DNA from: a virus
Direction: 5' to 3' (one strand)
UHGV virus genome: UHGV-0278189
DNA: 41,032 nt
Part shown: in pieces, positions 1-41,032 of the stretch
How the letters are laid out: each line of letters starts with the position of its first letter
How positions within the stretch are numbered: the first letter of the stretch is position 1
Translations under genes and position numbers: made by a program
The notes under the pieces: model-generated
Told to the model about the DNA's origin: nothing
Databases searched by the model: none
Seen by the model: only the letters and a program-made list of their open reading frames with translations

Positions 1-92
1 ATTTAATCTATCCCTTTATACGCAATACATTTACTTTCCTCTTTTGATGATCTTAAATGTCTTATTTTTCGTAATGTGTATAACAAGGAATA

Positions 93-611
93 GTGATGAA
101 ATTTAAAAAATGTCTTCTGCCTGTGGCAATGTTAGCGTCATTCACTCTGGCAGGATGCCAGTCAAATGCTGACGATCATGCTGCCGATGTTTATCAAACC
201 GATCAACTGAATACCAAACAAGAAACTAAAACCGTTAATATTATTTCCATTCTTCCCGCAAAAGTTGCCGTAGACAACTCCCAAAATAAACGGAACGCAC
301 AAGCCTTCGGCGCGCTTATTGGCGCAGTCGCTGGCGGTGTTATCGGCCACAACGTCGGGTCTGGCAGCAATTCCGGAACGACGGCAGGTGCAGTTGGCGG
401 CGGAGCTGTAGGCGCGGCAGCGGGTTCTATGGTGAATGATAAAACCTTAGTGGAAGGTGTTTCTTTAACCTATAAGGAAGGCACCAAAGTGTATACCTCT
501 ACCCAGGTGGGTAAAGAGTGCCAGTTTACGACAGGTTTAGCCGTTGTTATTACCACGACGTATAACGAAACGCGTATTCAGCCAAATACCAAATGTCCTG
601 AAAAGAGCTAA
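93..611 (+). CDS. yfgH: Host lipoprotein with glycine-zipper segment (YfgH-like)
   Basis: 172-aa ORF with signal peptide and LAGC lipobox, followed by a Gly/Ala-rich GxxxG stretch; length and N-terminus match my recollection of E. coli YfgH; lies outside the prophage. Confidence 0.6.
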   Translation: MMKFKKCLLPVAMLASFTLAGCQSNADDHAADVYQTDQLNTKQETKTVNIISILPAKVAVDNSQNKRNAQAFGALIGAVAGGVIGHNVGSGSNSGTTAGAVGGGAVGAAAGSMVNDKTLVEGVSLTYKEGTKVYTSTQVGKECQFTTGLAVVITTTYNETRIQPNTKCPEKS

Positions 612-626
612 TAATCAGGAGGAGTC

Positions 627-1166
627 ATGAAGAAAGTTTTTCTTTGCGCCATCTTAGCCTCCTTAAGCTATCCGGCTATCGCCTCATCATTGCAGGATCA
701 ACTCTCTGCTGTCGCAGAAGCGGAACAGCAAGGTAAAAATGAAGAGCAAAGGCAGCATGACGAATGGGTCGCGGAGCGCAACAGGGAAATCCAGCAAGAG
801 AAGCAACGTCGCGCAAATGCCCAGGCCGCCGCTAACAAAAGAGCGGCAACGGCAGCGGCAAATAAGAAAGCTCGTCAGGATAAACTGGACGCCGAAGCCT
901 CTGCGGACAAAAAACGCGATCAAAGTTATGAAGATGAGCTACGCAGCTTAGAGATTCAGAAACAAAAACTGGCGCTGGCGAAAGAAGAAGCCCGCGTTAA
1001 GCGAGAAAACGAATTTATCGATCAGGAACTGAAGCACAAAGCTGCGCAAACCGATGTGGTGCAATCTGAAGCTGACGCCAACAGAAATATGACTGAAGGC
1101 GGTCGCGATCTGATGAAAAGCGTGGGCAAAGCAGAAGAGAACAAATCGGACAGCTGGTTTAATTAA
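627..1166 (+). CDS. yfgI: Host secreted Lys/Glu/Ala-rich coiled-coil protein (YfgI-like)
   Basis: 179-aa ORF with N-terminal signal peptide; AGGAGG-like RBS (caggagga) just upstream; adjacent to yfgH-like gene as in E. coli gene order (recollection). Confidence 0.5.
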   Translation: MKKVFLCAILASLSYPAIASSLQDQLSAVAEAEQQGKNEEQRQHDEWVAERNREIQQEKQRRANAQAAANKRAATAAANKKARQDKLDAEASADKKRDQSYEDELRSLEIQKQKLALAKEEARVKRENEFIDQELKHKAAQTDVVQSEADANRNMTEGGRDLMKSVGKAEENKSDSWFN

Positions 1167-1204
1167 TCGATGTTAGTAACTTCAATCCTATAATTCTTGA
1201 AGAT

Positions 1205-1237
1205 AAAAAACCCTCTGTAGTAACAGAGGGTTTTGTT
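1205..1237. terminator. Rho-independent terminator after yfgI-like gene (possibly bidirectional)
   Basis: aaaaaa-CCCTCTG-tagtaa-CAGAGGG-ttttgtt: 7-bp stem with A-run before and T-run after. Confidence 0.7.
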
Positions 1238-1383
1238 CATTCATAGTGCAGGGTCAAATCATTCCCACTCAATTATTTACGACAATCATAACCAATTGAG
1301 TGATAACATTTTTCCAAAGTTCAACTTTTCCCGTACCGTTTTATATACCGTCACCGGAAATCAGTGCCATGAAAAATACCATG

Positions 1384-1866
1384 CTATCTGGTCAGGGTGT
1401 CGTACTGTTTTTCGCAGACTCTTCCGGCTTCGGCTGCCCGGTCAGCATACTCTGCCAGTTGTCTGTTTCTCTCGAGAGATTTGCTGAGCACGTCGGCAAG
1501 CAAAACTCCGGTGTCTGCGGCTGACGACCCAGCGCCGACAATGGCGTTATACTGCCTGAGCTGCTCACGGATGGCAACGAGCTGTTGCTGCAACCTGCCA
1601 GCGCGAGCGGCAGCATCAAGAGCATCGCTGCGCGCCTGATCGATCCTCTGCTGCGCTTCACGTTCATTGGTCGCTTTCTCCTGTTCGTAGTACTGACGAA
1701 CTTTTTCTTCTTCGGCTTTGCGGTCTTCTTCCGCCTGCGCATACCCGGCATCGTACTGGCGACTGCCGTGTGCATTCCAGGCTACAACTCCTGATATGAC
1801 CAGAACAGCAAGCATCGCCATGATAACCAACTGTTTCCAGTATGCTTTTGCGAATGCCCAGATCAT
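1384..1866 (-). CDS. Rz-like inner-membrane spanin (i-spanin)
   Basis: 160 aa; N-terminal TM helix followed by charged coiled-coil (Ala/Glu/Arg/Gln-rich); start overlaps endolysin stop by 4 nt; last gene of lysis cassette. Confidence 0.7.
1392..1625 (-). CDS. Rz1-like outer-membrane lipoprotein spanin (o-spanin), embedded in Rz in another frame
   Basis: Internal Met of overlapping ORF 1392..1775 gives [16 protein letters not shown] (lipobox LAGC) and a Pro/Ser-rich 77-aa product; classic embedded Rz1 arrangement; ATG (cat on + strand) at 1623-1625. Confidence 0.6.
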   Translation of the reverse strand: MLLMLPLALAGCSNSSLPSVSSSGSITPLSALGRQPQTPEFCLPTCSANLSRETDNWQSMLTGQPKPEESAKNSTTP

Positions 1867-2492
1867 ACCGCCAGCACCTTACTGGCAGTGATGTATCGCG
1901 CGCGCCGGTCATCAATGCCGTTCCGGCCACCATTGATAAGCAGAGTTACACGTGCAATATCTCCGGTATACTTCATGCAGCCTTTGCTGGCGAAGAACCA
2001 CGCCGCGCTACGAGCCGCATATTCGTCCTGCGCCAGCAGTTCAGGGCTCTCCAGCAGGTCAACCTTCAGACCGTTTCCGCAATCACGATAGTTATTCAAA
2101 CCGGTAATCTGGATAAGTCCGCGCCCTCGGTAATTCCAGCCATCACCAGGGGCATTGTTCCCCATGCGTTTGCTGTACACCAGATTGGCAATCGCTCTCT
2201 GGCGCTCAGGTGGCAATGGTGGTTCGCCTGCGCGTCGCCCCAATGCGTTGGCCTGTCCCTGAGTGAGACGCCCAGCCCGAACAAAGTTAGCCAGTCCGCT
2301 GACGCTGTAGTTGAAATTCTCCTGCAACCGGGTGAAGCCTCCAGACTCATGCCCGACCTGAGCAATAAACATAGCCTGATCTTCTGGTTTGCTGATACCA
2401 AACTCTTTCATCGCAGAAGTTATATGCGAGAACCAGCGTGCGGCCAGTGCCTCGCTGATACCAGCAGCTCGCTGGAATTGTTTAATCTCCAT
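1863..2492 (-). CDS. Endolysin, glycoside hydrolase family 19 (chitinase-like lysozyme)
   Basis: Starts [13 protein letters not shown]...; motifs [24 protein letters not shown] typical of GH19 phage endolysins; start chosen at internal ATG 2490-2492 (ORF track extends to 2657); no signal peptide. Confidence 0.8.
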
Positions 2493-2790
2493 GTTTAGAC
2501 CTCGATACTTTGAAAATTTGAACGACGTTACCGCGCGTTTTAATAACCGCAGCAAGCATGACAGCGTTGATAATGACCTCGGATAAATCCACAGCCATTG
2601 GCGTACGTAACCAGATTGCATAGGCGACTCGAACAGGAATACTGGCCGCAGCAACAATCAGGAAATAAGCAAGCCATCCTCCCCACCTTCGGTGTTGAGA
2701 GCCGTTACGCCGGAATGTGACAACGCGAATTGCTATGCCAGTGCAAATAACTGCATTGGTGATAAGCAAAAAAAACTCATGCGTTACCAT
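2482..2790 (-). CDS. Small membrane protein, holin/antiholin-like
   Basis: 102 aa with two hydrophobic helices; overlaps holin stop and endolysin start; position in lysis cassette. Confidence 0.5.
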
Positions 2791-3181
2791 CGTCTTTTCT
2801 CCCCGGAATTAACTCGCGTGGATTATCGGAACGGTGATAGAGCCATATACCAATACGCACAGCGACAATTGCTGACACGAATGCGCCTGCAGAGAAAACA
2901 ATCCCTTTTTCAAAAGAGTCCTGCGTGATGGTAGGGATCAGGCTGGCTATGCCGATAAGAATTGATGCTGCTGGTTTGTAAAAGAGAAGGCCGCAAAGAA
3001 AGCTGAGCATCGACAGGAGCACCCGGCGACGGATGGGGTACTCTACTGCAGAGGTAACAAAAATTACCGCCCCAGCCAAAGCCCCTAAAGCAACCTCCGG
3101 AGGGACACCTGCAATAACCGCAGCAAGAGAACCAAAACTAAGCAACTGATTTAATTGCTCACTTGTTACTTGAGCAGACAT
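2777..3181 (-). CDS. Holin-like membrane protein
   Basis: 134 aa with several hydrophobic helices; first gene of lysis cassette, preceded by 306-bp AT-rich non-coding region. Confidence 0.55.
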   Translation of the reverse strand: MSAQVTSEQLNQLLSFGSLAAVIAGVPPEVALGALAGAVIFVTSAVEYPIRRRVLLSMLSFLCGLLFYKPAASILIGIASLIPTITQDSFEKGIVFSAGAFVSAIVAVRIGIWLYHRSDNPRELIPGRKDDGNA

Positions 3182-3461
3182 ACTTTCTCCTGTTTACTAT
3201 CTATAAGCCAGTCAATTATTGATGACTAAACCCGCATAGTAAACCATATATGAATCATTATTGTTCCGTATCATATATCTCAATAAAAGTACTAATGATT
3301 TTACAGAACGAGCCAGCAGAGTGGGGGCAGTTGTACAGGAACCATAGACTTAATTTTGTATTTAATAATGCTATGGTGTAATAAACCTGAACATGTATTT
3401 AAAATACGTACTGATTCATGATAGAATTCAAAGATAACTTTTCACAAACTCCGTTTTTGAT

Positions 3462-3490
3462 ACCCGCAAAATATTGCGGGCTTTTTTTTA
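3462..3490. terminator. Hairpin at 3' end of tailspike gene (weak terminator)
   Basis: cccgcaaaatattgcggg with A/T runs on both sides; overlaps tailspike stop codon; T-run is on the + strand side so function on the - strand is uncertain. Confidence 0.4.
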
Positions 3491-6400
3491 ACGTTCTTCC
3501 AGAGACTGAATCCGCTCTTTTATCTTATCCATTTCTCTGCGCTGCCATGCTGCCTCGATATAGAATAAGAGATCAGGTCTGACCCCCCATCTAGATCCTG
3601 CTGGCGTTATTTCAACGCGCTCAATGATGTCTTCCATTACCATCACTGGATTATCATCCTCATCAACAATGATGCTCCCGTCATTATCAGTCAGCGGCAT
3701 TTCCCTTTGGCCAGTAATGACGTCATCATATACTGCGGGATAATCGTCATAGCAAAGAAAGGCATAGCGGCATGTTGTGCTTTCTTCTTCCATGAGTCCG
3801 TGAGAAATAAGAACATCACGAAGTTGCTGCGCGATTACACCATGATGTATCCTCGCCCCTTCTTCCCCCTTTATAGCGACAGCGTTCAGCCATTTATAAG
3901 CGATATACCTGACGTCACCCCAGGCATCCAGCAATGCTTCGTCAGGAGAGACCGGCTCTGTCTTTAATGTTCCGTCACTGGTAACCACAGGATTGGAGCC
4001 AAGATAAACTGTCGAGAACCTGTTTCCCGGACCACCAAGAGCATTTACATTATCAAGATAAGGTTTAACATCTCCGTTCTCAAAAAGATGTTCGAGTGCG
4101 TTATATACCGCGCGACGTGGAGTACTGCTTCCGGAACCATGCAACGTTATCATTGCACCATCTGCTGAAGACGTTGTTTCACCGCCGCTAACGATTAATC
4201 TCTGAGCGGTAACATCATCAGACGGTACTTTCTTCGCAATAATGGCGTAATTACCCTCAAGTTTGACTTCCGCGCGAACTTGTCCTGATGTACCTGCATG
4301 GACAGTCAGTGACTGGACGGCAACATCATCTGTGAAATCAACGGGTACAGGAACCGTCCTCACGCCTGACGTCGACATAAAAGTAGGAAGCGTTCTGTTA
4401 GGAGTGGCTCCGTAGACAAAATCCCTTGAAACAAATTCTTCCTGTTTAATTTTCACCCTGAAACAATACAAATCAGCCGGGTGACCATCGTGAACATAAG
4501 GATATTTTCTGTTGTTATCCCCTATGCTCCATGGGTTTAGAAAGTCTTCCCCACCGAAAATGTAGTACAGCCAGTTGTCTTTGATACAAACTGAACCAAC
4601 ACCAACCGCAGAGTTAACTATTCCGCCCTGATAAATCTGATCAGTAACATTAACCCACTCTACATTATCCAGACTCCACTCATTGACGTTAACTCTGGTC
4701 ATAAATGTTCTTGGATAATTTCCTGCATAACGGTTATCAGGTTCTCCTCCTTCCCACTCACCAAATGCGCGCTCACTGCCAAAAATAATCAGCTCATCGC
4801 CAACTTTGGCAAAAGGAAGGTTTGAGTGATGAACATTATTTGGGAAGCGAAGAGAATTCCATGATGTACCTAAATCAGAGCTTCTGTGCAATGAACTACC
4901 GGGTTGAGTACTTAATGTCCCCCTGGTCGTCAGATACAGAATGCCATCATAATATTTTACACATGGCTCAGATGCATTCGCCTCATATTCTACAGGTATG
5001 CGTCTGCGAACAAAGCTACCAGGAGAACCGAAAGCATCAGAGAAATAGAGTATCCCAAGCTCGCGTGGACCAATATCACCATTATGGTAGCCAACAGCAA
5101 AACTGTTATCGCTAATCGTCGCAAAACTGTGAATCTCAGTAACAGGAGTGCTTCCGTCAACAAAAGAAGGAATAGTTCCAAGACTGGTTTTTCTCCATGG
5201 TGACGAGTGAAATGATGTGCCAAAACTCCAGTATCTACCCTCGTTATTCTGATCCACATCCTGGGTATTTTTCGTCGTAACTGTAAAGGTATTTTTATCA
5301 ATAACAGTAGTCACCGTCATATTCCCGGTAACACCTGTAACACCAGAGTTTGAGAAGTTGACAAAATCACCAGCAAATAATCCGTGATCAGTAATGCGAA
5401 TATAAGCGACTTGCTGATTTGCTGCTTTCGTTATACCACCATAAACGCGAAGGCTGCGACTCATTGGGCGATCCCACAACTCTGCAACCTGCAGTTTATT
5501 TCCGCTCACGGTCCGCGTCTCAATTACAGCAAAAAGGCGATTTCTGACAACCCCCATACTCATGCAGTGATAGTTAACTGTGGGATAGTTTTCATGTAAA
5601 TCTGTAAGCCATTCCGGCGTTGTCCAGGTCTTCCCGTCATCTCCTGAGCGAACCCATGCAACATGGAGGTTATTTACACCATGGCGGTCTCCAGCCATAA
5701 AAGGCGCATAGATGACATTGTCATATACAAACGTTTTATCCTGCGTCCAGGCGTTGTACCACGGTGTATCTGTAATTTTAAATAACTCTCCCTGGATAAA
5801 ATCTTCAGAAGCATAAAAAAGAGGTTGGCCCGGTATTCTCTCAAATAAAAAACGAGCATTTTTAAATCGACTGACATCCGGAAGAGTTGATACTTTAAAA
5901 GTAAGCCCTAATCCGTCAATTTTATAACCTGGAGATGAGGCTTCAAGGCACGCGCTTATTGCAGTGGAATCGTCATTTATACCATCACCAACAGCTCCAA
6001 AATCTTTGGGGCTAATAGCATCACGCATTTTATCCTGGAACGTTCGGTACACAGCCCCAGAACCATACTGAATAAACCAACCAAAACCACCAACAACCCC
6101 GGAGATTGCAGCATCGACATAATTACGCATTGAGCGATTATTTACAGCGTCCTGCTCAAATGATGGATCTGCAAGGTTAGAAATTTTGTTTTGCTTTGCA
6201 TCGTAATATTTTGCAAGCAAAGATGGTTTCATCAATGCACGTCTGAACCACCCAAAACATTGCTGGATCAGCATCGTCAGATAGTCAAAGGCATCTTCAT
6301 GCACCTCGGGGAAAAATTTTCCCTGATTACGAAGATCAGTCTCCTGCACCACATCAAGCACACGATCTATCGTAATTCGCCATCCAGCAGCAAGCGGCGA

Positions 6401-6607
6401 CGGAAGAACAACAGAACCGCCACTATAAGTGCCCGCCCCAGTTACCGTATAACCGGTATCCAGTACTAGTTCTGTTACGTTACCGTTAAGGTCAGACACC
6501 TGAACAACCAGGTCGGATTTTTTGAAAATACGGAAGGTATACGGAAATGATGTCGTAACGCCGTTACCAGTGTATTCGTTGTGGTCAACTTCGGTTGAGA
6601 CCGTCAT
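3488..6607 (-). CDS. Tailspike with Asp-box (BNR) beta-propeller-like region and C-terminal intramolecular chaperone-like domain; possible endosialidase
   Basis: 1039 aa; N-terminus MTVSTEVDHNEYTGNGVTTSFPYTFRIFKKSDLVVQV looks like a conserved particle-binding domain; two Asp-boxes (SGDDGKTW, SSDLGTSW); last ~160 aa resemble the self-cleaving chaperone domain of endosialidases and some tail fibers, with a Ser-x4-Lys pattern (TSDGTLK); GGAG RBS. Confidence 0.7.
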   Translation of the reverse strand: MTVSTEVDHNEYTGNGVTTSFPYTFRIFKKSDLVVQVSDLNGNVTELVLDTGYTVTGAGTYSGGSVVLPSPLAAGWRITIDRVLDVVQETDLRNQGKFFPEVHEDAFDYLTMLIQQCFGWFRRALMKPSLLAKYYDAKQNKISNLADPSFEQDAVNNRSMRNYVDAAISGVVGGFGWFIQYGSGAVYRTFQDKMRDAISPKDFGAVGDGINDDSTAISACLEASSPGYKIDGLGLTFKVSTLPDVSRFKNARFLFERIPGQPLFYASEDFIQGELFKITDTPWYNAWTQDKTFVYDNVIYAPFMAGDRHGVNNLHVAWVRSGDDGKTWTTPEWLTDLHENYPTVNYHCMSMGVVRNRLFAVIETRTVSGNKLQVAELWDRPMSRSLRVYGGITKAANQQVAYIRITDHGLFAGDFVNFSNSGVTGVTGNMTVTTVIDKNTFTVTTKNTQDVDQNNEGRYWSFGTSFHSSPWRKTSLGTIPSFVDGSTPVTEIHSFATISDNSFAVGYHNGDIGPRELGILYFSDAFGSPGSFVRRRIPVEYEANASEPCVKYYDGILYLTTRGTLSTQPGSSLHRSSDLGTSWNSLRFPNNVHHSNLPFAKVGDELIIFGSERAFGEWEGGEPDNRYAGNYPRTFMTRVNVNEWSLDNVEWVNVTDQIYQGGIVNSAVGVGSVCIKDNWLYYIFGGEDFLNPWSIGDNNRKYPYVHDGHPADLYCFRVKIKQEEFVSRDFVYGATPNRTLPTFMSTSGVRTVPVPVDFTDDVAVQSLTVHAGTSGQVRAEVKLEGNYAIIAKKVPSDDVTAQRLIVSGGETTSSADGAMITLHGSGSSTPRRAVYNALEHLFENGDVKPYLDNVNALGGPGNRFSTVYLGSNPVVTSDGTLKTEPVSPDEALLDAWGDVRYIAYKWLNAVAIKGEEGARIHHGVIAQQLRDVLISHGLMEEESTTCRYAFLCYDDYPAVYDDVITGQREMPLTDNDGSIIVDEDDNPVMVMEDIIERVEITPAGSRWGVRPDLLFYIEAAWQRREMDKIKERIQSLEER

Positions 6608-6710
6608 GTTAAATCTCCAGATAGTCGCAGCACCCGTTGCGCCGCATATCTGGTTATTCTATTACCTGAAAAACCACATATGGATAGAAAGACTGTGAAT
6701 ACGAATAGAT

Positions 6711-6727
6711 ATTACCTTTCGGGTAAT
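6711..6727. promoter_or_regulatory. Operator-like palindrome TTACC-N5-GGTAA (copy 1)
   Basis: aTTACCtttcgGGTAAt between divergent tailspike and 6803 gene. Confidence 0.6.
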
Positions 6728-6802
6728 TTGCAAAACGTGCTGGATAGCAAACAAATTATTTGATACTGTATAAATATACAGTTATTGCATGGAGAAGATA
6801 AG

Positions 6803-7060
6803 ATGCAGCAGTATCACTATCCACTGGAAGACGGATTTACCGAAAGGATTCACACGCCGGGAGGCGTCAGATCACTGGTGGAGGGATCGCACTTGATGAA
6901 ATTACTCCGGGATCTCGATAAGGATGGATTTAATGTCGATGGCCCACTTGCCGAACTGACTGCACTGATTAACTACGTCACCAGCTCACAGATGTCTATG
7001 CAGGATCTGCAAACACATCTCGACTATTGTGCCGAACAATTACGAAAACAAACCACATAA
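6803..7060 (+). CDS. Small protein paralogous to the C-terminal domain of the antirepressor
   Basis: 85 aa from ATG 6803 (GGAGAA RBS at 6791-6796; ORF track starts at TTG 6785); aligns by eye with the C-terminus of the 8206-8898 product (shared LM.LL, DG, AELT, QTH..Y). Confidence 0.55.
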   Translation: MQQYHYPLEDGFTERIHTPGGVRSLVEGSHLMKLLRDLDKDGFNVDGPLAELTALINYVTSSQMSMQDLQTHLDYCAEQLRKQTT

Positions 7061-7066
7061 AGAAAA

Positions 7067-7082
7067 GGCCGCTCTAGCGGCC
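7067..7082. terminator. Bidirectional terminator between convergent genes
   Basis: GGCCGC-tcta-GCGGCC hairpin with A-rich and T-rich flanks; overlaps stop of 7082-7810 gene. Confidence 0.6.
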
Positions 7083-7810
7083 TATCGTTTCGCTTTGTGC
7101 TCGTCCCAGCACGTTTTGCACCATGCCATTAAGCCGTCCGCATTTTGATTATTAGGGTAAAAGCTAGTTCGTTTTCTGCGGACATTACAAATTGGGCACC
7201 ACTTCATATGGCGTGTATTCTTTGGGCCATCGAGACACCTTGCACACCACTTAGTCAATCCATCTGGATTTTTTGACGATTTCCTGAATTTTTCATATGG
7301 AAGGTTTATTCTGCATCGCAAGCACTGCTTGCTACCACTTGAAACTCTGTTAGCTGATTCTTCTTTTGGCGGCGATACAGAAGGTATTCTTGCTGGCTCT
7401 GATACTGCCTGAGGTGCTTTTTTAGATGACTGAGACGATATGTCATCACCAGGGAATCTTCCATGATATGCCGGACGCGTTGACACTCCGGGTGGAAGCT
7501 CAGCTGTAAACGGCTTTGGCTGAATCAGTTGCCTCTCTTTTGCTAACTCCTGCTGTTTATAATATGTCTGGATTACCGCGCTATCATAAGCAGGAGGTAC
7601 GGAAATATTAGGCGCATTATCTCCCGTTTTTTGAAACTGAGTGGAGGTGTGTTCTATCACCTGTGTACGATTAATCGTTATCTCCCCATCTTCAGTCTTT
7701 ATCGTTTTGTTATGATTAACGACCGTACGATCAGAGATCTTAGTCTTGTTCTGGTTGATAACGTAAATAATCACCGCAACCACACCAACAACTACCCAGA
7801 AAACTTCCAT
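7082..7810 (-). CDS. Single-pass membrane protein with C-terminal tandem CxxC zinc-ribbon motifs (function unknown)
   Basis: 242 aa; N-terminal TM helix (VFWVVVGVVAVIIYVI); C-terminus has four CxxC motifs (CLRC, CARC, CPIC, CKTC) in two ribbon-like pairs; GAGGA RBS; operator-like site 20 bp upstream. Confidence 0.6.
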   Translation of the reverse strand: MEVFWVVVGVVAVIIYVINQNKTKISDRTVVNHNKTIKTEDGEITINRTQVIEHTSTQFQKTGDNAPNISVPPAYDSAVIQTYYKQQELAKERQLIQPKPFTAELPPGVSTRPAYHGRFPGDDISSQSSKKAPQAVSEPARIPSVSPPKEESANRVSSGSKQCLRCRINLPYEKFRKSSKNPDGLTKWCARCLDGPKNTRHMKWCPICNVRRKRTSFYPNNQNADGLMAWCKTCWDEHKAKR

Positions 7811-7829
7811 TGCCTTTCCTCACAATAAC

Positions 7830-7846
7830 ATTACCTTAAAGGTAAT
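7830..7846. promoter_or_regulatory. Operator-like palindrome TTACC-N5-GGTAA (copy 2)
   Basis: aTTACCttaaaGGTAAt, 20 bp upstream of the 7810 start codon and in the antirepressor leader. Confidence 0.6.
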
Positions 7847-7922
7847 ATCTTGCTTTCAGGTGATCAAGCGTTAAACGCAATCAACCAAATACGGTTGATT
7901 TTAATATTTCTTCGCGTTTATC

Positions 7923-7939
7923 ATTACCTTTGCGGTAAA
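7923..7939. promoter_or_regulatory. Operator-like palindrome TTACC-N5-GGTAA (copy 3)
   Basis: aTTACCtttgcGGTAAa in the 395-bp leader upstream of the antirepressor gene. Confidence 0.6.
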
Positions 7940-8205
7940 TTTACATCGCACTCCTCTTGTGCCATAGTAATCGGGCACTGGCAAAATCCAGTGCCGGGAT
8001 TGGTCTCCCGGATTACTACAGAGGCACATATGCCGCATAAGCGGTTTTTTTATGTGTAAAGCGCACCTATTCTATGGTGGGCTGTGTGGGGGCACCGAAA
8101 GGTGCGCCGGGTTCCTTTGTAGCCGGTAAGACCAACTCTGCACAGTTCACCACCATCTGATTGGTCTCAGCGGTGGTGATTAACCTAACTACAAAGGTGA
8201 TCGCC

Positions 8206-8898
8206 ATGAATACCAAACCTTCCATCTTTTCCTTTGAGTCATCCTGCCAGATCCGTATGTTCATGATTGACGGAGAACCTTGGTTTGTCACCAAAGATGT
8301 GTGCAATGCTTTGAATATTGATGTTACACAAGCGAGAAAACTTGATAAAAAAGGCTGGAACAAAAAGGGGCTGTATTCAATACAGACCCCTGGTGGAATA
8401 CAAGAACTATCCATCGTTTCAGAATCAGGTCTCTACATCCTTATTCTGCGTTGCAAAGAGGCAATGACTGAGGGAACGAGAGCATTCAGATTTCTTGAAT
8501 GGGTTACAGGTGAGGTTCTTCCTCAGATCCGCCGCACCGGAAGTTACATTAAAAACTCGCTCCCGCAGGAAGAACGCATAAAGATGGTTGCCGACCAGGT
8601 AGCCAACGCCACAGCATCAGCAGTGATGCAGGCAATGAAGATAGAGAACAAAACCTACAGTGCCCCACTGAAGCCCGGCTACCGCAGCCTGATTCATTCT
8701 CCGTCTGGTGTTCTCGGCCTGACGGAGAACTCATTGCTTATGAATCTGCTAAACCAGTTACAGGAAGACGGGCACGACGTATCGGGCGCGGCGGCGGAGC
8801 TGACCACCATGTTCTGCTACATCGTCGGTGTGAGCAAATGCCTGCGTGATATCCAGACCCACGCGGAGTACATCAACGACAAGGCAGGGTTCTTCTGA
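8206..8898 (+). CDS. Antirepressor (Bro-N-like N-terminus, Ant/KilAC-like C-terminus)
   Basis: 230 aa from ATG 8206 with AAAGGTGA RBS (ORF track starts at TTG 8161); N-terminal segment FMIDGEPWFVTKDVCNAL typical of Bro-N/antirepressor proteins. Confidence 0.7.
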   Translation: MNTKPSIFSFESSCQIRMFMIDGEPWFVTKDVCNALNIDVTQARKLDKKGWNKKGLYSIQTPGGIQELSIVSESGLYILILRCKEAMTEGTRAFRFLEWVTGEVLPQIRRTGSYIKNSLPQEERIKMVADQVANATASAVMQAMKIENKTYSAPLKPGYRSLIHSPSGVLGLTENSLLMNLLNQLQEDGHDVSGAAAELTTMFCYIVGVSKCLRDIQTHAEYINDKAGFF

Positions 8899-8963
8899 CG
8901 GGCGGTGGCACAGGGATGTGCCTTTAAAATAATCATTGGCGATGTGATGTAGATTCGCGTAAT

Positions 8964-8980
8964 ATTACCTTACGGGTAAG
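8964..8980. promoter_or_regulatory. Operator-like palindrome TTACC-N5-GGTAA (copy 4)
   Basis: aTTACCttacgGGTAAg between antirepressor and 9039 gene. Confidence 0.6.
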
Positions 8981-9038
8981 AAAGCGTTTTTAATCTTCCC
9001 TTCAAAACGCGTCCTGTAGCCAAACATGGGAGGACGAA

Positions 9039-9671
9039 ATGAAAACAAATACAACAAGAAAAGCGATGCCATACATTATCCCAGAAGCAGATTTCGACAG
9101 AAAACTGAACATGTCTGAGAAGAACACTAGTCACACCGAAAGCTACTTAGCGAAAGGTGTGGTTGATTTCGTTCTTCCGGGATTCACAACACCTTATGGT
9201 TATCGCCTTGTAAAATCTTGTAATGGCGATCATTACAGAATGATTACTACCAGCGATACTCCAGAAACGGTGTATGCGGTTAAGTTAATCTTTCGGGAAG
9301 ATATCGTCGAAGCTAAAAGAACATGTACGCAGATCATGGTATGGCGTACGCCTAATGTTATTCATGACCGTGCTGTTCATGGTTTGCCTCAGATTTTTTT
9401 TCAGTTCTTTCTAGAGCAATATGCGATCGTTGTATCTGATGAGCAACAAACAATCGATGGGAGAAGATTCTGGGAAAGAATGATTTCTTGGGCTATAAAC
9501 ACCCCGGGATATAATGTATACGTTTCAGATGGCTCTGAAGAAGATAGACCTCTTAGCTTCATGACATCATGGGATGATTTCTATAGCCAGTGGGCTGATT
9601 TCTGTTGGGGCAGTGATAAAGATGTGCATACCCACAGACTACTGGTTATAAGCAAAGATAAACTGCATTAA
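9039..9671 (+). CDS. Hypothetical cytoplasmic protein (accessory/moron)
   Basis: 210 aa; GGGAGG RBS; followed by strong terminator; no family recognised. Confidence 0.6.
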   Translation: MKTNTTRKAMPYIIPEADFDRKLNMSEKNTSHTESYLAKGVVDFVLPGFTTPYGYRLVKSCNGDHYRMITTSDTPETVYAVKLIFREDIVEAKRTCTQIMVWRTPNVIHDRAVHGLPQIFFQFFLEQYAIVVSDEQQTIDGRRFWERMISWAINTPGYNVYVSDGSEEDRPLSFMTSWDDFYSQWADFCWGSDKDVHTHRLLVISKDKLH

Positions 9672-9676
9672 TAGAA

Positions 9677-9697
9677 GCCCGCAGCGCGGGCTTTTTT
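9677..9697 (+). terminator. Rho-independent terminator
   Basis: GCCCGC-agc-GCGGGC followed by TTTTTT. Confidence 0.8.
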
Positions 9698-9728
9698 GTG
9701 GACGAAACAAAAGTCAGTGCTACACTCA

Positions 9729-9756
9729 TTGACGCCACATTGAGGTGGCTTATAGA
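9729..9756 (+). promoter_or_regulatory. Putative sigma70 promoter for small secreted-peptide gene
   Basis: TTGACG (9729-9734), 16-bp spacer, TATAGA (9751-9756); lies between two terminators. Confidence 0.35.
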
Positions 9757-9769
9757 TGGAAATTTCACA

Positions 9770-9931
9770 ATGAAAAAAGCATTTGCTGCACTGTTCGTTT
9801 TGTTGTCTCTGGTAGCTTCAACTCAGGCCTTTGCCGGTCGTTGTCAGCACGACAGCGATACTGCCGCTGACGGCTCCCGCTGCGGTGGGCGTTCTGCGGA
9901 TTCCCGCCCGGGCGGCGGTGGCATTCGTTAA
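9770..9931 (+). CDS. Small secreted Cys-containing peptide (53-aa precursor)
   Basis: MKKAFAALFVLLSLVASTQAFA signal peptide with AxA site; ~31-aa Gly/Arg/Asp-rich mature part with 2 Cys; flanked by terminators; start chosen at internal ATG of ORF 9698..9931. Confidence 0.45.
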   Translation: MKKAFAALFVLLSLVASTQAFAGRCQHDSDTAADGSRCGGRSADSRPGGGGIR

Positions 9932-9936
9932 AAACA

Positions 9937-9954
9937 AGGCCGCGAAAGCGGCCT
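9937..9954. terminator. Bidirectional terminator
   Basis: aGGCCGC-gaaa-GCGGCCt hairpin; T-run on the - strand side (ttgttttt), serving the 9961-10812 gene. Confidence 0.65.
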
Positions 9955-9960
9955 GTTTGA

Positions 9961-10812
9961 TCACTGTGCAGTTTTCGCTGATCGATTTTCAGCTCTAAAT
10001 TCAAGAACCGTTTCAATATTTCTTTCCTTCAGCATATCAATAACATTTTTATTCATTTGACTATCACTGGTTAATAACTGGTAAACGTTGCTTCTCTCTT
10101 TATCAGAATTTTCTTTAACAGCTGCTTTGCATGCCAAATGCTTATTGAAATTTTCTACATCGCTAGTACAGGAATTTACGGCTGCTGATGAAATATCAGA
10201 CGCTGAAGAAACACCATCATCCAAACGTTTTATAGCATTTTCTATACATGAGTTAAGGGAATAAACGACAACTGAGCGATACCCTTCAGACGCACACCAT
10301 TCTAAATTTCTTGAAGGATCGAGTGGTTTTACTTCGCTGGATTGAATTAACTTGTCAAAAACTGACTTATATTCAATCTGTTTTTTATCTATAGCCCATA
10401 CTTCAGTAGCTGATTTATAATTCCCCGTATGCCTATTAACATCAAATCCATGTTTTATAAGCAAATCTGCCCATGAAAGATTTATTGATTCATTGTTATG
10501 AGGCCATTTTCCTGTCAGAACCGCCCCCATAGACCCCATATATCCGCCATATGATGGTATAGCACCATGGCTCAGTAACTTCTCAGCAACCACAGGGCAA
10601 TTAATTACATAAGAGGCGTAAAGCCCATTCCATAAAGCCCCTCTATAGTAATCGCCACGATTAGGTTCTTTTAAGTCGATAGCCTTTGATAATTGTTCAC
10701 ACGTTTTGCATGCATCAAAGTTATCCTTATTGCATTGCAATGAACTGGCGGCTGTAGGATTTACAGAGACTATTGAAAGCACTATGCCAAAAAACAAATT
10801 TATTTTTTTCAT
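9961..10812 (-). CDS. Secreted Cys-rich protein, AT-rich gene (possible superinfection-exclusion or lysogenic-conversion factor)
   Basis: 283 aa with Sec signal peptide (MKKINLFFGIVLSIVSVNPTAAS); many Cys; start 1 nt after stop of the 1129-aa gene; visibly AT-rich compared with neighbours. Confidence 0.65.
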   Translation of the reverse strand: MKKINLFFGIVLSIVSVNPTAASSLQCNKDNFDACKTCEQLSKAIDLKEPNRGDYYRGALWNGLYASYVINCPVVAEKLLSHGAIPSYGGYMGSMGAVLTGKWPHNNESINLSWADLLIKHGFDVNRHTGNYKSATEVWAIDKKQIEYKSVFDKLIQSSEVKPLDPSRNLEWCASEGYRSVVVYSLNSCIENAIKRLDDGVSSASDISSAAVNSCTSDVENFNKHLACKAAVKENSDKERSNVYQLLTSDSQMNKNVIDMLKERNIETVLEFRAENRSAKTAQ

Positions 10813-10813
10813 C

Positions 10814-13800
10814 CTATTTCATCTGCTCTTCAACTTTATTTAGTAATGGTGATATCGCCCACAGATTCTGAAAAGGTAGCATTTTACGGACAGCGTGGGT
10901 TTGCTGGCTGTCAAATTCTCCGTTAAGTACACCATTTGCAACCGTCGCGGCATCACCGCCAAGATCAAAGGTAGGACCAAGTAAAGCACCAATAGCATTA
11001 CGACTCTGAAACCTTGATACCGGAGGCGCACCAAACATCGCGCCAAGACCAAACCTACCGCCGCTTATGTTCTCAACGGTATTCAGCGGCTCAGAGAGCC
11101 AGCCAAGCATTCCGCCCCGGTCGATCCCCTCTTTCACAAGGTTATTCCAGCTGTAGTCGATATCGCGACCGCTTAACTTCTGTTTCATCATATAGACCAT
11201 TGAGCCAAGCGCAATCGTGCCAAGCGCACCAAGATAGAATGAAGCATCGCCCTGCTGGATACCAGATACCAACACCCTGTTATGCTGTGCGAAGATAAAC
11301 GTTTTGAACTGCGTGATCATCTTCCAGCCTTCTTTACTAAAAAACAGCGGTGTATCACCTACGCCAGGCGTTACAATCACTGAGTCTACATCTTTCAGCA
11401 CTGCAGACTGGAAAATCTCTCTAGCGAAACGGTCATCCCACAGATGACTATGCCCGGTTAACAGCCCGTCCATATCCTCTCCGTGCTTCCCGAATTGCTC
11501 CCCGATTCGGCGCAGAACATCTTCATTGATGCCGACCTGTGCCATCTTCCGCATTTCACTTTTGGCGAGCGTGCCACCAGCAGAAACCTGGCGAGCCGCG
11601 TCAAGTATCCTCGACTGCACTATCATCCCGGACCATGATTTAAGTGCGCTGTTCCACTGATTCATCAGCGTCCAGTTACCGAATTTCTGCGTCATCCAGT
11701 TCAGGCCTCGCTCAGCGGCGCTTCTCCGGCTATAGGGGTCAGTAAGATCCGCTATAGCCTTTGTACGCGTAGACAGGACATAATCAAGCCCAACGGCCAT
11801 TTCTCGCAAATCCCTGGTTGCAATTTTCACTGAGTCCATATTTTTAAGCATGCTTACCATTGGTCCGAGAGATTTTCTCAGGCCATGCTGCATCATCGGT
11901 CGCATCAGATCAGTTGCAGCGGAGACGGTCATTCCACCAAGCAAACGGAGGAAGTTAATATTCCTAGCAACTCGCCCGGCACGAACAAAGAAACTGCGTG
12001 GATCTTGAGGTGCGCCGTAAGTACCAAGCAGTCGGTCACGCATAGCCGTAATATCCCTAATATCAGCCTCCCGTTGCTTCTCAAGAGCTGCACGTCGTTT
12101 AGGTGTTTTAGCCTCTTTTATTAGCCGGGTATATTCCTCACTAACCTGACGGATTTGCTCCCCCATATCTTTACGGCCAAACTGCGCAGTCAGCTCAATT
12201 TCTGGTGCCACCTGCCGGAGATAACTTTCCATGATGTAGTTAACATCTGATTCAAGAAAATCTTCTATACGCTCATCAGGAATAAGCAGCGTTCGGCTTT
12301 TAGTGAAACCAGCCCGACCAACGAGTCTCTCTGGGATAATATCGGCTGGTACAAGCCCGGAAGGTGCGCCTATTATTTTATTCACGATCTCGTCAGCAGC
12401 GTCCTCTGCTTCCTCTCGGGATAGAGGCTCCATCTGCTTCAGTGCTCGCTCGCGGCTTGCATTCAGCCTTGTGGTTGAATTTGCCCGTTTTTGCAGTCGG
12501 CGAAGCTCAGAACGATATTTCCGTGGATTATCCAGCAACTCCATATGGCGCTGATAGACAGGAAGCTCACTCTTTGCCTGCGCTATATCATCAAGGCGTG
12601 TTTTAAGGTCAGAGCTTTCTTTCATCATTCTTGCCTGAAGTTTTTCTGATGAAGTCTCGGCCAACTCTTTTTCTATTCTTGTAAGACGCGCCTGTGTGTC
12701 AGTCTCCTGAGATATAAGCTTATTTCGTTTATCCAGTTCTTCCATGAGTAGAATTTTTTTACCAGACCATTTCTCCGCTTCAGCGATTTCACTAGCGAGA
12801 GCATCAGCGCGCGGTGCCGATTCCTCTGCAGTTTTTAGCAATGAATTTATCCTTTCAATTCGCTGACCTGCTTTGTCAGCACCTTTGGCACTAATCCCTT
12901 GTATCCAGTTGGCAATTCGCCCTCTGAATTCAGTGCGGTCGGAAAGTATCTTATCGAACTTATAAATGCGGGGAAGATAACTTTTCGCCGTCACGACATC
13001 GATATCCTCAGGAAGGATCCCCAGTTCCTGCATACGGGCTTTTGTGGTCTCGAAAATGGGGCGGATTCTGGCGGCTGCTTGTGAAACCTCAGGAATATCA
13101 CTCTGATCACCACGGCGCATAGCCATGCCAACAGCTTCATTGAAATCAATAAAGCTCATCCTCTTCACGCCGCGGGCGCTGACAGATTTGCTGTACTGCT
13201 GGTAAGCATCACGAGTGGCTTCCATCTGCTTATAAAGCATGGCGTCGTATTGCTTAATCTTAGTCTCGACTGCCGTAAACGTAGCCAACCCCTCATCATT
13301 TTTGGCGAAGAAATAGTTATTTTCGGCAAGCTGCTGGTTAATCTGACGGGAGACAAGAGATGGTGATTGCGCCAAGCGGCCAGCAGGAGTGACACTCAAC
13401 GTTTTGTTAGCAAGTCCAAGTCCAGCGAGCTGTTCCTGATCGAGTGTGGTATTGAAAACCTGAGCTGCACCAATGCTTTGAGGAGAATCCATACCTCGCA
13501 AATGATTACCTACTGAGTTAACCACTGCCTCGCGCGCGCTAGGTCCAGCAAGTAGCTGTGCACCAGCACCAAGGATCCCACCAACGAGAGCATCAACAAC
13601 AACGTTCGATACGCTCTCCATCGGTGAGCGAGCTTCCTGAGTGGCCTGCAATGCGGCCTCTGAAGCAACACTGCCAGCAGCATTGGCTAAAGCAAAACGT
13701 CCGGCTGTTTCTGCAATACGACCGCCACGAACGACAGCGCCGAACGGAATAAACATAGAAATCGCATTGAATGGATCTGCTAATCTCATTGCTACAGAAG

Positions 13801-14203
13801 AGACTGTACCAGCAAATCCCAAGCCTGAATTGTATTCCATGTCAGCTCTCTGCTGATCGATTCGATGTTTAATTGCCATTGTTTCTTCAGGCGAACCGGA
13901 GTTGATAAACGAATCTGCAAAATCTTCATAGCCTTTAATATCTGCTGCATCGTTATCAAATGGGTTATATCCTTCAATCCTGTCAAACTGACTGAAAGGA
14001 GCACTGGCAATAAAGCTACCCAGCGTGTTATCTATACGAAATGCTGCTTGTCTAGACCTTTGAACGCGTTGATCACTGGTAAATGGGTTCACAGCAGAAA
14101 GCAAAGAAGGTGTTTCCATATAGAAATTACTGTCATCAGGTGCTGCTATTTGCTGAATATCCTCGCCAAGCAACTCTTTAGGATCCTGTTCATATATCGG
14201 CAT
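10814..14203 (-). CDS. Large internal virion/ejection protein (T7 gp16-like position)
   Basis: 1129 aa; last and largest gene of the core-protein series after tail tube genes; start overlaps upstream gene stop. Confidence 0.5.
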   Translation of the reverse strand: MPIYEQDPKELLGEDIQQIAAPDDSNFYMETPSLLSAVNPFTSDQRVQRSRQAAFRIDNTLGSFIASAPFSQFDRIEGYNPFDNDAADIKGYEDFADSFINSGSPEETMAIKHRIDQQRADMEYNSGLGFAGTVSSVAMRLADPFNAISMFIPFGAVVRGGRIAETAGRFALANAAGSVASEAALQATQEARSPMESVSNVVVDALVGGILGAGAQLLAGPSAREAVVNSVGNHLRGMDSPQSIGAAQVFNTTLDQEQLAGLGLANKTLSVTPAGRLAQSPSLVSRQINQQLAENNYFFAKNDEGLATFTAVETKIKQYDAMLYKQMEATRDAYQQYSKSVSARGVKRMSFIDFNEAVGMAMRRGDQSDIPEVSQAAARIRPIFETTKARMQELGILPEDIDVVTAKSYLPRIYKFDKILSDRTEFRGRIANWIQGISAKGADKAGQRIERINSLLKTAEESAPRADALASEIAEAEKWSGKKILLMEELDKRNKLISQETDTQARLTRIEKELAETSSEKLQARMMKESSDLKTRLDDIAQAKSELPVYQRHMELLDNPRKYRSELRRLQKRANSTTRLNASRERALKQMEPLSREEAEDAADEIVNKIIGAPSGLVPADIIPERLVGRAGFTKSRTLLIPDERIEDFLESDVNYIMESYLRQVAPEIELTAQFGRKDMGEQIRQVSEEYTRLIKEAKTPKRRAALEKQREADIRDITAMRDRLLGTYGAPQDPRSFFVRAGRVARNINFLRLLGGMTVSAATDLMRPMMQHGLRKSLGPMVSMLKNMDSVKIATRDLREMAVGLDYVLSTRTKAIADLTDPYSRRSAAERGLNWMTQKFGNWTLMNQWNSALKSWSGMIVQSRILDAARQVSAGGTLAKSEMRKMAQVGINEDVLRRIGEQFGKHGEDMDGLLTGHSHLWDDRFAREIFQSAVLKDVDSVIVTPGVGDTPLFFSKEGWKMITQFKTFIFAQHNRVLVSGIQQGDASFYLGALGTIALGSMVYMMKQKLSGRDIDYSWNNLVKEGIDRGGMLGWLSEPLNTVENISGGRFGLGAMFGAPPVSRFQSRNAIGALLGPTFDLGGDAATVANGVLNGEFDSQQTHAVRKMLPFQNLWAISPLLNKVEEQMK

Positions 14204-16950
14204 TATTTGCCCCCTGCGTATATATTGCTCGGAAGGTAATTGGCTGAACCATAACCGAATGGTTTGGTCAGATCTGGAGGAGTATATCCATCTTTATTGC
14301 TGAACTGCGGCAGCGGATTGCCTTCTCTCCGCACTCTAGCCTCATCAACACGCTGTTGCTGGAACTGAATGGTTTGCCTGTACATTGGAGATGTCAGCTG
14401 ATCCGGCTTGAAACGAACAGGGAGACCATTTTCTCCAATATAATTTCTCGGTTCTATCGCTCCGTTTGCGTCAGGCTGTAAAACCATAACAGCATAACTC
14501 CTATCCCTTGCCGTAAGGCCATCAGAAACAAGTATTAAGTCCGTATCACTGCGAGGACCGCCAAAGGATTTTGATTTAAGCTCGCGTTTTTCCTGCTCCC
14601 ACTGCCCCTGTATCCAGTTACCAGCACCATTATTTACTCCGTACAATGCCTCAGGTGCATACTTCATAACCTCTGCTTTGCCATTAACCGTAGAAACTCC
14701 CCAGGTGGTTCTGATCATGGCATTGGTCATTTTCTCAGCCTGTTCTGCATCGCCACCTGTCTGTACAAAGTTAGCATCGTAAATTGTCTGGTAATCTCGC
14801 TGATAGGCCGCATTTGATTTTCCTGGATCGGTAATATCCGGAGACCACGAACCAAAGGAAGTCAGACTGCTGGCGTTATTTTGTGCAGCAGTTACCCTCG
14901 CCGCGACATATTTTTTGTCTCGCATGGCAGTGGAAAGCATCTGTTTCATTCGGTCATCCTGTTGGAACACCTGACTGTAAGCCATATCAACAGCCTTATC
15001 CTCCGGCACGCCAGCGCGGGAATAATCGTAAACCTTGCCATAAAATGCCATCGTACTTTTATCAAGTGTTGCCGCTGCCGCCGGATTATTATCGAATAAC
15101 TGACCGTAGAATTTTGCCATCGGGACAACCAGCGCAGGATCTCTTGATGTTGCTCCACTGTTAAGCATTGTTTTAACCTGAGTTGGTATCATGCCGCTTT
15201 TAGTTGTGACGGTGACCAGTGTATTGATGCTCTGCGGATCAGATATGGAAAACGAAGGCGCGATATCCTGCGCGAAATAACGGTCTACCGCTGCCTGATT
15301 GTTTTTGTCGTTCGGGTCCAGCGGGAAGTTATTTTGCATTGAAGACACGAACCTGTTTCTTCCCTGCTGAATCTCCCACTCCCTATCCATCTCTTTAAAT
15401 TTGGCCTGCATTTTCTCCCAGCGTTGCTGGTTAGCAGCAAATCCAGGAGCATTTGGATCCTGTGGACGTAAACGTTCAAGAATGTCTTGTCGTCCTTCTG
15501 GAGTGAGGTCTTTAGCGGCACCAATGACACCTCCATATTGTATCTGCGCCTGCATATCCTTCCACTTCATAGCGCCAATGCGCGGACCATTGGCCCGGAT
15601 AAAATCGTCCTCAGAAGGTAACTTCTCAGGTTTCAATCCTTCATCAAGGGCTGAATATGCATCTTTAACTACGGTGCTAAGCTGGTCCGCATACTGCTGG
15701 CGGTACTGATTTCTCAGCTCATTAGCCTGCCTCAATGCCTGTATTTGCATTTGAGGGCTCATAGCATCAAATGCCGCATTGCCCGTATAACGCTTAGGTG
15801 AATCAAGGTTAGTTAGACCAAGGGCTGCCGAGATACCAGTTTCAAGCTGTTCGGTGCTATAAGGCATACTGCCATTTTCGTGTTTAATAATCCCAGCACA
15901 TAAAGCAGCTAGTGTCTTTGGGTTAGAGATATCAAGCTGATCATTCTCCCCAACACCAAGCTCACCACACAATGCCCTAATATAAGCATCAGTATTATTA
16001 CCATCACTAGCCGGAGCATAGCGATTAACAATCTCGCTAACGGTGTCATAGCCTTGACGCTGGTAAGACAACATATTTTTACCCAACGCGCGGATTCCAT
16101 GCTCAGGGGTAGCAAACGTTGCAAAACGTCCATCGCTACCGATCTGACCTTCCCACGGGTTAGATTTGCTCGCTTCAATATTACCAGGGTTATTATTACG
16201 TAAACCACGAGCATCCAATGAATTACCATGTGATATTGCACGACTCACACCATCAAGATCCCCTGGCTCTCCATTAACCTGAAGAAACTCGTTGTATTTT
16301 TGAGCGATATTTCCTATCCATGCTTGCTGCCCCATTTGTTCCTTGAGCTGAGTTTTCTGCTGAACACGCCACTCATCAGGAAGCCCATGCGCATCAGCGT
16401 ATTGATCAATAGATTCAAATCGCTGCTTGGCTAAATCGACAAATGCTTGGTTATCGCTATATAGCCCCGCAGACTGAGTGACAGCCAATGCATTTCCTGA
16501 CAAATACGTTTGATCTTGGAATTGCTGAAACTGCCCAACTTCATATCGACGTGCCTGATTGTAATAAGACTGCATAGACTGCTGGAGTTGAAAGGATAAT
16601 TTATTCCTTTCCTCACTTTCAGGGATTGAGCCTAATAATGCCTGAGCCCTTTCCTGCATATTTTTCATAACAGCGTCACTCTGACCAAGAGCGTTTTTAC
16701 CCTGTTTAGAAATCAGCCCATTTTCAGGGTTGTTAATCTGGTCATCTGCAAATTGGTTAAATTGCAGTAACGCCTCCTGGGCCATAGCAACATTCGCTTT
16801 CTGCCTGGCTTCACCATATGCCACCGCATACTGATCTGCGACATTCGCCAGCACCTGACCTGCTTGAGGAACATCGAAGGTCTGAAAACCACCGGTTTGC
16901 ACACCACGACTTTGCACCTGGCGTCCGGATGTAGTAGGAACAACAGGCAT
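14203..16950 (-). CDS. Internal virion/ejection protein (T7 gp15-like position)
   Basis: 915 aa; Gln-rich; coupled to flanking genes. Confidence 0.5.
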   Translation of the reverse strand: MPVVPTTSGRQVQSRGVQTGGFQTFDVPQAGQVLANVADQYAVAYGEARQKANVAMAQEALLQFNQFADDQINNPENGLISKQGKNALGQSDAVMKNMQERAQALLGSIPESEERNKLSFQLQQSMQSYYNQARRYEVGQFQQFQDQTYLSGNALAVTQSAGLYSDNQAFVDLAKQRFESIDQYADAHGLPDEWRVQQKTQLKEQMGQQAWIGNIAQKYNEFLQVNGEPGDLDGVSRAISHGNSLDARGLRNNNPGNIEASKSNPWEGQIGSDGRFATFATPEHGIRALGKNMLSYQRQGYDTVSEIVNRYAPASDGNNTDAYIRALCGELGVGENDQLDISNPKTLAALCAGIIKHENGSMPYSTEQLETGISAALGLTNLDSPKRYTGNAAFDAMSPQMQIQALRQANELRNQYRQQYADQLSTVVKDAYSALDEGLKPEKLPSEDDFIRANGPRIGAMKWKDMQAQIQYGGVIGAAKDLTPEGRQDILERLRPQDPNAPGFAANQQRWEKMQAKFKEMDREWEIQQGRNRFVSSMQNNFPLDPNDKNNQAAVDRYFAQDIAPSFSISDPQSINTLVTVTTKSGMIPTQVKTMLNSGATSRDPALVVPMAKFYGQLFDNNPAAAATLDKSTMAFYGKVYDYSRAGVPEDKAVDMAYSQVFQQDDRMKQMLSTAMRDKKYVAARVTAAQNNASSLTSFGSWSPDITDPGKSNAAYQRDYQTIYDANFVQTGGDAEQAEKMTNAMIRTTWGVSTVNGKAEVMKYAPEALYGVNNGAGNWIQGQWEQEKRELKSKSFGGPRSDTDLILVSDGLTARDRSYAVMVLQPDANGAIEPRNYIGENGLPVRFKPDQLTSPMYRQTIQFQQQRVDEARVRREGNPLPQFSNKDGYTPPDLTKPFGYGSANYLPSNIYAGGK

Positions 16951-17516
16951 CAGTAACCTCCTATTTTGAATCGGGAGTCAGAATTCATAAAACCTGAGTT
17001 AGATAACATTGGCGTGTTTCCTTGCTTACTAATCGGATTGATACTTCCGCCACCCAACTTATATGCACCGTACGCTTTTAGTGGTGCCGTTAACAAAGTG
17101 CTGGTCATCGATGATTTAGCAGCCGACTGAGCAGCAGCCCCCTGTGCCTGAGCATTCATTCCCTGAACCTGATACCCATATGCCTCACGCTGAGCGTTAT
17201 TCACTGTCGTTAACGCATCAAGAGTGCCGAACTGAGCATTATCCGCAAAAACGTCAAGAGCTGTTCCGCTACTTAATTCCGCACCGGTAGCCCCCATAGT
17301 GGCCGCCGCAGTGCCTGAGCGTTGACGCATTTCACGACGACGCTGATCCGCTTCAATATTCCCACGATTGATTGAATCCTGTGCCTGAGCTTCAGCAATT
17401 TCAGCATTCCGATCAGCTACGGCTGACTGGTATTTTGCCTGCTTGCTCTGGCTGTACATTGATGCGGCTGTGGATGCCACTGTGACGGCAACCAAAGCGA
17501 TGGCTGGGTTACACAT
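16950..17516 (-). CDS. Internal virion protein (T7 gp14-like position)
   Basis: 188 aa; N-terminal hydrophobic helix then Ala/Gln-rich. Confidence 0.45.
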   Translation of the reverse strand: MCNPAIALVAVTVASTAASMYSQSKQAKYQSAVADRNAEIAEAQAQDSINRGNIEADQRRREMRQRSGTAAATMGATGAELSSGTALDVFADNAQFGTLDALTTVNNAQREAYGYQVQGMNAQAQGAAAQSAAKSSMTSTLLTAPLKAYGAYKLGGGSINPISKQGNTPMLSNSGFMNSDSRFKIGGY

Positions 17517-17980
17517 TATTTTCTCTCCATGTGAAATCTGTGGAAATTAAGACCAAGAGCACCATAAGGCGCGGCTTCTTCAAGCCTGAATCCAAGCCAG
17601 TGCAGCCATGCTTTGGCAACATGGTTTCGCTCGTCGACGTAGTTTTCCAGGCGCGGATAAACTGCCAGCATCTGCTGCAATACAGGGCGGCAGTGGCGAA
17701 GAAATGTCTTCTGATATTTTTCAATACGGCTGGTCCCGACCAGCCAGGGCGTACCATTGCCACCGATCATTGACGCCGGAGATACACCAAACATGGTTAC
17801 CAGTTCTCCGTTCGCGAACCCTGACCAGGCCATAGTCGCAGTGCGAAGACCAACACGCAGCGCATCTTCGGTAGTCATCAGCGATACCGCATACAGTTCG
17901 TCAATATCAGCCTGACGAACATCCGGCAAAATCATCTGAAGATGCTCTTCGGTAGCGGGAATAATTCGAACATCGATCAT
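17516..17980 (-). CDS. Internal virion protein (T7 gp13-like position)
   Basis: 154 aa; coupled between tail-tube B-like and gp14-like genes. Confidence 0.4.
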   Translation of the reverse strand: MIDVRIIPATEEHLQMILPDVRQADIDELYAVSLMTTEDALRVGLRTATMAWSGFANGELVTMFGVSPASMIGGNGTPWLVGTSRIEKYQKTFLRHCRPVLQQMLAVYPRLENYVDERNHVAKAWLHWLGFRLEEAAPYGALGLNFHRFHMERK

Positions 17981-20451
17981 CAGAATCCCCCAACAGTAAG
18001 GCGAGGAATAACGGCAAGAACAGACAGTGGCAACGGGTCAAGCTGACGGATTCTTACACGTCCGTTTTTGCCCCAGTTACTGTCCAGTTTCACTTCTACT
18101 TTTCCGGTAGCATCATCAACAGGATCATCGTAGAACTCGAATTCACGCTGTGGATATTCGTACCATTTACCGCCGGGCGTAGTCGCCCAGATGCCGCGAC
18201 TGGCATTCACAACCAGAGTAACGGACGGGATCACCTGTTTTTTGTCCAGCAGCGTTTCCTGTCCGTTAATGTTGATATCCAGTGTTTCGAATTCAGCAGT
18301 TATTGGCAGGCCGATGTGCACAACAGCCCCAGGTGATTCCAGCGTGACGGCACCTCCGGAAACCACTTTCTGTGGTTCCACGTTCGCATCAGAGAGAATG
18401 TTTACGGTCTGGCCTTCAAGATGAGACAGGCCTCCAAATGTCCGGCGCGCCATCTGCCAGTTCGTGGTGGCCACATTCCTGAGGGATGGCGGGACGTTCC
18501 TGTTAGCACGAACCACTACAGCGGTGTTGCTGGTTACAGAAATAATGTCGCAACGTAATTCTTTTGACACCTCATCGCCAGTATCAGGATCAGTTCCGGT
18601 ATAAGGGAACTGTAGTTGCGCGCCGACATCACTACTGGTGAAGTACGCACCACCAGAAACACTGATTGTATATTCCGCGCGGTAATCCCATTCGCCAGAA
18701 CCACCAGTGATGATCATCGTTCTGTCAGACGTATTTCTTCCATCATAGCTAAGGCCAGAATCAACAAAGAAAGCATCTTCATCGCTGGTAAATAAACGGC
18801 TGGACAGTCGCTCGATGTATCTCACTGTTTGCCCGTTAACGGTTCGGTTAACGACGAAATACACCGCATCTTCATTGCCTTCGCTGATACTGCATGTGCT
18901 TTCATATTTTCCGGTACTGGATTGTGGTGCCCATGCAAAAACCTGCTGATCACGCAAATAGGTCATCACCAGTAATTTACCGTCATCACGAATGCAGAAG
19001 GCACTGGAGTAAGGGACAATCGAGAAGCACCAGTCAACAATGCTGTGCTTCTGAAAAAGATGATTGGCAAGGATGGTCAGGTCGTTCCCCTGATAGCCGT
19101 CAACATCGAATGAGTAGGCCAGATCACGGACAACGCTGCCTTTCTCCTGGACGAACAGAGCAATATTCGCCACGGCAATTGGCGGGACGTTGCTTGAGCC
19201 ATTTGATCCCTGAGAGCTGAATGCAAATGATGATGGGGTTAACACTTTGTTCTGGTCGCCGGTGATGACGTACTCACCTCCGGAAGTCAGTGCCACCAGC
19301 GAACCGACATCAATCAGGTGGCGGATCTCATTAACCTGACGCCCGGCATAGGTGTAGATAATTCTGTCGTCATCCTGCGTAGGATTGCTTTTGCCAAAAT
19401 CCTTATAATCCCCGGTACGGCTGGCCCAGATAGTCTGAGGAAACGCAGTCGATGCGGCGAAGTAAAGACGTTGTTGATAATAAACAACAGTGCCAGGATA
19501 ACCATTAACACTGTTCCAGGCATATTTAGCCCATTTATAGCTGGCATTATCCTCGCCAACTACCTGCGAAGGGATATAGGAAATCACCTCGGCAGTTGCA
19601 GTAGTTCCATTTGCAGCAGAGATACGGGCAATGCCAAAACCACTGTGCAGATACTCCCACTCAATGCCGGTATCATCATCACCGGATCCGCCCCAGCCAT
19701 CCCATGATGTGCCTTCTGTATGCGAAGGGCGCAAAGTGCCTGTTTTGCCTACTGTAACGGCGCGATAGTAGTTACTGTCTGCACGGCGAATATCGCCAAT
19801 TGACGTACTCTTACTGGTTTCCCATACCGGCACAGAATCCACTGCAGGCTGTTCCAGATAGAACAATTTGCCTACCTGCTCCGCGCCAAAAATAGAGGCG
19901 CTTGCCGTTAACGTAATTGTCCCGGTGCTGGCGCTGGCATAAACCGTCACTGACTCGTCAATATTGATATCTTCAAATGGCCCGTTCTTCGTTACCACAT
20001 CAACCAGTTGCCAGTTGTCATGCGCGTAGCGGCGCAACTCTTTCGGCGGGTATGCCGGGTGAACCAGCGTAAGCACGTCGGCGCTTTGCGTGAATTTAAT
20101 TCGGAACAGATCGGCTTCAGTATATGGCGTGGCAATTTCATAAATAACATTGCTGCTGTTCAGCACCAACGCACCATCTTTGATAACGCGCATGTACTGG
20201 TGCCCGAACTCCAGAGCATAGGTCTGAACCGTCGAGAACTGGAACGGGATCAGGCGGCATTTCCGATTTGGGTATTTGGCGGCACCGACAAAACGCGTAC
20301 CAGGTCGATTCTCAACTCCGCCATACTGCCGCACGATAAAGTTATCGCACTTGCGCAATGCCACCTGGTACTTCGCCATGTCAATACGACCGTACAACGA
20401 CGGTCCAATCTCACCACCGGCAAAGCTGGGCTGGATCCAACTGATAGCCAT
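17980..20451 (-). CDS. Tail tubular protein B / nozzle (T7 gp12-like)
   Basis: 823 aa; N-terminus MAISWIQPSFAGGEIGPSLYGR resembles T7 gp12 N-terminus as I recall it; size and position after gp11-like gene. Confidence 0.6.
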   Translation of the reverse strand: MAISWIQPSFAGGEIGPSLYGRIDMAKYQVALRKCDNFIVRQYGGVENRPGTRFVGAAKYPNRKCRLIPFQFSTVQTYALEFGHQYMRVIKDGALVLNSSNVIYEIATPYTEADLFRIKFTQSADVLTLVHPAYPPKELRRYAHDNWQLVDVVTKNGPFEDINIDESVTVYASASTGTITLTASASIFGAEQVGKLFYLEQPAVDSVPVWETSKSTSIGDIRRADSNYYRAVTVGKTGTLRPSHTEGTSWDGWGGSGDDDTGIEWEYLHSGFGIARISAANGTTATAEVISYIPSQVVGEDNASYKWAKYAWNSVNGYPGTVVYYQQRLYFAASTAFPQTIWASRTGDYKDFGKSNPTQDDDRIIYTYAGRQVNEIRHLIDVGSLVALTSGGEYVITGDQNKVLTPSSFAFSSQGSNGSSNVPPIAVANIALFVQEKGSVVRDLAYSFDVDGYQGNDLTILANHLFQKHSIVDWCFSIVPYSSAFCIRDDGKLLVMTYLRDQQVFAWAPQSSTGKYESTCSISEGNEDAVYFVVNRTVNGQTVRYIERLSSRLFTSDEDAFFVDSGLSYDGRNTSDRTMIITGGSGEWDYRAEYTISVSGGAYFTSSDVGAQLQFPYTGTDPDTGDEVSKELRCDIISVTSNTAVVVRANRNVPPSLRNVATTNWQMARRTFGGLSHLEGQTVNILSDANVEPQKVVSGGAVTLESPGAVVHIGLPITAEFETLDININGQETLLDKKQVIPSVTLVVNASRGIWATTPGGKWYEYPQREFEFYDDPVDDATGKVEVKLDSNWGKNGRVRIRQLDPLPLSVLAVIPRLTVGGF

Positions 20452-21059
20452 CAGGACAACCTCGCAATGGCAAACTCGTCAACCGGTGGCAGTGGTTCCT
20501 GTGATTCATTCTGGCTATGCGAGCCAGCACTAAGAATCACGCGATTGTACATATTGAGGGCAAACGTACCGAGGTCTGCATTCCCAGTCAGCGCCATGTT
20601 AATAGCTGCCGCAAGACGCCAGGCCAACGCCTCCATAAAAATGGCATCAAACATGTTTACATCTGAAACGCGAGAGACATACTTGAGCCATGCCTGCGGC
20701 TGGTCTGTGTAGATCAATTTTCCTGTTCCGTTGGTGTCTGCACCAACTTCGTACTGAACGCGCATTGCTGCTGTTGGATTGCGTACACCAGGAAGCATAA
20801 TTTCAGTAATGCGCAGACAATCGGACGGGTACTGATACGCATATTCCCAGTCAGGCGGTGGATTGCTCGTATCTGCAAGCGCCACGCGTTTGGTAGCAAA
20901 GTTCCAGTCAAAATCAGAAAGCACAGCATCACGGCAGGCCTCAAAGTGCAGCGAACATTCCCCCGCTTCCTTGCTGGCTTCCGTCAGGCTGTTAATGCTG
21001 CGGCTGTTGCCAATATTGGACAGCGCACGATTACAGATCTCTACTACAGAGGCCATCAC
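20451..21059 (-). CDS. Tail tubular protein A / adaptor (T7 gp11-like)
   Basis: 202 aa; N-terminal pattern ICNRALSNIG resembles gp11; directly precedes gp12-like gene. Confidence 0.5.
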   Translation of the reverse strand: MMASVVEICNRALSNIGNSRSINSLTEASKEAGECSLHFEACRDAVLSDFDWNFATKRVALADTSNPPPDWEYAYQYPSDCLRITEIMLPGVRNPTAAMRVQYEVGADTNGTGKLIYTDQPQAWLKYVSRVSDVNMFDAIFMEALAWRLAAAINMALTGNADLGTFALNMYNRVILSAGSHSQNESQEPLPPVDEFAIARLS

Positions 21060-21385
21060 TCACCTCCGTTACCGTACAGAGTTTCAGCCGCTGATTTTTC
21101 TACATCCCCGGAAACAGGAGCGATCGCCATATCAGTGATCTGCAGATCGGCGCTGCGATTAACGCCATCGTCAGTTTCTCTGGCAGACAGGCCTCGAATA
21201 ACAGCCTTTGCAGTTATCATCACTTCCGTTCCGACGCCCTTAGGTTGCGCCTTCAGCTTATTCAATGTGTCGTTATTCAGCGTGATGCACAGCCCCCACG
21301 GGTATTCATCGCGAGTTCTGGTTTCTCCGCTCTCATCCTGGTAGCTGTCAGTGCCGGTTTTGAGGTTTACGAGTTCCATATACAC
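21056..21385 (-). CDS. Hypothetical structural-module protein
   Basis: 109 aa; coupled to downstream gene (4-nt overlap). Confidence 0.5.
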   Translation of the reverse strand: MYMELVNLKTGTDSYQDESGETRTRDEYPWGLCITLNNDTLNKLKAQPKGVGTEVMITAKAVIRGLSARETDDGVNRSADLQITDMAIAPVSGDVEKSAAETLYGNGGE

Positions 21386-21429
21386 TCCTGCAATAAAGGG
21401 GCCGAAGCCCCTTGTCTGATCCGCGAGGC

Positions 21430-21774
21430 TTACACGCCCAGTTCTTTACGCTTATCTGCGATCTTCTCGCGGAGCGTTTCGGCTTTGGCGTTATGGTGTG
21501 GCTTCTCGTTAAAGAGCAATTCGTACTCTTCACGGAGCTTATCCAGTTCACCATCATCTGACACATCGTTGATGATTTTGGTGCTGGTTGCTGCCATAGA
21601 CACCTTTCCTGCAACTTTTGCTTTTGCCTGTCTGGCTGCATCGTTAACAGGTTCCAGTGCGCTACCAGGCTCACCTTCGTATTCGATTTCTGCCCCCTCT
21701 GGCCACAGAGTGTTATGGATATGAGAGAGGCGCAGAACGCGGTATCTTGGTTTCTCACCTGACATCGATATCAC
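21430..21774 (-). CDS. Hypothetical structural-module protein
   Basis: 114 aa; followed by GGGGC-ttcg-GCCCC hairpin. Confidence 0.5.
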   Translation of the reverse strand: MISMSGEKPRYRVLRLSHIHNTLWPEGAEIEYEGEPGSALEPVNDAARQAKAKVAGKVSMAATSTKIINDVSDDGELDKLREEYELLFNEKPHHNAKAETLREKIADKRKELGV

Positions 21775-21775
21775 C

Positions 21776-22213
21776 TTAACCAGTTACTTTTGAGCGGATC
21801 GGGTACGGCGTATTGGCATCAACATCCAGACTGATACCCGCAGTGAATTTGCCAGCCGTTAGTGGGCCAGTTGCGACGGAGTAGTTAACACGCAGATATC
21901 GCTGAACACCGGCAGGCACCTTTGCAGAAACAACTCGTTTACCTGCTGTCAGGGCGGTCTTTGCCAGTGCGCCACTATCATAAATAGTGGTCCATGAGCT
22001 GTTATTCTCACTCGTCTGCAACTGGATGTTTACAGTTGCATCACCGCTTGCCGCGGCGGCTGCGTTAACCAGCGCCCAAAACTCAAGCGGGTAACCCACG
22101 CCGATATCACGACGTTTTCCGTCAATTGGACCGAGATCGATTACGTCAGTAGAAGCCGCGGTATTCGTAACCGCCTGAGCTTCGGAGAACATCAACAGTT
22201 TGTCGGTGATCAT
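21776..22213 (-). CDS. Hypothetical protein after capsid gene (possible decoration/minor capsid protein)
   Basis: 145 aa, Ala/Thr/Gly-rich; immediately downstream of major capsid gene and a stem-loop. Confidence 0.45.
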   Translation of the reverse strand: MITDKLLMFSEAQAVTNTAASTDVIDLGPIDGKRRDIGVGYPLEFWALVNAAAAASGDATVNIQLQTSENNSSWTTIYDSGALAKTALTAGKRVVSAKVPAGVQRYLRVNYSVATGPLTAGKFTAGISLDVDANTPYPIRSKVTG

Positions 22214-22264
22214 CTTCTTTCTCCATTAGTGGGTCTGTTACGACCCACAGGTTAATAACAGGCG

Positions 22265-23257
22265 TTACACCACGCGGGCTTCTGTTTCCAGAAGCGCATC
22301 AGTTTCACGGATTGGTACACCACGGAATGAAGTCCACCACTCGCCTTCAGTCTCTTTTACGCTGATAGCCAGAGATGTTTTCTCCAGAGATTGCAGATCA
22401 AGAGCCTGGCCTACAGTGCGGTTCATGTAGAACACCGGGCGGCCCATGCCACGGTTTGGAATGCGATGCAGTGCCTTAACCATCAACTTGGCAATATTTG
22501 CGGCAGAGGATGGTTCTGAAAGATTGCTGACATCGATGTTTGCAATGCGAACAACATAACGCCAGTCACGCAGAGCAAGTCCGTTGTCCCATTTGTAATG
22601 GGTGCGATAACCTTCGTACTTGCCGCCATTAGCATCTTCCAGTGTCACCTGGCCTTTATCTTCCATCTGGATGCCAGCCTTCTTCCCTTTCGGGAAGATG
22701 CCATGCACGGTGTTTTCGCCCCACACCACTAACCAGATTGAGGTGTTATCTGTACCCGTGCCACCAGCATCAATGATGTTCTGAGCATTACCCGCAGACA
22801 GGCTGGAATAGCGGGAGGACAGTCCCATAAACTGCTGAGGGTTAACGCTGGAATCACCATAAAACAGCGTCTGCGCCATCTGCTGATTCATCGCTTCAAT
22901 AAATGCGCGGTCTTCAGACAGGCGGAATTCAGCGGTATTGCCGTTCAGATCAGCCAGTGACTTATCGACTTCAGCATAGGTTTCCAGCATGCCAACGGAA
23001 TCGGTTACCTGCACTGTGGTTGATTTGCTTGGCTGTACGCCATAGTTCAGCAAACGCCAGGTAGCTGAAGGTAAACCAGAACGAATGGTGGTTCGGTGTC
23101 CGGTAGGAAGGTTCCCTTCGACAAAGGGCATATCCTGAAGGATCGGGTTAGTTTGACCGAGAAGCTCGATAATCTTATCGACTTTCCCGTTTGGATCGAC
23201 GCGCTTACCCCAGTCAGCCAGCGTTAGCGCAGTTAAGCCTTTAACAGCCATTGTCAT
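22265..23257 (-). CDS. Major capsid protein
   Basis: 330 aa; follows scaffold-like gene; size and position typical of a major capsid protein; stem-loop after stop. Confidence 0.65.
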   Translation of the reverse strand: MTMAVKGLTALTLADWGKRVDPNGKVDKIIELLGQTNPILQDMPFVEGNLPTGHRTTIRSGLPSATWRLLNYGVQPSKSTTVQVTDSVGMLETYAEVDKSLADLNGNTAEFRLSEDRAFIEAMNQQMAQTLFYGDSSVNPQQFMGLSSRYSSLSAGNAQNIIDAGGTGTDNTSIWLVVWGENTVHGIFPKGKKAGIQMEDKGQVTLEDANGGKYEGYRTHYKWDNGLALRDWRYVVRIANIDVSNLSEPSSAANIAKLMVKALHRIPNRGMGRPVFYMNRTVGQALDLQSLEKTSLAISVKETEGEWWTSFRGVPIRETDALLETEARVV

Positions 23258-23265
23258 TTCCTCTC

Positions 23266-23967
23266 TTATTTGCCATAGAGCACTTCGGCCGCACTACGCT
23301 GGCCTTCATTACCACCGGTGACCATGCCATCTTCAGACATCGCCTTTCCGATTTTCACGAACGTTTTGACCAGATCAGGGTGATTACCCAGCCCGGTGGT
23401 GTTCAGATATTCTTTGAGCTCGGGTGTCCCGAACTGGTCAAGCGCACGCTGTGCGGCGCTAAGGTTAGAAATCAACTTGTCGCCACCAATTTCTTTGTCA
23501 GCTTTTACATCAGCAGCCCACTGCTCGGTTGTTTTCTGCCAGGCTTCTGCCTGGCGCTGCTGCACACCTGCCAGAATCTTCGGATAAGCATCAACCAGCT
23601 TTTGCGCTTGCTCGTTGGTCAGGTTTAGTTCTCGCGCCACCGGCTCGAATTCCTTCAACGCTTCTGTATCCAGCTCTACGCCTTCGGCAGCCTGAAACTC
23701 GTACTTCTCAGGCGCACCCTCTGGTTTATCGCCGCCCTTTTTTTCATCCTGCTTATCGTTTTCAGGCTTTTTGTCATCAGCAGGTTTATCGCCATCAGAA
23801 ACAGGTTGTGGCTTATCACCTTCCTGTTGTGATGGATCACCAACTGGAGCAGGGTTATCACCTGCAGGCGCTGACGGTTCTGACGCAGCCGGAGCTGCTC
23901 CACCATCGACTGGTTGCTCATTGCAAAGACGGCGATACAGCAAACGCTCAAATAAATTCATGATCAC
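23266..23967 (-). CDS. Scaffolding protein (putative)
   Basis: 233 aa, acidic, Pro/Ala/Asp/Lys-rich low-complexity N-terminus, lies between portal and capsid genes. Confidence 0.5.
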   Translation of the reverse strand: MIMNLFERLLYRRLCNEQPVDGGAAPAASEPSAPAGDNPAPVGDPSQQEGDKPQPVSDGDKPADDKKPENDKQDEKKGGDKPEGAPEKYEFQAAEGVELDTEALKEFEPVARELNLTNEQAQKLVDAYPKILAGVQQRQAEAWQKTTEQWAADVKADKEIGGDKLISNLSAAQRALDQFGTPELKEYLNTTGLGNHPDLVKTFVKIGKAMSEDGMVTGGNEGQRSAAEVLYGK

Positions 23968-24260
23968 TCCTGTTCACTGGCCTCTTTGGCCATCTTCAAA
24001 TACTGTTCAGGGCAATGCGCCATAACGCGCTGAAACAGTTCCAGCGCCAGATTGCGTTGCCCCTCATTAAATGCCATTGCCATAGCATCCATCGGAGAGA
24101 TAGCGGAAAACACCCGGCCTTTCTCCAGCACCGACCAGACAACGCGACGCCCCTGTTCACTGCTCATGACAAAGCGAATGTCATCAATTTCACGCTGTGC
24201 CATGTCACGTTGCTTACGGGCGTTTTCTTCTTTCAGTTGATCGTCTTCGTAATCTGTCAT
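23964..24260 (-). CDS. Hypothetical head-module protein
   Basis: 98 aa; 4-nt overlaps with portal stop and scaffold start. Confidence 0.5.
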   Translation of the reverse strand: MTDYEDDQLKEENARKQRDMAQREIDDIRFVMSSEQGRRVVWSVLEKGRVFSAISPMDAMAMAFNEGQRNLALELFQRVMAHCPEQYLKMAKEASEQE

Positions 24261-25936
24261 TGTGATTGCCCACCCTGACCACTAACTGCATTCGCCATAG
24301 CTGACAAAACACTCGGATCCGAAGTTTTAGCTTCGCTTAGCGTCTTGGCACCCTGTGCCGCCGCCATCCCCATCGCCATCATTTGTTGCTGCTGTTGTTG
24401 CTGTGCCCGTTGCTGGCGAGCCTGCTCAACCTGTTCCTGCGGAACAATGACGGTTGGAGACACTCCGGACATATCAGCGAATGCATCGATCGCCTGATCA
24501 ACGTTGAGTTTGTCGAGAGCTTCTGGTTTCGCTTGCGCAAGTTGACCAATGAAGTTAACCGTGGACGCCAGACTGGACAGGCCGATAGACTTCTGCGCCT
24601 GAGCCATGACGGAAATGTATTCGACCTTCAGGGGCATACCTTCCATCACGTCTGGCGGTGGCGGCAGCATGTTTTTACGCACCATCATCGAGAAAGAGCG
24701 GTCAATGAGAGGATTAAGACATTCGTCGTTCAGGCGCTCCAGAACCGGCCCCAACATCAGAAGTTTTTCTTCTTTCATTTCGATCACCGCTTCCACAGGC
24801 ATCGAGCGGGTATTGATGTTCTGCAACATCATGAACAGATCGACAAAGTAGGCGCTGTTAATGATTTGACGAGTGTCCTGAATGTCTGCCACCAAATCTG
24901 CTGTACTGGGGTTAACCAGATAAGCAGGCCTGAAACCATCCTGACCAGTAATCTGATCGATATACGTGATGTCGCCAGGAAGAAGGGAGGCGCGCTGATT
25001 CTTGAGGGAAGTCGGAGCAACCATCGGCGGATTGGTGGCTTTATCAATCAACTGCGACTTGCGCTTCTGGAGAAGCTGCAATGCCTTAACAGGTCCAAGC
25101 GCCAGCATACCCGGGCATGATGATCCATAAACATCTTCGCCGTTAACTTCCCAGCGCGGAGCCATAATTGGAAACTCATCGAATCCGGACTCACGCAACA
25201 ACTTGTCGTTATCGCCACCAACCTCGTAATAAACCGATTTGAATGGCTTGTTCTTGCTATCCAGCTTCGATGTATCGCGGTCAATGTTCGGGTAAACCGA
25301 ATGCATCACTTCAATCCACTTCTCGTAGGTGCCGCTTTCCCACATGCTTTTTACGGATTCGCTGACGTTATTTAGCCCGAACTCCTGAACAAGCTGACGA
25401 ACAGTCATAGAGAACTTGCGAAAACAGGTGTCCACACTGCCACGAGGTGAGTTAGCCAGGTAGTAACTGCCTATCGGGAATGGCATTGTGCGAATGATGT
25501 CCTCGTCATCCTCCAGCACCGCCATTGCACCAGTGCTGTATGTGCCGAGGCTTCCGTATAACTGCGGAAGAGACTGGTAGAGATTCGACTTATTGAACAT
25601 ATCGTTCATGCGGTTCTGCACCGCCTCGAGCCACAACTTAACAGGACCATAATCCATCATTTCAGGATCTGGCGTAGCCAGGCGAAACCACGGACGCGCA
25701 GGGCTTGTGATGCCTGACATCATGCCGCTGGCGAGAGTGCGCGCCGCCATAGTCCCGGTCGAATCAATAATGCGTGTATTGCGTCGATCGTTACGGTTGA
25801 CTTCAGAAGTCAGAAAGCGGGAACCACGCGGGTTGATGTAATCACTCAACTCGCGCCAGTGCGGCTCGAACGACTGACGCTCGCTTTCAAGTTGTGCGAA
25901 CTGTTTGTTCAATCGCTCTTTAGTTGTTTCCGCCAT
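24257..25936 (-). CDS. Portal protein
   Basis: 559 aa; downstream of terminase; C-terminal poly-Gln tail; size typical of podophage portal. Confidence 0.65.
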   Translation of the reverse strand: MAETTKERLNKQFAQLESERQSFEPHWRELSDYINPRGSRFLTSEVNRNDRRNTRIIDSTGTMAARTLASGMMSGITSPARPWFRLATPDPEMMDYGPVKLWLEAVQNRMNDMFNKSNLYQSLPQLYGSLGTYSTGAMAVLEDDEDIIRTMPFPIGSYYLANSPRGSVDTCFRKFSMTVRQLVQEFGLNNVSESVKSMWESGTYEKWIEVMHSVYPNIDRDTSKLDSKNKPFKSVYYEVGGDNDKLLRESGFDEFPIMAPRWEVNGEDVYGSSCPGMLALGPVKALQLLQKRKSQLIDKATNPPMVAPTSLKNQRASLLPGDITYIDQITGQDGFRPAYLVNPSTADLVADIQDTRQIINSAYFVDLFMMLQNINTRSMPVEAVIEMKEEKLLMLGPVLERLNDECLNPLIDRSFSMMVRKNMLPPPPDVMEGMPLKVEYISVMAQAQKSIGLSSLASTVNFIGQLAQAKPEALDKLNVDQAIDAFADMSGVSPTVIVPQEQVEQARQQRAQQQQQQQMMAMGMAAAQGAKTLSEAKTSDPSVLSAMANAVSGQGGQSQ

Positions 25937-25950
25937 TTCAATGACTCCGG

Positions 25951-26157
25951 TTACTGACCAAGCAGCGTTTTACCGCTGGTATTAGCGGTTGATGTGTCGC
26001 CCTGAGAACCGGTAAGCAGCGTAGAACTACGACCAGCAGCAGCGCGACGGCGACGAGTTTCTTCGTCGCGGGCATCAACAACGGCGGCATCCTGCTCCTG
26101 TGGTGCTGCCTGAACTTCTGGTGTTGCAGGCACTGATGGTGAGCTACCCATGCACAT
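25951..26157 (-). CDS. Small acidic hypothetical protein upstream of portal
   Basis: 68 aa; GGAG RBS 8 nt upstream; preferred over overlapping 25938..26177 frame. Confidence 0.4.
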   Translation of the reverse strand: MCMGSSPSVPATPEVQAAPQEQDAAVVDARDEETRRRRAAAGRSSTLLTGSQGDTSTANTSGKTLLGQ

Positions 26158-26246
26158 ATCAATGACTCCGTACGCAATTAAATTATTACCAATTTAACCA
26201 CATGTGATTTATTTATCGTAGATACTTGACATTTAACGCACTAATT

Positions 26247-26263
26247 ATTACCTTTCAGGTAAG
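26247..26263. promoter_or_regulatory. Operator-like palindrome TTACC-N5-GGTAA (copy 5)
   Basis: aTTACCtttcaGGTAAg in non-coding region between head operon and tRNA; TTGACA at 26226-26231 nearby. Confidence 0.6.
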
Positions 26264-26584
26264 CAAAGAGTTCATTCCGGTTATTAACCTGACTGGCTTG
26301 TCGTTAAATTGAACAGGTGGGGTGAGCTTTTATTTTGAGCAGTACGGTGTATGGCACATGCGCCGATAGCGGTCTGGATACGTTTAAGGGGCACCCTCCC
26401 TTGCTATGGCAAACGAACCAGGTAGCCGGAATGTGCAAGTCGAGCGGTTTTATTCCGCGCACGGGGATTCACCATCCCGGCGATTCGGTGTGACACCTCG
26501 GAAGAGACGAGGGTGCAACGATGAGAGCATTTATGGAGCCGCGACAAAGTGTGGTGCCTTAACAGGCTAAGTGCTCTCAGCGTT

Positions 26585-26661
26585 GTGGCATTAGCTCAGT
26601 TGGACAGAGCAACCGCCTTCTAAGCGGTTGGTCGCAGGTTCGAATCCTGCATGCCACGCCA
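26585..26661 (+). tRNA. tRNA-Arg (anticodon UCU), phage-encoded
   Basis: 77 nt; acceptor stem GTGGCAT/ATGCCAC, D-arm GCTC..GAGC, anticodon loop CTTCTAA, T-arm GCAGG-TTCGAAT-CCTGC, discriminator G and encoded CCA. Confidence 0.85.
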
Positions 26662-26704
26662 GAATCACGCCTAAGGACCGTGATGCCAGAAGTTCCAGGT
26701 GCTT

Positions 26705-26752
26705 GGCGGTGATGGTTTCCCTTGAAGGACTATCACCGCCCTTGCCCTTTTT
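26705..26752 (+). terminator. Hairpin with T-run in tRNA 3' trailer (putative terminator or processing structure)
   Basis: GGCGGTGAT-17 nt-ATCACCGCC followed by cttgcccTTTTT. Confidence 0.4.
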
Positions 26753-26830
26753 ACAGCAGGACGCCATTGCGATGACTTCATGCTGTAAACCAGTACAGCC
26801 ACGGAAGGCATAACTCATTGCTTCCAGTTC

Positions 26831-26854
26831 GCCCGGTTCGCCGGGCATTTTTTT
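26831..26854 (+). terminator. Rho-independent terminator 12 nt upstream of the 26866 start codon
   Basis: GCCCGG-ttcg-CCGGGC followed by aTTTTTTT. Confidence 0.7.
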
Positions 26855-26865
26855 AAGGTGAGATT

Positions 26866-27240
26866 ATGAACGACCAGCAAATCGAAAAAGAAATCGTTGA
26901 GAAAGGTAAAACGGCACCTCGTGTAACTCCTGAGAAAATTGAAGGTCTCATTTGCAGTGAGCATTTTTTTACTGCTGCGCAGGGGGATCATCAGGCTAAA
27001 GAAGATGACCTTATTTATAATCCAGAGCCTTATGTCGAAGCCACCCCTGATGCTCTGCACCTTCTCACTTTCTGCGTCCTGGTGCTGCGCAACGGCTTCA
27101 CCGTCACCGGAGAGAGCGCCTGTGCAAGCCCGGAAAACTTTGATGCAGAAATTGGTCGGAAGATTGCCCGACAGAATGCTGTAAACAAAATCTGGATGCT
27201 TGAAGGTTACTTGCTGAAGCAGAAGTTAAGCGAGCAATAA
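26866..27240 (+). CDS. Conserved phage protein of unknown function (possibly N4 gp49 / Sf6 gp66-like family, tentative)
   Basis: 124 aa; AAGGTGAG RBS; opposite strand to flanking terminase and head genes; family assignment is weak recollection. Confidence 0.6.
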   Translation: MNDQQIEKEIVEKGKTAPRVTPEKIEGLICSEHFFTAAQGDHQAKEDDLIYNPEPYVEATPDALHLLTFCVLVLRNGFTVTGESACASPENFDAEIGRKIARQNAVNKIWMLEGYLLKQKLSEQ

Positions 27241-27330
27241 CACCGTGACATATCACAAACAGCCAGCCTATGAGCTGGCTTTGTTTTATCCTCATCAGAG
27301 GATATCAACAACATTATCCCCTCAAGCGGA

Positions 27331-28806
27331 TTAAGCATAGGGATCGTAATCTGTGATGGCCTTGCCTTGCTGGTTCTGCTGCCCGGGAATTCGCAGACGC
27401 TTAGACACAGGGAACGCAAACGTCAGCAGTAGCGCATCGCCTTTACCCGGTGAACGCCCAAGCCGCTCCTTGATATCTTCCTTCGGTTCGATAACGATTT
27501 TACCGTCCACTCGAACTTTGTACTCTGCCGCCGACAGGTCGTCTGCTGTTTCCTGGTCATCCAGCATGCCGCCCAGCCTCAGCCATGTCTTGCATGAATT
27601 GAACATCTCCCCACGCTTGTTGAGCATCTGCGGGTCAGTAGACGCGCCACCGAACGGAACAAGTTGCCATGTACGACCCCAGCCGTCACCGATTGACTTC
27701 AAACCGGTTCCGTAACCGAAGTCGATGAACACCGCGTCAGCCTGATACTGGTCTTCAAAGTCAGCGATACGCTTCGCCATAATCAGATCGTCGGTAGTCT
27801 TGTTGCCAGTCCACAGCACCTTACTGTGTAGCCCCTGCCGCAGGTATATCACAGCGTCATCAACGCCGGAGTATGCCGGGTCAACGCCGATTATCACCGG
27901 AGCATGTGCAACCTGCGCAGCGGTTACCACCCGTTTCATTGCCTCGTCAGTAAGACCGGTAGGGATAAACTGCAATTCAGATGCATCAGGGAATATGCCA
28001 CGCACACGGATTTTAACGAAGTCGCTGTCTTCCCCGTAGTCATCAACCCATTTCTGCAACTGCTGTTTGTTAGTGCCTTCCACCGTCCGGCTGTCAATCT
28101 GCGCAGTTTTCCAGCGGTGTTTATATTTGCGGAAACATTCGCGAAAACGCCCGGTGTTACGTGTAGGGTTTCCGAACGCCACCCAAATAATCTCAGTGTC
28201 TTCGTCCGTAAGCGCACCCTCGGCAACTTCCCACACCAGATCCGCAATGTTCGACGCTTCATCAAACACCACGATGATGCGTTTGCGCTCGTTGTGTAGT
28301 CCGGCGAATGCCTCGGTGTTGTGCTCAGACCAGGGTATTGCGTCAGCCCGCCACCGCTTGTCGTGCCCTAGGTCATTGCTGTACATCGCGGTAGCGGTAC
28401 AGGTAAACCAGTCTTTCGTGATAGCAAGGTTCGACCACTTGATAATTTCCGGCCAGGTCTTCGTTCGTAGCTGGTTGTCGGTGTTGGCGGTCACCACGAC
28501 CTTACAATCCTCGCAAGTGGACATGCCCCAGTTGATCAGCATTGAGATGAATGCGGATTTACCAATACCGTGACCAGAAGCGCGTGCCAGCATAAGCGGC
28601 TGATAGCGCGTCTCTGGATTCTGCAGGTGATCACGTATCTCTCGGAACGCATCAGCCTGCCACTGACGTGGGCCGGTGGCATGTGCCAGTTCAGTCCCCT
28701 CTTCCCCCCATGGGAACGCATAGAGGGCATAGCCAAGCGGATCGTGAGTGAACCCTGCAATATCCTCGATTAACTGCTCTTCAGGAGATAACGCTGTATC
28801 TGTCAC
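27331..28806 (-). CDS. Terminase large subunit
   Basis: 491 aa; Walker-A-like ARASGHGIGKSAF near N-terminus; C-terminal nuclease-like region; small-subunit gene directly upstream with 4-nt overlap. Confidence 0.8.
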   Translation of the reverse strand: MTDTALSPEEQLIEDIAGFTHDPLGYALYAFPWGEEGTELAHATGPRQWQADAFREIRDHLQNPETRYQPLMLARASGHGIGKSAFISMLINWGMSTCEDCKVVVTANTDNQLRTKTWPEIIKWSNLAITKDWFTCTATAMYSNDLGHDKRWRADAIPWSEHNTEAFAGLHNERKRIIVVFDEASNIADLVWEVAEGALTDEDTEIIWVAFGNPTRNTGRFRECFRKYKHRWKTAQIDSRTVEGTNKQQLQKWVDDYGEDSDFVKIRVRGIFPDASELQFIPTGLTDEAMKRVVTAAQVAHAPVIIGVDPAYSGVDDAVIYLRQGLHSKVLWTGNKTTDDLIMAKRIADFEDQYQADAVFIDFGYGTGLKSIGDGWGRTWQLVPFGGASTDPQMLNKRGEMFNSCKTWLRLGGMLDDQETADDLSAAEYKVRVDGKIVIEPKEDIKERLGRSPGKGDALLLTFAFPVSKRLRIPGQQNQQGKAITDYDPYA

Positions 28807-29477
28807 TGATTGCCATCCTGACGTTCTTTCAGTCTCTTCCTGGCTGCCGCTATGCGATCAGCAATTGTCACATTCACATTAACATCCAGGCGTTCTTTGA
28901 ATGCGTTGACGTCGACGTGCTTACCAATCAGTTCGAGGTTCTTCACCTTGTCAGGCCATTTAATTTTTTTGAGGATTGTCTCTATCGAATCCTCGTTCAT
29001 GTTCATGATGGTCGATGACAGATCAAAGCCACTAAGCGTAGTGCGCCAGATTTTCGGCCACTCGCGGATTGGCTTAAGGCTCCCATCGTCGTTGAGGATG
29101 TCGATCACGTCCATCTGGTCGATCTCCACCAGGCGCATGAGAACGTAATCAGCACTGACGCGCATTCGTTTGTTGCGCTCTTCCATCAGCTCGGCAATCC
29201 GTTTTTGAATGCGTTCATCGCGCATCATGAGACTGGCTTTAACTGCCGCTGTATTTGGGGAGAATCCTGCGTTAATCGCAGCCTGAGTCTGGTTTTCAGG
29301 CGTTTGGATGTATGACTGGCAATAAGCCTCCTGCATTGCTGTTAGTGGCTTAAATTGCGTTGATTTGCGTTTATAGGTTTTAGGTTCAGCAGGCATCATA
29401 ACCACCGTGGTAATAGTTACCGTTGTGGTAATAGTACCATGCAAAATAAAGCCGCCATAGTTGGCGGCAGTATTCAA
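28803..29477 (-). CDS. Terminase small subunit
   Basis: 224 aa; HTH-like segment LTAMQEAYCQSYIQTPENQTQAAINAGFS typical of small terminases; true start could be internal ATG at 29399. Confidence 0.6.
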   Translation of the reverse strand: MNTAANYGGFILHGTITTTVTITTVVMMPAEPKTYKRKSTQFKPLTAMQEAYCQSYIQTPENQTQAAINAGFSPNTAAVKASLMMRDERIQKRIAELMEERNKRMRVSADYVLMRLVEIDQMDVIDILNDDGSLKPIREWPKIWRTTLSGFDLSSTIMNMNEDSIETILKKIKWPDKVKNLELIGKHVDVNAFKERLDVNVNVTIADRIAAARKRLKERQDGNQ

Positions 29478-29707
29478 AGTCCATCAAATTCATCGTAAAA
29501 ACTCTCGTCAAGATACCCTTCCCATTTACCGCGAATGAAAATTACATCCTCGCCGCAAGGGTGCTGACTGTCGATAACTATATCCCTCCTGGCGCAACCA
29601 TACTTATGCATGAGAAATTTAACCTCTTTCGGAAAATTTGCTGAGTTATCTCTCATATCTTCAAGGTCGTAGCGTATTTTTGGCATAACACCTTCGTGAC
29701 ATGTCAC
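29474..29707 (-). CDS. Hypothetical small protein (nin-like region)
   Basis: 77 aa; coupled to terminase small subunit start. Confidence 0.45.
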   Translation of the reverse strand: MTCHEGVMPKIRYDLEDMRDNSANFPKEVKFLMHKYGCARRDIVIDSQHPCGEDVIFIRGKWEGYLDESFYDEFDGL

Positions 29708-30045
29708 ACTATTAATTTCGTTTCATGCCAGCCTTTAGTCACCCAGCATTGCGAGTCACCATTACACGGGCATGAATTAACGGGAACTCTCTCGCCGCAC
29801 TTACCGCAAAGTTTTCTGCTGATCGATTTTATACGCCCGCGCACACGTGCATCATCCTGGCGGATCAGCAGCGCGATGTACTCGGCCATTTCATAGGGAT
29901 CGTGACCAGGGCGCCGGGCGGCGCAGTTCCGCGCCAGCATTTCCTGCTCCTGCTTATCCAGCACCAGTTCAATTTTGCGCTCACCGGCGGCGGACTGCCG
30001 AGCGCGCTGCGCGGCTTTGCGCTCTGCTGCTGATTTAGCCATCAA
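29704..30045 (-). CDS. Hypothetical protein with C-terminal Cys cluster
   Basis: 113 aa; CGKCG...CPCNGDSQC motif; coupled. Confidence 0.5.
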   Translation of the reverse strand: MMAKSAAERKAAQRARQSAAGERKIELVLDKQEQEMLARNCAARRPGHDPYEMAEYIALLIRQDDARVRGRIKSISRKLCGKCGERVPVNSCPCNGDSQCWVTKGWHETKLIV

Positions 30046-30316
30046 TATTCACCTTTATCGCGAACACCTTTACCGGTTTATCACCGAAGTGCGGATGTGT
30101 GATTGTCTTGATTTCATATCCACCATACGGAACATCAATTCTGCGACTGGAATCGTCGCGCTTCGGATATCCCTTTGTGATAATCAGGCGGTCATATTCC
30201 CGGAACATAATTCGCTTATTCCAGTAGTCATTGCACAGGCGATACTCTTCCGTTTTCTCCCCGCGAATCATGGCATCGAAGTATTCACCTTTGACGGCAA
30301 GTTGTAGGTTAGCCAC
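30035..30316 (-). CDS. Hypothetical small protein
   Basis: 93 aa; coupled with flanking genes. Confidence 0.5.
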   Translation of the reverse strand: MANLQLAVKGEYFDAMIRGEKTEEYRLCNDYWNKRIMFREYDRLIITKGYPKRDDSSRRIDVPYGGYEIKTITHPHFGDKPVKVFAIKVNIDG

Positions 30317-30887
30317 GGTTAACCTCCTGCGGCGGTTCCGGTAGAGGCATCCAGTACAAGGCGTTCCCTAACCACGATAAAGTGCCGTCGCTCAACTCCA
30401 CGTATTCCCCTTGTACCTGTCCTGCCATATACTCGCCGTGCTTTGAATAAATTAAAATCCAATCATCTTGAGCGGGCATTCGCTCACTACAGCTTATCCA
30501 ACCATCCGGAGTTACCGGATAGTTGCCCGACAGCTCGTTCAACTTGTAAGTTTGGCTTACAGGTTCGGCTTCCAGTTCTGCAATGCGCTTCTCTGCAGCT
30601 TCCAGCTCAACACGCAGCTTCCCTACCGTTAGCGCAATATCCTCGTTCTCCTGGTCGCGGCGTTTGATGTATTGCTGGTTTCTTTCCCGTTCATCCAGCA
30701 GTGCCAGCACGGTTTCTGGTCCGGTCAGAAATTTGAAGGCGTTGAGCGCATCAATATCCACACCGTAATCTTTAAGTTCCTGTTCACTTAACAAATCATC
30801 ATCAACTGGCAACATTAACAGGCGATCCATTGCCGGAATTGCACGCTCTGCCTCCTCACGCAGTGCCTGATAGTCAATCTTGCTCAC
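30309..30887 (-). CDS. Hypothetical protein with DUF551-like C-terminus
   Basis: 192 aa; C-terminal GWISCSERMP...WMPLPEPP resembles DUF551 seen on lambdoid early-region proteins (recollection). Confidence 0.5.
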   Translation of the reverse strand: MSKIDYQALREEAERAIPAMDRLLMLPVDDDLLSEQELKDYGVDIDALNAFKFLTGPETVLALLDERERNQQYIKRRDQENEDIALTVGKLRVELEAAEKRIAELEAEPVSQTYKLNELSGNYPVTPDGWISCSERMPAQDDWILIYSKHGEYMAGQVQGEYVELSDGTLSWLGNALYWMPLPEPPQEVNRG

Positions 30888-31420
30888 TGGTTGCCTCCTT
30901 TGCGAAGCTGGGCAGCAAAGTCAACTAACCACTCAGTCATTTCAACCTTCCCTACCAGGTCTGAACCAGGGTGCATACAGCAATCACTCTGCGCCGCTTT
31001 GAAATCCTTATACTCATATTCTTGGGCCACCAGATTTTTTGCAGCTTCTATAGCAGCATCCACCCCCTGCGCCCGTACTTCAGCCAGGAATGCGTCGGTG
31101 GCTGGGGTGTCTGATTGCAGAGACTTTGCGCGATAGTCATTCCACCCTCTTGCATACATGGGATTAACTTGCACTCCATCTTTTACGCAATATGCCTGAC
31201 CTCCACGGTTGATAACCTTGATTTCGCCCATAGCGCCAGACTTCAGCCCCGCATTCTCCACAGCCAGCGCATTAGCACGCACCAGTTGCACTTCCAGTTG
31301 CGTTGCCAAATCGCTGAGCAGCTTTGCCACACTGCGCATATCAACGGCACCACATTCTGCTTTCAGTTCCGAAGCCATCTCATGCCCGTCGGCAACTAAC
31401 CCTTTGATATTACTTTCCAT
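30884..31420 (-). CDS. Hypothetical early-region protein
   Basis: 178 aa; coupled to downstream gene. Confidence 0.5.
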   Translation of the reverse strand: MESNIKGLVADGHEMASELKAECGAVDMRSVAKLLSDLATQLEVQLVRANALAVENAGLKSGAMGEIKVINRGGQAYCVKDGVQVNPMYARGWNDYRAKSLQSDTPATDAFLAEVRAQGVDAAIEAAKNLVAQEYEYKDFKAAQSDCCMHPGSDLVGKVEMTEWLVDFAAQLRKGGNQ

Positions 31421-31481
31421 CTTTACCCTCGCTTATCCACATAACTTATTGATTACATTGATAACTAAAAAGATCGTCGAT

Positions 31482-31829
31482 TCAGAACTCTTCGATGTTC
31501 CAGCCACCACCTGCTTTCTTTGGTTTAACCGTTACCCCGATGATTCGGAACGGATACTGATCTGCGGCGACTTTGGTTTTCACCCTGGCGTCGTCGGTCC
31601 AGAATCCCCCTTTCACTTCGTGCAGCTCCATCTCGCCGGTGGCGAGCATCACAGCAAAATCGGGCGTATAGAACGTGTTGTCAGCTAACCGCAGCTTGAT
31701 ACCCTCAAATCGATACCAGACGATTTCTCCTGCACGTTTACGCATCTCAAGGTGCTGGCAATACGCAGATTCTGTTTTGTTCATCTGGCCTGTTTTGAGT
31801 CGACCAAGAGCCTGTATCTGTTTTCTCAT
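31482..31829 (-). CDS. PD-(D/E)XK-like small nuclease-fold protein (DUF1064-like)
   Basis: 115 aa; motif YTPDF...ELHEVKG consistent with a PD-(D/E)xK core. Confidence 0.5.
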   Translation of the reverse strand: MRKQIQALGRLKTGQMNKTESAYCQHLEMRKRAGEIVWYRFEGIKLRLADNTFYTPDFAVMLATGEMELHEVKGGFWTDDARVKTKVAADQYPFRIIGVTVKPKKAGGGWNIEEF

Positions 31830-31831
31830 GA

Positions 31832-31848
31832 TTTACCTCTGAGGTAAT
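31832..31848. promoter_or_regulatory. Operator-like palindrome TTACC-N5-GGTAA (copy 10)
   Basis: tTTACCtctgaGGTAAt immediately upstream of the 31829 start codon, overlapping its RBS. Confidence 0.55.
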
Positions 31849-31893
31849 TAAAAACCACATAAGACACGAAATCAATAGAGTTTAGAATATTTT

Positions 31894-31910
31894 GTTACCC
31901 AACAGGTAAC
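31894..31910. promoter_or_regulatory. Operator-like palindrome TTACC-N5-GGTAA (copy 6)
   Basis: gTTACCcaacaGGTAAc between P-like gene end and the DUF1064-like gene. Confidence 0.55.
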
Positions 31911-31946
31911 TATCAAGACATAAAAAAATGCGCTATCGCGCTGGTA

Positions 31947-32723
31947 TTACTTGATAAATCCTGCCGCCTTTCCCCGCCTGTATTCCTCCATCAGCCACTG
32001 CGCCGGTGTTATTCCCCCCAGGGTGGCGGCGTTAGGCATGCACCCGAAACTTCGCCCTGGCGGGTGGTAAACGTCTCTCCCTGTGTCCGGAGGCGTACTC
32101 ATGGGTTCTGGCTTTGCCTGTATGCTGATCACCGGATCGGGTATCTGCTGTCCGGAAGCCACCTTTTTCGCCCAATCATCGAGCAGCCTGCGCGCGTGTT
32201 TCTCAACCTCAATCTCGCTAAGCTGGCGCTGATACATTGCACGGCGGGTATCACATACGACCCAGTACATAACCGGATGCCGCCACGGGAATCTTTCGGG
32301 ACCACCAGGATATAAACTTTTTTCCTTGCTGTACCGGTGAAACTCCGCCATCACATCGTCAATGGTGACGCCAAGAACCATCTTGCTGTCTTTACACCAC
32401 TTGATGAATTGCCCTGGCGACGGCCAGAACGGAGACTCACTGGCGCGGGCGTGGCGCATACCAGCGTTAACCTGTTCCATTGTAGTGATCCCATTCTCCA
32501 GAAACGCAAGCATCCATTGCTTACGGAATTCATTAAGTTTGTTCTGCTCCCTTATGGTCGAAACGCTTGCAGGAAATGCAGCCTGTAACTGGACAAATAG
32601 TTCATTGAAAATTCTAGCGACCTGCTCCTTTTTGCCATTGCTGTCACGCCGCTCTTCATGCACAGCAACACCATGCTCACGTAAGCGATCGTACTCATTG
32701 AGAAGTTCTGGAGTTGATTTCAT
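31947..32723 (-). CDS. Replication protein P-like (helicase loader)
   Basis: 258 aa; segments FPAS..REQN..NE.RKQWMLAFLENGITTMEQVNAGMRHAR and PSPGQFIKWC match my recollection of lambda P. Confidence 0.75.
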   Translation of the reverse strand: MKSTPELLNEYDRLREHGVAVHEERRDSNGKKEQVARIFNELFVQLQAAFPASVSTIREQNKLNEFRKQWMLAFLENGITTMEQVNAGMRHARASESPFWPSPGQFIKWCKDSKMVLGVTIDDVMAEFHRYSKEKSLYPGGPERFPWRHPVMYWVVCDTRRAMYQRQLSEIEVEKHARRLLDDWAKKVASGQQIPDPVISIQAKPEPMSTPPDTGRDVYHPPGRSFGCMPNAATLGGITPAQWLMEEYRRGKAAGFIK

Positions 32724-33543
32724 CCCACACCCCTTCTATCCAGTCAGTGTTATTCCAGTCAAGCTCATCGCTTTTCCCGACGTTTTTTGATTTTCCCCTG
32801 ATATGATTTACGTGCCTGGCGAATTTTTGTTCCCACTGAACCTGCGTGAACACTTTGCCCTCAGCCATCCAGTAATCCCGGAATGCAGCAAGTTCAGCAG
32901 GTGTAAATTCCGGTTCCGGCAGGGCCGTTCCCCACAGCGCAGCACGCCGTCGAAAATCCGGCGACGGATGCCAGCCATCGGTCATCGGAAATTTCCCAAT
33001 AGGTTCACTCAGGCCATCCAGAAATGCAGGTTCTGCCACCTGCAACGGCGTACCGTTCGCTTCACTGGTCGGAGCACCCTCGCGCACGTGCGCTATGTGT
33101 GGGGTTTTATATATATCTTCCTCTTCCTCTTCCTCTGGTAACTCCTTTTGTAACGCTGTTGGCGTTACTTTTTGCGTTACTCGTTTTCGATGCTCTGCCA
33201 CTCTTCTATTCGTAAGTGCACGTTTTTTCGATGATTCTCCATTATGTCGCTCAAAGTTTGGAAGAATTAGTTTGCCGTCATGATAAGCAAGCCATCCGAC
33301 GCTAATGAGGGCGTCAGCAAATCCTGTAATAAAAGCGAGTCTATCAAGTACTCCTTTTGTAACGCTGCCAGCGTTACCGTCTATTGTTTGCTGGTCAGCC
33401 CATGCCCATATACGAACCAGCTTTCCAAGAACAGCATCTGGATCAATACCCAGAATTTCTGCTATCTGAAAAATTTCAGGTTTATCAGGAGTGATAACTT
33501 CAACCTTAATCCAGCTGCTTGCCATAGGTTTCCCCTCTTGCAC
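32695..33543 (-). CDS. Replication initiator / replisome organiser (O-like position) with poly-Glu linker
   Basis: 282 aa; sits directly upstream of P-like gene; contains EEEEEE linker and two DNA-level repeat copies inside the gene; C-terminal region may be DnaT-like. Confidence 0.6.
   Translation of the reverse strand: MQEGKPMASSWIKVEVITPDKPEIFQIAEILGIDPDAVLGKLVRIWAWADQQTIDGNAGSVTKGVLDRLAFITGFADALISVGWLAYHDGKLILPNFERHNGESSKKRALTNRRVAEHRKRVTQKVTPTALQKELPEEEEEEDIYKTPHIAHVREGAPTSEANGTPLQVAEPAFLDGLSEPIGKFPMTDGWHPSPDFRRRAALWGTALPEPEFTPAELAAFRDYWMAEGKVFTQVQWEQKFARHVNHIRGKSKNVGKSDELDWNNTDWIEGVWDEINSRTSQ
33141..33180. repeat. Iteron-like repeat copy 1 within O-like gene
   Basis: actccttttGTAACGCtgttgGCGTTACtttttGCGTTAC next to AT-rich atatatat and polypurine tract. 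Confidence 0.5.
33350..33377. repeat. Iteron-like repeat copy 2 within O-like gene (perfect 9-1-9 palindrome)
   Basis: actccttttGTAACGCTGcCAGCGTTAC; shares an 18-nt block (actccttttgtaacgctg) with copy 1. Confidence 0.5.
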
Positions 33544-33718
33544 TCTTTAGTGCACAAGCAAATTCATTACGATGGCGGTTGGCGCTATTCATTGCACATT
33601 CAACACATGTTCCGTTCAGAACATACCTTTCAGAGAGATGGCCGTGACGGCACCGCTTTCCTGTGAAATAGCGATTTAACCCGGCTTTTGCGGCCTCCAT
33701 TCTGGTTACTATCTTCAA
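33506..33718 (-). CDS. Small zinc-finger-like protein between cro-like and O-like genes
   Basis: 70 aa; CRHGH...CVEC motif; occupies cII-like position; overlaps O-like start. Confidence 0.45.
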   Translation of the reverse strand: MKIVTRMEAAKAGLNRYFTGKRCRHGHLSERYVLNGTCVECAMNSANRHRNEFACALKSARGETYGKQLD

Positions 33719-33795
33719 TTTTTCCGCCCCTTTTTGTTATTGATATTGGCTATTTTGCACAATTGGAAAACTTGATCAACCAGATTTGGTTTTTT

Positions 33796-33812
33796 ATTAC
33801 CTTTGAGGTACG
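33796..33812. promoter_or_regulatory. Operator-like site, one mismatch (TTACC-N5-GGTAC)
   Basis: aTTACCtttgaGGTACg between cro-like terminator hairpin and replication genes. Confidence 0.4.
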
Positions 33813-33825
33813 AATAGATATGAAA

Positions 33826-33845
33826 AGACCGCCGGGTGGCGGTCT
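33826..33845 (-). terminator. Hairpin downstream of cro-like gene (tR1-like, putative)
   Basis: AGACCGCC-gggt-GGCGGTCT; on the - strand followed by TTTCATATCTATT. Confidence 0.45.
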
Positions 33846-33866
33846 ACAGAGGGTTGTAGCTGGATA

Positions 33867-34097
33867 TCATGAGTAGAAGAAGTATGCCAATTCTGCTTTT
33901 GAGCGCAGCCATTGTCTTGTTTTACAGGCTTTAAAAAGCCCATTCATCAATACCTTACCTGGCATTTTGCGCTTACCTGTTAAGTGAGTCTGGATATAGT
34001 GACTCGTCGTTCCGGCTTCCTGTGCGAAGGCTTCACGCTCATCCGGAGTAAGTGCAAGCCAGTGCTTTTTGAAATCGAAATGTCCGTTATCGCTCAT
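33867..34097 (-). CDS. Cro-like HTH regulator
   Basis: 76 aa; divergent from repressor gene across a 154-bp operator region; HTH-like segment EAGTTSHYIQTHLTGKR. Confidence 0.6.
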   Translation of the reverse strand: MSDNGHFDFKKHWLALTPDEREAFAQEAGTTSHYIQTHLTGKRKMPGKVLMNGLFKACKTRQWLRSKAELAYFFYS

Positions 34098-34180
34098 AGC
34101 TATTGCCTGATATTTATTTCAGATAATAAATATTCACCCATAAGGTAACAAAAATCAAGGATAGTTACCTGTGTGGTGCA

Positions 34181-34197
34181 TTTACCTGTTGGGTAAT
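34181..34197. promoter_or_regulatory. Operator-like palindrome TTACC-N5-GGTAA (copy 7, OR-like)
   Basis: tTTACCtgttgGGTAAt in cro/repressor intergenic region; additional half-sites GGTAAC (34144) and GTTACC (34164) nearby. Confidence 0.65.
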
Positions 34198-34251
34198 ATT
34201 GCTTTAAATTGAATCATCTACTGATTCATATATGAGGCGATTTTCCAGAAA

Positions 34252-34836
34252 ATGAAAAGTATCCAGGACGTCCGCAGGCAAAATCTCAACGACTTGATCG
34301 ACCGTGAATTCAATGGTGTTCAGACGCGGATGGCTGAAAAACTTGGAACTCAGGCAAATCTGGTAAACCGCTGGGCTCTTGGCAAGAAGGTTATCGGCGA
34401 CCAGGTTGCACGAAAAATTGAAGCTGCCGCCAATAAACCCCGTAACTGGCTTGATATCGATCGCTCGCTTTCTCAGGAAGGTTTTCAGCCTGTCGGCCCA
34501 AGCGACATTGGCCAGCTGGCGGCTCACAACCTGGAACGCTGGATGAGCGAAAGCCGCGACCTTTCAACACAGGGAAAACTTCACCGCGCATCCGGCGTAG
34601 CCCAGGTGACAATCAGCCGCCTATTAAACAATGAGGTCAGCGTTTCCATTTCCACCCTGGAGAATGTTGCATCCGCATTCGGGCGTCACGGCTATGAATT
34701 ACTGATTCACCCGCACGACCCTGCGACCATCAACTATGATCGCTCGCGCTACGCATTGTTACCCGAAACCGAGAAAGCAAAGATCGAAAGTTACATTGAA
34801 TTTGTCATCAACCAGAACGAAAAAAACAAACAATAA
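34252..34836 (+). CDS. CI-like repressor with HTH motifs and no LexA-like protease domain
   Basis: 194 aa; two HTH-like segments (TQANLVNRWALGKKVIGDQVARKIE and ASGVAQVTISRLLNNEVSVSISTLENVASAFG); divergent from cro-like gene; followed by strong terminator. Confidence 0.6.
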   Translation: MKSIQDVRRQNLNDLIDREFNGVQTRMAEKLGTQANLVNRWALGKKVIGDQVARKIEAAANKPRNWLDIDRSLSQEGFQPVGPSDIGQLAAHNLERWMSESRDLSTQGKLHRASGVAQVTISRLLNNEVSVSISTLENVASAFGRHGYELLIHPHDPATINYDRSRYALLPETEKAKIESYIEFVINQNEKNKQ

Positions 34837-34858
34837 AACCATATTTTTCAGTAAGTAA

Positions 34859-34882
34859 GCCGCCTTATGGCGGCTTTTTTAT
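34859..34882 (+). terminator. Rho-independent terminator after repressor gene
   Basis: GCCGCC-ttat-GGCGGC followed by TTTTTTATT. Confidence 0.8.
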
Positions 34883-34892
34883 TGCCTATTCG

Positions 34893-34909
34893 ATTACCTG
34901 ACGGGTAAT
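34893..34909. promoter_or_regulatory. Operator-like palindrome TTACC-N5-GGTAA (copy 8, OL-like)
   Basis: aTTACCtgacgGGTAAt. Confidence 0.65.
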
Positions 34910-34927
34910 TTTTTTAACTCATATCTA

Positions 34928-34956
34928 TTGACATCAAACCATATACGCATAATTAT
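34928..34956 (+). promoter_or_regulatory. Putative pL-like sigma70 promoter
   Basis: TTGACA at 34928-34933; AT-rich -10 candidates ~16-17 bp downstream; overlapped by operator copy 9. Confidence 0.35.
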
Positions 34957-34971
34957 TACCTCAACGGTAAC
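34955..34971. promoter_or_regulatory. Operator-like palindrome TTACC-N5-GGTAA (copy 9, OL-like)
   Basis: aTTACCtcaacGGTAAc plus extra half-site GGTAAC at 34979. Confidence 0.65.
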
Positions 34972-34989
34972 AGACCGAGGTAACAAGTT

Positions 34990-35142
34990 ATGCAGTGGAA
35001 AATCATCAACGGTTGGTACTGCGTTACTGCATGCGGATTCATGAGCTGGAAGTTCCGCACCTTACAGGAAGGCATTAAGTGGGCTTTCGTCAGCAAAGAA
35101 GCTCGCGATGTGGCCAACGATAACGAGATATGGGAGGGCTGA
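34990..35142 (+). CDS. Possible 50-aa Trp-rich small protein, first gene after pL-like promoter (not in ORF track)
   Basis: ATG 34990 preceded by GAGG 10 nt upstream; translates MQWKIINGWYCVTACGFMSWKFRTLQEGIKWAFVSKEARDVANDNEIWEG; stop TGA 35140-35142 just before next start. Confidence 0.35.
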   Translation: MQWKIINGWYCVTACGFMSWKFRTLQEGIKWAFVSKEARDVANDNEIWEG

Positions 35143-35144
35143 TA

Positions 35145-35444
35145 ATGAACGTTAATCAGCAGAAAAATCTTCAAAAAATCATGCTGGCATTCGACAAGGA
35201 CTACCGCCTGTCAGAACAGCTATATGACCGACAAGTTGAACTGATTGAGAGCATCCGACTTCATCAACTGTCCTCAACTTTCGACGTTGTAACAGGCAAA
35301 GGCGTTCGTCAGGAAGTGCTGGAGGCTGCTAAAGACAGCCCTGAGTTCGAAGAACTGATGGATGCCTACCGGCGCGAGGCAATGGCAATTATCGCCCGCT
35401 GGGATCTGGCGGATCAGCTTGATGGACAGAGGGACGCGGCATGA
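35145..35444 (+). CDS. Hypothetical early leftward-operon protein
   Basis: 99 aa from ATG 35145 with GGGAGGG RBS (ORF track starts 35130); 4-nt overlap with next gene. Confidence 0.55.
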   Translation: MNVNQQKNLQKIMLAFDKDYRLSEQLYDRQVELIESIRLHQLSSTFDVVTGKGVRQEVLEAAKDSPEFEELMDAYRREAMAIIARWDLADQLDGQRDAA

Positions 35445-36262
35445 ATCCGGGAATTTATTTCGATATCAGCAACGAAGACTACCACGCCGGTGACGGCGTG
35501 AGTAAGTCGCAACTGGACATGGTTGCCAAGAATCCGGCGCTTCTTAAATGGGTTCAGGCAGCACCAGAAGACGAAGAGAAAAAGTCTGCACTGGATATGG
35601 GAACCGCATTGCACTGTCTGCTTCTGGAGCCTGGAGAGTTCGACAAACGCTTCATTGTTTCACCGAAATTCGATCGTCGGACGAAACAAGGTAAAGCTGA
35701 CGAAGAGGCATTTCTTCGTGATGTGGCGGATATGGGGATTACGGTACTTGATGCCGAGCAGTGGCGGAAACTGGAGCTGATGCGTGATAGCGCAATGGCT
35801 CACCCGGCGGCACGCTGGATGTTGGAAGCACCTGGTTACTGCGAAGCGTCAATGTACTGGAACGATGAAGAAACGGGTGAGTTGTGCCGAATTCGTCCAG
35901 ACAAATGGCTGAACGAGCACAACGTGATCATCGACGTGAAAAAGGTTGCAGATATGGACCGTTTTGCACGTCACATCGAGGAATTCCGCTACCACGTGCA
36001 GGACGCAATGTACCGCGAAGGCGCAATGAGGGTTACTGGTCAGCCGCATGGTTTTTTCTTTCTTGCCGTGAGCGAAAGCATTGATTGTGGTCGGTATCCG
36101 GTACGCGTGTTCGAGCTGGATGCGCCGGATGTCGATGCCGGGCACGCTCTGTTCCGCCGGGATCTGAATACCTATCACGAATGCCGCATCAACGATGAGT
36201 GGGGCGGAGTGGAAATTATTAAACGCCCTGACTGGGCACGTAAACAGGATATGTACGTATGA
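35441..36262 (+). CDS. RecE-like PD-(D/E)XK exonuclease
   Basis: 273 aa; motif VIIDVKKV and overall resemblance to RecE C-terminal nuclease domain (recollection); coupled to RecT-like gene. Confidence 0.55.
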   Translation: MNPGIYFDISNEDYHAGDGVSKSQLDMVAKNPALLKWVQAAPEDEEKKSALDMGTALHCLLLEPGEFDKRFIVSPKFDRRTKQGKADEEAFLRDVADMGITVLDAEQWRKLELMRDSAMAHPAARWMLEAPGYCEASMYWNDEETGELCRIRPDKWLNEHNVIIDVKKVADMDRFARHIEEFRYHVQDAMYREGAMRVTGQPHGFFFLAVSESIDCGRYPVRVFELDAPDVDAGHALFRRDLNTYHECRINDEWGGVEIIKRPDWARKQDMYV

Positions 36263-37140
36263 GCAATGATATCGCAATCACATCACAACCAGGCGCAACT
36301 GTAGGCACTGCTGCGGCAATCTTCAGCCCCGAGGGAATGAATCAACTGGTGCGTTTCGCTGAGTTGATGTCACAAAGCAAAGCGACTGTACCGAAACATC
36401 TTGAAGGCAAACCTGCCGATTGCCTGGCGGTGACCATGCAGGCGGCACAGTGGGGAATGAACCCTTTCGCCGTGGCGCAGAAAACGCATGTGGTAAACGG
36501 AACGTTAGGCTACGAAGCACAGTTGGTAAACGCGGTCGTATCCTCGTCAAGCCTGCTGGCGACACGCCTGAATTATCGCTGGAGCGGTGACTGGTCGAAT
36601 GTTAACGGCAAAACAGATAAATCACCGAATCTGACGGTAACTGTGTCAGCAGTTCTTAAAGGAGAAGCAGAACCACGTGAGCTTACCATCAGTATGGCGC
36701 AAGCCGGAGTGCGTAACTCTCCATTGTGGGAACAGGATCCTCGCCAGCAGCTTGCCTATCTTTGCACGAAACGATGGGCTCGCCTGCACGCTCCTGATGT
36801 ACTTCTCGGTGTTTACACCCCTGACGAATTACAGGAAACGGCACCGCGCGTTGAACGAGACATTACTCCGCAAACAACTACTGCTGCGGGAATGAACAGT
36901 CTGATCAACGCTAAACCAGTGAAAAAGCCTGATGAGCAAACGCGTAAAGCGGATAGCCGTGATCCAGAAGAAATGCTGATGGCCTTTACCAGCGCAGCGA
37001 TGAATTACAGCACTGTCTCCGAACTGGATAAGGCTTACAAATACATTGCACAAAAACTTTCAGATGATGACGAACTGCTGGCAAAAGCAACCGACGTTTA
37101 CAGCGTTCGTCGGGAAGAATTAAACGAAACATCTATGTAA
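36259..37140 (+). CDS. RecT-family single-strand annealing protein
   Basis: 293 aa; family resemblance to RecT (recollection); directly downstream of exonuclease with 4-nt overlap. Confidence 0.6.
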   Translation: MSNDIAITSQPGATVGTAAAIFSPEGMNQLVRFAELMSQSKATVPKHLEGKPADCLAVTMQAAQWGMNPFAVAQKTHVVNGTLGYEAQLVNAVVSSSSLLATRLNYRWSGDWSNVNGKTDKSPNLTVTVSAVLKGEAEPRELTISMAQAGVRNSPLWEQDPRQQLAYLCTKRWARLHAPDVLLGVYTPDELQETAPRVERDITPQTTTAAGMNSLINAKPVKKPDEQTRKADSRDPEEMLMAFTSAAMNYSTVSELDKAYKYIAQKLSDDDELLAKATDVYSVRREELNETSM

Positions 37141-37189
37141 CCACCACCGCGGCGCCACACGCGCCGCACTGCAACCAAGAGAGGTATTT

Positions 37190-37438
37190 ATGAAAGGTGC
37201 ATTAGGTAAGAAGGAACTCCTGGCGGTGGTGCCACTGTCATGGAGCACTATCGACCGTATGGAGCGCGCAGGGGAATTTCCTAAACGCTGGTATATCACT
37301 GACAAACGCTGCGCATGGAACCGTGACGAAGTTGAGCGTTGGCTTGATGAACGTCAGGCAGCAAGTCCGGCAGAGTTCCAGGGTAAAAAACCTCCTGTTC
37401 AGCAACGTGTATATCGTCCCGTGAGCAACGCTGCATGA
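37190..37438 (+). CDS. AlpA-like excisionase / transcriptional regulator
   Basis: 82 aa; LLAVVPLSWSTIDRMERAGEFPKRWYITDKRCAWNRDEVERWL fits AlpA/Xis-like HTH pattern. Confidence 0.65.
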   Translation: MKGALGKKELLAVVPLSWSTIDRMERAGEFPKRWYITDKRCAWNRDEVERWLDERQAASPAEFQGKKPPVQQRVYRPVSNAA

Positions 37439-37547
37439 GTGCGCTGCTAAGGCACTGGAGCAAATGGTCAGGATGGTACTTATTCCTGGCCTCTGTTTCA
37501 GCATGGCTTTATCTGCTGGCATTAATTTTCAGAGAGGGTTGGATTAA

Positions 37548-37847
37548 GTGAGAAAGTTAAGCCGACTTGAAAAATATCACATGAATAAGGTTTCAATGCG
37601 TAGTCCGTCAAAGATTGTCGCCGTTACTCCTGCGGCGATAGAGATCGAAAAACGCGCGATTGAAAGAGAAAAAAAAGGGCAGTTCCGCATTGCCGCTCAC
37701 CTTTGGCTTCAGTGTATGGATGTTGCTTCTGGTGATGTTGAGCGAGCAAGGATTGCGGTTCGCAGGGACCAATGTATCACAAAAGGTAACGGCCTTCGCC
37801 GTGGCGACTATAGCGGCATAGGATGTTGTGGGGTGGTTTATGAATAA
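37548..37847 (+). CDS. Hypothetical small regulator (PerC-like, tentative)
   Basis: 99 aa from GTG 37548 with GAGAGGG RBS; EKKGQFRIAAHLW loosely resembles the PerC-family core; weak. Confidence 0.4.
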   Translation: MRKLSRLEKYHMNKVSMRSPSKIVAVTPAAIEIEKRAIEREKKGQFRIAAHLWLQCMDVASGDVERARIAVRRDQCITKGNGLRRGDYSGIGCCGVVYE

Positions 37848-38943
37848 TCAAAACAATAATGTAAAAGGTAATATCATGAGCAAGGTAGGCGATTATTTCT
37901 TTGAATTTCCCGCATCACGAGGAACGCAGGGAAGCACTGTAATACTTATGATGACAGTACCAGCAAGAGCACTATCGAGAGTATTGGCAACCGACAATAC
38001 GGGAAGTACCCTTGAACGTTCTCAACGTGAAATTAATCCAACCAGGGTAAAAAAGTTTTATCAATATTTAGTCAACGCTTACGAGAAAAAGGAACCATTT
38101 ATTGTTCCACCATTGGTCGGAAATTGTAACTCAGAAATAGAGTTCCATGAGATTGGAAATACTAATGTCGGTTTAGCTAGATTTCCTATGGATGCAGAAA
38201 TAAAATTATTTGATGGACAGCATCGTGCTGCAGGATTAGCTGAGTTCTGCCGTAATTATGGCGAAACAATTATGATTCCTCTTATGCTTACGCATAACCT
38301 TCCTTTGAAGGCGCGTCAGCAGTTCTTTTCTGACATTAATAATAATGTTTCAAAACCATCTGCAGCAATTAATATGGCGTATGACGGACGAAACGATGTT
38401 GCCCAAGAAATGGTGTCTTTCCTGTCGCAACATGACACTTTTGCAGAAGTCACTGACTTCGAGCACAACGTTGTTCCGTCAAAGTCAAACATGTGGGTGA
38501 GTTTCAAAGCATTAAGTGATTCAACATCAAAATTTTGTATTCATAATGGGAAAAAACTAGAAATTGGTAACATCGAGTCAGTATGGGAATCATGGTTATG
38601 TCTTACACAACTAGAAGCAATTCGCCATGGTACAAAGCAATCAGAATACAAAAGAGAATATATCCAGTTTCATGCAGTGATGATTAACGCTTTTGGCTAT
38701 GCTGTTCAGCAAATGATGGTTAATCACTCAATAAAAGAAATAATTTCAATGATTGAAACATTATGTGCAAATACTGACTTCGCAGAAAGAGAGAATTTTT
38801 TCCTAATGGATAATTGGGTTGGGATCTGCACGAAAGCAAGCCAGGAAAAACTATCAGTTATTGCCAATGTAGCAGCACAGAAAGCGGCAGCAAACAGGCT
38901 GATACAAGCCTTTACCAAAGGAAGTCTGGGAGCAGAACAATGA
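37840..38943 (+). CDS. DGQHR-motif protein (DndB-like, ParB/Srx-fold family)
   Basis: 367 aa from first ATG 37840 (ORF track starts GTG 37828; alternative ATG 37876); contains FDGQHRAAGLAEF; AT-rich; stop overlaps next start (ATGA). Confidence 0.65.
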   Translation: MNNQNNNVKGNIMSKVGDYFFEFPASRGTQGSTVILMMTVPARALSRVLATDNTGSTLERSQREINPTRVKKFYQYLVNAYEKKEPFIVPPLVGNCNSEIEFHEIGNTNVGLARFPMDAEIKLFDGQHRAAGLAEFCRNYGETIMIPLMLTHNLPLKARQQFFSDINNNVSKPSAAINMAYDGRNDVAQEMVSFLSQHDTFAEVTDFEHNVVPSKSNMWVSFKALSDSTSKFCIHNGKKLEIGNIESVWESWLCLTQLEAIRHGTKQSEYKREYIQFHAVMINAFGYAVQQMMVNHSIKEIISMIETLCANTDFAERENFFLMDNWVGICTKASQEKLSVIANVAAQKAAANRLIQAFTKGSLGAEQ

Positions 38944-39587
38944 AAAAATACACGCTAATCTATGCAGATCCACCCTGGGTATACCGGGACAAAGCCGCAG
39001 ATGGTAATCGCGGTGCCGGTTTTAAATATCCGGTTATGAGTGTGCTGGATATCTGCCGCCTTCCTGTGTGGGATTTGGCCGATGAAAACTGTCTGTTGGC
39101 CATGTGGTGGGTGCCAACACAACCACTCGAAGCACTAAAAGTTGTTGAAGCCTGGGGATTTCGTCTGATGACCATGAAGGGCTTCACGTGGATAAAATGT
39201 GGTAGTCGACAACCAGATAAACTGGTTATGGGGATGGGACACATGACTCGCGCCAACAGTGAAGATTGCCTGTTTGCGGTAAAGGGAAAACTACCTCCGC
39301 GCATTAATGCAGGTATCGTTCAGTCATTTACCGCACCGCGGCTTGAGCATTCAAGAAAACCAGATGTCGTTCGTGAAAAACTTGTGCAATTGTTAGGCGA
39401 TGTTTCTCGCATTGAACTGTTCGCCCGCCAAACGTCTCATGGCTTCGATGTTTGGGGTAATCAGTGCGAAGACCCAGCAGTGCAACTACACCCTGGATAC
39501 GCGTTGTATATTGCCGGATTAACAAATGCATTCAGCAATGCTCCGCTGTCACCAACAGACAACCAGGGGCGGGAGCGTGCAGCATGA
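38940..39587 (+). CDS. MT-A70-family DNA methyltransferase (probable N6-adenine)
   Basis: 215 aa from ATG 38940 (MKKYTLIYADPPWVY); DPPW catalytic motif near N-terminus; ATGA overlaps with both flanking genes. Confidence 0.7.
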   Translation: MKKYTLIYADPPWVYRDKAADGNRGAGFKYPVMSVLDICRLPVWDLADENCLLAMWWVPTQPLEALKVVEAWGFRLMTMKGFTWIKCGSRQPDKLVMGMGHMTRANSEDCLFAVKGKLPPRINAGIVQSFTAPRLEHSRKPDVVREKLVQLLGDVSRIELFARQTSHGFDVWGNQCEDPAVQLHPGYALYIAGLTNAFSNAPLSPTDNQGRERAA

Positions 39588-39778
39588 ACAGGGCATCACC
39601 AGCAGATTTAAGGAAATGCCTTGAAACTGCAAACATGCTTGCACACAGCGGGATCAGGTTTGTTCCAATTCCCGCTGTCACTGATGCTGAATTTGCAACA
39701 CTGTCAGCAATATTCACAGATAAAATTGAATCACTGGCAGCAGAAGCCGAGATGGAAGAAAATCAGCAGAATAATTAA
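39584..39778 (+). CDS. Small acidic protein, third gene of the DGQHR/methyltransferase operon
   Basis: 64 aa (MNRASPADLRK...EENQQNN); start overlaps methyltransferase stop; ends 3 nt before convergent integrase stop. Confidence 0.45.
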   Translation: MNRASPADLRKCLETANMLAHSGIRFVPIPAVTDAEFATLSAIFTDKIESLAAEAEMEENQQNN

Positions 39779-39781
39779 ACG

Positions 39782-41032
39782 TTATTCCCCCGCCATCCAC
39801 TTCTCAAACTTCGACGGGGAGAACGGAATCAGATCCGTATGCTCCCCGTCAATCCAGGAATCAATCATATCGGCCCACTGCTGCAACATGTAGGCGCGCT
39901 GTCTGGCGTATTCCGCTTTGTTATATACGGCGCGCACACCTTTCTGCTCATGTGCCAGAGCCTTTTCAATCCAGTCTGAAGGATAACCAGCCTCATGCAA
40001 CAATGTACTGGCTGTACGGCGCATATCGTGTACGGTGAAGCCCTGAATATGCTCACCATCTTCATTTATTATTTTCACCGTTCTGTCGATCAGAGAGTTC
40101 AGCGCGGCATTAGATAATGGCTTCCGGAAATTGTAACGACCAGGAACCAGATATTCACTTCCACCAGCGCACATCTGCAATCCGACCAATATATCCTGAG
40201 CCTGTTTAGGCAGGTAAATAACGTGCGCCCGGCTTCCCTTCATGCGGTCTGAAGGAATGGTCCATGTCCATTTTTTAAAATCTATTTCATCCCACGTTGC
40301 GTTGGTGAATTCGCCTTTACGAACCATAGTGATAAGCACCAGCTTTAAAGCCATTTTCATAGTGCCCATAGCACCAATGGCATCCAGCGTGCGGAAGAAC
40401 AGGCCAATTTCTTCTGGTGTCAGTGTTCGCTCTCTTGGTTTAAATATGGCGATAGACGAAGGTTTAATGTCAGCCGCAGGATTAAACAAACCATGACCAC
40501 GGTCATTGGCGTGACGGTATACGCTACTGATGATCTCCCTGGCCTGCACTGCTGTTGCCCAGCCACCGCGTTCGACAATCCGGTCACACAAATCACGAAC
40601 CATCGATGTGGTAATTTCAGCCATCATTTTATTGCCAAGAACCGGAAGTATGTCACGGTCGATCACCGCCTGTTTCATTGCGCGGGTACTGTCAGCCAGG
40701 ATGACGTGTTTCATATAACTGTCGGTATGTACCGCAAACGTCTCGGCACCACGAATCTTTTTGATACCGTCACGTTTAGCCGCAGCCGGTGACTGGCCTG
40801 CTTTAAGCAGCTTCTTTGCAGCAATCAGTTCTTCTCGCGCTTCTGCCAGGCTGATACCGTCACGCCCATACTGCCCGATTACCAGCGTTTCGCGGCGACC
40901 GTTGATACGGTAGTCGTAGCGAAACGAGACCGTGCCTGACGTAAGCACAGCTACATACAGCCCGTCACGATCGGAGACCTTGTACAGTTTGTCCTGCGGC
41001 TTGAGGTTTTTTAATTTTGTATCGGTAAGCAC
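39782..41032 (-). CDS. Tyrosine integrase (N-terminus cut by window edge)
   Basis: 416 aa in window; C-terminal catalytic region HDMRRTASTLLHEAGYPSDWIEKALAHEQKGVRAVYNKAEY with the conserved Tyr; N-terminal LTDTKLKNLKP typical of P4-type integrases. Confidence 0.85.
   Translation of the reverse strand: MLTDTKLKNLKPQDKLYKVSDRDGLYVAVLTSGTVSFRYDYRINGRRETLVIGQYGRDGISLAEAREELIAAKKLLKAGQSPAAAKRDGIKKIRGAETFAVHTDSYMKHVILADSTRAMKQAVIDRDILPVLGNKMMAEITTSMVRDLCDRIVERGGWATAVQAREIISSVYRHANDRGHGLFNPAADIKPSSIAIFKPRERTLTPEEIGLFFRTLDAIGAMGTMKMALKLVLITMVRKGEFTNATWDEIDFKKWTWTIPSDRMKGSRAHVIYLPKQAQDILVGLQMCAGGSEYLVPGRYNFRKPLSNAALNSLIDRTVKIINEDGEHIQGFTVHDMRRTASTLLHEAGYPSDWIEKALAHEQKGVRAVYNKAEYARQRAYMLQQWADMIDSWIDGEHTDLIPFSPSKFEKWMAGE

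Follow-up and report, generated by a model that had tools for sequence, protein, structure and literature searches.

A compact prophage cassette encoding a putative exported cysteine-containing peptide from a widespread bacterial family

The 41,032-nucleotide virus genome UHGV-0278189, referred to here in full as the window, carries a 53-codon reading frame between two terminators, which raises two questions: whether so small a gene is a genuine accessory unit of the prophage, and what its product might do for the lysogen. The features on which the answer depends are as follows.

9673..9697, plus strand: intrinsic terminator that ends the upstream plus-strand genes (stem 9673-9682/9686-9695, U6 tract 9692-9697)
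9676..9956, plus strand: conserved cassette of terminator, putative promoter, 5' hairpin, reading frame and terminator, delimited by blastn and megablast breakpoints
9696..9703, plus strand: weak -35-like region TTGTGGAC, read from the sequence and overlapping the end of the terminator T-tract
9718..9726, plus strand: putative extended -10 element TGcTACACT (hexamer TACACT at 9721-9726, TG at 9718-9719), marked by conservation of TAnnnT
9734..9749, plus strand: stem-loop GCCAC-ATTGAG-GTGGC at the predicted mRNA 5' end, conserved and covarying
9750..9760, plus strand: conserved box TTATAGATGGA (CTACACATGG[A/T] in most genera), found in alignments and including the SD-like GGA at 9758-9760
9770..9835, plus strand: predicted signal peptide, residues 1-22, MKKAFAALFVLLSLVASTQAFA, from its n/h/c regions and the -3/-1 rule
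9836..9931, plus strand: predicted mature peptide, residues 23-53, GRCQHDSDTAADGSRCGGRSADSRPGGGGIR, with the stop codon, marked by invariant residues, dN/dS and the PHROG match
9932..9961, both strands: bidirectional intrinsic terminator common to the convergent late operon (A-tract, stem 9937-9954, T-tract)

Extent and distribution of the cassette

The cassette is a self-contained unit of about 280 bp in an E. coli prophage, and its edges are sharp. In blastn alignments the left edge falls at 9675/9676 in 63 of 90 related loci and the right edge at 9956 in 73 of them, and megablast matches in E. coli genomes begin at query position 76/77, which is 9675/9676 of the window. Positions 9676-9956 stay constant while the neighbours vary on both sides, with about eight unrelated contexts per side; the genes found next to the peptide gene encode an anti-repressor, virion proteins or products of unknown type. 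The cassette is present in 499 of 5,426 complete E. coli genomes (~9%), K1 ExPEC and APEC strains among the carriers, and in about 300 viral contigs. The peptide gene appears in only 12 of 50,697 phage records, and most Uetakeviruses are without it. TL-2011b, phiv142-3 (as Orf11), HEMP4 and EC.W1-9 carry the identical sequence. Phage phiV10, which has the same gene order (tailspike, BRO-N, terminator, virion protein), retains a 3' relic consisting only of the last eight codons of the reading frame and the terminator.

Several properties of morons are thus found together: the gene is an extra in some phages and missing from otherwise syntenic relatives, factor-independent terminators insulate the unit (with a weak plus-strand U-tract downstream), and the base composition differs from that of the flanking phage genes, with the caveat of GC-rich amino-acid codons. 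The GC content of the reading frame is 57-59%, against 39-45% in the upstream flank and 31-39% in the downstream flank; this does not prove foreign origin, since it may simply reflect codons for Gly, Arg, Ala, Asp and Pro. Because the block recurs as one piece between different neighbours, persists as a relic in phiV10 and holds a frame under strong purifying selection, it behaves as a moron. Positions 9676-9956 are best read as an accessory unit, transcribed autonomously and putatively expressed in the lysogen, that belongs to a K1-specific prophage of the epsilon15/phiV10-like (Uetakevirus) kind. The first-pass annotation had proposed an insulated moron, and the autonomous cassette, its sharp edges, changing neighbours, patchy occurrence and flanking terminators bear this out, but the insulation downstream is weaker than that proposal implied.

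Some expression data exist for an identical copy. A qRT-PCR study of all phiv142-3 prophage genes in serum and in LB did not place Orf11 among the 14 serum-induced genes. For a related prophage, a neighbouring gene from the same accessory region has a reported effect on serum resistance.

Terminators, putative promoter and 5' stem-loop

The upstream terminator begins 2 nt past the stop codon of a 210-aa ORF (9039-9671), belongs to the conserved block and folds at -15.3 kcal/mol (z = -3.0). It would block read-through from the upstream accessory and anti-repressor genes. The downstream terminator has the stem GGCCGC-GAAA-GCGGCC (9937-9954) and folds at -17.5 kcal/mol on the plus strand (z = -4.4) and at -16.5 kcal/mol on the minus strand. 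A consensus scan reports it on the minus strand only, where it has a good T-run (TGTTTTTAAC), and its plus-strand tail, GTTTGAT, is a weak U-tract; this combination indicates that both units share a bidirectional terminator and that the late operon ends at its better face. It is mainly a late-operon terminator, and phiV10 keeps it and annotates it as a terminator. Transcription of the small gene would also stop there. Of the two strong terminators initially described, both do fold strongly, yet the downstream one is weaker for the small frame on the plus strand.

The unit would be read from a sigma70-type promoter that pairs a poor -35 with the conserved extended -10, TGcTACACT, and transcription would start at about 9732-9735. 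Across alignment A4, with 27 diverse variants of the upstream region drawn from at least 10 genera, TAnnnT never changes at its fixed T, A and last T, and alignment A2 shows almost no change there either. The inferred -35 would lie at 9696..9703; at a spacing of 17-19 nt, no more than 2-3 of its 6 positions agree with TTGACA, and an nTGGnn motif occurs at the same distance in other genera. Owing to this poor -35, a consensus promoter scan, by its criteria, reports nothing within the cassette.

Among hexamer pairs of the E. coli cassette, the one closest to consensus is TTGACG (9729-9734) with TATAGA (9751-9756) and a 16-nt spacer, and it is probably the pair that the first-pass annotation had in mind as the gene's own sigma70 promoter. 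It was rejected as the main promoter: it is without the -7 T, is not conserved in other genera and would give a leader of 5-7 nt without an SD. The candidate for a separate promoter is the conserved putative extended -10 with TACACT, not the pair from which the proposal probably started.

Downstream of the -10, the predicted transcript opens with a conserved hairpin. Of 65 unique upstream variants, 56 have a 5-bp stem 3-10 nt past the -10, with 20 versions of the stem, against a mean of 1.8 and a maximum of 7 in 1000 shuffles. On the MAFFT alignment A4, 84.4% of the cells pair and three of the five pairs change on both sides, giving a covariation score of 0.332 compared with 0.257 for shuffled alignments (0/500) and 0.016-0.14 when the stem is slid. 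The stem-loop is unique within the window and is without an Rfam match, only sub-threshold chance matches being returned for 9500-10100. By analogy to ompA-type 5' hairpins, it probably protects the short mRNA. An SD-like GGA or AGG lies 8-12 nt 5' of the ATG in all genera, and the GGA ahead of ATG 9770 would serve in this role. Pairing between 9726-9731 and the start codon, a further possibility, was discarded, since other genera show no sign of it.

The precursor and its predicted export

The reading frame runs on the plus strand from ATG 9770 to TAA 9929-9931 and encodes MKKAFAALFVLLSLVASTQAFA|GRCQHDSDTAADGSRCGGRSADSRPGGGGIR, 53 aa in all. A 77-aa version from GTG 9698 (mechanical ORF list; phrog_3117) was set aside, as its extension consists of terminator and promoter sequence and is not conserved; conservation starts at MKK. 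The PHROG 14503 HMM matches the full length of the product (residues 1-53 of 53, E = 2.3e-40), and this family is named 'transmembrane anchored protein' or 'membrane associated protein' and placed in the moron category of PHROGs.

With a dN/dS of 0.09 overall, the ORF is not a chance feature. The ratio is 0.17 in the signal peptide, whose sequence varies between genera, and 0.047 in the mature core (99 distinct coding sequences). Lack of conservation of the frame in related prophages had been named beforehand as grounds for abandoning the proposal; the relatives instead display strong purifying selection, and the mature part is more constrained than the signal peptide. These data support a real, selected protein-coding gene for a predicted exported small Cys peptide. 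The opposite reading holds that the frame is non-functional and that the block is kept only for its late-operon terminator and a recombination hotspot, as might be suggested by the terminator that phiV10 has without the ORF and by the clustering of breakpoints at terminators. It has a vanishingly small probability, because a dS of ~1.4 against a dN of ~0.07 in the mature core reveals selection on the protein, and homologous peptides occur in unrelated contexts across phyla.

A rule-based check divides the predicted signal peptide into MKK / AFAALFVLLSLVA / STQAFA|G, with a basic n-region, a hydrophobic core and an A-x-A site (AFA|G) two residues ahead of Cys25. Among 72 non-lipobox relatives, all have the -3/-1 site 0-2 residues ahead of the first Cys, and 71 have K or R within the first six residues. 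The n-region, the h-region, the small residues at -3/-1 and the lack of a lipobox agree with what is expected of a substrate of Sec and signal peptidase I. Cyanobacterial and some Beijerinckiaceae relatives carry a lipoprotein signal instead; a lipoprotein reading of the E. coli peptide was rejected for want of a lipobox. The 53-aa precursor with a signal peptide described in the first-pass annotation is thereby upheld, both in its n/h/c layout and in an A-x-A site kept in relatives. Judging from sequence rules and the conservation pattern, the product would leave the cytoplasm through Sec and lose its signal to signal peptidase I, which would cut behind Ala22. Cleavage would free a 31-aa periplasmic peptide, with a probable 12-residue loop closed between Cys25 and Cys38.

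A structural alternative is an uncleaved small protein that stays anchored in the inner membrane and acts there, as MgrB, phage D3 Iap and Sie-type proteins do, its hydrophobic helix contributing to function. NCBI and phage annotations do say 'transmembrane anchored protein', AF2 confidently predicts a single helix for residues 2-22, and the motif adjoins genuine TM segments in some relatives. Peptides of the Iap type conserve the TM helix itself, which is their functional part. Here the hydrophobic segment is the least conserved part (dN/dS 0.17 vs 0.047), a canonical A-x-A site stands directly before the motif in 72/72 non-lipobox relatives, cyanobacteria have a lipoprotein signal in place of the segment, and larger proteins contain the motif but not the segment, so that a membrane anchor appears unlikely and a cleaved, exported peptide is preferred.

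The mature part of this exported peptide has 31 residues, including 8 Gly, 5 Arg, 4 Asp and 2 Cys (C25 and C38, both invariant), in keeping with the Gly/Arg/Asp-rich, two-Cys composition first noted for it. Invariant across phyla are C25, D30, A32, D34, G35, S36, R37, C38, G39, R41, G48 and G49; apart from Gly, the invariant residues are typically polar or charged (Asp, Ser, Arg). AF2 gives the mature part no confident fold (pLDDT 45-62).

The core beyond phages, its possible role and known systems

The mature peptide contains a 25-residue core, C-x4-D-x-A-x-DGSRCG-x-R-x4-R-P-GG, which hardly differs between prophages of E. coli and Klebsiella on the one hand and rhizobia and cyanobacteria on the other. 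It was found at 57 loci in species-representative genomes, among them those of Rhizobiales, cyanobacteria, Vibrio, Bacteriovorax and Rhodoferax. Rhizobiales and cyanobacteria have the core in stand-alone peptides, either secreted or lipoprotein; the Mesorhizobium and Anabaena copies are surrounded by housekeeping genes, and no conserved gene neighbour emerges across 44 non-enterobacterial loci. The core also serves as a module in larger proteins, where it is N- or C-terminal, in tandem or combined with SH3_3, and where its fusion partners are unrelated secreted, lipoprotein or membrane proteins. A profile search at E <= 1e-3 collects 1,774 clusters from Proteobacteria and Cyanobacteria, and the best 120 of these are unnamed or 'hypothetical' and have no Pfam domain; P0087, a protein with chitin-binding repeats, was dismissed as a false positive. 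Secreted proteins of ~90 aa from Acinetobacter, Cobetia and Pantoea, all 'hypothetical' and of the form YSGNCPCPYN-x-A-x-NGSRCGKRSAYSRPGG-x-SPLCYP, have the core C...[DN]GSRCG-x-RSA...RPGG in common with it. In some relatives the motif follows a TM-like segment and is possibly cytoplasmic, which weakens the view of the module as always extracytoplasmic.

On these sequence comparisons, the peptide is not a phage invention; it is a mini-domain that is widespread in cellular genomes, here in stand-alone form. What is new here is that the core is not phage-specific; the gene itself had already been catalogued.

Reference collections add little to this picture. The peptide has no Pfam match at E <= 10, and the peptide, its relatives and the 5' element give no meaningful match in Pfam, NCBIfam, PADLOC or Rfam. 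The nearest signals are an NCBIfam His-Xaa-Ser repeat precursor (E = 0.07) and the Spackle profile, which reaches E = 0.065 in 1 of 26 family members. A profile search of PDB sequences returned 0 matches, and the peptide with its six neighbours matched 0 PADLOC defence families. Literature searches by name, accession and sequence fragment yielded nothing on the gene, and it is passed over in the papers on phiv142-3 and ZX5. Likenesses to EF-hand, Excalibur and sulfatase motifs, noticed by eye, were rejected because key positions misfit.

Peptides so small and conserved usually bind something fundamental. The product would be a minimal stand-alone form of an undescribed mini-domain, and its likeliest role would be to bind an invariant small extracytoplasmic ligand, such as a metal ion, peptidoglycan or some other part of the envelope; a fast-evolving protein is a less likely partner. 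This ligand-binding role is suggested by the polar and charged invariant residues, the fusion to unrelated envelope proteins and the lack of gene partners, and it is the most likely one as far as conservation pattern and domain architectures can indicate. In a lysogen, the free peptide might occupy or mask the ligand and so change an envelope property, speculatively the entry of superinfecting phages or envelope resilience.

A different role for an exported peptide would be superinfection exclusion or enzyme inhibition, in which it blocks the peptidoglycan-degrading ejection proteins of related podoviruses, as T4 Spackle does, or lysozyme-type enzymes, as Ivy and MliC do. The product is small, predicted to be periplasmic and prophage-borne, endolysin/transglycosylase domains are found in the internal virion proteins that the adjoining late-operon genes specify, and the family has soluble and lipoprotein forms, like PliC/MliC. 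Ivy has a CKPHDC loop, which the C-Q-H-D of the present loop superficially resembles. Neither a Pfam match nor more than the single weak Spackle hit ties the peptide to Ivy, PliC/MliC or Spackle, His27 is not conserved beyond the enterobacterial and Mesorhizobium clade, PADLOC gives no match, and a near-identical core across phyla would be unusual for an inhibitor of fast-evolving phage proteins; this role is accordingly given a low probability.

Another proposal, a modified peptide or bacteriocin precursor that acts as a microcin-like Gly/Cys-rich toxin on competitors, draws on the small size, the Gly-rich and Cys-containing composition and the weak His-Xaa-Ser match. It is very improbable, as the precursor has a Sec signal and not a double-glycine leader, no maturation, export or immunity genes lie near the window or related loci, synteny is not conserved, and the same core is embedded in larger proteins.

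Taken as a whole, the locus is best explained, with reasonable confidence, as a moron with putative expression in the lysogen and a predicted Sec-exported, cleaved, Cys-loop peptide that would bind a ligand. A fuller account is offered more tentatively, as one possibility: the mature peptide may be the minimal form of an ancient extracytoplasmic Cys-loop module (C-x12-C-G-x-R ... R-P-G-G) that recognises an invariant envelope ligand, captured from bacteria by an enterobacterial podovirus lineage as a lysogenic-conversion factor and given a promoter and an mRNA-stabilising 5' hairpin. As a phage feature, a moron with exported cargo is ordinary, and the interest lies in the cargo, whose core is almost invariant and reused in many unrelated envelope proteins, and for which no family description, structure or literature was matched. 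The prophage copy provides a tractable entry: it is one gene whose regulatory parts are defined and whose product is small enough for synthesis.

Among known systems, the closest entries are PHROG 14503 and TL-2011b gp43 (WP_000708858.1), which belong to the same family and offer names only, without a function. Since the features point to a cleavable signal peptide, the label 'transmembrane anchored' is, on sequence grounds, probably wrong. The gene also resembles the lambda bor and lom genes and the morons of HK97 and HK022, which Juhala and colleagues reportedly defined in 2000: it is an extra gene between phage modules with a promoter-like element, terminators and deviant composition, patchy among relatives and with an envelope-targeted product. 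Unlike the products of classical morons, the present one is far smaller (31 aa when mature) and neither a lipoprotein nor an outer-membrane protein, and this cargo, known from sequence, comes from a widespread cellular family instead of being a known virulence factor.

T4 Spackle is likewise phage-encoded, small, Sec-exported and periplasmic, as predicted for the present peptide, but it has ~97 aa, is helical and specific to T4-like phages, and has no sequence similarity to this peptide, which in turn has cellular homologues in non-host phyla. Ivy and PliC/MliC are small exported proteins with soluble and lipid-anchored versions, and Ivy uses a disulfide-closed loop; these are folded domains of 100-150 aa, in contrast to the 25-aa core described here, with which they have no Pfam or PDB-sequence homology. 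MgrB and other small envelope regulators come close in outline, with precursors of 47-53 aa, a hydrophobic N-terminus and two conserved periplasmic cysteines. MgrB, however, is an uncleaved membrane protein of other sequence, whereas the present precursor has a hydrophobic part that varies, with a signal-peptidase site behind it.

Small ORF, its predicted exported product and selection on the protein

Plus strand, 9770-9931: small open reading frame (ORF), ATG at 9770 and TAA at 9929-9931, product MKKAFAALFVLLSLVASTQAFAGRCQHDSDTAADGSRCGGRSADSRPGGGGIR (53 aa)

At its N-terminus this product shows the n, h and c regions typical of Sec signal peptides, with an A-x-A site and a predicted cut point after Ala22, and the remaining 31 residues include 8 Gly, 5 Arg, 4 Asp and two Cys. 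The first-pass annotation, which described a 53-aa precursor with a Gly/Arg/Asp-rich, two-Cys mature part, is confirmed on these points. A 77-aa version starting at GTG 9698, taken from a mechanical ORF list, was rejected because conservation among homologues starts only at MKK. RefSeq holds an identical "hypothetical protein" (WP_000708858.1), and the product is named "transmembrane anchored protein" in phage TL-2011b and Klebsiella Uetakeviruses. A match to PHROG 14503 (E = 2e-40) spans its full length; PHROGs places that family in the category "moron, auxiliary metabolic gene and host takeover".

Among 13 genera compared (Escherichia, Klebsiella, Enterobacter, Cronobacter, Franconibacter, Kluyvera, Buttiauxella, Rahnella, Rouxiella, Pantoea, Pectobacterium, Dickeya and Tolumonas), the mature part hardly changes and the signal peptide drifts. 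In 99 distinct coding sequences, dN/dS is 0.17 for the signal peptide and 0.047 for residues 23-49, at a dS of 1.4 that brings synonymous sites near saturation. These values show selection on the protein, not on RNA or a terminator alone. The reading frame, whose lack of conservation in related prophages would have counted against the first-pass annotation, is thus conserved, and the small ORF is a real gene.

Prophage context and cassette boundaries

Minus strand, 3488-6607: endosialidase tailspike
Plus strand, 6785-9671: accessory region with BRO-N/anti-repressor genes
Minus strand, from 10814 onward: convergent late operon with internal virion proteins

The window belongs to an epsilon15/phiV10-like prophage and is here 99.6% identical to K1-type ExPEC/APEC chromosomes (IHE3034, APEC O18). 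The tailspike is annotated with an endosialidase catalytic beta-propeller domain, so the presumed target of the prophage is the K1 capsule of polysialic acid on its ExPEC/APEC hosts. The small ORF sits between the accessory region and the late operon, within a cassette at 9676-9956. When 90 related loci were aligned to 9000-10900, the left edge of the alignment fell at 9675/9676 in 63 and the right edge at 9956 in 73. Beyond these points the neighbours vary, with a 210-aa protein, a YafO toxin, a DUF2335 protein and others upstream, a 283-aa protein, Ant and others downstream, and about eight unrelated contexts per side.

Presence of the gene is patchy: it occurs in 499 of 5,426 complete E. 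coli genomes and on about 305 IMG/VR contigs; the 50,697 isolated-phage records include only 12 carriers, each from Escherichia or Klebsiella. In phiV10 (3440-3560, against 9860-9965 here), gene order is unchanged and only the last eight or so codons (GGGGIR*) and the terminator are kept. This remnant, joined to unrelated sequence that carries the annotation of a 29-aa ORF (PhiV10p22), looks like a recombination scar within the gene. The G+C content of the small ORF is 57-59%, against 39-45% upstream and 31-39% downstream, and part of the excess follows from its Gly/Arg/Ala/Asp/Pro content. On this evidence, the structural reading, a moron insulated from its flanks whose product is a small exported peptide with Cys, is essentially right; the lysogen expression proposed with it is putative.

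The late operon ends distally in the 283-aa ORF at 9961-10812 (minus strand, 31-39% G+C), which carries a separate signal peptide at its N-terminus (MKKINLFFGIVLSIVSVNPTAASS...); this ORF had no match in Pfam or PADLOC, and its sole match was phrog_6118 (unknown function). Since related phages carry other genes in its place, it seems to be a second exported, moron-like cargo. A 242-aa protein (7082-7810, minus strand; phrog_6762, unknown function), whose C-terminal part weakly matches endonuclease VII and Lar-like restriction-alleviation families, could be one more gene of the accessory region that acts on the host.

Terminators, candidate promoter and 5' hairpin

Plus strand, 9673-9697: upstream terminator, G+C-rich hairpin then six T (-15.3 kcal/mol, z = -3.0)
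Plus strand, 9721-9726: candidate -10 element TACACT at an invariant TAnnnT position (TACAAT, TAAAAT or TACTTT in other variants)
Plus strand, 9734-9749: 5' stem-loop GCCAC-N6-GTGGC, 5-bp stem, 6-9 nt after the -10
Plus strand, 9750-9760: conserved box 3' of the hairpin, TTATAGATGG in E. coli and CTACACATGG in most genera
Both strands, 9937-9954: downstream terminator, GGCCGC-GAAA-GCGGCC (-17.5 kcal/mol, z = -4.4)

The upstream hairpin begins two nucleotides past the stop of the 210-aa ORF, and the downstream one lies directly 3' of the small ORF. The proposal of two strong terminators stands for their folding, but needs adjusting for the downstream element: a consensus scan reports it on the minus strand only, where its T-run is good, and the phiV10 record annotates it as the terminator of the convergent late operon. 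It is therefore the late-operon terminator, and the small ORF meets the weaker face of a bidirectional element.

A consensus scan of the cassette returned no promoter. The most consensus-like pair in the E. coli cassette, TTGACG (9729-9734) and TATAGA (9751-9756) with a 16-nt spacer, was rejected, as it lacks the -7 T, would start transcription 3' of the SD-like GGA and is unconserved elsewhere. The TAnnnT hexamer, by comparison, is invariant across 27 diverse upstream variants; in E. coli it is preceded by TG. The -35 is poor. The promoter assignment needed correction, and the cassette's own candidate sigma70 promoter has its -10 at 9721-9726.

The stem-loop coincides with the expected transcription start. 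Its 5-bp stem occurs in 56 of 65 unique upstream variants (shuffles: mean 1.8, maximum 7), including GCCGC/GCGGC, GCCGT/ATGGC, TTGCC/GGCAA and GCTGC/GCAGA. In an unfitted MAFFT alignment, 84% of cells pair, three of the five stem pairs change on both sides, and the covariation score is higher than in any of 500 shuffles or any slid control; this support is genuine, but few independent events lie behind it. The element has no Rfam match and occurs once in the window. The conserved box, which includes the SD-like GGA 9 nt 5' of the ATG, is conserved across genera (same position in loci L003-L016 and L141-L220) beyond the needs of a Shine-Dalgarno sequence alone. Collectively, sequence conservation suggests a weak-to-moderate sigma70 promoter whose transcript would open with a protective 5' hairpin.

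A widespread two-Cys core and its possible role

In a scan that took a single genome for each species, 57 loci have the core of the mature peptide, a conserved motif of about 25 residues (C-x4-D-x-A-x-DGSRCG-x-R-x4-R-P-GG). Beyond Enterobacterales, these include Mesorhizobium, Devosia, Methylobacterium, Rhizobium, Bradyrhizobium, Agrobacterium, Microvirga, Kaistia and Aureimonas, cyanobacteria (Anabaena, Dolichospermum, Nostoc and others), Vibrio, Bacteriovorax, Rhodoferax and one Polyangiaceae genome. Nearly all encode precursors of 46-60 aa in which the core directly follows the signal and the stop comes right after RPGG-x; a lipoprotein signal replaces the signal peptide in cyanobacteria and some Beijerinckiaceae. 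Twelve positions are invariant across phyla: C25, D30, A32, D34, G35, S36, R37, C38, G39, R41, G48 and G49.

Seven of the 13 species-representative Enterobacterales loci share other genes with the window, and each of the seven shares Uetakevirus-type genes (e.g., tailspike N-terminus, BRO-N, holins). The non-enterobacterial copies have no common neighbours; those of Mesorhizobium and Anabaena lie amid ABC-transporter, LysR, LacI, polyprenyl-synthetase and PAP2-like genes, and the best 80 viral contigs from a Mesorhizobium-led profile are still enterobacterial-type, many of about 40 kb. For these reasons the gene looks cellular outside Enterobacterales, and the peptide is not phage-specific. 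Mature peptides of two Mesorhizobium chromosomal loci (L017 and L018) resemble the phage clade (SADSRPGG) more than they do other Rhizobiales (RAASERPGG), and that of one viral contig (L202) is 94% identical to L017, which hints at recent transfer in either direction.

Searching 1.84 billion representatives with a profile returned 464 clusters at E <= 1e-3; with a broader profile there were 1,774 clusters at 90% identity, and the best 120 of these have no Pfam domain and are all unnamed or "hypothetical". The core also turns up in these arrangements:

directly after a signal peptide, then a TM helix and cytoplasmic domain
ahead of a Pro-rich linker with a secreted domain after it
as the C-terminal end of lipoproteins or secreted proteins
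in tandem copies
C-terminal to an SH3_3 domain
inside a secreted family of about 90 aa with a second Cys pair, YSGNCPCPYN-x-A-x-NGSRCGKRSAYSRPGG-x-SPLCYP-x-DV

The last family is large and "hypothetical" (P0220-P0338; e.g., P0243, Acinetobacter shaoyimingii), with no Pfam family and an AF2 model without structural neighbour in the PDB. In seven relatives (P0078, P0104, P0120, P0125, P0129, P0149 and P0157), a signal peptide or lipobox, an N-terminal domain and a TM-like segment precede the motif at the extreme C-terminus; this order, in contrast to that of the stand-alone forms, could make the motif cytoplasmic.

Searches of Pfam, NCBIfam, PADLOC and PDB sequences with the peptide or its relatives were empty, AF2 gave no confident fold for the mature peptide, and literature searches by name, accession and sequence found nothing on the small ORF. 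The tiny core, its invariant Asp/Ser/Arg/Gly positions, a probable disulfide loop between the two Cys, the lack of partner genes and the reuse as a module at the N- or C-terminus of unrelated envelope proteins suggest a small module that binds an invariant ligand outside the cytoplasm, for example a peptidoglycan/envelope moiety or a metal, in preference to a partner of a fast-evolving protein. A Spackle- or Ivy-like block of the peptidoglycan hydrolases of incoming phages is rated lower, as conservation of the core across phyla is too high for it and His27, within the "CQHD" stretch, lacks conservation. As a ligand-binding module, the free phage-encoded peptide would, speculatively, alter an envelope property of the lysogen.

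The small ORF corresponds to Orf11 of the APEC prophage phiv142-3, where the two genes orf10 and Orf11 lie at 6498-6656 and 6901-7062, orf10 being 245 bp upstream; orf10 is absent upstream of the cassette in the window. This 52-aa neighbour was reported to promote serum resistance and K1 capsule gene expression, and the serum-induced genes of that study do not include Orf11 (PMC7724020). The gene itself is already catalogued as hypothetical; what is new is the membership of its cargo in a large and undescribed mini-domain family with deep conservation.

Follow-up and report, generated by a model that had tools for sequence, protein, structure and literature searches.

The put RNA of phage HK022 suppresses transcription termination in cis, an activity that is blocked by mutations in the zinc-binding domain of the RNA polymerase beta' subunit, and it is to our knowledge the sole RNA-only solution found so far to an open question, namely how lambdoid phages without N carry early transcription past terminators. 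It consists of two stem-loops (about 70 nt) and is present twice per phage, after PL and after PR. The internal terminator of the DicF sRNA in the Qin prophage is read through without a dedicated antiterminator. Several other structured RNAs occupy comparable positions. The rrn leaders (boxA/Nus) are promoter-proximal and precede long, largely untranslated, structured transcripts that contain tRNAs, and the EAR element of Bacillus is a pseudoknotted leader RNA. The CI RNA of P4 and the C4 RNA of P1/P7 are antisense RNAs of about 70-80 nt with defined targets, embedded in the leaders of early or immunity operons beside tRNA-like processing signals. Finally, GOLLD, ROOL and the stable RNAs C and D of T4 are elaborate, covarying, phage-borne RNAs whose genes neighbour those of tRNAs and which laboratory growth does not require; those of the GOLLD/ROOL type come mostly from Firmicutes and metagenomes, measure 500-800 nt and are in Rfam.

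Here we describe a structured RNA element found in a virus genome (UHGV-0278189; "the window" means the whole stretch of 41,032 nucleotides that was analysed) and compare it with these systems. Its likeness to HK022 put lies in its placement directly after a repressor-controlled early promoter that follows cI, ahead of terminators and early genes, and also in its host phages, which are devoid of N, and in that a phage protein partner is not evident; the put-like placement (after an early promoter, before terminators, in an N-less phage) is seen in the lambdoid loci. The layout of HK022 is the same, i.e. cI, PL, RNA and terminator (PMC9378689). However, the element is about 170-240 nt long, with at least five helices and a pseudoknot, it is linked to tRNAs or tRNA-like domains, in which it differs from put, and it is single even in loci that span cro and the start of the PR-side operon, where neither nhmmer nor a covariance model run with filters off detected a second, putR-like copy. 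No match to its core was obtained in the HK022 immunity region with the covariance model or an HMM, and the sequence of the putL region is unrelated. As size, architecture, copy number and sequence all disagree, the element is not a member of the put family.

With the rrn leaders it shares the promoter-proximal position before a tRNA-containing transcript, but a free boxA is absent: UGCUCUUU-like strings belong to the paired, covarying 3' strand of its hairpin P6, and a boxA/boxB-like reading of P5 and P6 was discarded because the strings are base-paired and covary. It is pseudoknotted like EAR, which, if included in Rfam 15, is also negative because no Rfam family reached E<=10 in the region. 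P4 CI and C4 resemble it in their setting, but their structure is unrelated and the conserved strand of the element has no target in the window. Compared with the GOLLD/ROOL type, it is enterobacterial, smaller and promoter-proximal, and it matches none of these RNAs. We rate it as a new structural class within known kinds of RNA (leader or phage regulatory RNAs); a categorically new kind would be possible if its target were other than polymerase.

Structure and covariation of the element

The window corresponds to a Uetakevirus of the epsilon15/phiV10 type (97-98% identity to phiV10 over a test stretch). Its late genes are on the - strand, and tRNA-Arg(UCU) and ORF124, the sole protein gene of the unit, are on the + strand between terminase and gp3 (Table 1). 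An earlier note, made from the letters alone, had singled out 26178-26584 as a long, non-coding and highly structured region. It is indeed non-coding, since between the end of the gp3-like gene (26157) and the tRNA (26585) there are merely mechanical ORFs of 36-54 aa. Conserved structure was found for 26345-26585, and 26178-26344 is instead made up of the promoter-like site, operator and leader. The predicted fold of the + strand beats shuffled sequences (z = -3.2) and that of the - strand reaches just z = -1.5.

The segment 26345-26585 (+) is one copy of a conserved covarying RNA that has no family in Rfam 15, a conclusion that we hold with high confidence for its parts and its placement taken jointly. 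It is composed of five helices, a pseudoknot, a near-invariant 19-nt strand and a long hairpin (P6) whose last base is also the first of tRNA-Arg. The core measures about 170 nt, core and P6 together about 240 nt, and the predicted unit about 490 nt.

Table 1. Coordinates of the element and of neighbouring features in the window
Feature	Position	Strand	Remarks
Portal	24257-25936	-	
gp3-like gene	25951-26157	-	
-35-like hexamer TTGACA	26226-26231	+	Read from sequence; geometry kept in relatives
Repressor operator copy ATTACCTTTCAGGTAAG	26247-26263		Overlaps inferred -10 TACCTT (26249-26254)
5' leader	26262-26344	+	Inferred start site to conserved core; conserved in Uetakeviruses only
Helix P1	26345-53 with 26357-65	+	9 bp, loop GCA; 97.7% of cells pair
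Helix P2, base UCUGG/CCAGG	26373-77 with 26418-22	+	Variable interior with CCUUG motif
Near-invariant strand GGUAGCCGGAAUGUGCAAG	26421-26439	+	19 nt; identical in all BLAST-found relatives
Variable hairpin region P3, then conserved GCACG	26440-26463	+	13-24 nt, sequence varies
Helix P4	26464-68 with 26474-78	+	Pair types A:U, C:G, U:G, G:C
Pseudoknot	P4 loop CACC 26470-73 with GGUG 26487-90	+	Covariation
Helix P5, CCUCG/CGAGG	26496-500 with 26508-12	+	Conserved loop GAAGAGA
Long hairpin P6	26516-29 with 26572-85	+	Variable tip; last base is tRNA position +1
tRNA-Arg(UCU)	26585-26661	+	ARAGORN; Rfam tRNA at 73 bits
Conserved hairpin AUCACG-CCUAAGGAC-CGUGAU	26664-26684	+	Folded
Terminator-like hairpin (GGCGGUGAUGG.../...CUAUCACCGCC), then U-run	26697-26752	+	Fold; weakly DicF-like
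Second intrinsic terminator-like site	26831-26854	+	GCCCGGTTCGCCGGGC then ATTTTTTT; 12 nt before ORF124 start
ORF124	26866-27240	+	Pfam Phage_gp49_66, E = 1.8e-34; accessory slot
Large terminase	27331-28806	-	
Small terminase	28803-29477	-	

Compensatory changes are numerous in this structure. In P1, 50 distinct sequences have G:C and 35 have A:U at the alignment pair 10:22; in P2, whose interior varies from 20 to 44 nt across homologues, the pair 36:113 is C:G in 55 sequences and U:A in 30; and in P5 both sides have changed in four of the five pairs, one example being C:G in 44 sequences but G:C in 33. A pair of the pseudoknot changed from C:G to A:U twice in different backgrounds, once in the mEp460 group and once between the Kosakonia loci L136 and L144. 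P6 is an 18-nt inverted repeat with 89% complementarity; on the MAFFT alignment, 12 of its 14 pairs have two-sided changes and 74% of cells pair, and its tip contains T-arm-like inserts in relatives. A closing helix GUGC/GCAC for P3 was dropped (47% paired), and the long-range alternatives proposed by RNAalifold (GCACAU/AUGUGC, CGGU/GCCG and UGUGCAAGCC/GGUGUGACA) were left out of the structure; they involve invariant columns, and the first one clashes with the covarying P1.

The statistics were computed on two alignments. The first one was made with MAFFT from 44 representatives (<93% identity, pairwise down to about 50%) and scored with a hand-derived structure: 88.6% of cells pair, compared with 30-48% after sliding of the 3' partners, two-sided changes affect 26 pairs, and the covariation score was reached by none of 500 shuffles. 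The second one was obtained with a covariance model of the core, which retrieved 97 copies in 98 sources, aligned as 87 distinct rows: 93.5% of helix positions pair versus 24-48% when slid, and the covariation score of 0.309 compares with values no higher than 0.084 in 500 shuffles. This alignment leans towards structure because it is fitted to the model, so that the MAFFT result is the unbiased one. With filters off, the covariance model finds a single core copy in the window (26340-26515, 145 bits).

Of the local pairings read from the single sequence in the earlier note, the hairpin at 26464-26478 is helix P4 and covaries. The two others were lost on comparison: the nested pairing 26391-26398/26509-26516, which would connect the 3' strand of P5 with the inside of a variable hairpin, is not in the consensus, and the hairpin at 26426-26457 (CCGGAAU/AUUCCG) is specific to the window, with a 5' arm that lies within the invariant 19-mer and is locally unpaired in relatives. 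More generally, the comparison across relatives revealed a conserved structure with compensatory changes, and this conservation extends far beyond related prophages, the opposite of the poor conservation that would have spoken against the initial suggestion.

We also considered that no RNA might be involved and that the stretch might encode a small protein, serve as a signal at the DNA level (for single-strand initiation or for recombination), derive from a decayed tRNA or owe its structure to chance. Some records do annotate hypothetical proteins over it (mEp460 gp37, mEp390 gp36), and one stop-free frame is common in this GC-rich stretch. However, core lengths range from 150 to 182 nt and occupy all residues modulo 3 (38/32/16), hairpin interiors vary by non-triplet steps, and a protein-coding test found the reading frame unpreserved among homologues owing to non-triplet indels. 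G·U pairs number 288 against 50 A·C, and this excess on one strand, which assigns the RNA to the + strand, is accompanied by compensatory changes and by a covariation that none of 500 shuffles reached. Neighbouring tRNAs are always co-oriented with the element and tRNA models match nothing in the region. Such a reading is thus already effectively refuted and we regard it as extremely improbable; several of the "hypothetical proteins" called over such leaders are probably mis-calls, which bears on prophage annotation. The idea of a phage small RNA is therefore kept for the RNA (covariation, G·U asymmetry, non-triplet indels) and not for the small, given the 240 nt or so of core plus P6, and that of a degraded tRNA-like element is abandoned, with no ARAGORN call and no Rfam tRNA match at E<=10 in 26178-26584.

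Distribution and genomic context

Distant BLAST matches link 26344-26588 of the window (about 82% identity) to unannotated DNA of lambdoid phages such as cdtI, mEp460, 2H10 and Stx2c phages, and 26344-26506 (about 80% identity) to P1, P7, D6, SJ46 and RCS47; the element is also present in Klebsiella phages, in mEp390 and in a Stenotrophomonas phage. It is carried by 1837 of 5426 complete E. coli genomes, about a third (1472 at >=80% coverage), and by 591 plasmids, mostly P1-like, and a scan of IMG/VR for the exact 19-mer returned at least 120 contigs with at least 110 distinct sequences. An independent anchor, composed of the P1 hairpin and AGCGGTC and scanned against one genome per species, gave 22 true copies, 21 in genera of Enterobacterales and one on a short contig labelled as a Bacillota MAG (a match of the pattern in Acidovorax was due to chance). 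In these genomes the 19-mer is exact in 21 of 22, the remaining one having a single mismatch, and it is invariant across Escherichia, Salmonella, Klebsiella, Kosakonia, Erwinia and one Stenotrophomonas phage.

Among the matches listed, RefSeq/PGAP annotation is limited to the adjacent tRNA and one hypothetical-protein call. An Rfam scan of 26178-26584 returned no family even at E<=10, that of 25900-26900 gave the tRNA at 26585 only, and Rfam 15, at gathering as well as permissive thresholds, yielded nothing for the core in 12 relatives, six of which were tested at E<=1. Elsewhere in the window, outside 26178-26584, Rfam identifies C4/isrK RNAs. In the full-text literature searched, neither the sequence (as DNA, RNA or reverse complement) nor a description of the element was found, and the papers on Pas sRNAs, Minerva and Gifsy-1/Rtc are unrelated to it. 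An elaborate covarying RNA has thus been left unannotated in much-studied genomes such as phage P1 and the Stx-converting and other lambdoid prophages.

The genomic context was compared over 130 loci, in 66 of which the element lies just downstream of a same-strand gene for a cI/LexA-like repressor. Uetakevirus loci, whose tRNA-Arg is immediately 3' of the element, number 28, and about 11 loci are P1-like, with tRNA-Ile directly on the 5' side of the element and ban on its 3' side. One arrangement is shared by cdtI, mEp460/Stx2a_WGPS2 and mEp390: the repressor gene is followed by an intrinsic terminator, then by a promoter that has operator-like palindromes and, after 50-70 nt, by the core. 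In BUCT708 the order is repressor, promoter-like site and core with no terminator in between; in these loci, which represent four immunity types in all, the core position is that of PL. In phage P1 the copy belongs to the C1-controlled ban operon. From these placements, the RNA belongs, in each of the temperate contexts examined, to early transcription under repressor control. It is dispensable, as indicated by its deletion in epsilon15, which retains helix P1 alone together with the terminator and the ORF, and by a CRISPRi knock-down in which phage P1 trnI/ban was non-essential (PMC10695390). No partner protein co-occurring with the element across loci was found.

The relation to tRNAs is close without being exclusive. 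Because its last helix ends on tRNA base +1, the element is physically the 5' leader of the tRNA-Arg precursor, as had been supposed, but it is not specific to this tRNA, given that 84 of the 130 loci have no tRNA nearby and that phage P1 has the element after tRNA-Ile; the remaining 46 all have a tRNA immediately adjacent and on the same strand. The core could be seen as a mere leader or processing scaffold for tRNAs and tRNA-like arrays, with a part in folding, in shielding the 5' end or in directing RNase P, RNase III or RNase E when they mature the tRNA and a 3' sRNA-like piece. The end of P6 on base +1 and the same-strand adjacency in 46 of 46 tRNA-bearing loci would fit such a role, as would the repeated units (P6-like hairpin and tRNA-like domain) that follow the core in SopranoGao and other loci and the RNase III site annotated nearby in the epsilon15 record. 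On the other hand, a scaffold would need neither an invariant 19-nt strand nor a pseudoknot; the core of phage P1 lacks P6 and stands after its tRNA, not before; and the ban leader of P1 contains P6-like hairpins without core (the same modules as at other loci, in a different order), from which hairpin and core appear separable. We therefore consider a purely structural role unlikely.

Promoter-like site and downstream modules

The operator copy noticed upstream of the element is genuine: the motif ATTACC-N5-GGTAAK occurs 33 times in the window versus 4.3 expected, and the copy of Table 1 is perfect. The homologous site of epsilon15 is annotated in GenBank as "repressor, lysogeny". The TTGACA hexamer, also confirmed, is separated by a 17-nt spacer from a weak -10 (TACCTT). 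This geometry recurs in Salmonella and Klebsiella relatives: SPN9TCW, epsilon15 and a Klebsiella relative have the same hexamer at the same 15 nt from the operator but a different spacer sequence, and a second, similar TTGACA-operator layout is found at 34955 in the window. A strict sigma-70 scan found no site at 26178-26584, and over 105 loci it called a promoter in 31 only, the window not being among them; since it calls none here, we infer the promoter from its conserved geometry only. The core begins about 90 nt downstream of this operator-overlapped promoter-like site, and outside the Uetakevirus relatives the intervening leader is replaced by unrelated leaders of 6-123 nt.

Downstream of P6, the tRNA-Arg slot of the window is occupied in lambdoid relatives by a tRNA-like domain on which tRNA models make no call. 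Its 5' part has a 7-2-4-8-4 nt layout, i.e. acceptor (7), 2-nt linker, D-like stem (4), loop (8) and stem (4), and its 3' part comprises a variable insert, a T-like 5-bp stem with a 9-nt loop and an acceptor 3' strand CACCAC. Both stems covary, the D-like one as GCGC/GCGC, GCAC/GUGC and GCCC/GGGC and the T-like one as GCCGG/CCGGC, GCUGG/CCAGC and GUCGG/CCGAC. After the tRNA or tRNA-like domain, many unrelated loci carry the same AUCACG/CGUGAU hairpin, whose BUCT708 copy aligns to hairpin 2 of RprA. In relatives, the 3' tail formed by this hairpin, UUGCUGUGUGUAGUCUU and the terminator aligns with full-length RprA or DicF, but all scores are under the gathering thresholds (DicF, 27.7 bits in L085 for a threshold of 48; RprA, RF00034, 48.8-50.2 bits, 50 in L007, for a threshold of 70) and the tail lies outside 26178-26584. 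In the window itself, DicF (RF00039) scores 13 bits (E = 1.4, gathering score 48 bits). A dicF-like region is also annotated in phage P1, in the same operon as the core.

Of 105 loci, 88 have terminator-like sites downstream of the core, the first one at a median of 326 nt past the 19-mer. In the near-identical phiV10 locus (L002), the terminator hairpin has a folding energy of -22.8 kcal/mol and its U-run comes 321 nt after the 19-mer, which corresponds to about 26742 in the window. The stem-loop of epsilon15 homologous to the second site of the window is annotated as a rho-independent terminator, and the ribosome-binding site of ORF124 comes directly after that site. About 135 nt separate the terminator of Stx2a_WGPS2 from the start of the first early-left gene. 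By eye, no promoter was seen between terminator and first gene in either Stx2a_WGPS2 or the window.

A leader followed by terminators invites two regulatory readings. According to the first, the element would be an attenuation or immunity RNA like P4 CI or P1 C4, in which a piece processed from the leader pairs with the nascent leader and causes premature termination. It would be at home in an early-operon leader with terminators just downstream and RNase P-type processing signals; CAAC/GUUG and GUGG/CCAC segments recur along the arrays, and the window has C4/isrK RNAs of its own. However, local hairpins account for the complementary segments that recur, a promoter that is itself repressor-controlled has no obvious need of a second layer of immunity, and the invariant strand has no antisense target in the window, where the 19-mer, the only strand put to this test, has no second match on either strand with up to 3 mismatches. 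We judge this reading very unlikely. The second reading is that of a riboswitch-like sensor of a host metabolite or tRNA that would set early-operon read-through, to which the invariant junction nucleotides, the pseudoknot, the variable peripheral hairpins and the 5' leader position upstream of terminators would be suited. It appears at least as improbable, since more than 200 nt separate the core from the first terminator with no alternative pairing linking both, the downstream genes differ in each context (tRNA, ban, yfdQ cluster) and the phage P1 copy has no platform. A CsrA sponge was also considered and dropped (GGA 8 times versus 9.5 expected).

Possible antitermination and trans-acting functions

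The reading that we favour, tentatively and by analogy with put, is that the core acts as a leader RNA promoting read-through of terminators. Upon infection or induction, the repressor would leave the operator and RNA polymerase would transcribe the leader RNA, whose folded core, like the put RNA of HK022, would target the elongation complex in cis and would make it resistant to the following intrinsic terminators (and to Rho). The long untranslated array (P6, tRNA or tRNA-like domain and sRNA-like terminator) would be expressed next, together with the genes behind it, i.e. ORF124 in the window and the N-less early-left operon of lambdoid phages, and RNase P would be expected to cleave at 26584/26585, separating the RNA from the tRNA. 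The promoter-proximal core and the terminators that separate it from the first genes argue for this mechanism, as does the lack of an N-like gene in any lambdoid carrier, no N-like ORF having been found downstream in any lambdoid locus. One source includes, in a passage of it, the expert remark that N-less phages of such a type may use RNA antitermination (PMC12315714).

Several observations speak against antitermination. Each phage has a single copy, in contrast to the putL and putR pair of HK022, and with about 170-240 nt and tRNA-like appendages the element is far more elaborate than the 70 nt of put would require. In phage P1, the core is 2.4 kb from the promoter, after tRNA-Ile and without P6, and no terminator-like hairpin is visible by eye in the 100 nt between core and ban. 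In the SopranoGao record, about 930 nt of RNA modules begin with the core and reach the record end, and the single ORF downstream is a doubtful 56-aa call overlapping these modules. Epsilon15 has kept its terminator and ORF without the core. The example of DicF in the Qin prophage also shows that polymerase can pass an internal sRNA terminator with no antiterminator dedicated to it. The promoter and the terminators are, moreover, consensus-level calls.

Some of these observations point rather to a stand-alone early non-coding RNA acting in trans, which would be freed by RNase P and would bind or decoy a conserved host factor or a defence protein. With its own promoter and terminator, the locus would then be an early counter-defence or host-takeover cassette. 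A promoter, an RNA of about 460 nt and an intrinsic terminator are the layout of an RNA gene, and a tRNA-like domain is present exactly where RNase P would cut. The doubtful ORF of SopranoGao, the bare core in the middle of the P1 operon and the dispensability in epsilon15 and P1 are all compatible with this function, and the adjoining slot carries accessory or anti-defence genes (that of ORF124 holds a Tad2-like anti-Thoeris domain in the Klebsiella relative). The invariance of the 19-nt strand across genera suggests a conserved partner. Against it, neither a co-occurring partner protein nor a complementary target in the window was found, and a trans-acting RNA would not need the strict placement behind early promoters or the co-orientation with downstream genes. 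We hold this explanation, the main rival of antitermination, to be rather unlikely; if correct, it would make the element the first of a new class of large phage RNAs whose host target is universally conserved, and the 19-nt strand would point towards the identity of that target.

Returning to antitermination, the core may, with a similar degree of caution, represent a new structural class of RNA-only regulator of the elongation complex and supply the early antiterminator that is missing from lambdoid phages without N; it offers a testable candidate for the way in which these phages transcribe their early genes past terminators. If this holds, the same regulator would also be carried by P1 and the Uetakeviruses and would head arrays of hairpins and tRNA-like domains that RNase P dismantles. 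Early phage leaders can, as these loci show, be shuffled arrays of RNA modules (core, long hairpins, tRNA-like domains and DicF/RprA-like tails), which bears on how phage tRNAs are embedded and expressed.

Modular organisation of the RNA and its variants

The leader of the ban operon in phage P1 (L004, 170-830) contains a tRNA-like module of the cdtI type and a P6-like hairpin, along with the terminator annotated as dicF-like, so that the RNA modules are shuffled among phages and can be separated from the conserved structured core. In Klebsiella phage SopranoGao (L008, 2490-3422), the ~930 nt located 3' of the core are composed of P6-like hairpins (CAAC...GUUG) alternating with three tRNA-like domains, in an array that reaches the end of the record; the 56-aa ORF annotated inside it is probably a spurious call. 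One IMG/VR contig (L027) has two cores in tandem, which share a strand and are separated by ~800 nt. Finally, epsilon15 (L001, 3043-3135) retains the promoter and the operator, but of the element itself just helix P1: a deletion has removed the whole stretch between P1 and the first terminator, P2 and the tRNA included. IHF and RNase III sites are annotated nearby, on the opposite strand, in its GenBank record.

Three proteins annotated as hypothetical (mEp460 gp37, mEp390 gp36 and PhiV10p04) are probably artefacts of annotation, since their reading frames overlap the structured RNA or lie on the strand opposite the tRNA.

3' tails and the gene slot after the tRNA

In relatives, the 3' tails of the unit were aligned to full-length RprA (~50 bits) or to DicF (27.7 bits), all these scores being below the Rfam thresholds. 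The RprA-type alignment spans the seed UUGCUGUGUGUAGUCUU plus the terminator. Tails of either type may be mimics of host sRNAs carried by phages. In cdtI-type phages, a long inverted repeat separates the DicF-like terminator from the first gene of the early-left operon.

The slot 3' of the tRNA is variable: it is occupied by a Phage_gp49_66 gene in the window (26866-27240) versus a Tad2-like anti-Thoeris domain protein in a Klebsiella relative. It resembles an early slot for accessory or counter-defence genes.

Coordinates of the features in the window and in homologous loci
Feature	Locus	Position	Strand	Basis or context
Tad2-like anti-Thoeris domain protein	L010 (Klebsiella phage ST512-KPC3phi13.3)	3185-3706		slot after tRNA
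First core	L027	3997-4157	-	core search
Second core	L027	4804-4962	-	core search
RprA- or DicF-like 3' tails	L007; L097; L085	2631-2750; 8398-8518; 802-854		Rfam-model alignment
Inverted repeat ACAAAACAGAGAAGA...TCTTCTCTGTTTTGT	L006; L156	2889-2990; 3487-3578		cdtI-type phages
Operator ATTACC-N5-GGTAAT	window	6711, 7830, 7923, 8964, 26247, 29398, 29416, 31832, 33796, 34181, 34893, 34955		motif match
isrK	window	7975-8051	+	Rfam, above gathering score, 74.7 bits
C4 antisense RNA	window	8070-8157	+	Rfam, above gathering score, 78.6 bits
mEp460 gp37	L005	2443-2811		hypothetical protein
mEp390 gp36	L009	2578-2820		hypothetical protein
PhiV10p04	L002	2692-2943		hypothetical protein

Dispersed operators and the C4/isrK pair

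Because at least 12 copies of the palindromic operator are scattered over the window, we suggest a regime similar to that of P1 C1, in which one repressor would control many scattered early promoters. Elsewhere in this Uetakevirus window, the isrK and C4 pair makes up an immI RNA module of the P1/P7 type. This pair is also present in the lambdoid phages mEp460 and cdtI, where it precedes antirepressor genes.

Follow-up and report, generated by a model that had tools for sequence, protein, structure and literature searches.

A DndB-like DGQHR gene inserted upstream of an MT-A70 methyltransferase gene in a phiV10-type prophage

We report that the gene of a DGQHR (DndB-like) protein in a temperate phage is a separately acquired cassette, inserted at the start of an MT-A70 methyltransferase gene. 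The window, i.e. the whole stretch of DNA analysed (41,032 nucleotides, virus genome UHGV-0278189), is a phiV10/epsilon15-type (Uetakevirus) prophage adjoining guaA. Genes of the DGQHR family lie shortly upstream of methyltransferase genes in many phages, and this arrangement suggests that the family helps or regulates the methylation of phage DNA. Our preferred reading, held tentatively and with confidence a little short of even, is that the protein is of the DpdB/DndB kind, binds DNA in an NTP-dependent way and serves as an accessory to, or a regulator of, a methylation of phage DNA that is directed against host restriction. Orphan methyltransferases are a main route by which phages and plasmids escape restriction, and how incoming DNA is modified fast enough is poorly understood.

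The operon end and its inserted cassette

The features at this end of the prophage are the following.

34857-34876: terminator-like hairpin, just upstream of the promoter-like site
34928..34956, + strand: promoter-like site TTGACA-17-AATTAT (consensus scan only)
37190..37438, + strand: AlpA-family excisionase/regulator, context gene (PF05930, E = 3.1e-5; so annotated in phiV10 and SPN1S)
37435..37551, + strand: 38-aa membrane ORF, context, linking AlpA to PerC through ATGA/GTGA overlaps (translation)
37548..37847, + strand: PerC-family regulator (PF06069, E = 6e-7; phrog_868, E = 1.6e-61)
37856..38942, strand not given: AT-rich cassette of about 1.09 kb, absent from phiV10, between the PerC stop and methyltransferase codon 2-3 (blastn and junction alignment)
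37876..38943 (37840-38943 from the first ATG), + strand: DGQHR/DndB-like protein, 355 aa (367 aa from the first ATG; PF14072, TIGR03187)
38940..39587, + strand: MT-A70 family N6-adenine methyltransferase, 215 aa, backbone gene (PF05063)
39584..39778, + strand: DUF1382, lambda Orf63-family small acidic protein, 64 aa, backbone gene in a variable slot (PF07131)
39782..41032, - strand: P4-type tyrosine integrase, context, convergent with the operon (PF00589, PF13356)

The matching genome, E. coli APEC E19035, has guaA beyond the integrase in its annotated region. The phiV10 annotation places a terminator at the position equivalent to the hairpin, and calls p35, the homolog of the 38-aa ORF, a membrane protein.

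A sequence-only reading of this DNA had described three genes, joined by ATGA start/stop overlaps, between the AlpA-like gene and int, and this is borne out: the three are intact on the plus strand, both overlaps are present, and the site is the variable end of the operon next to int. It let the trio begin at 37548, which is the GTG of the PerC-family gene (37548/37596-37847, with the RefSeq start at 37596), a gene that it did not list. The overlaps that it took as a sign of co-translation are real, but other genes of the operon overlap likewise (nuclease-Bet, AlpA-38-aa membrane ORF, 38-aa ORF-PerC), and the chain is broken by a 49-nt gap from Bet to AlpA and a 28-nt gap from PerC to DGQHR. 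Therefore, the overlaps do not set these three genes apart. The promoter-like site probably heads the early-left operon that ends with the three genes. Rather than a three-gene system, the locus is best read as the distal part of the early-left operon in a prophage of the phiV10/epsilon15 type.

Outside the cassette, DNA identity to phiV10 is 97-98% at this end of the operon. The phiV10 genes p34-p33-p32 encode PerC, the methyltransferase and DUF1382, with no DGQHR gene among them, and the PerC stop overlaps the methyltransferase start. Here, the junction alignment places the cassette after PerC, with blastn breakpoints against phiV10 at 37855 and 38943. The insertion point is the methyltransferase start codon, and the new ATG of the methyltransferase is provided by the ATGA of the cassette. 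The GC content of the cassette is 38.5%, compared with 48.2% for the window. Among 5,426 complete E. coli genomes the cassette is carried by 21 and the methyltransferase segment by 539, of which 518 lack DGQHR. The MT-A70 and Orf63-like DUF1382 genes are residents of the backbone and the DGQHR gene is a separate acquisition. The three genes had been described as AT-rich, which is true of the DGQHR gene (39.0% GC, GC3 32%), the sole markedly AT-rich one of the three, and not of the methyltransferase (49.5%) or DUF1382 (42.6%) genes.

In the Salmonella phage SPN1S, genes 0035-0031 have DGQHR before MT-A70 in the same position as here. The order there is PerC-DUF1317-DGQHR-MT-A70, i.e. with an extra DUF1317 gene, and the small gene after the methyltransferase differs. 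SPN1S is not the direct donor of the cassette, because its DGQHR protein is just 76% identical. We also considered that an ancestral DGQHR gene was lost in phiV10. This is less likely, given that the GC content of the cassette is far from that of its flanks, that it is confined to one near-identical E. coli lineage, and that the SPN1S counterpart shows this divergence and the additional DUF1317 gene.

The proposal of a novel three-gene module does not survive these comparisons. The trio is confined to one lineage of 21 genomes with at least 99% identity, its genes do not co-occur as a unit across other genomes, phiV10 does without DGQHR, and DUF1382 is replaceable.

The three proteins and their relatives

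The DGQHR protein more likely starts at 37876 (355 aa) than at the first ATG at 37840 (367 aa), because RefSeq uses the former start and the same Met comes first in homologs and in PHROG 7901. It has a ParB/Srx fold. The N-terminal ParB/Srx-fold domain, of NTPase type, holds the conserved DGQHR motif (residues 113-117 of the 355-aa form), and the C-terminal domain is helical with R260-x5-H266. The protein matches the Pfam DndB family PF14072 (E = 3.5e-46, 158.3 bits for a cutoff of 29.1), the DGQHR domain TIGR03187 (192 bits, precisely 192.4, for a cutoff of 58.85) and the PADLOC DndB model (E = 2.3e-37). Its match to the DndB equivalog TIGR03233 (E = 1.3e-31) reaches 110 bits, far under the cutoff of 328, which leaves it outside that equivalog. 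A sequence search of the PDB with the family profile gave no match at E up to 1. The profiles point to a member of the DndB/DpdB class of ParB/Srx-fold NTPases, with NTPase activity as a prediction. The Pfam and TIGR profiles agree with the earlier domain calls for all three proteins (DGQHR/DndB-like, MT-A70 with DPPW, small acidic protein).

The likeness to DndB and DpdB extends from the ParB/Srx-fold domain, DGQ(H/Q)R motif and helical C-terminal domain to the position of the gene, beside that of a DNA-modifying enzyme. DpdB, a DGQQR ParB-like ATPase, is needed for DNA modification by DpdA and forms no stable complex with it (PMC10164549), while DndB controls the level of phosphorothioation (PMC4507180). 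This way of working, with no stable complex, would be compatible with a partner whose methyltransferase can be exchanged for one of another family. Unlike at the DndB/DpdB loci, the neighbour here is a methyltransferase gene, the setting is a phage early operon instead of a chromosomal defence island, and DndCDE, DndA and DpdA/C were not found. The sequence-only reading had noted the lack of such partners, and PADLOC, Pfam and NCBIfam concur: there is no dndCDE, dndA/iscS, DpdA (TGT-like) or DpdC among the scanned proteins of the region or in the annotated phiV10 genome, a search that covers the window segments matching phiV10.

The similarity to DndB (TIGR03233, PADLOC) could also mean that the protein is a DndB-like repressor timing the operon via an operator, or that it interferes with the Dnd, Dpd or Ssp systems of the host, which use related ParB-fold proteins. 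DndB is an autoregulating, promoter-binding repressor (PMC4507180), and a regulator acting on DNA would be indifferent to the family of the methyltransferase downstream. However, the score is well below that of the equivalog, the consensus scan gave no promoter-like site in or just before the cassette, and there is no inverted repeat at 37400-37900. The DndB box TACGN10CGTA has 10 matches for 8.6 expected and none near the cassette, although a phage protein could use another site. We consider this role improbable.

Even less probable, in our view, is a restriction-like system in which the DGQHR protein acts as the effector on DNA that is foreign or lacks methylation, with the methyltransferase guarding the phage DNA. 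In GmrSD, SspE and Osa, domains of the ParB/Srx fold serve as nucleases or NTPases (PMC5512222, PMC4619093). DndB was described as ParB-like plus HEPN by Makarova et al. (PMC3632139), and the protein has an R-x5-H motif at 260-266. Yet H266 is conserved and R260 is not, and Pfam detected no nuclease domain in the protein. PADLOC matched DndB and a generic type II methyltransferase in the region and recognised no system. The DGQHR sequence does not co-vary with the family or specificity of the methyltransferase, one of the two genes is often missing, and the operon of the DGQHR gene, which also holds genes for recombination and excision, is presumably silent in the lysogen. The modification-dependent exclusion system once proposed for these genes also fits the DGQHR-methyltransferase order less well than self-methylation does.

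The methyltransferase matches PF05063 over its full length (model positions 1-172 of 172; E = 5.7e-22, 78.9 bits for a cutoff of 23.9), with DPPW at residues 10-13. It is 97% identical to phiV10 p33, 81% to gp05 of the Stx2a phage PA28 (residues 2-191) and 78% to the SPN1S enzyme. The enzyme type of the Stx2a phages has been characterised experimentally (PMC10810198), a further point against the novel module first proposed. Like M.EcoPA8orf6770P / M.EcoGV, which act with PNB-2 in Stx2a phages (PMC10810198), it lies near int, shares the catalytic region, is followed by a DUF1382 gene (the pair also occurs in PA28) and has a translationally coupled gene upstream. In contrast to them, it has a different C-terminus, and the upstream gene is PerC (phiV10) or DGQHR (here). 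No PNB-2 homolog was found by tblastn across the window with PA28 gp06, taken as PNB-2 by position (best E = 0.09).

These parallels raise the question of an RNA substrate: the enzyme might modify 16S rRNA, with the DGQHR protein standing in for PNB-2 as the substrate-directing subunit. The Stx-phage enzyme is reported to form a complex with the protein encoded upstream of it and to prefer 16S rRNA (PMC10810198), the two enzymes are 81% identical, and the upstream gene is coupled in both cases. Against this, the window lacks a PNB-2 homolog, the last 24 residues of the enzyme are different and the C-terminus has been tied to PNB-2 pairing (PMC10810198), 96% of the close relatives of the enzyme have PerC upstream instead, and DGQHR genes pair with classical DNA methyltransferases (Dam D12, C5). 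The modified rRNA base was never mapped in that study (PMC10810198). We find this explanation quite improbable.

The DUF1382 protein (pI 4.5) belongs to the lambda Orf63 family (PMC10869804). It matches PF07131 (E = 1.4e-30, 105.7 bits for a cutoff of 27) and lambda Orf63 itself (PDB 8DSB, E = 5.8e-13), and is 48% identical to PA28 gp04. Both it and Orf63 are small acidic proteins of the exo-xis/early-left region, although the homology is distant and the slot holds other genes in related prophages. For example, PAS61 and some E. coli genomes have a Ser/Thr phosphatase in its place. There is no evidence of a functional link between DUF1382 and either the methyltransferase or the DGQHR protein.

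Neighbourhoods of the DGQHR family

We analysed the genes around DGQHR homologs with a home-made gene caller, in which starts were trimmed so that methyltransferase ORFs overlapping the DGQHR gene were counted. A methyltransferase of the five seed families searched was directly adjacent or one gene off in 57 of the 115 loci, and such enzymes were rare elsewhere in the flanks of about 7 kb per locus (5 matches). When the loci were dereplicated at 90% identity, a methyltransferase was the first or second gene downstream in 14 of 49 clusters and upstream in 2 of 47 (Fisher p = 0.0019, for clusters that are phage and genome lineages and not phylogenetically independent). The five families are MT-A70, D12 Dam, PF05869, PF01555 and C5 PF00145. 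Most adjacent pairs share the ATGA overlap, and the order, DGQHR and then methyltransferase, is kept in relatives at 30-40% identity in Rheinheimera, Shewanella and a Vibrio phage. Hence, one part of the original idea, a self-methylation module whose partner binds DNA or regulates, gains from these data, since methyltransferases follow DGQHR significantly often; the part that made it a three-gene unit does not.

In the remaining 35 of the 49 clusters, the two genes downstream include no methyltransferase from the five seed families. Downstream of DGQHR in the large lambdoid lineage of E. coli stands a TraR-like gene instead, and other neighbours of DGQHR include HNH, PsiA, RdgC, ParB-HTH and multi-HTH proteins. 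There is no co-variation between DGQHR and methyltransferase family inside one 90%-identity cluster. Each gene works without the other, as the 518 genomes and 35 clusters make clear, which counts against our preferred reading. Besides, the directional bias could be explained by slot order alone, as methyltransferases tend to the int-proximal end of early-left operons.

It is conceivable, if on the doubtful side, that the genes are independent cargo sharing slots. The DGQHR protein would then be an early ParB-like DNA-binding switch acting alone, either in a HerB-like reprogramming of host or phage transcription or in counter-defence. HerB, a plasmid leading-region protein, provides a precedent (PMC13370423). 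Both genes occur alone in most lineages, the neighbours of DGQHR are very diverse, the slot after MT-A70 is variable too, and the cluster without co-variation and the IncL/M plasmid described below also speak for this reading. What independence accounts for poorly is the strong, directional enrichment of methyltransferases at +1/+2 compared with their rarity in the rest of the flanks, and the persistence of the order across deep divergence and five enzyme families. If the genes are independent, the locus is ordinary mosaic cargo at an integration-proximal hotspot of phages.

A possible role in the methylation of incoming DNA

Under the accessory or regulator reading that we prefer, we infer from gene order and homology that infection or induction would lead to joint production of the DGQHR protein and the methyltransferase, and that the former would bind DNA in an NTP-dependent manner, and would help or limit the methylation of phage DNA, by which the phage escapes host restriction. 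An argument against this model is that a helper serving five unrelated enzymes cannot rest on a specific protein contact. The position of the genes is consistent with early action: DGQHR is found in first-expressed regions, both in the phage early operon studied here and in a conjugative plasmid of the IncL/M group, whose leading region holds it together with ssb and an antirestriction gene. In this plasmid the homolog is not adjoined by a methyltransferase of the recognised families. Overall, 1,063 plasmids carry homologs; the majority of such plasmids are conjugative, and carbapenemase plasmids are among them.

A broader version may be entertained, although we think it rather unlikely. DGQHR ParB-fold NTPases may be family-indifferent helpers or governors of methyltransferases on mobile elements, forming with them a counter-restriction module of two genes, an 'NTP-driven DNA clamp plus orphan methyltransferase'. 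It would act in the first minutes after DNA entry in temperate phages, and conjugative plasmids, e.g. of the pOXA-48 group, would have a related version in their leading regions. If DndB-like ParB-fold proteins do help or gate methylation, the DpdB/DndB principle, an NTP-dependent DNA-binding partner for a DNA-modifying enzyme, would extend from rare modifications to ordinary methylation, and a gene family of many enterobacterial prophages and about a thousand plasmids would have a function.

The same pairing of domains is known from phages and prophages, in ParB-fold/methyltransferase fusions, which are enriched in prophages (PMC12704722), and in ParB-terminase-methyltransferase loci (PMC12704722, PMC4738411, PMC5512222). 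These systems have likewise been proposed to serve in counter-restriction or phage DNA handling. They differ from the locus studied here in several respects. The ParB-fold domain belongs to the DndB type (PF14072) here and to PF02195 there, the genes are separate and translationally coupled instead of fused, and they lie next to int in the early-left operon, whereas the ParB-terminase-methyltransferase loci adjoin the terminase. Among 10 longer or offset-domain proteins scanned from the top 150 representatives of the DGQHR family, none was a fusion with a methyltransferase, and one was a fusion of a PAPS-reductase (DndC-like) with DndB.

A prophage cassette at a methyltransferase start codon

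The window represents a prophage of the phiV10/epsilon15 type (Uetakevirus). Over the region studied, its sequence matches E. coli APEC E19035 at 100% identity; in that genome guaA is found past the integrase. The window is a mosaic relative of phiV10, since six of its segments (1-1256, 3207-6172, 7061-7933, 8910-17161, 30328-31240 and 32478-33596) have no blastn match to phiV10; the 8-kb block among them (8910-17161) probably carries divergent virion genes. The int-proximal end holds a run of + strand genes (35441-39778), mostly linked by stop/start overlaps, and a convergent integrase.

Features of the int-proximal end of the window
35441-36262, +, PD-(D/E)XK nuclease
36259-37140, +, Bet/RecT
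37190-37438, +, AlpA
37435-37551, +, membrane ORF of 38 aa
37548 or 37596 to 37847, +, PerC-family regulator
37876-38943, +, DGQHR protein (PF14072 DndB, E=3.5e-46; TIGR03187 DGQHR, 192 bits)
38940-39587, +, MT-A70 methyltransferase (PF05063, E=5.7e-22)
39584-39778, +, DUF1382 protein (PF07131, E=1.4e-30)
39782-41032, -, P4-type integrase

The last three genes of the run had been observed in the sequence-only reading and are confirmed here. The profile matches to PF14072/TIGR03187 and PF05063 uphold the domains it assigned, and the third protein matches PF07131. The signature motifs occupy residues 113-117 (DGQHR) and 10-13 of the MT-A70 enzyme (DPPW). The description of all three genes as AT-rich holds for the DGQHR gene (39.0% GC), which alone is clearly so, but not for the MT-A70 gene (49.5%, against 48.2% for the window). 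For the DGQHR gene we prefer 37876 as the probable start, because RefSeq places it there and the homologs and PHROG 7901 begin at this position.

phiV10 carries PerC, methyltransferase, DUF1382 and integrase in that order, and its PerC stop overlaps the methyltransferase start. Local blastn places the breakpoints between the two phages at 37855 and 38943, and the junction alignment reveals an insert of about 1.09 kb between ATGA(C/A)TAA and AAATACAC. The terminal ATGA of this cassette provides a new ATG for the methyltransferase, whose N-terminus reads MKKYTL in the window and MTKKYTL in phiV10. Among 5,426 complete E. coli genomes, 21 encode the cassette, each time with at least 99% identity and before this MT-A70, whereas 539 carry the MT-A70 segment. 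Hence, we find no support for the proposal of a novel module of three genes.

The MT-A70 and DUF1382 backbone genes belong to types already described. The methyltransferase shares 97% identity with phiV10 p33, 81% with gp05 of the Stx2a phage PA28, where a DUF1382 gene also follows the methyltransferase gene, and 78% with the SPN1S enzyme. DUF1382 belongs to the family of lambda Orf63 (PDB 8DSB, E=5.8e-13), an early protein from the exo-xis region that forms dimers (PMC10869804). The slot after MT-A70 (39584-39778 in the window; 2888-3547 in locus L003) is variable. In about 371 E. coli genomes it contains DUF1382; others have a NinI-like Ser/Thr phosphatase or a hypothetical gene there, phages PAS61 and BP9 among them.

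Methyltransferases beside DGQHR genes

We sampled loci from species-representative genomes (31), from close viral contigs (80) and from a set ranked by how closely they resemble a distant member (79), and added annotated phage and plasmid records. Methyltransferase genes of five families lie a short way downstream of DGQHR genes on the same strand. Pfam confirmed MT-A70, D12 Dam and PF05869, as well as C5 PF00145 in a Vibrio phage; PF01555 was assigned by motif and homology to a seed sequence. Many DGQHR genes end with a GGAGG-like ribosome-binding site, and most directly adjacent pairs show the ATGA overlap.

Dereplication at 90% DGQHR identity left 49 clusters. With a crude gene caller and a crude methyltransferase seed set, we counted a methyltransferase at +1 in 10 clusters, at +2 in five and at either in 14; the upstream counts were one at -1, one at -2 and two at either. 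The difference between downstream and upstream is significant (Fisher p = 0.0019), for clusters that are not independent. The recurrent order of DGQHR followed by methyltransferase is real in the sampled data, and no such phage pairs are described in the eight papers containing the word 'DGQHR'. We regard this order as a split variant, of DndB type, of the known theme that combines ParB folds and methyltransferases. Prophages are enriched in fusions of ParB-fold and methyltransferase domains (PMC12704722), and ParB-terminase-methyltransferase loci have been described (PMC4738411).

A strict partnership is another matter. No methyltransferase of the seed families occurs at +1 or +2 in 35 of the 49 clusters, and the neighbours are varied: a TraR-like gene downstream in a large E. 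coli lambdoid lineage, a ParB-HTH gene upstream in a Klebsiella lineage, and psiA downstream in some Buttiauxella-type loci. Both observations count against an obligate pair. Furthermore, the directional bias could arise from the int-proximal position of methyltransferase genes by itself. The main alternative, which we regard as rather unlikely, is that the DGQHR protein is independent and its adjacency to the methyltransferase mirrors operon layout.

One lineage (L049-L078, L005, L006) encodes a multi-HTH protein of 154 or 178 aa between the two genes, about 0-520 bp downstream of DGQHR. This linker has two or three HTH repeats and, in its shorter form, a Cys-rich C-terminus as well. Almost identical DGQHR-plus-linker pairs switch between MT-A70, PF05869 and PF01555 methyltransferases. 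A restriction-like exclusion system is the least likely explanation, because we found no nuclease domain and no co-variation between DGQHR and the family of the methyltransferase, and each of the two genes is frequently missing.

Possible roles of the DGQHR protein

The family comprises 840 representatives (50% identity, E up to 0.001). Comparisons of the DGQHR protein gave 8.1 with PadC, 7.1 with pNOB8 ParB-N, 5.7 with Sulfiredoxin and 5.3 with KorB. Its helical C-terminal domain had no clear match; it contains R260-x5-H266, of which H266 alone is invariant. One representative, P0262 (697 aa), naturally joins a PAPS-reductase (DndC-like) domain to a DndB domain in one polypeptide, which physically links the family to a DNA-modification enzyme.

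We tentatively favour, at slightly under even chances, the view that the DGQHR protein is an accessory factor in DNA modification. It would be produced early, on a transcript shared with the methyltransferase. It would bind DNA in an NTP-controlled manner and either stimulate or restrain methylation of the phage DNA, which may help the phage to escape host restriction. Action on DNA rather than on the enzyme would explain why five methyltransferase families are tolerated and why no co-variation is seen. In the Dpd system, DpdA requires DpdB, an ATPase with a DGQQR motif, to modify DNA, and the two form no stable complex (PMC10164549).

There are two further, lesser possibilities. DndB represses dndCDE and limits phosphorothioation (PMC4507180), and the DGQHR protein might be a similar regulator, or a mimic acting on host Dnd/Dpd/Ssp systems; it fails the NCBI equivalog model for a true DndB (110 vs 328 bits). 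It might also replace PNB-2 in an rRNA-directed holoenzyme. The Stx2a-type enzyme co-purifies with PNB-2, the upstream gene product, and in a SAM-consumption assay prefers 16S rRNA, DNA being a weak substrate (PMC10810198); an earlier study, as cited there, obtained GATC methylation upon overproduction. A search for a PNB-2 homolog in the window found none.

Plasmids, other neighbours and RNA genes

In PLSDB, 1,063 plasmids carry DGQHR homologs with about 43% identity, and 882 of these plasmids are conjugative. A single IncL/M plasmid was examined, pIT-Kpn-09/2015 (L129, 5989-7272). There the gene lies beside RadC/JAB, HTH and DUF4942 genes, with an antirestriction gene and ssb a few kb away, and we read this region as the leading region. 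IS1 splits the gene in many 63.5-kb plasmids, which we take from their size to be pOXA-48-like. HerB, a ParB-like protein of a leading region, reprogrammes transcription in the host (PMC13370423). M.EcoGIX, an enzyme encoded on a plasmid, shields incoming DNA from restriction (PMC4288162).

Some neighbours recur elsewhere. A small DUF1317 gene, absent from the window, directly precedes DGQHR with a stop/start overlap in E. coli lambdoid prophages and Salmonella phage SPN1S (L036 5882-6004, L039 2346-2504, L130 3846-4004). The second gene after DGQHR in L023 and L024 has a deviant Walker A (KGGIGKT / KGGQGKT) and by eye resembles a ParA ATPase, a hint that certain DGQHR proteins might serve in partition as analogues of ParB. 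A protein of about 220 aa starting '...IFN.EMVRAILDG.KTQTRR' lies after DGQHR in L009 and L222 and before it in L012; it matches phrog_874, has no Pfam match and looks ASCH/PUA-like.

Elsewhere in the prophage, isrK (7975-8051, +) and a C4 antisense RNA (8070-8157, +) match Rfam above the gathering score. In P1/P7-type phages this pair is the immunity RNA controlling antirepressor expression. Both ARAGORN and Rfam detect a tRNA-Arg (anticodon TCT) at 26585-26661 (+).
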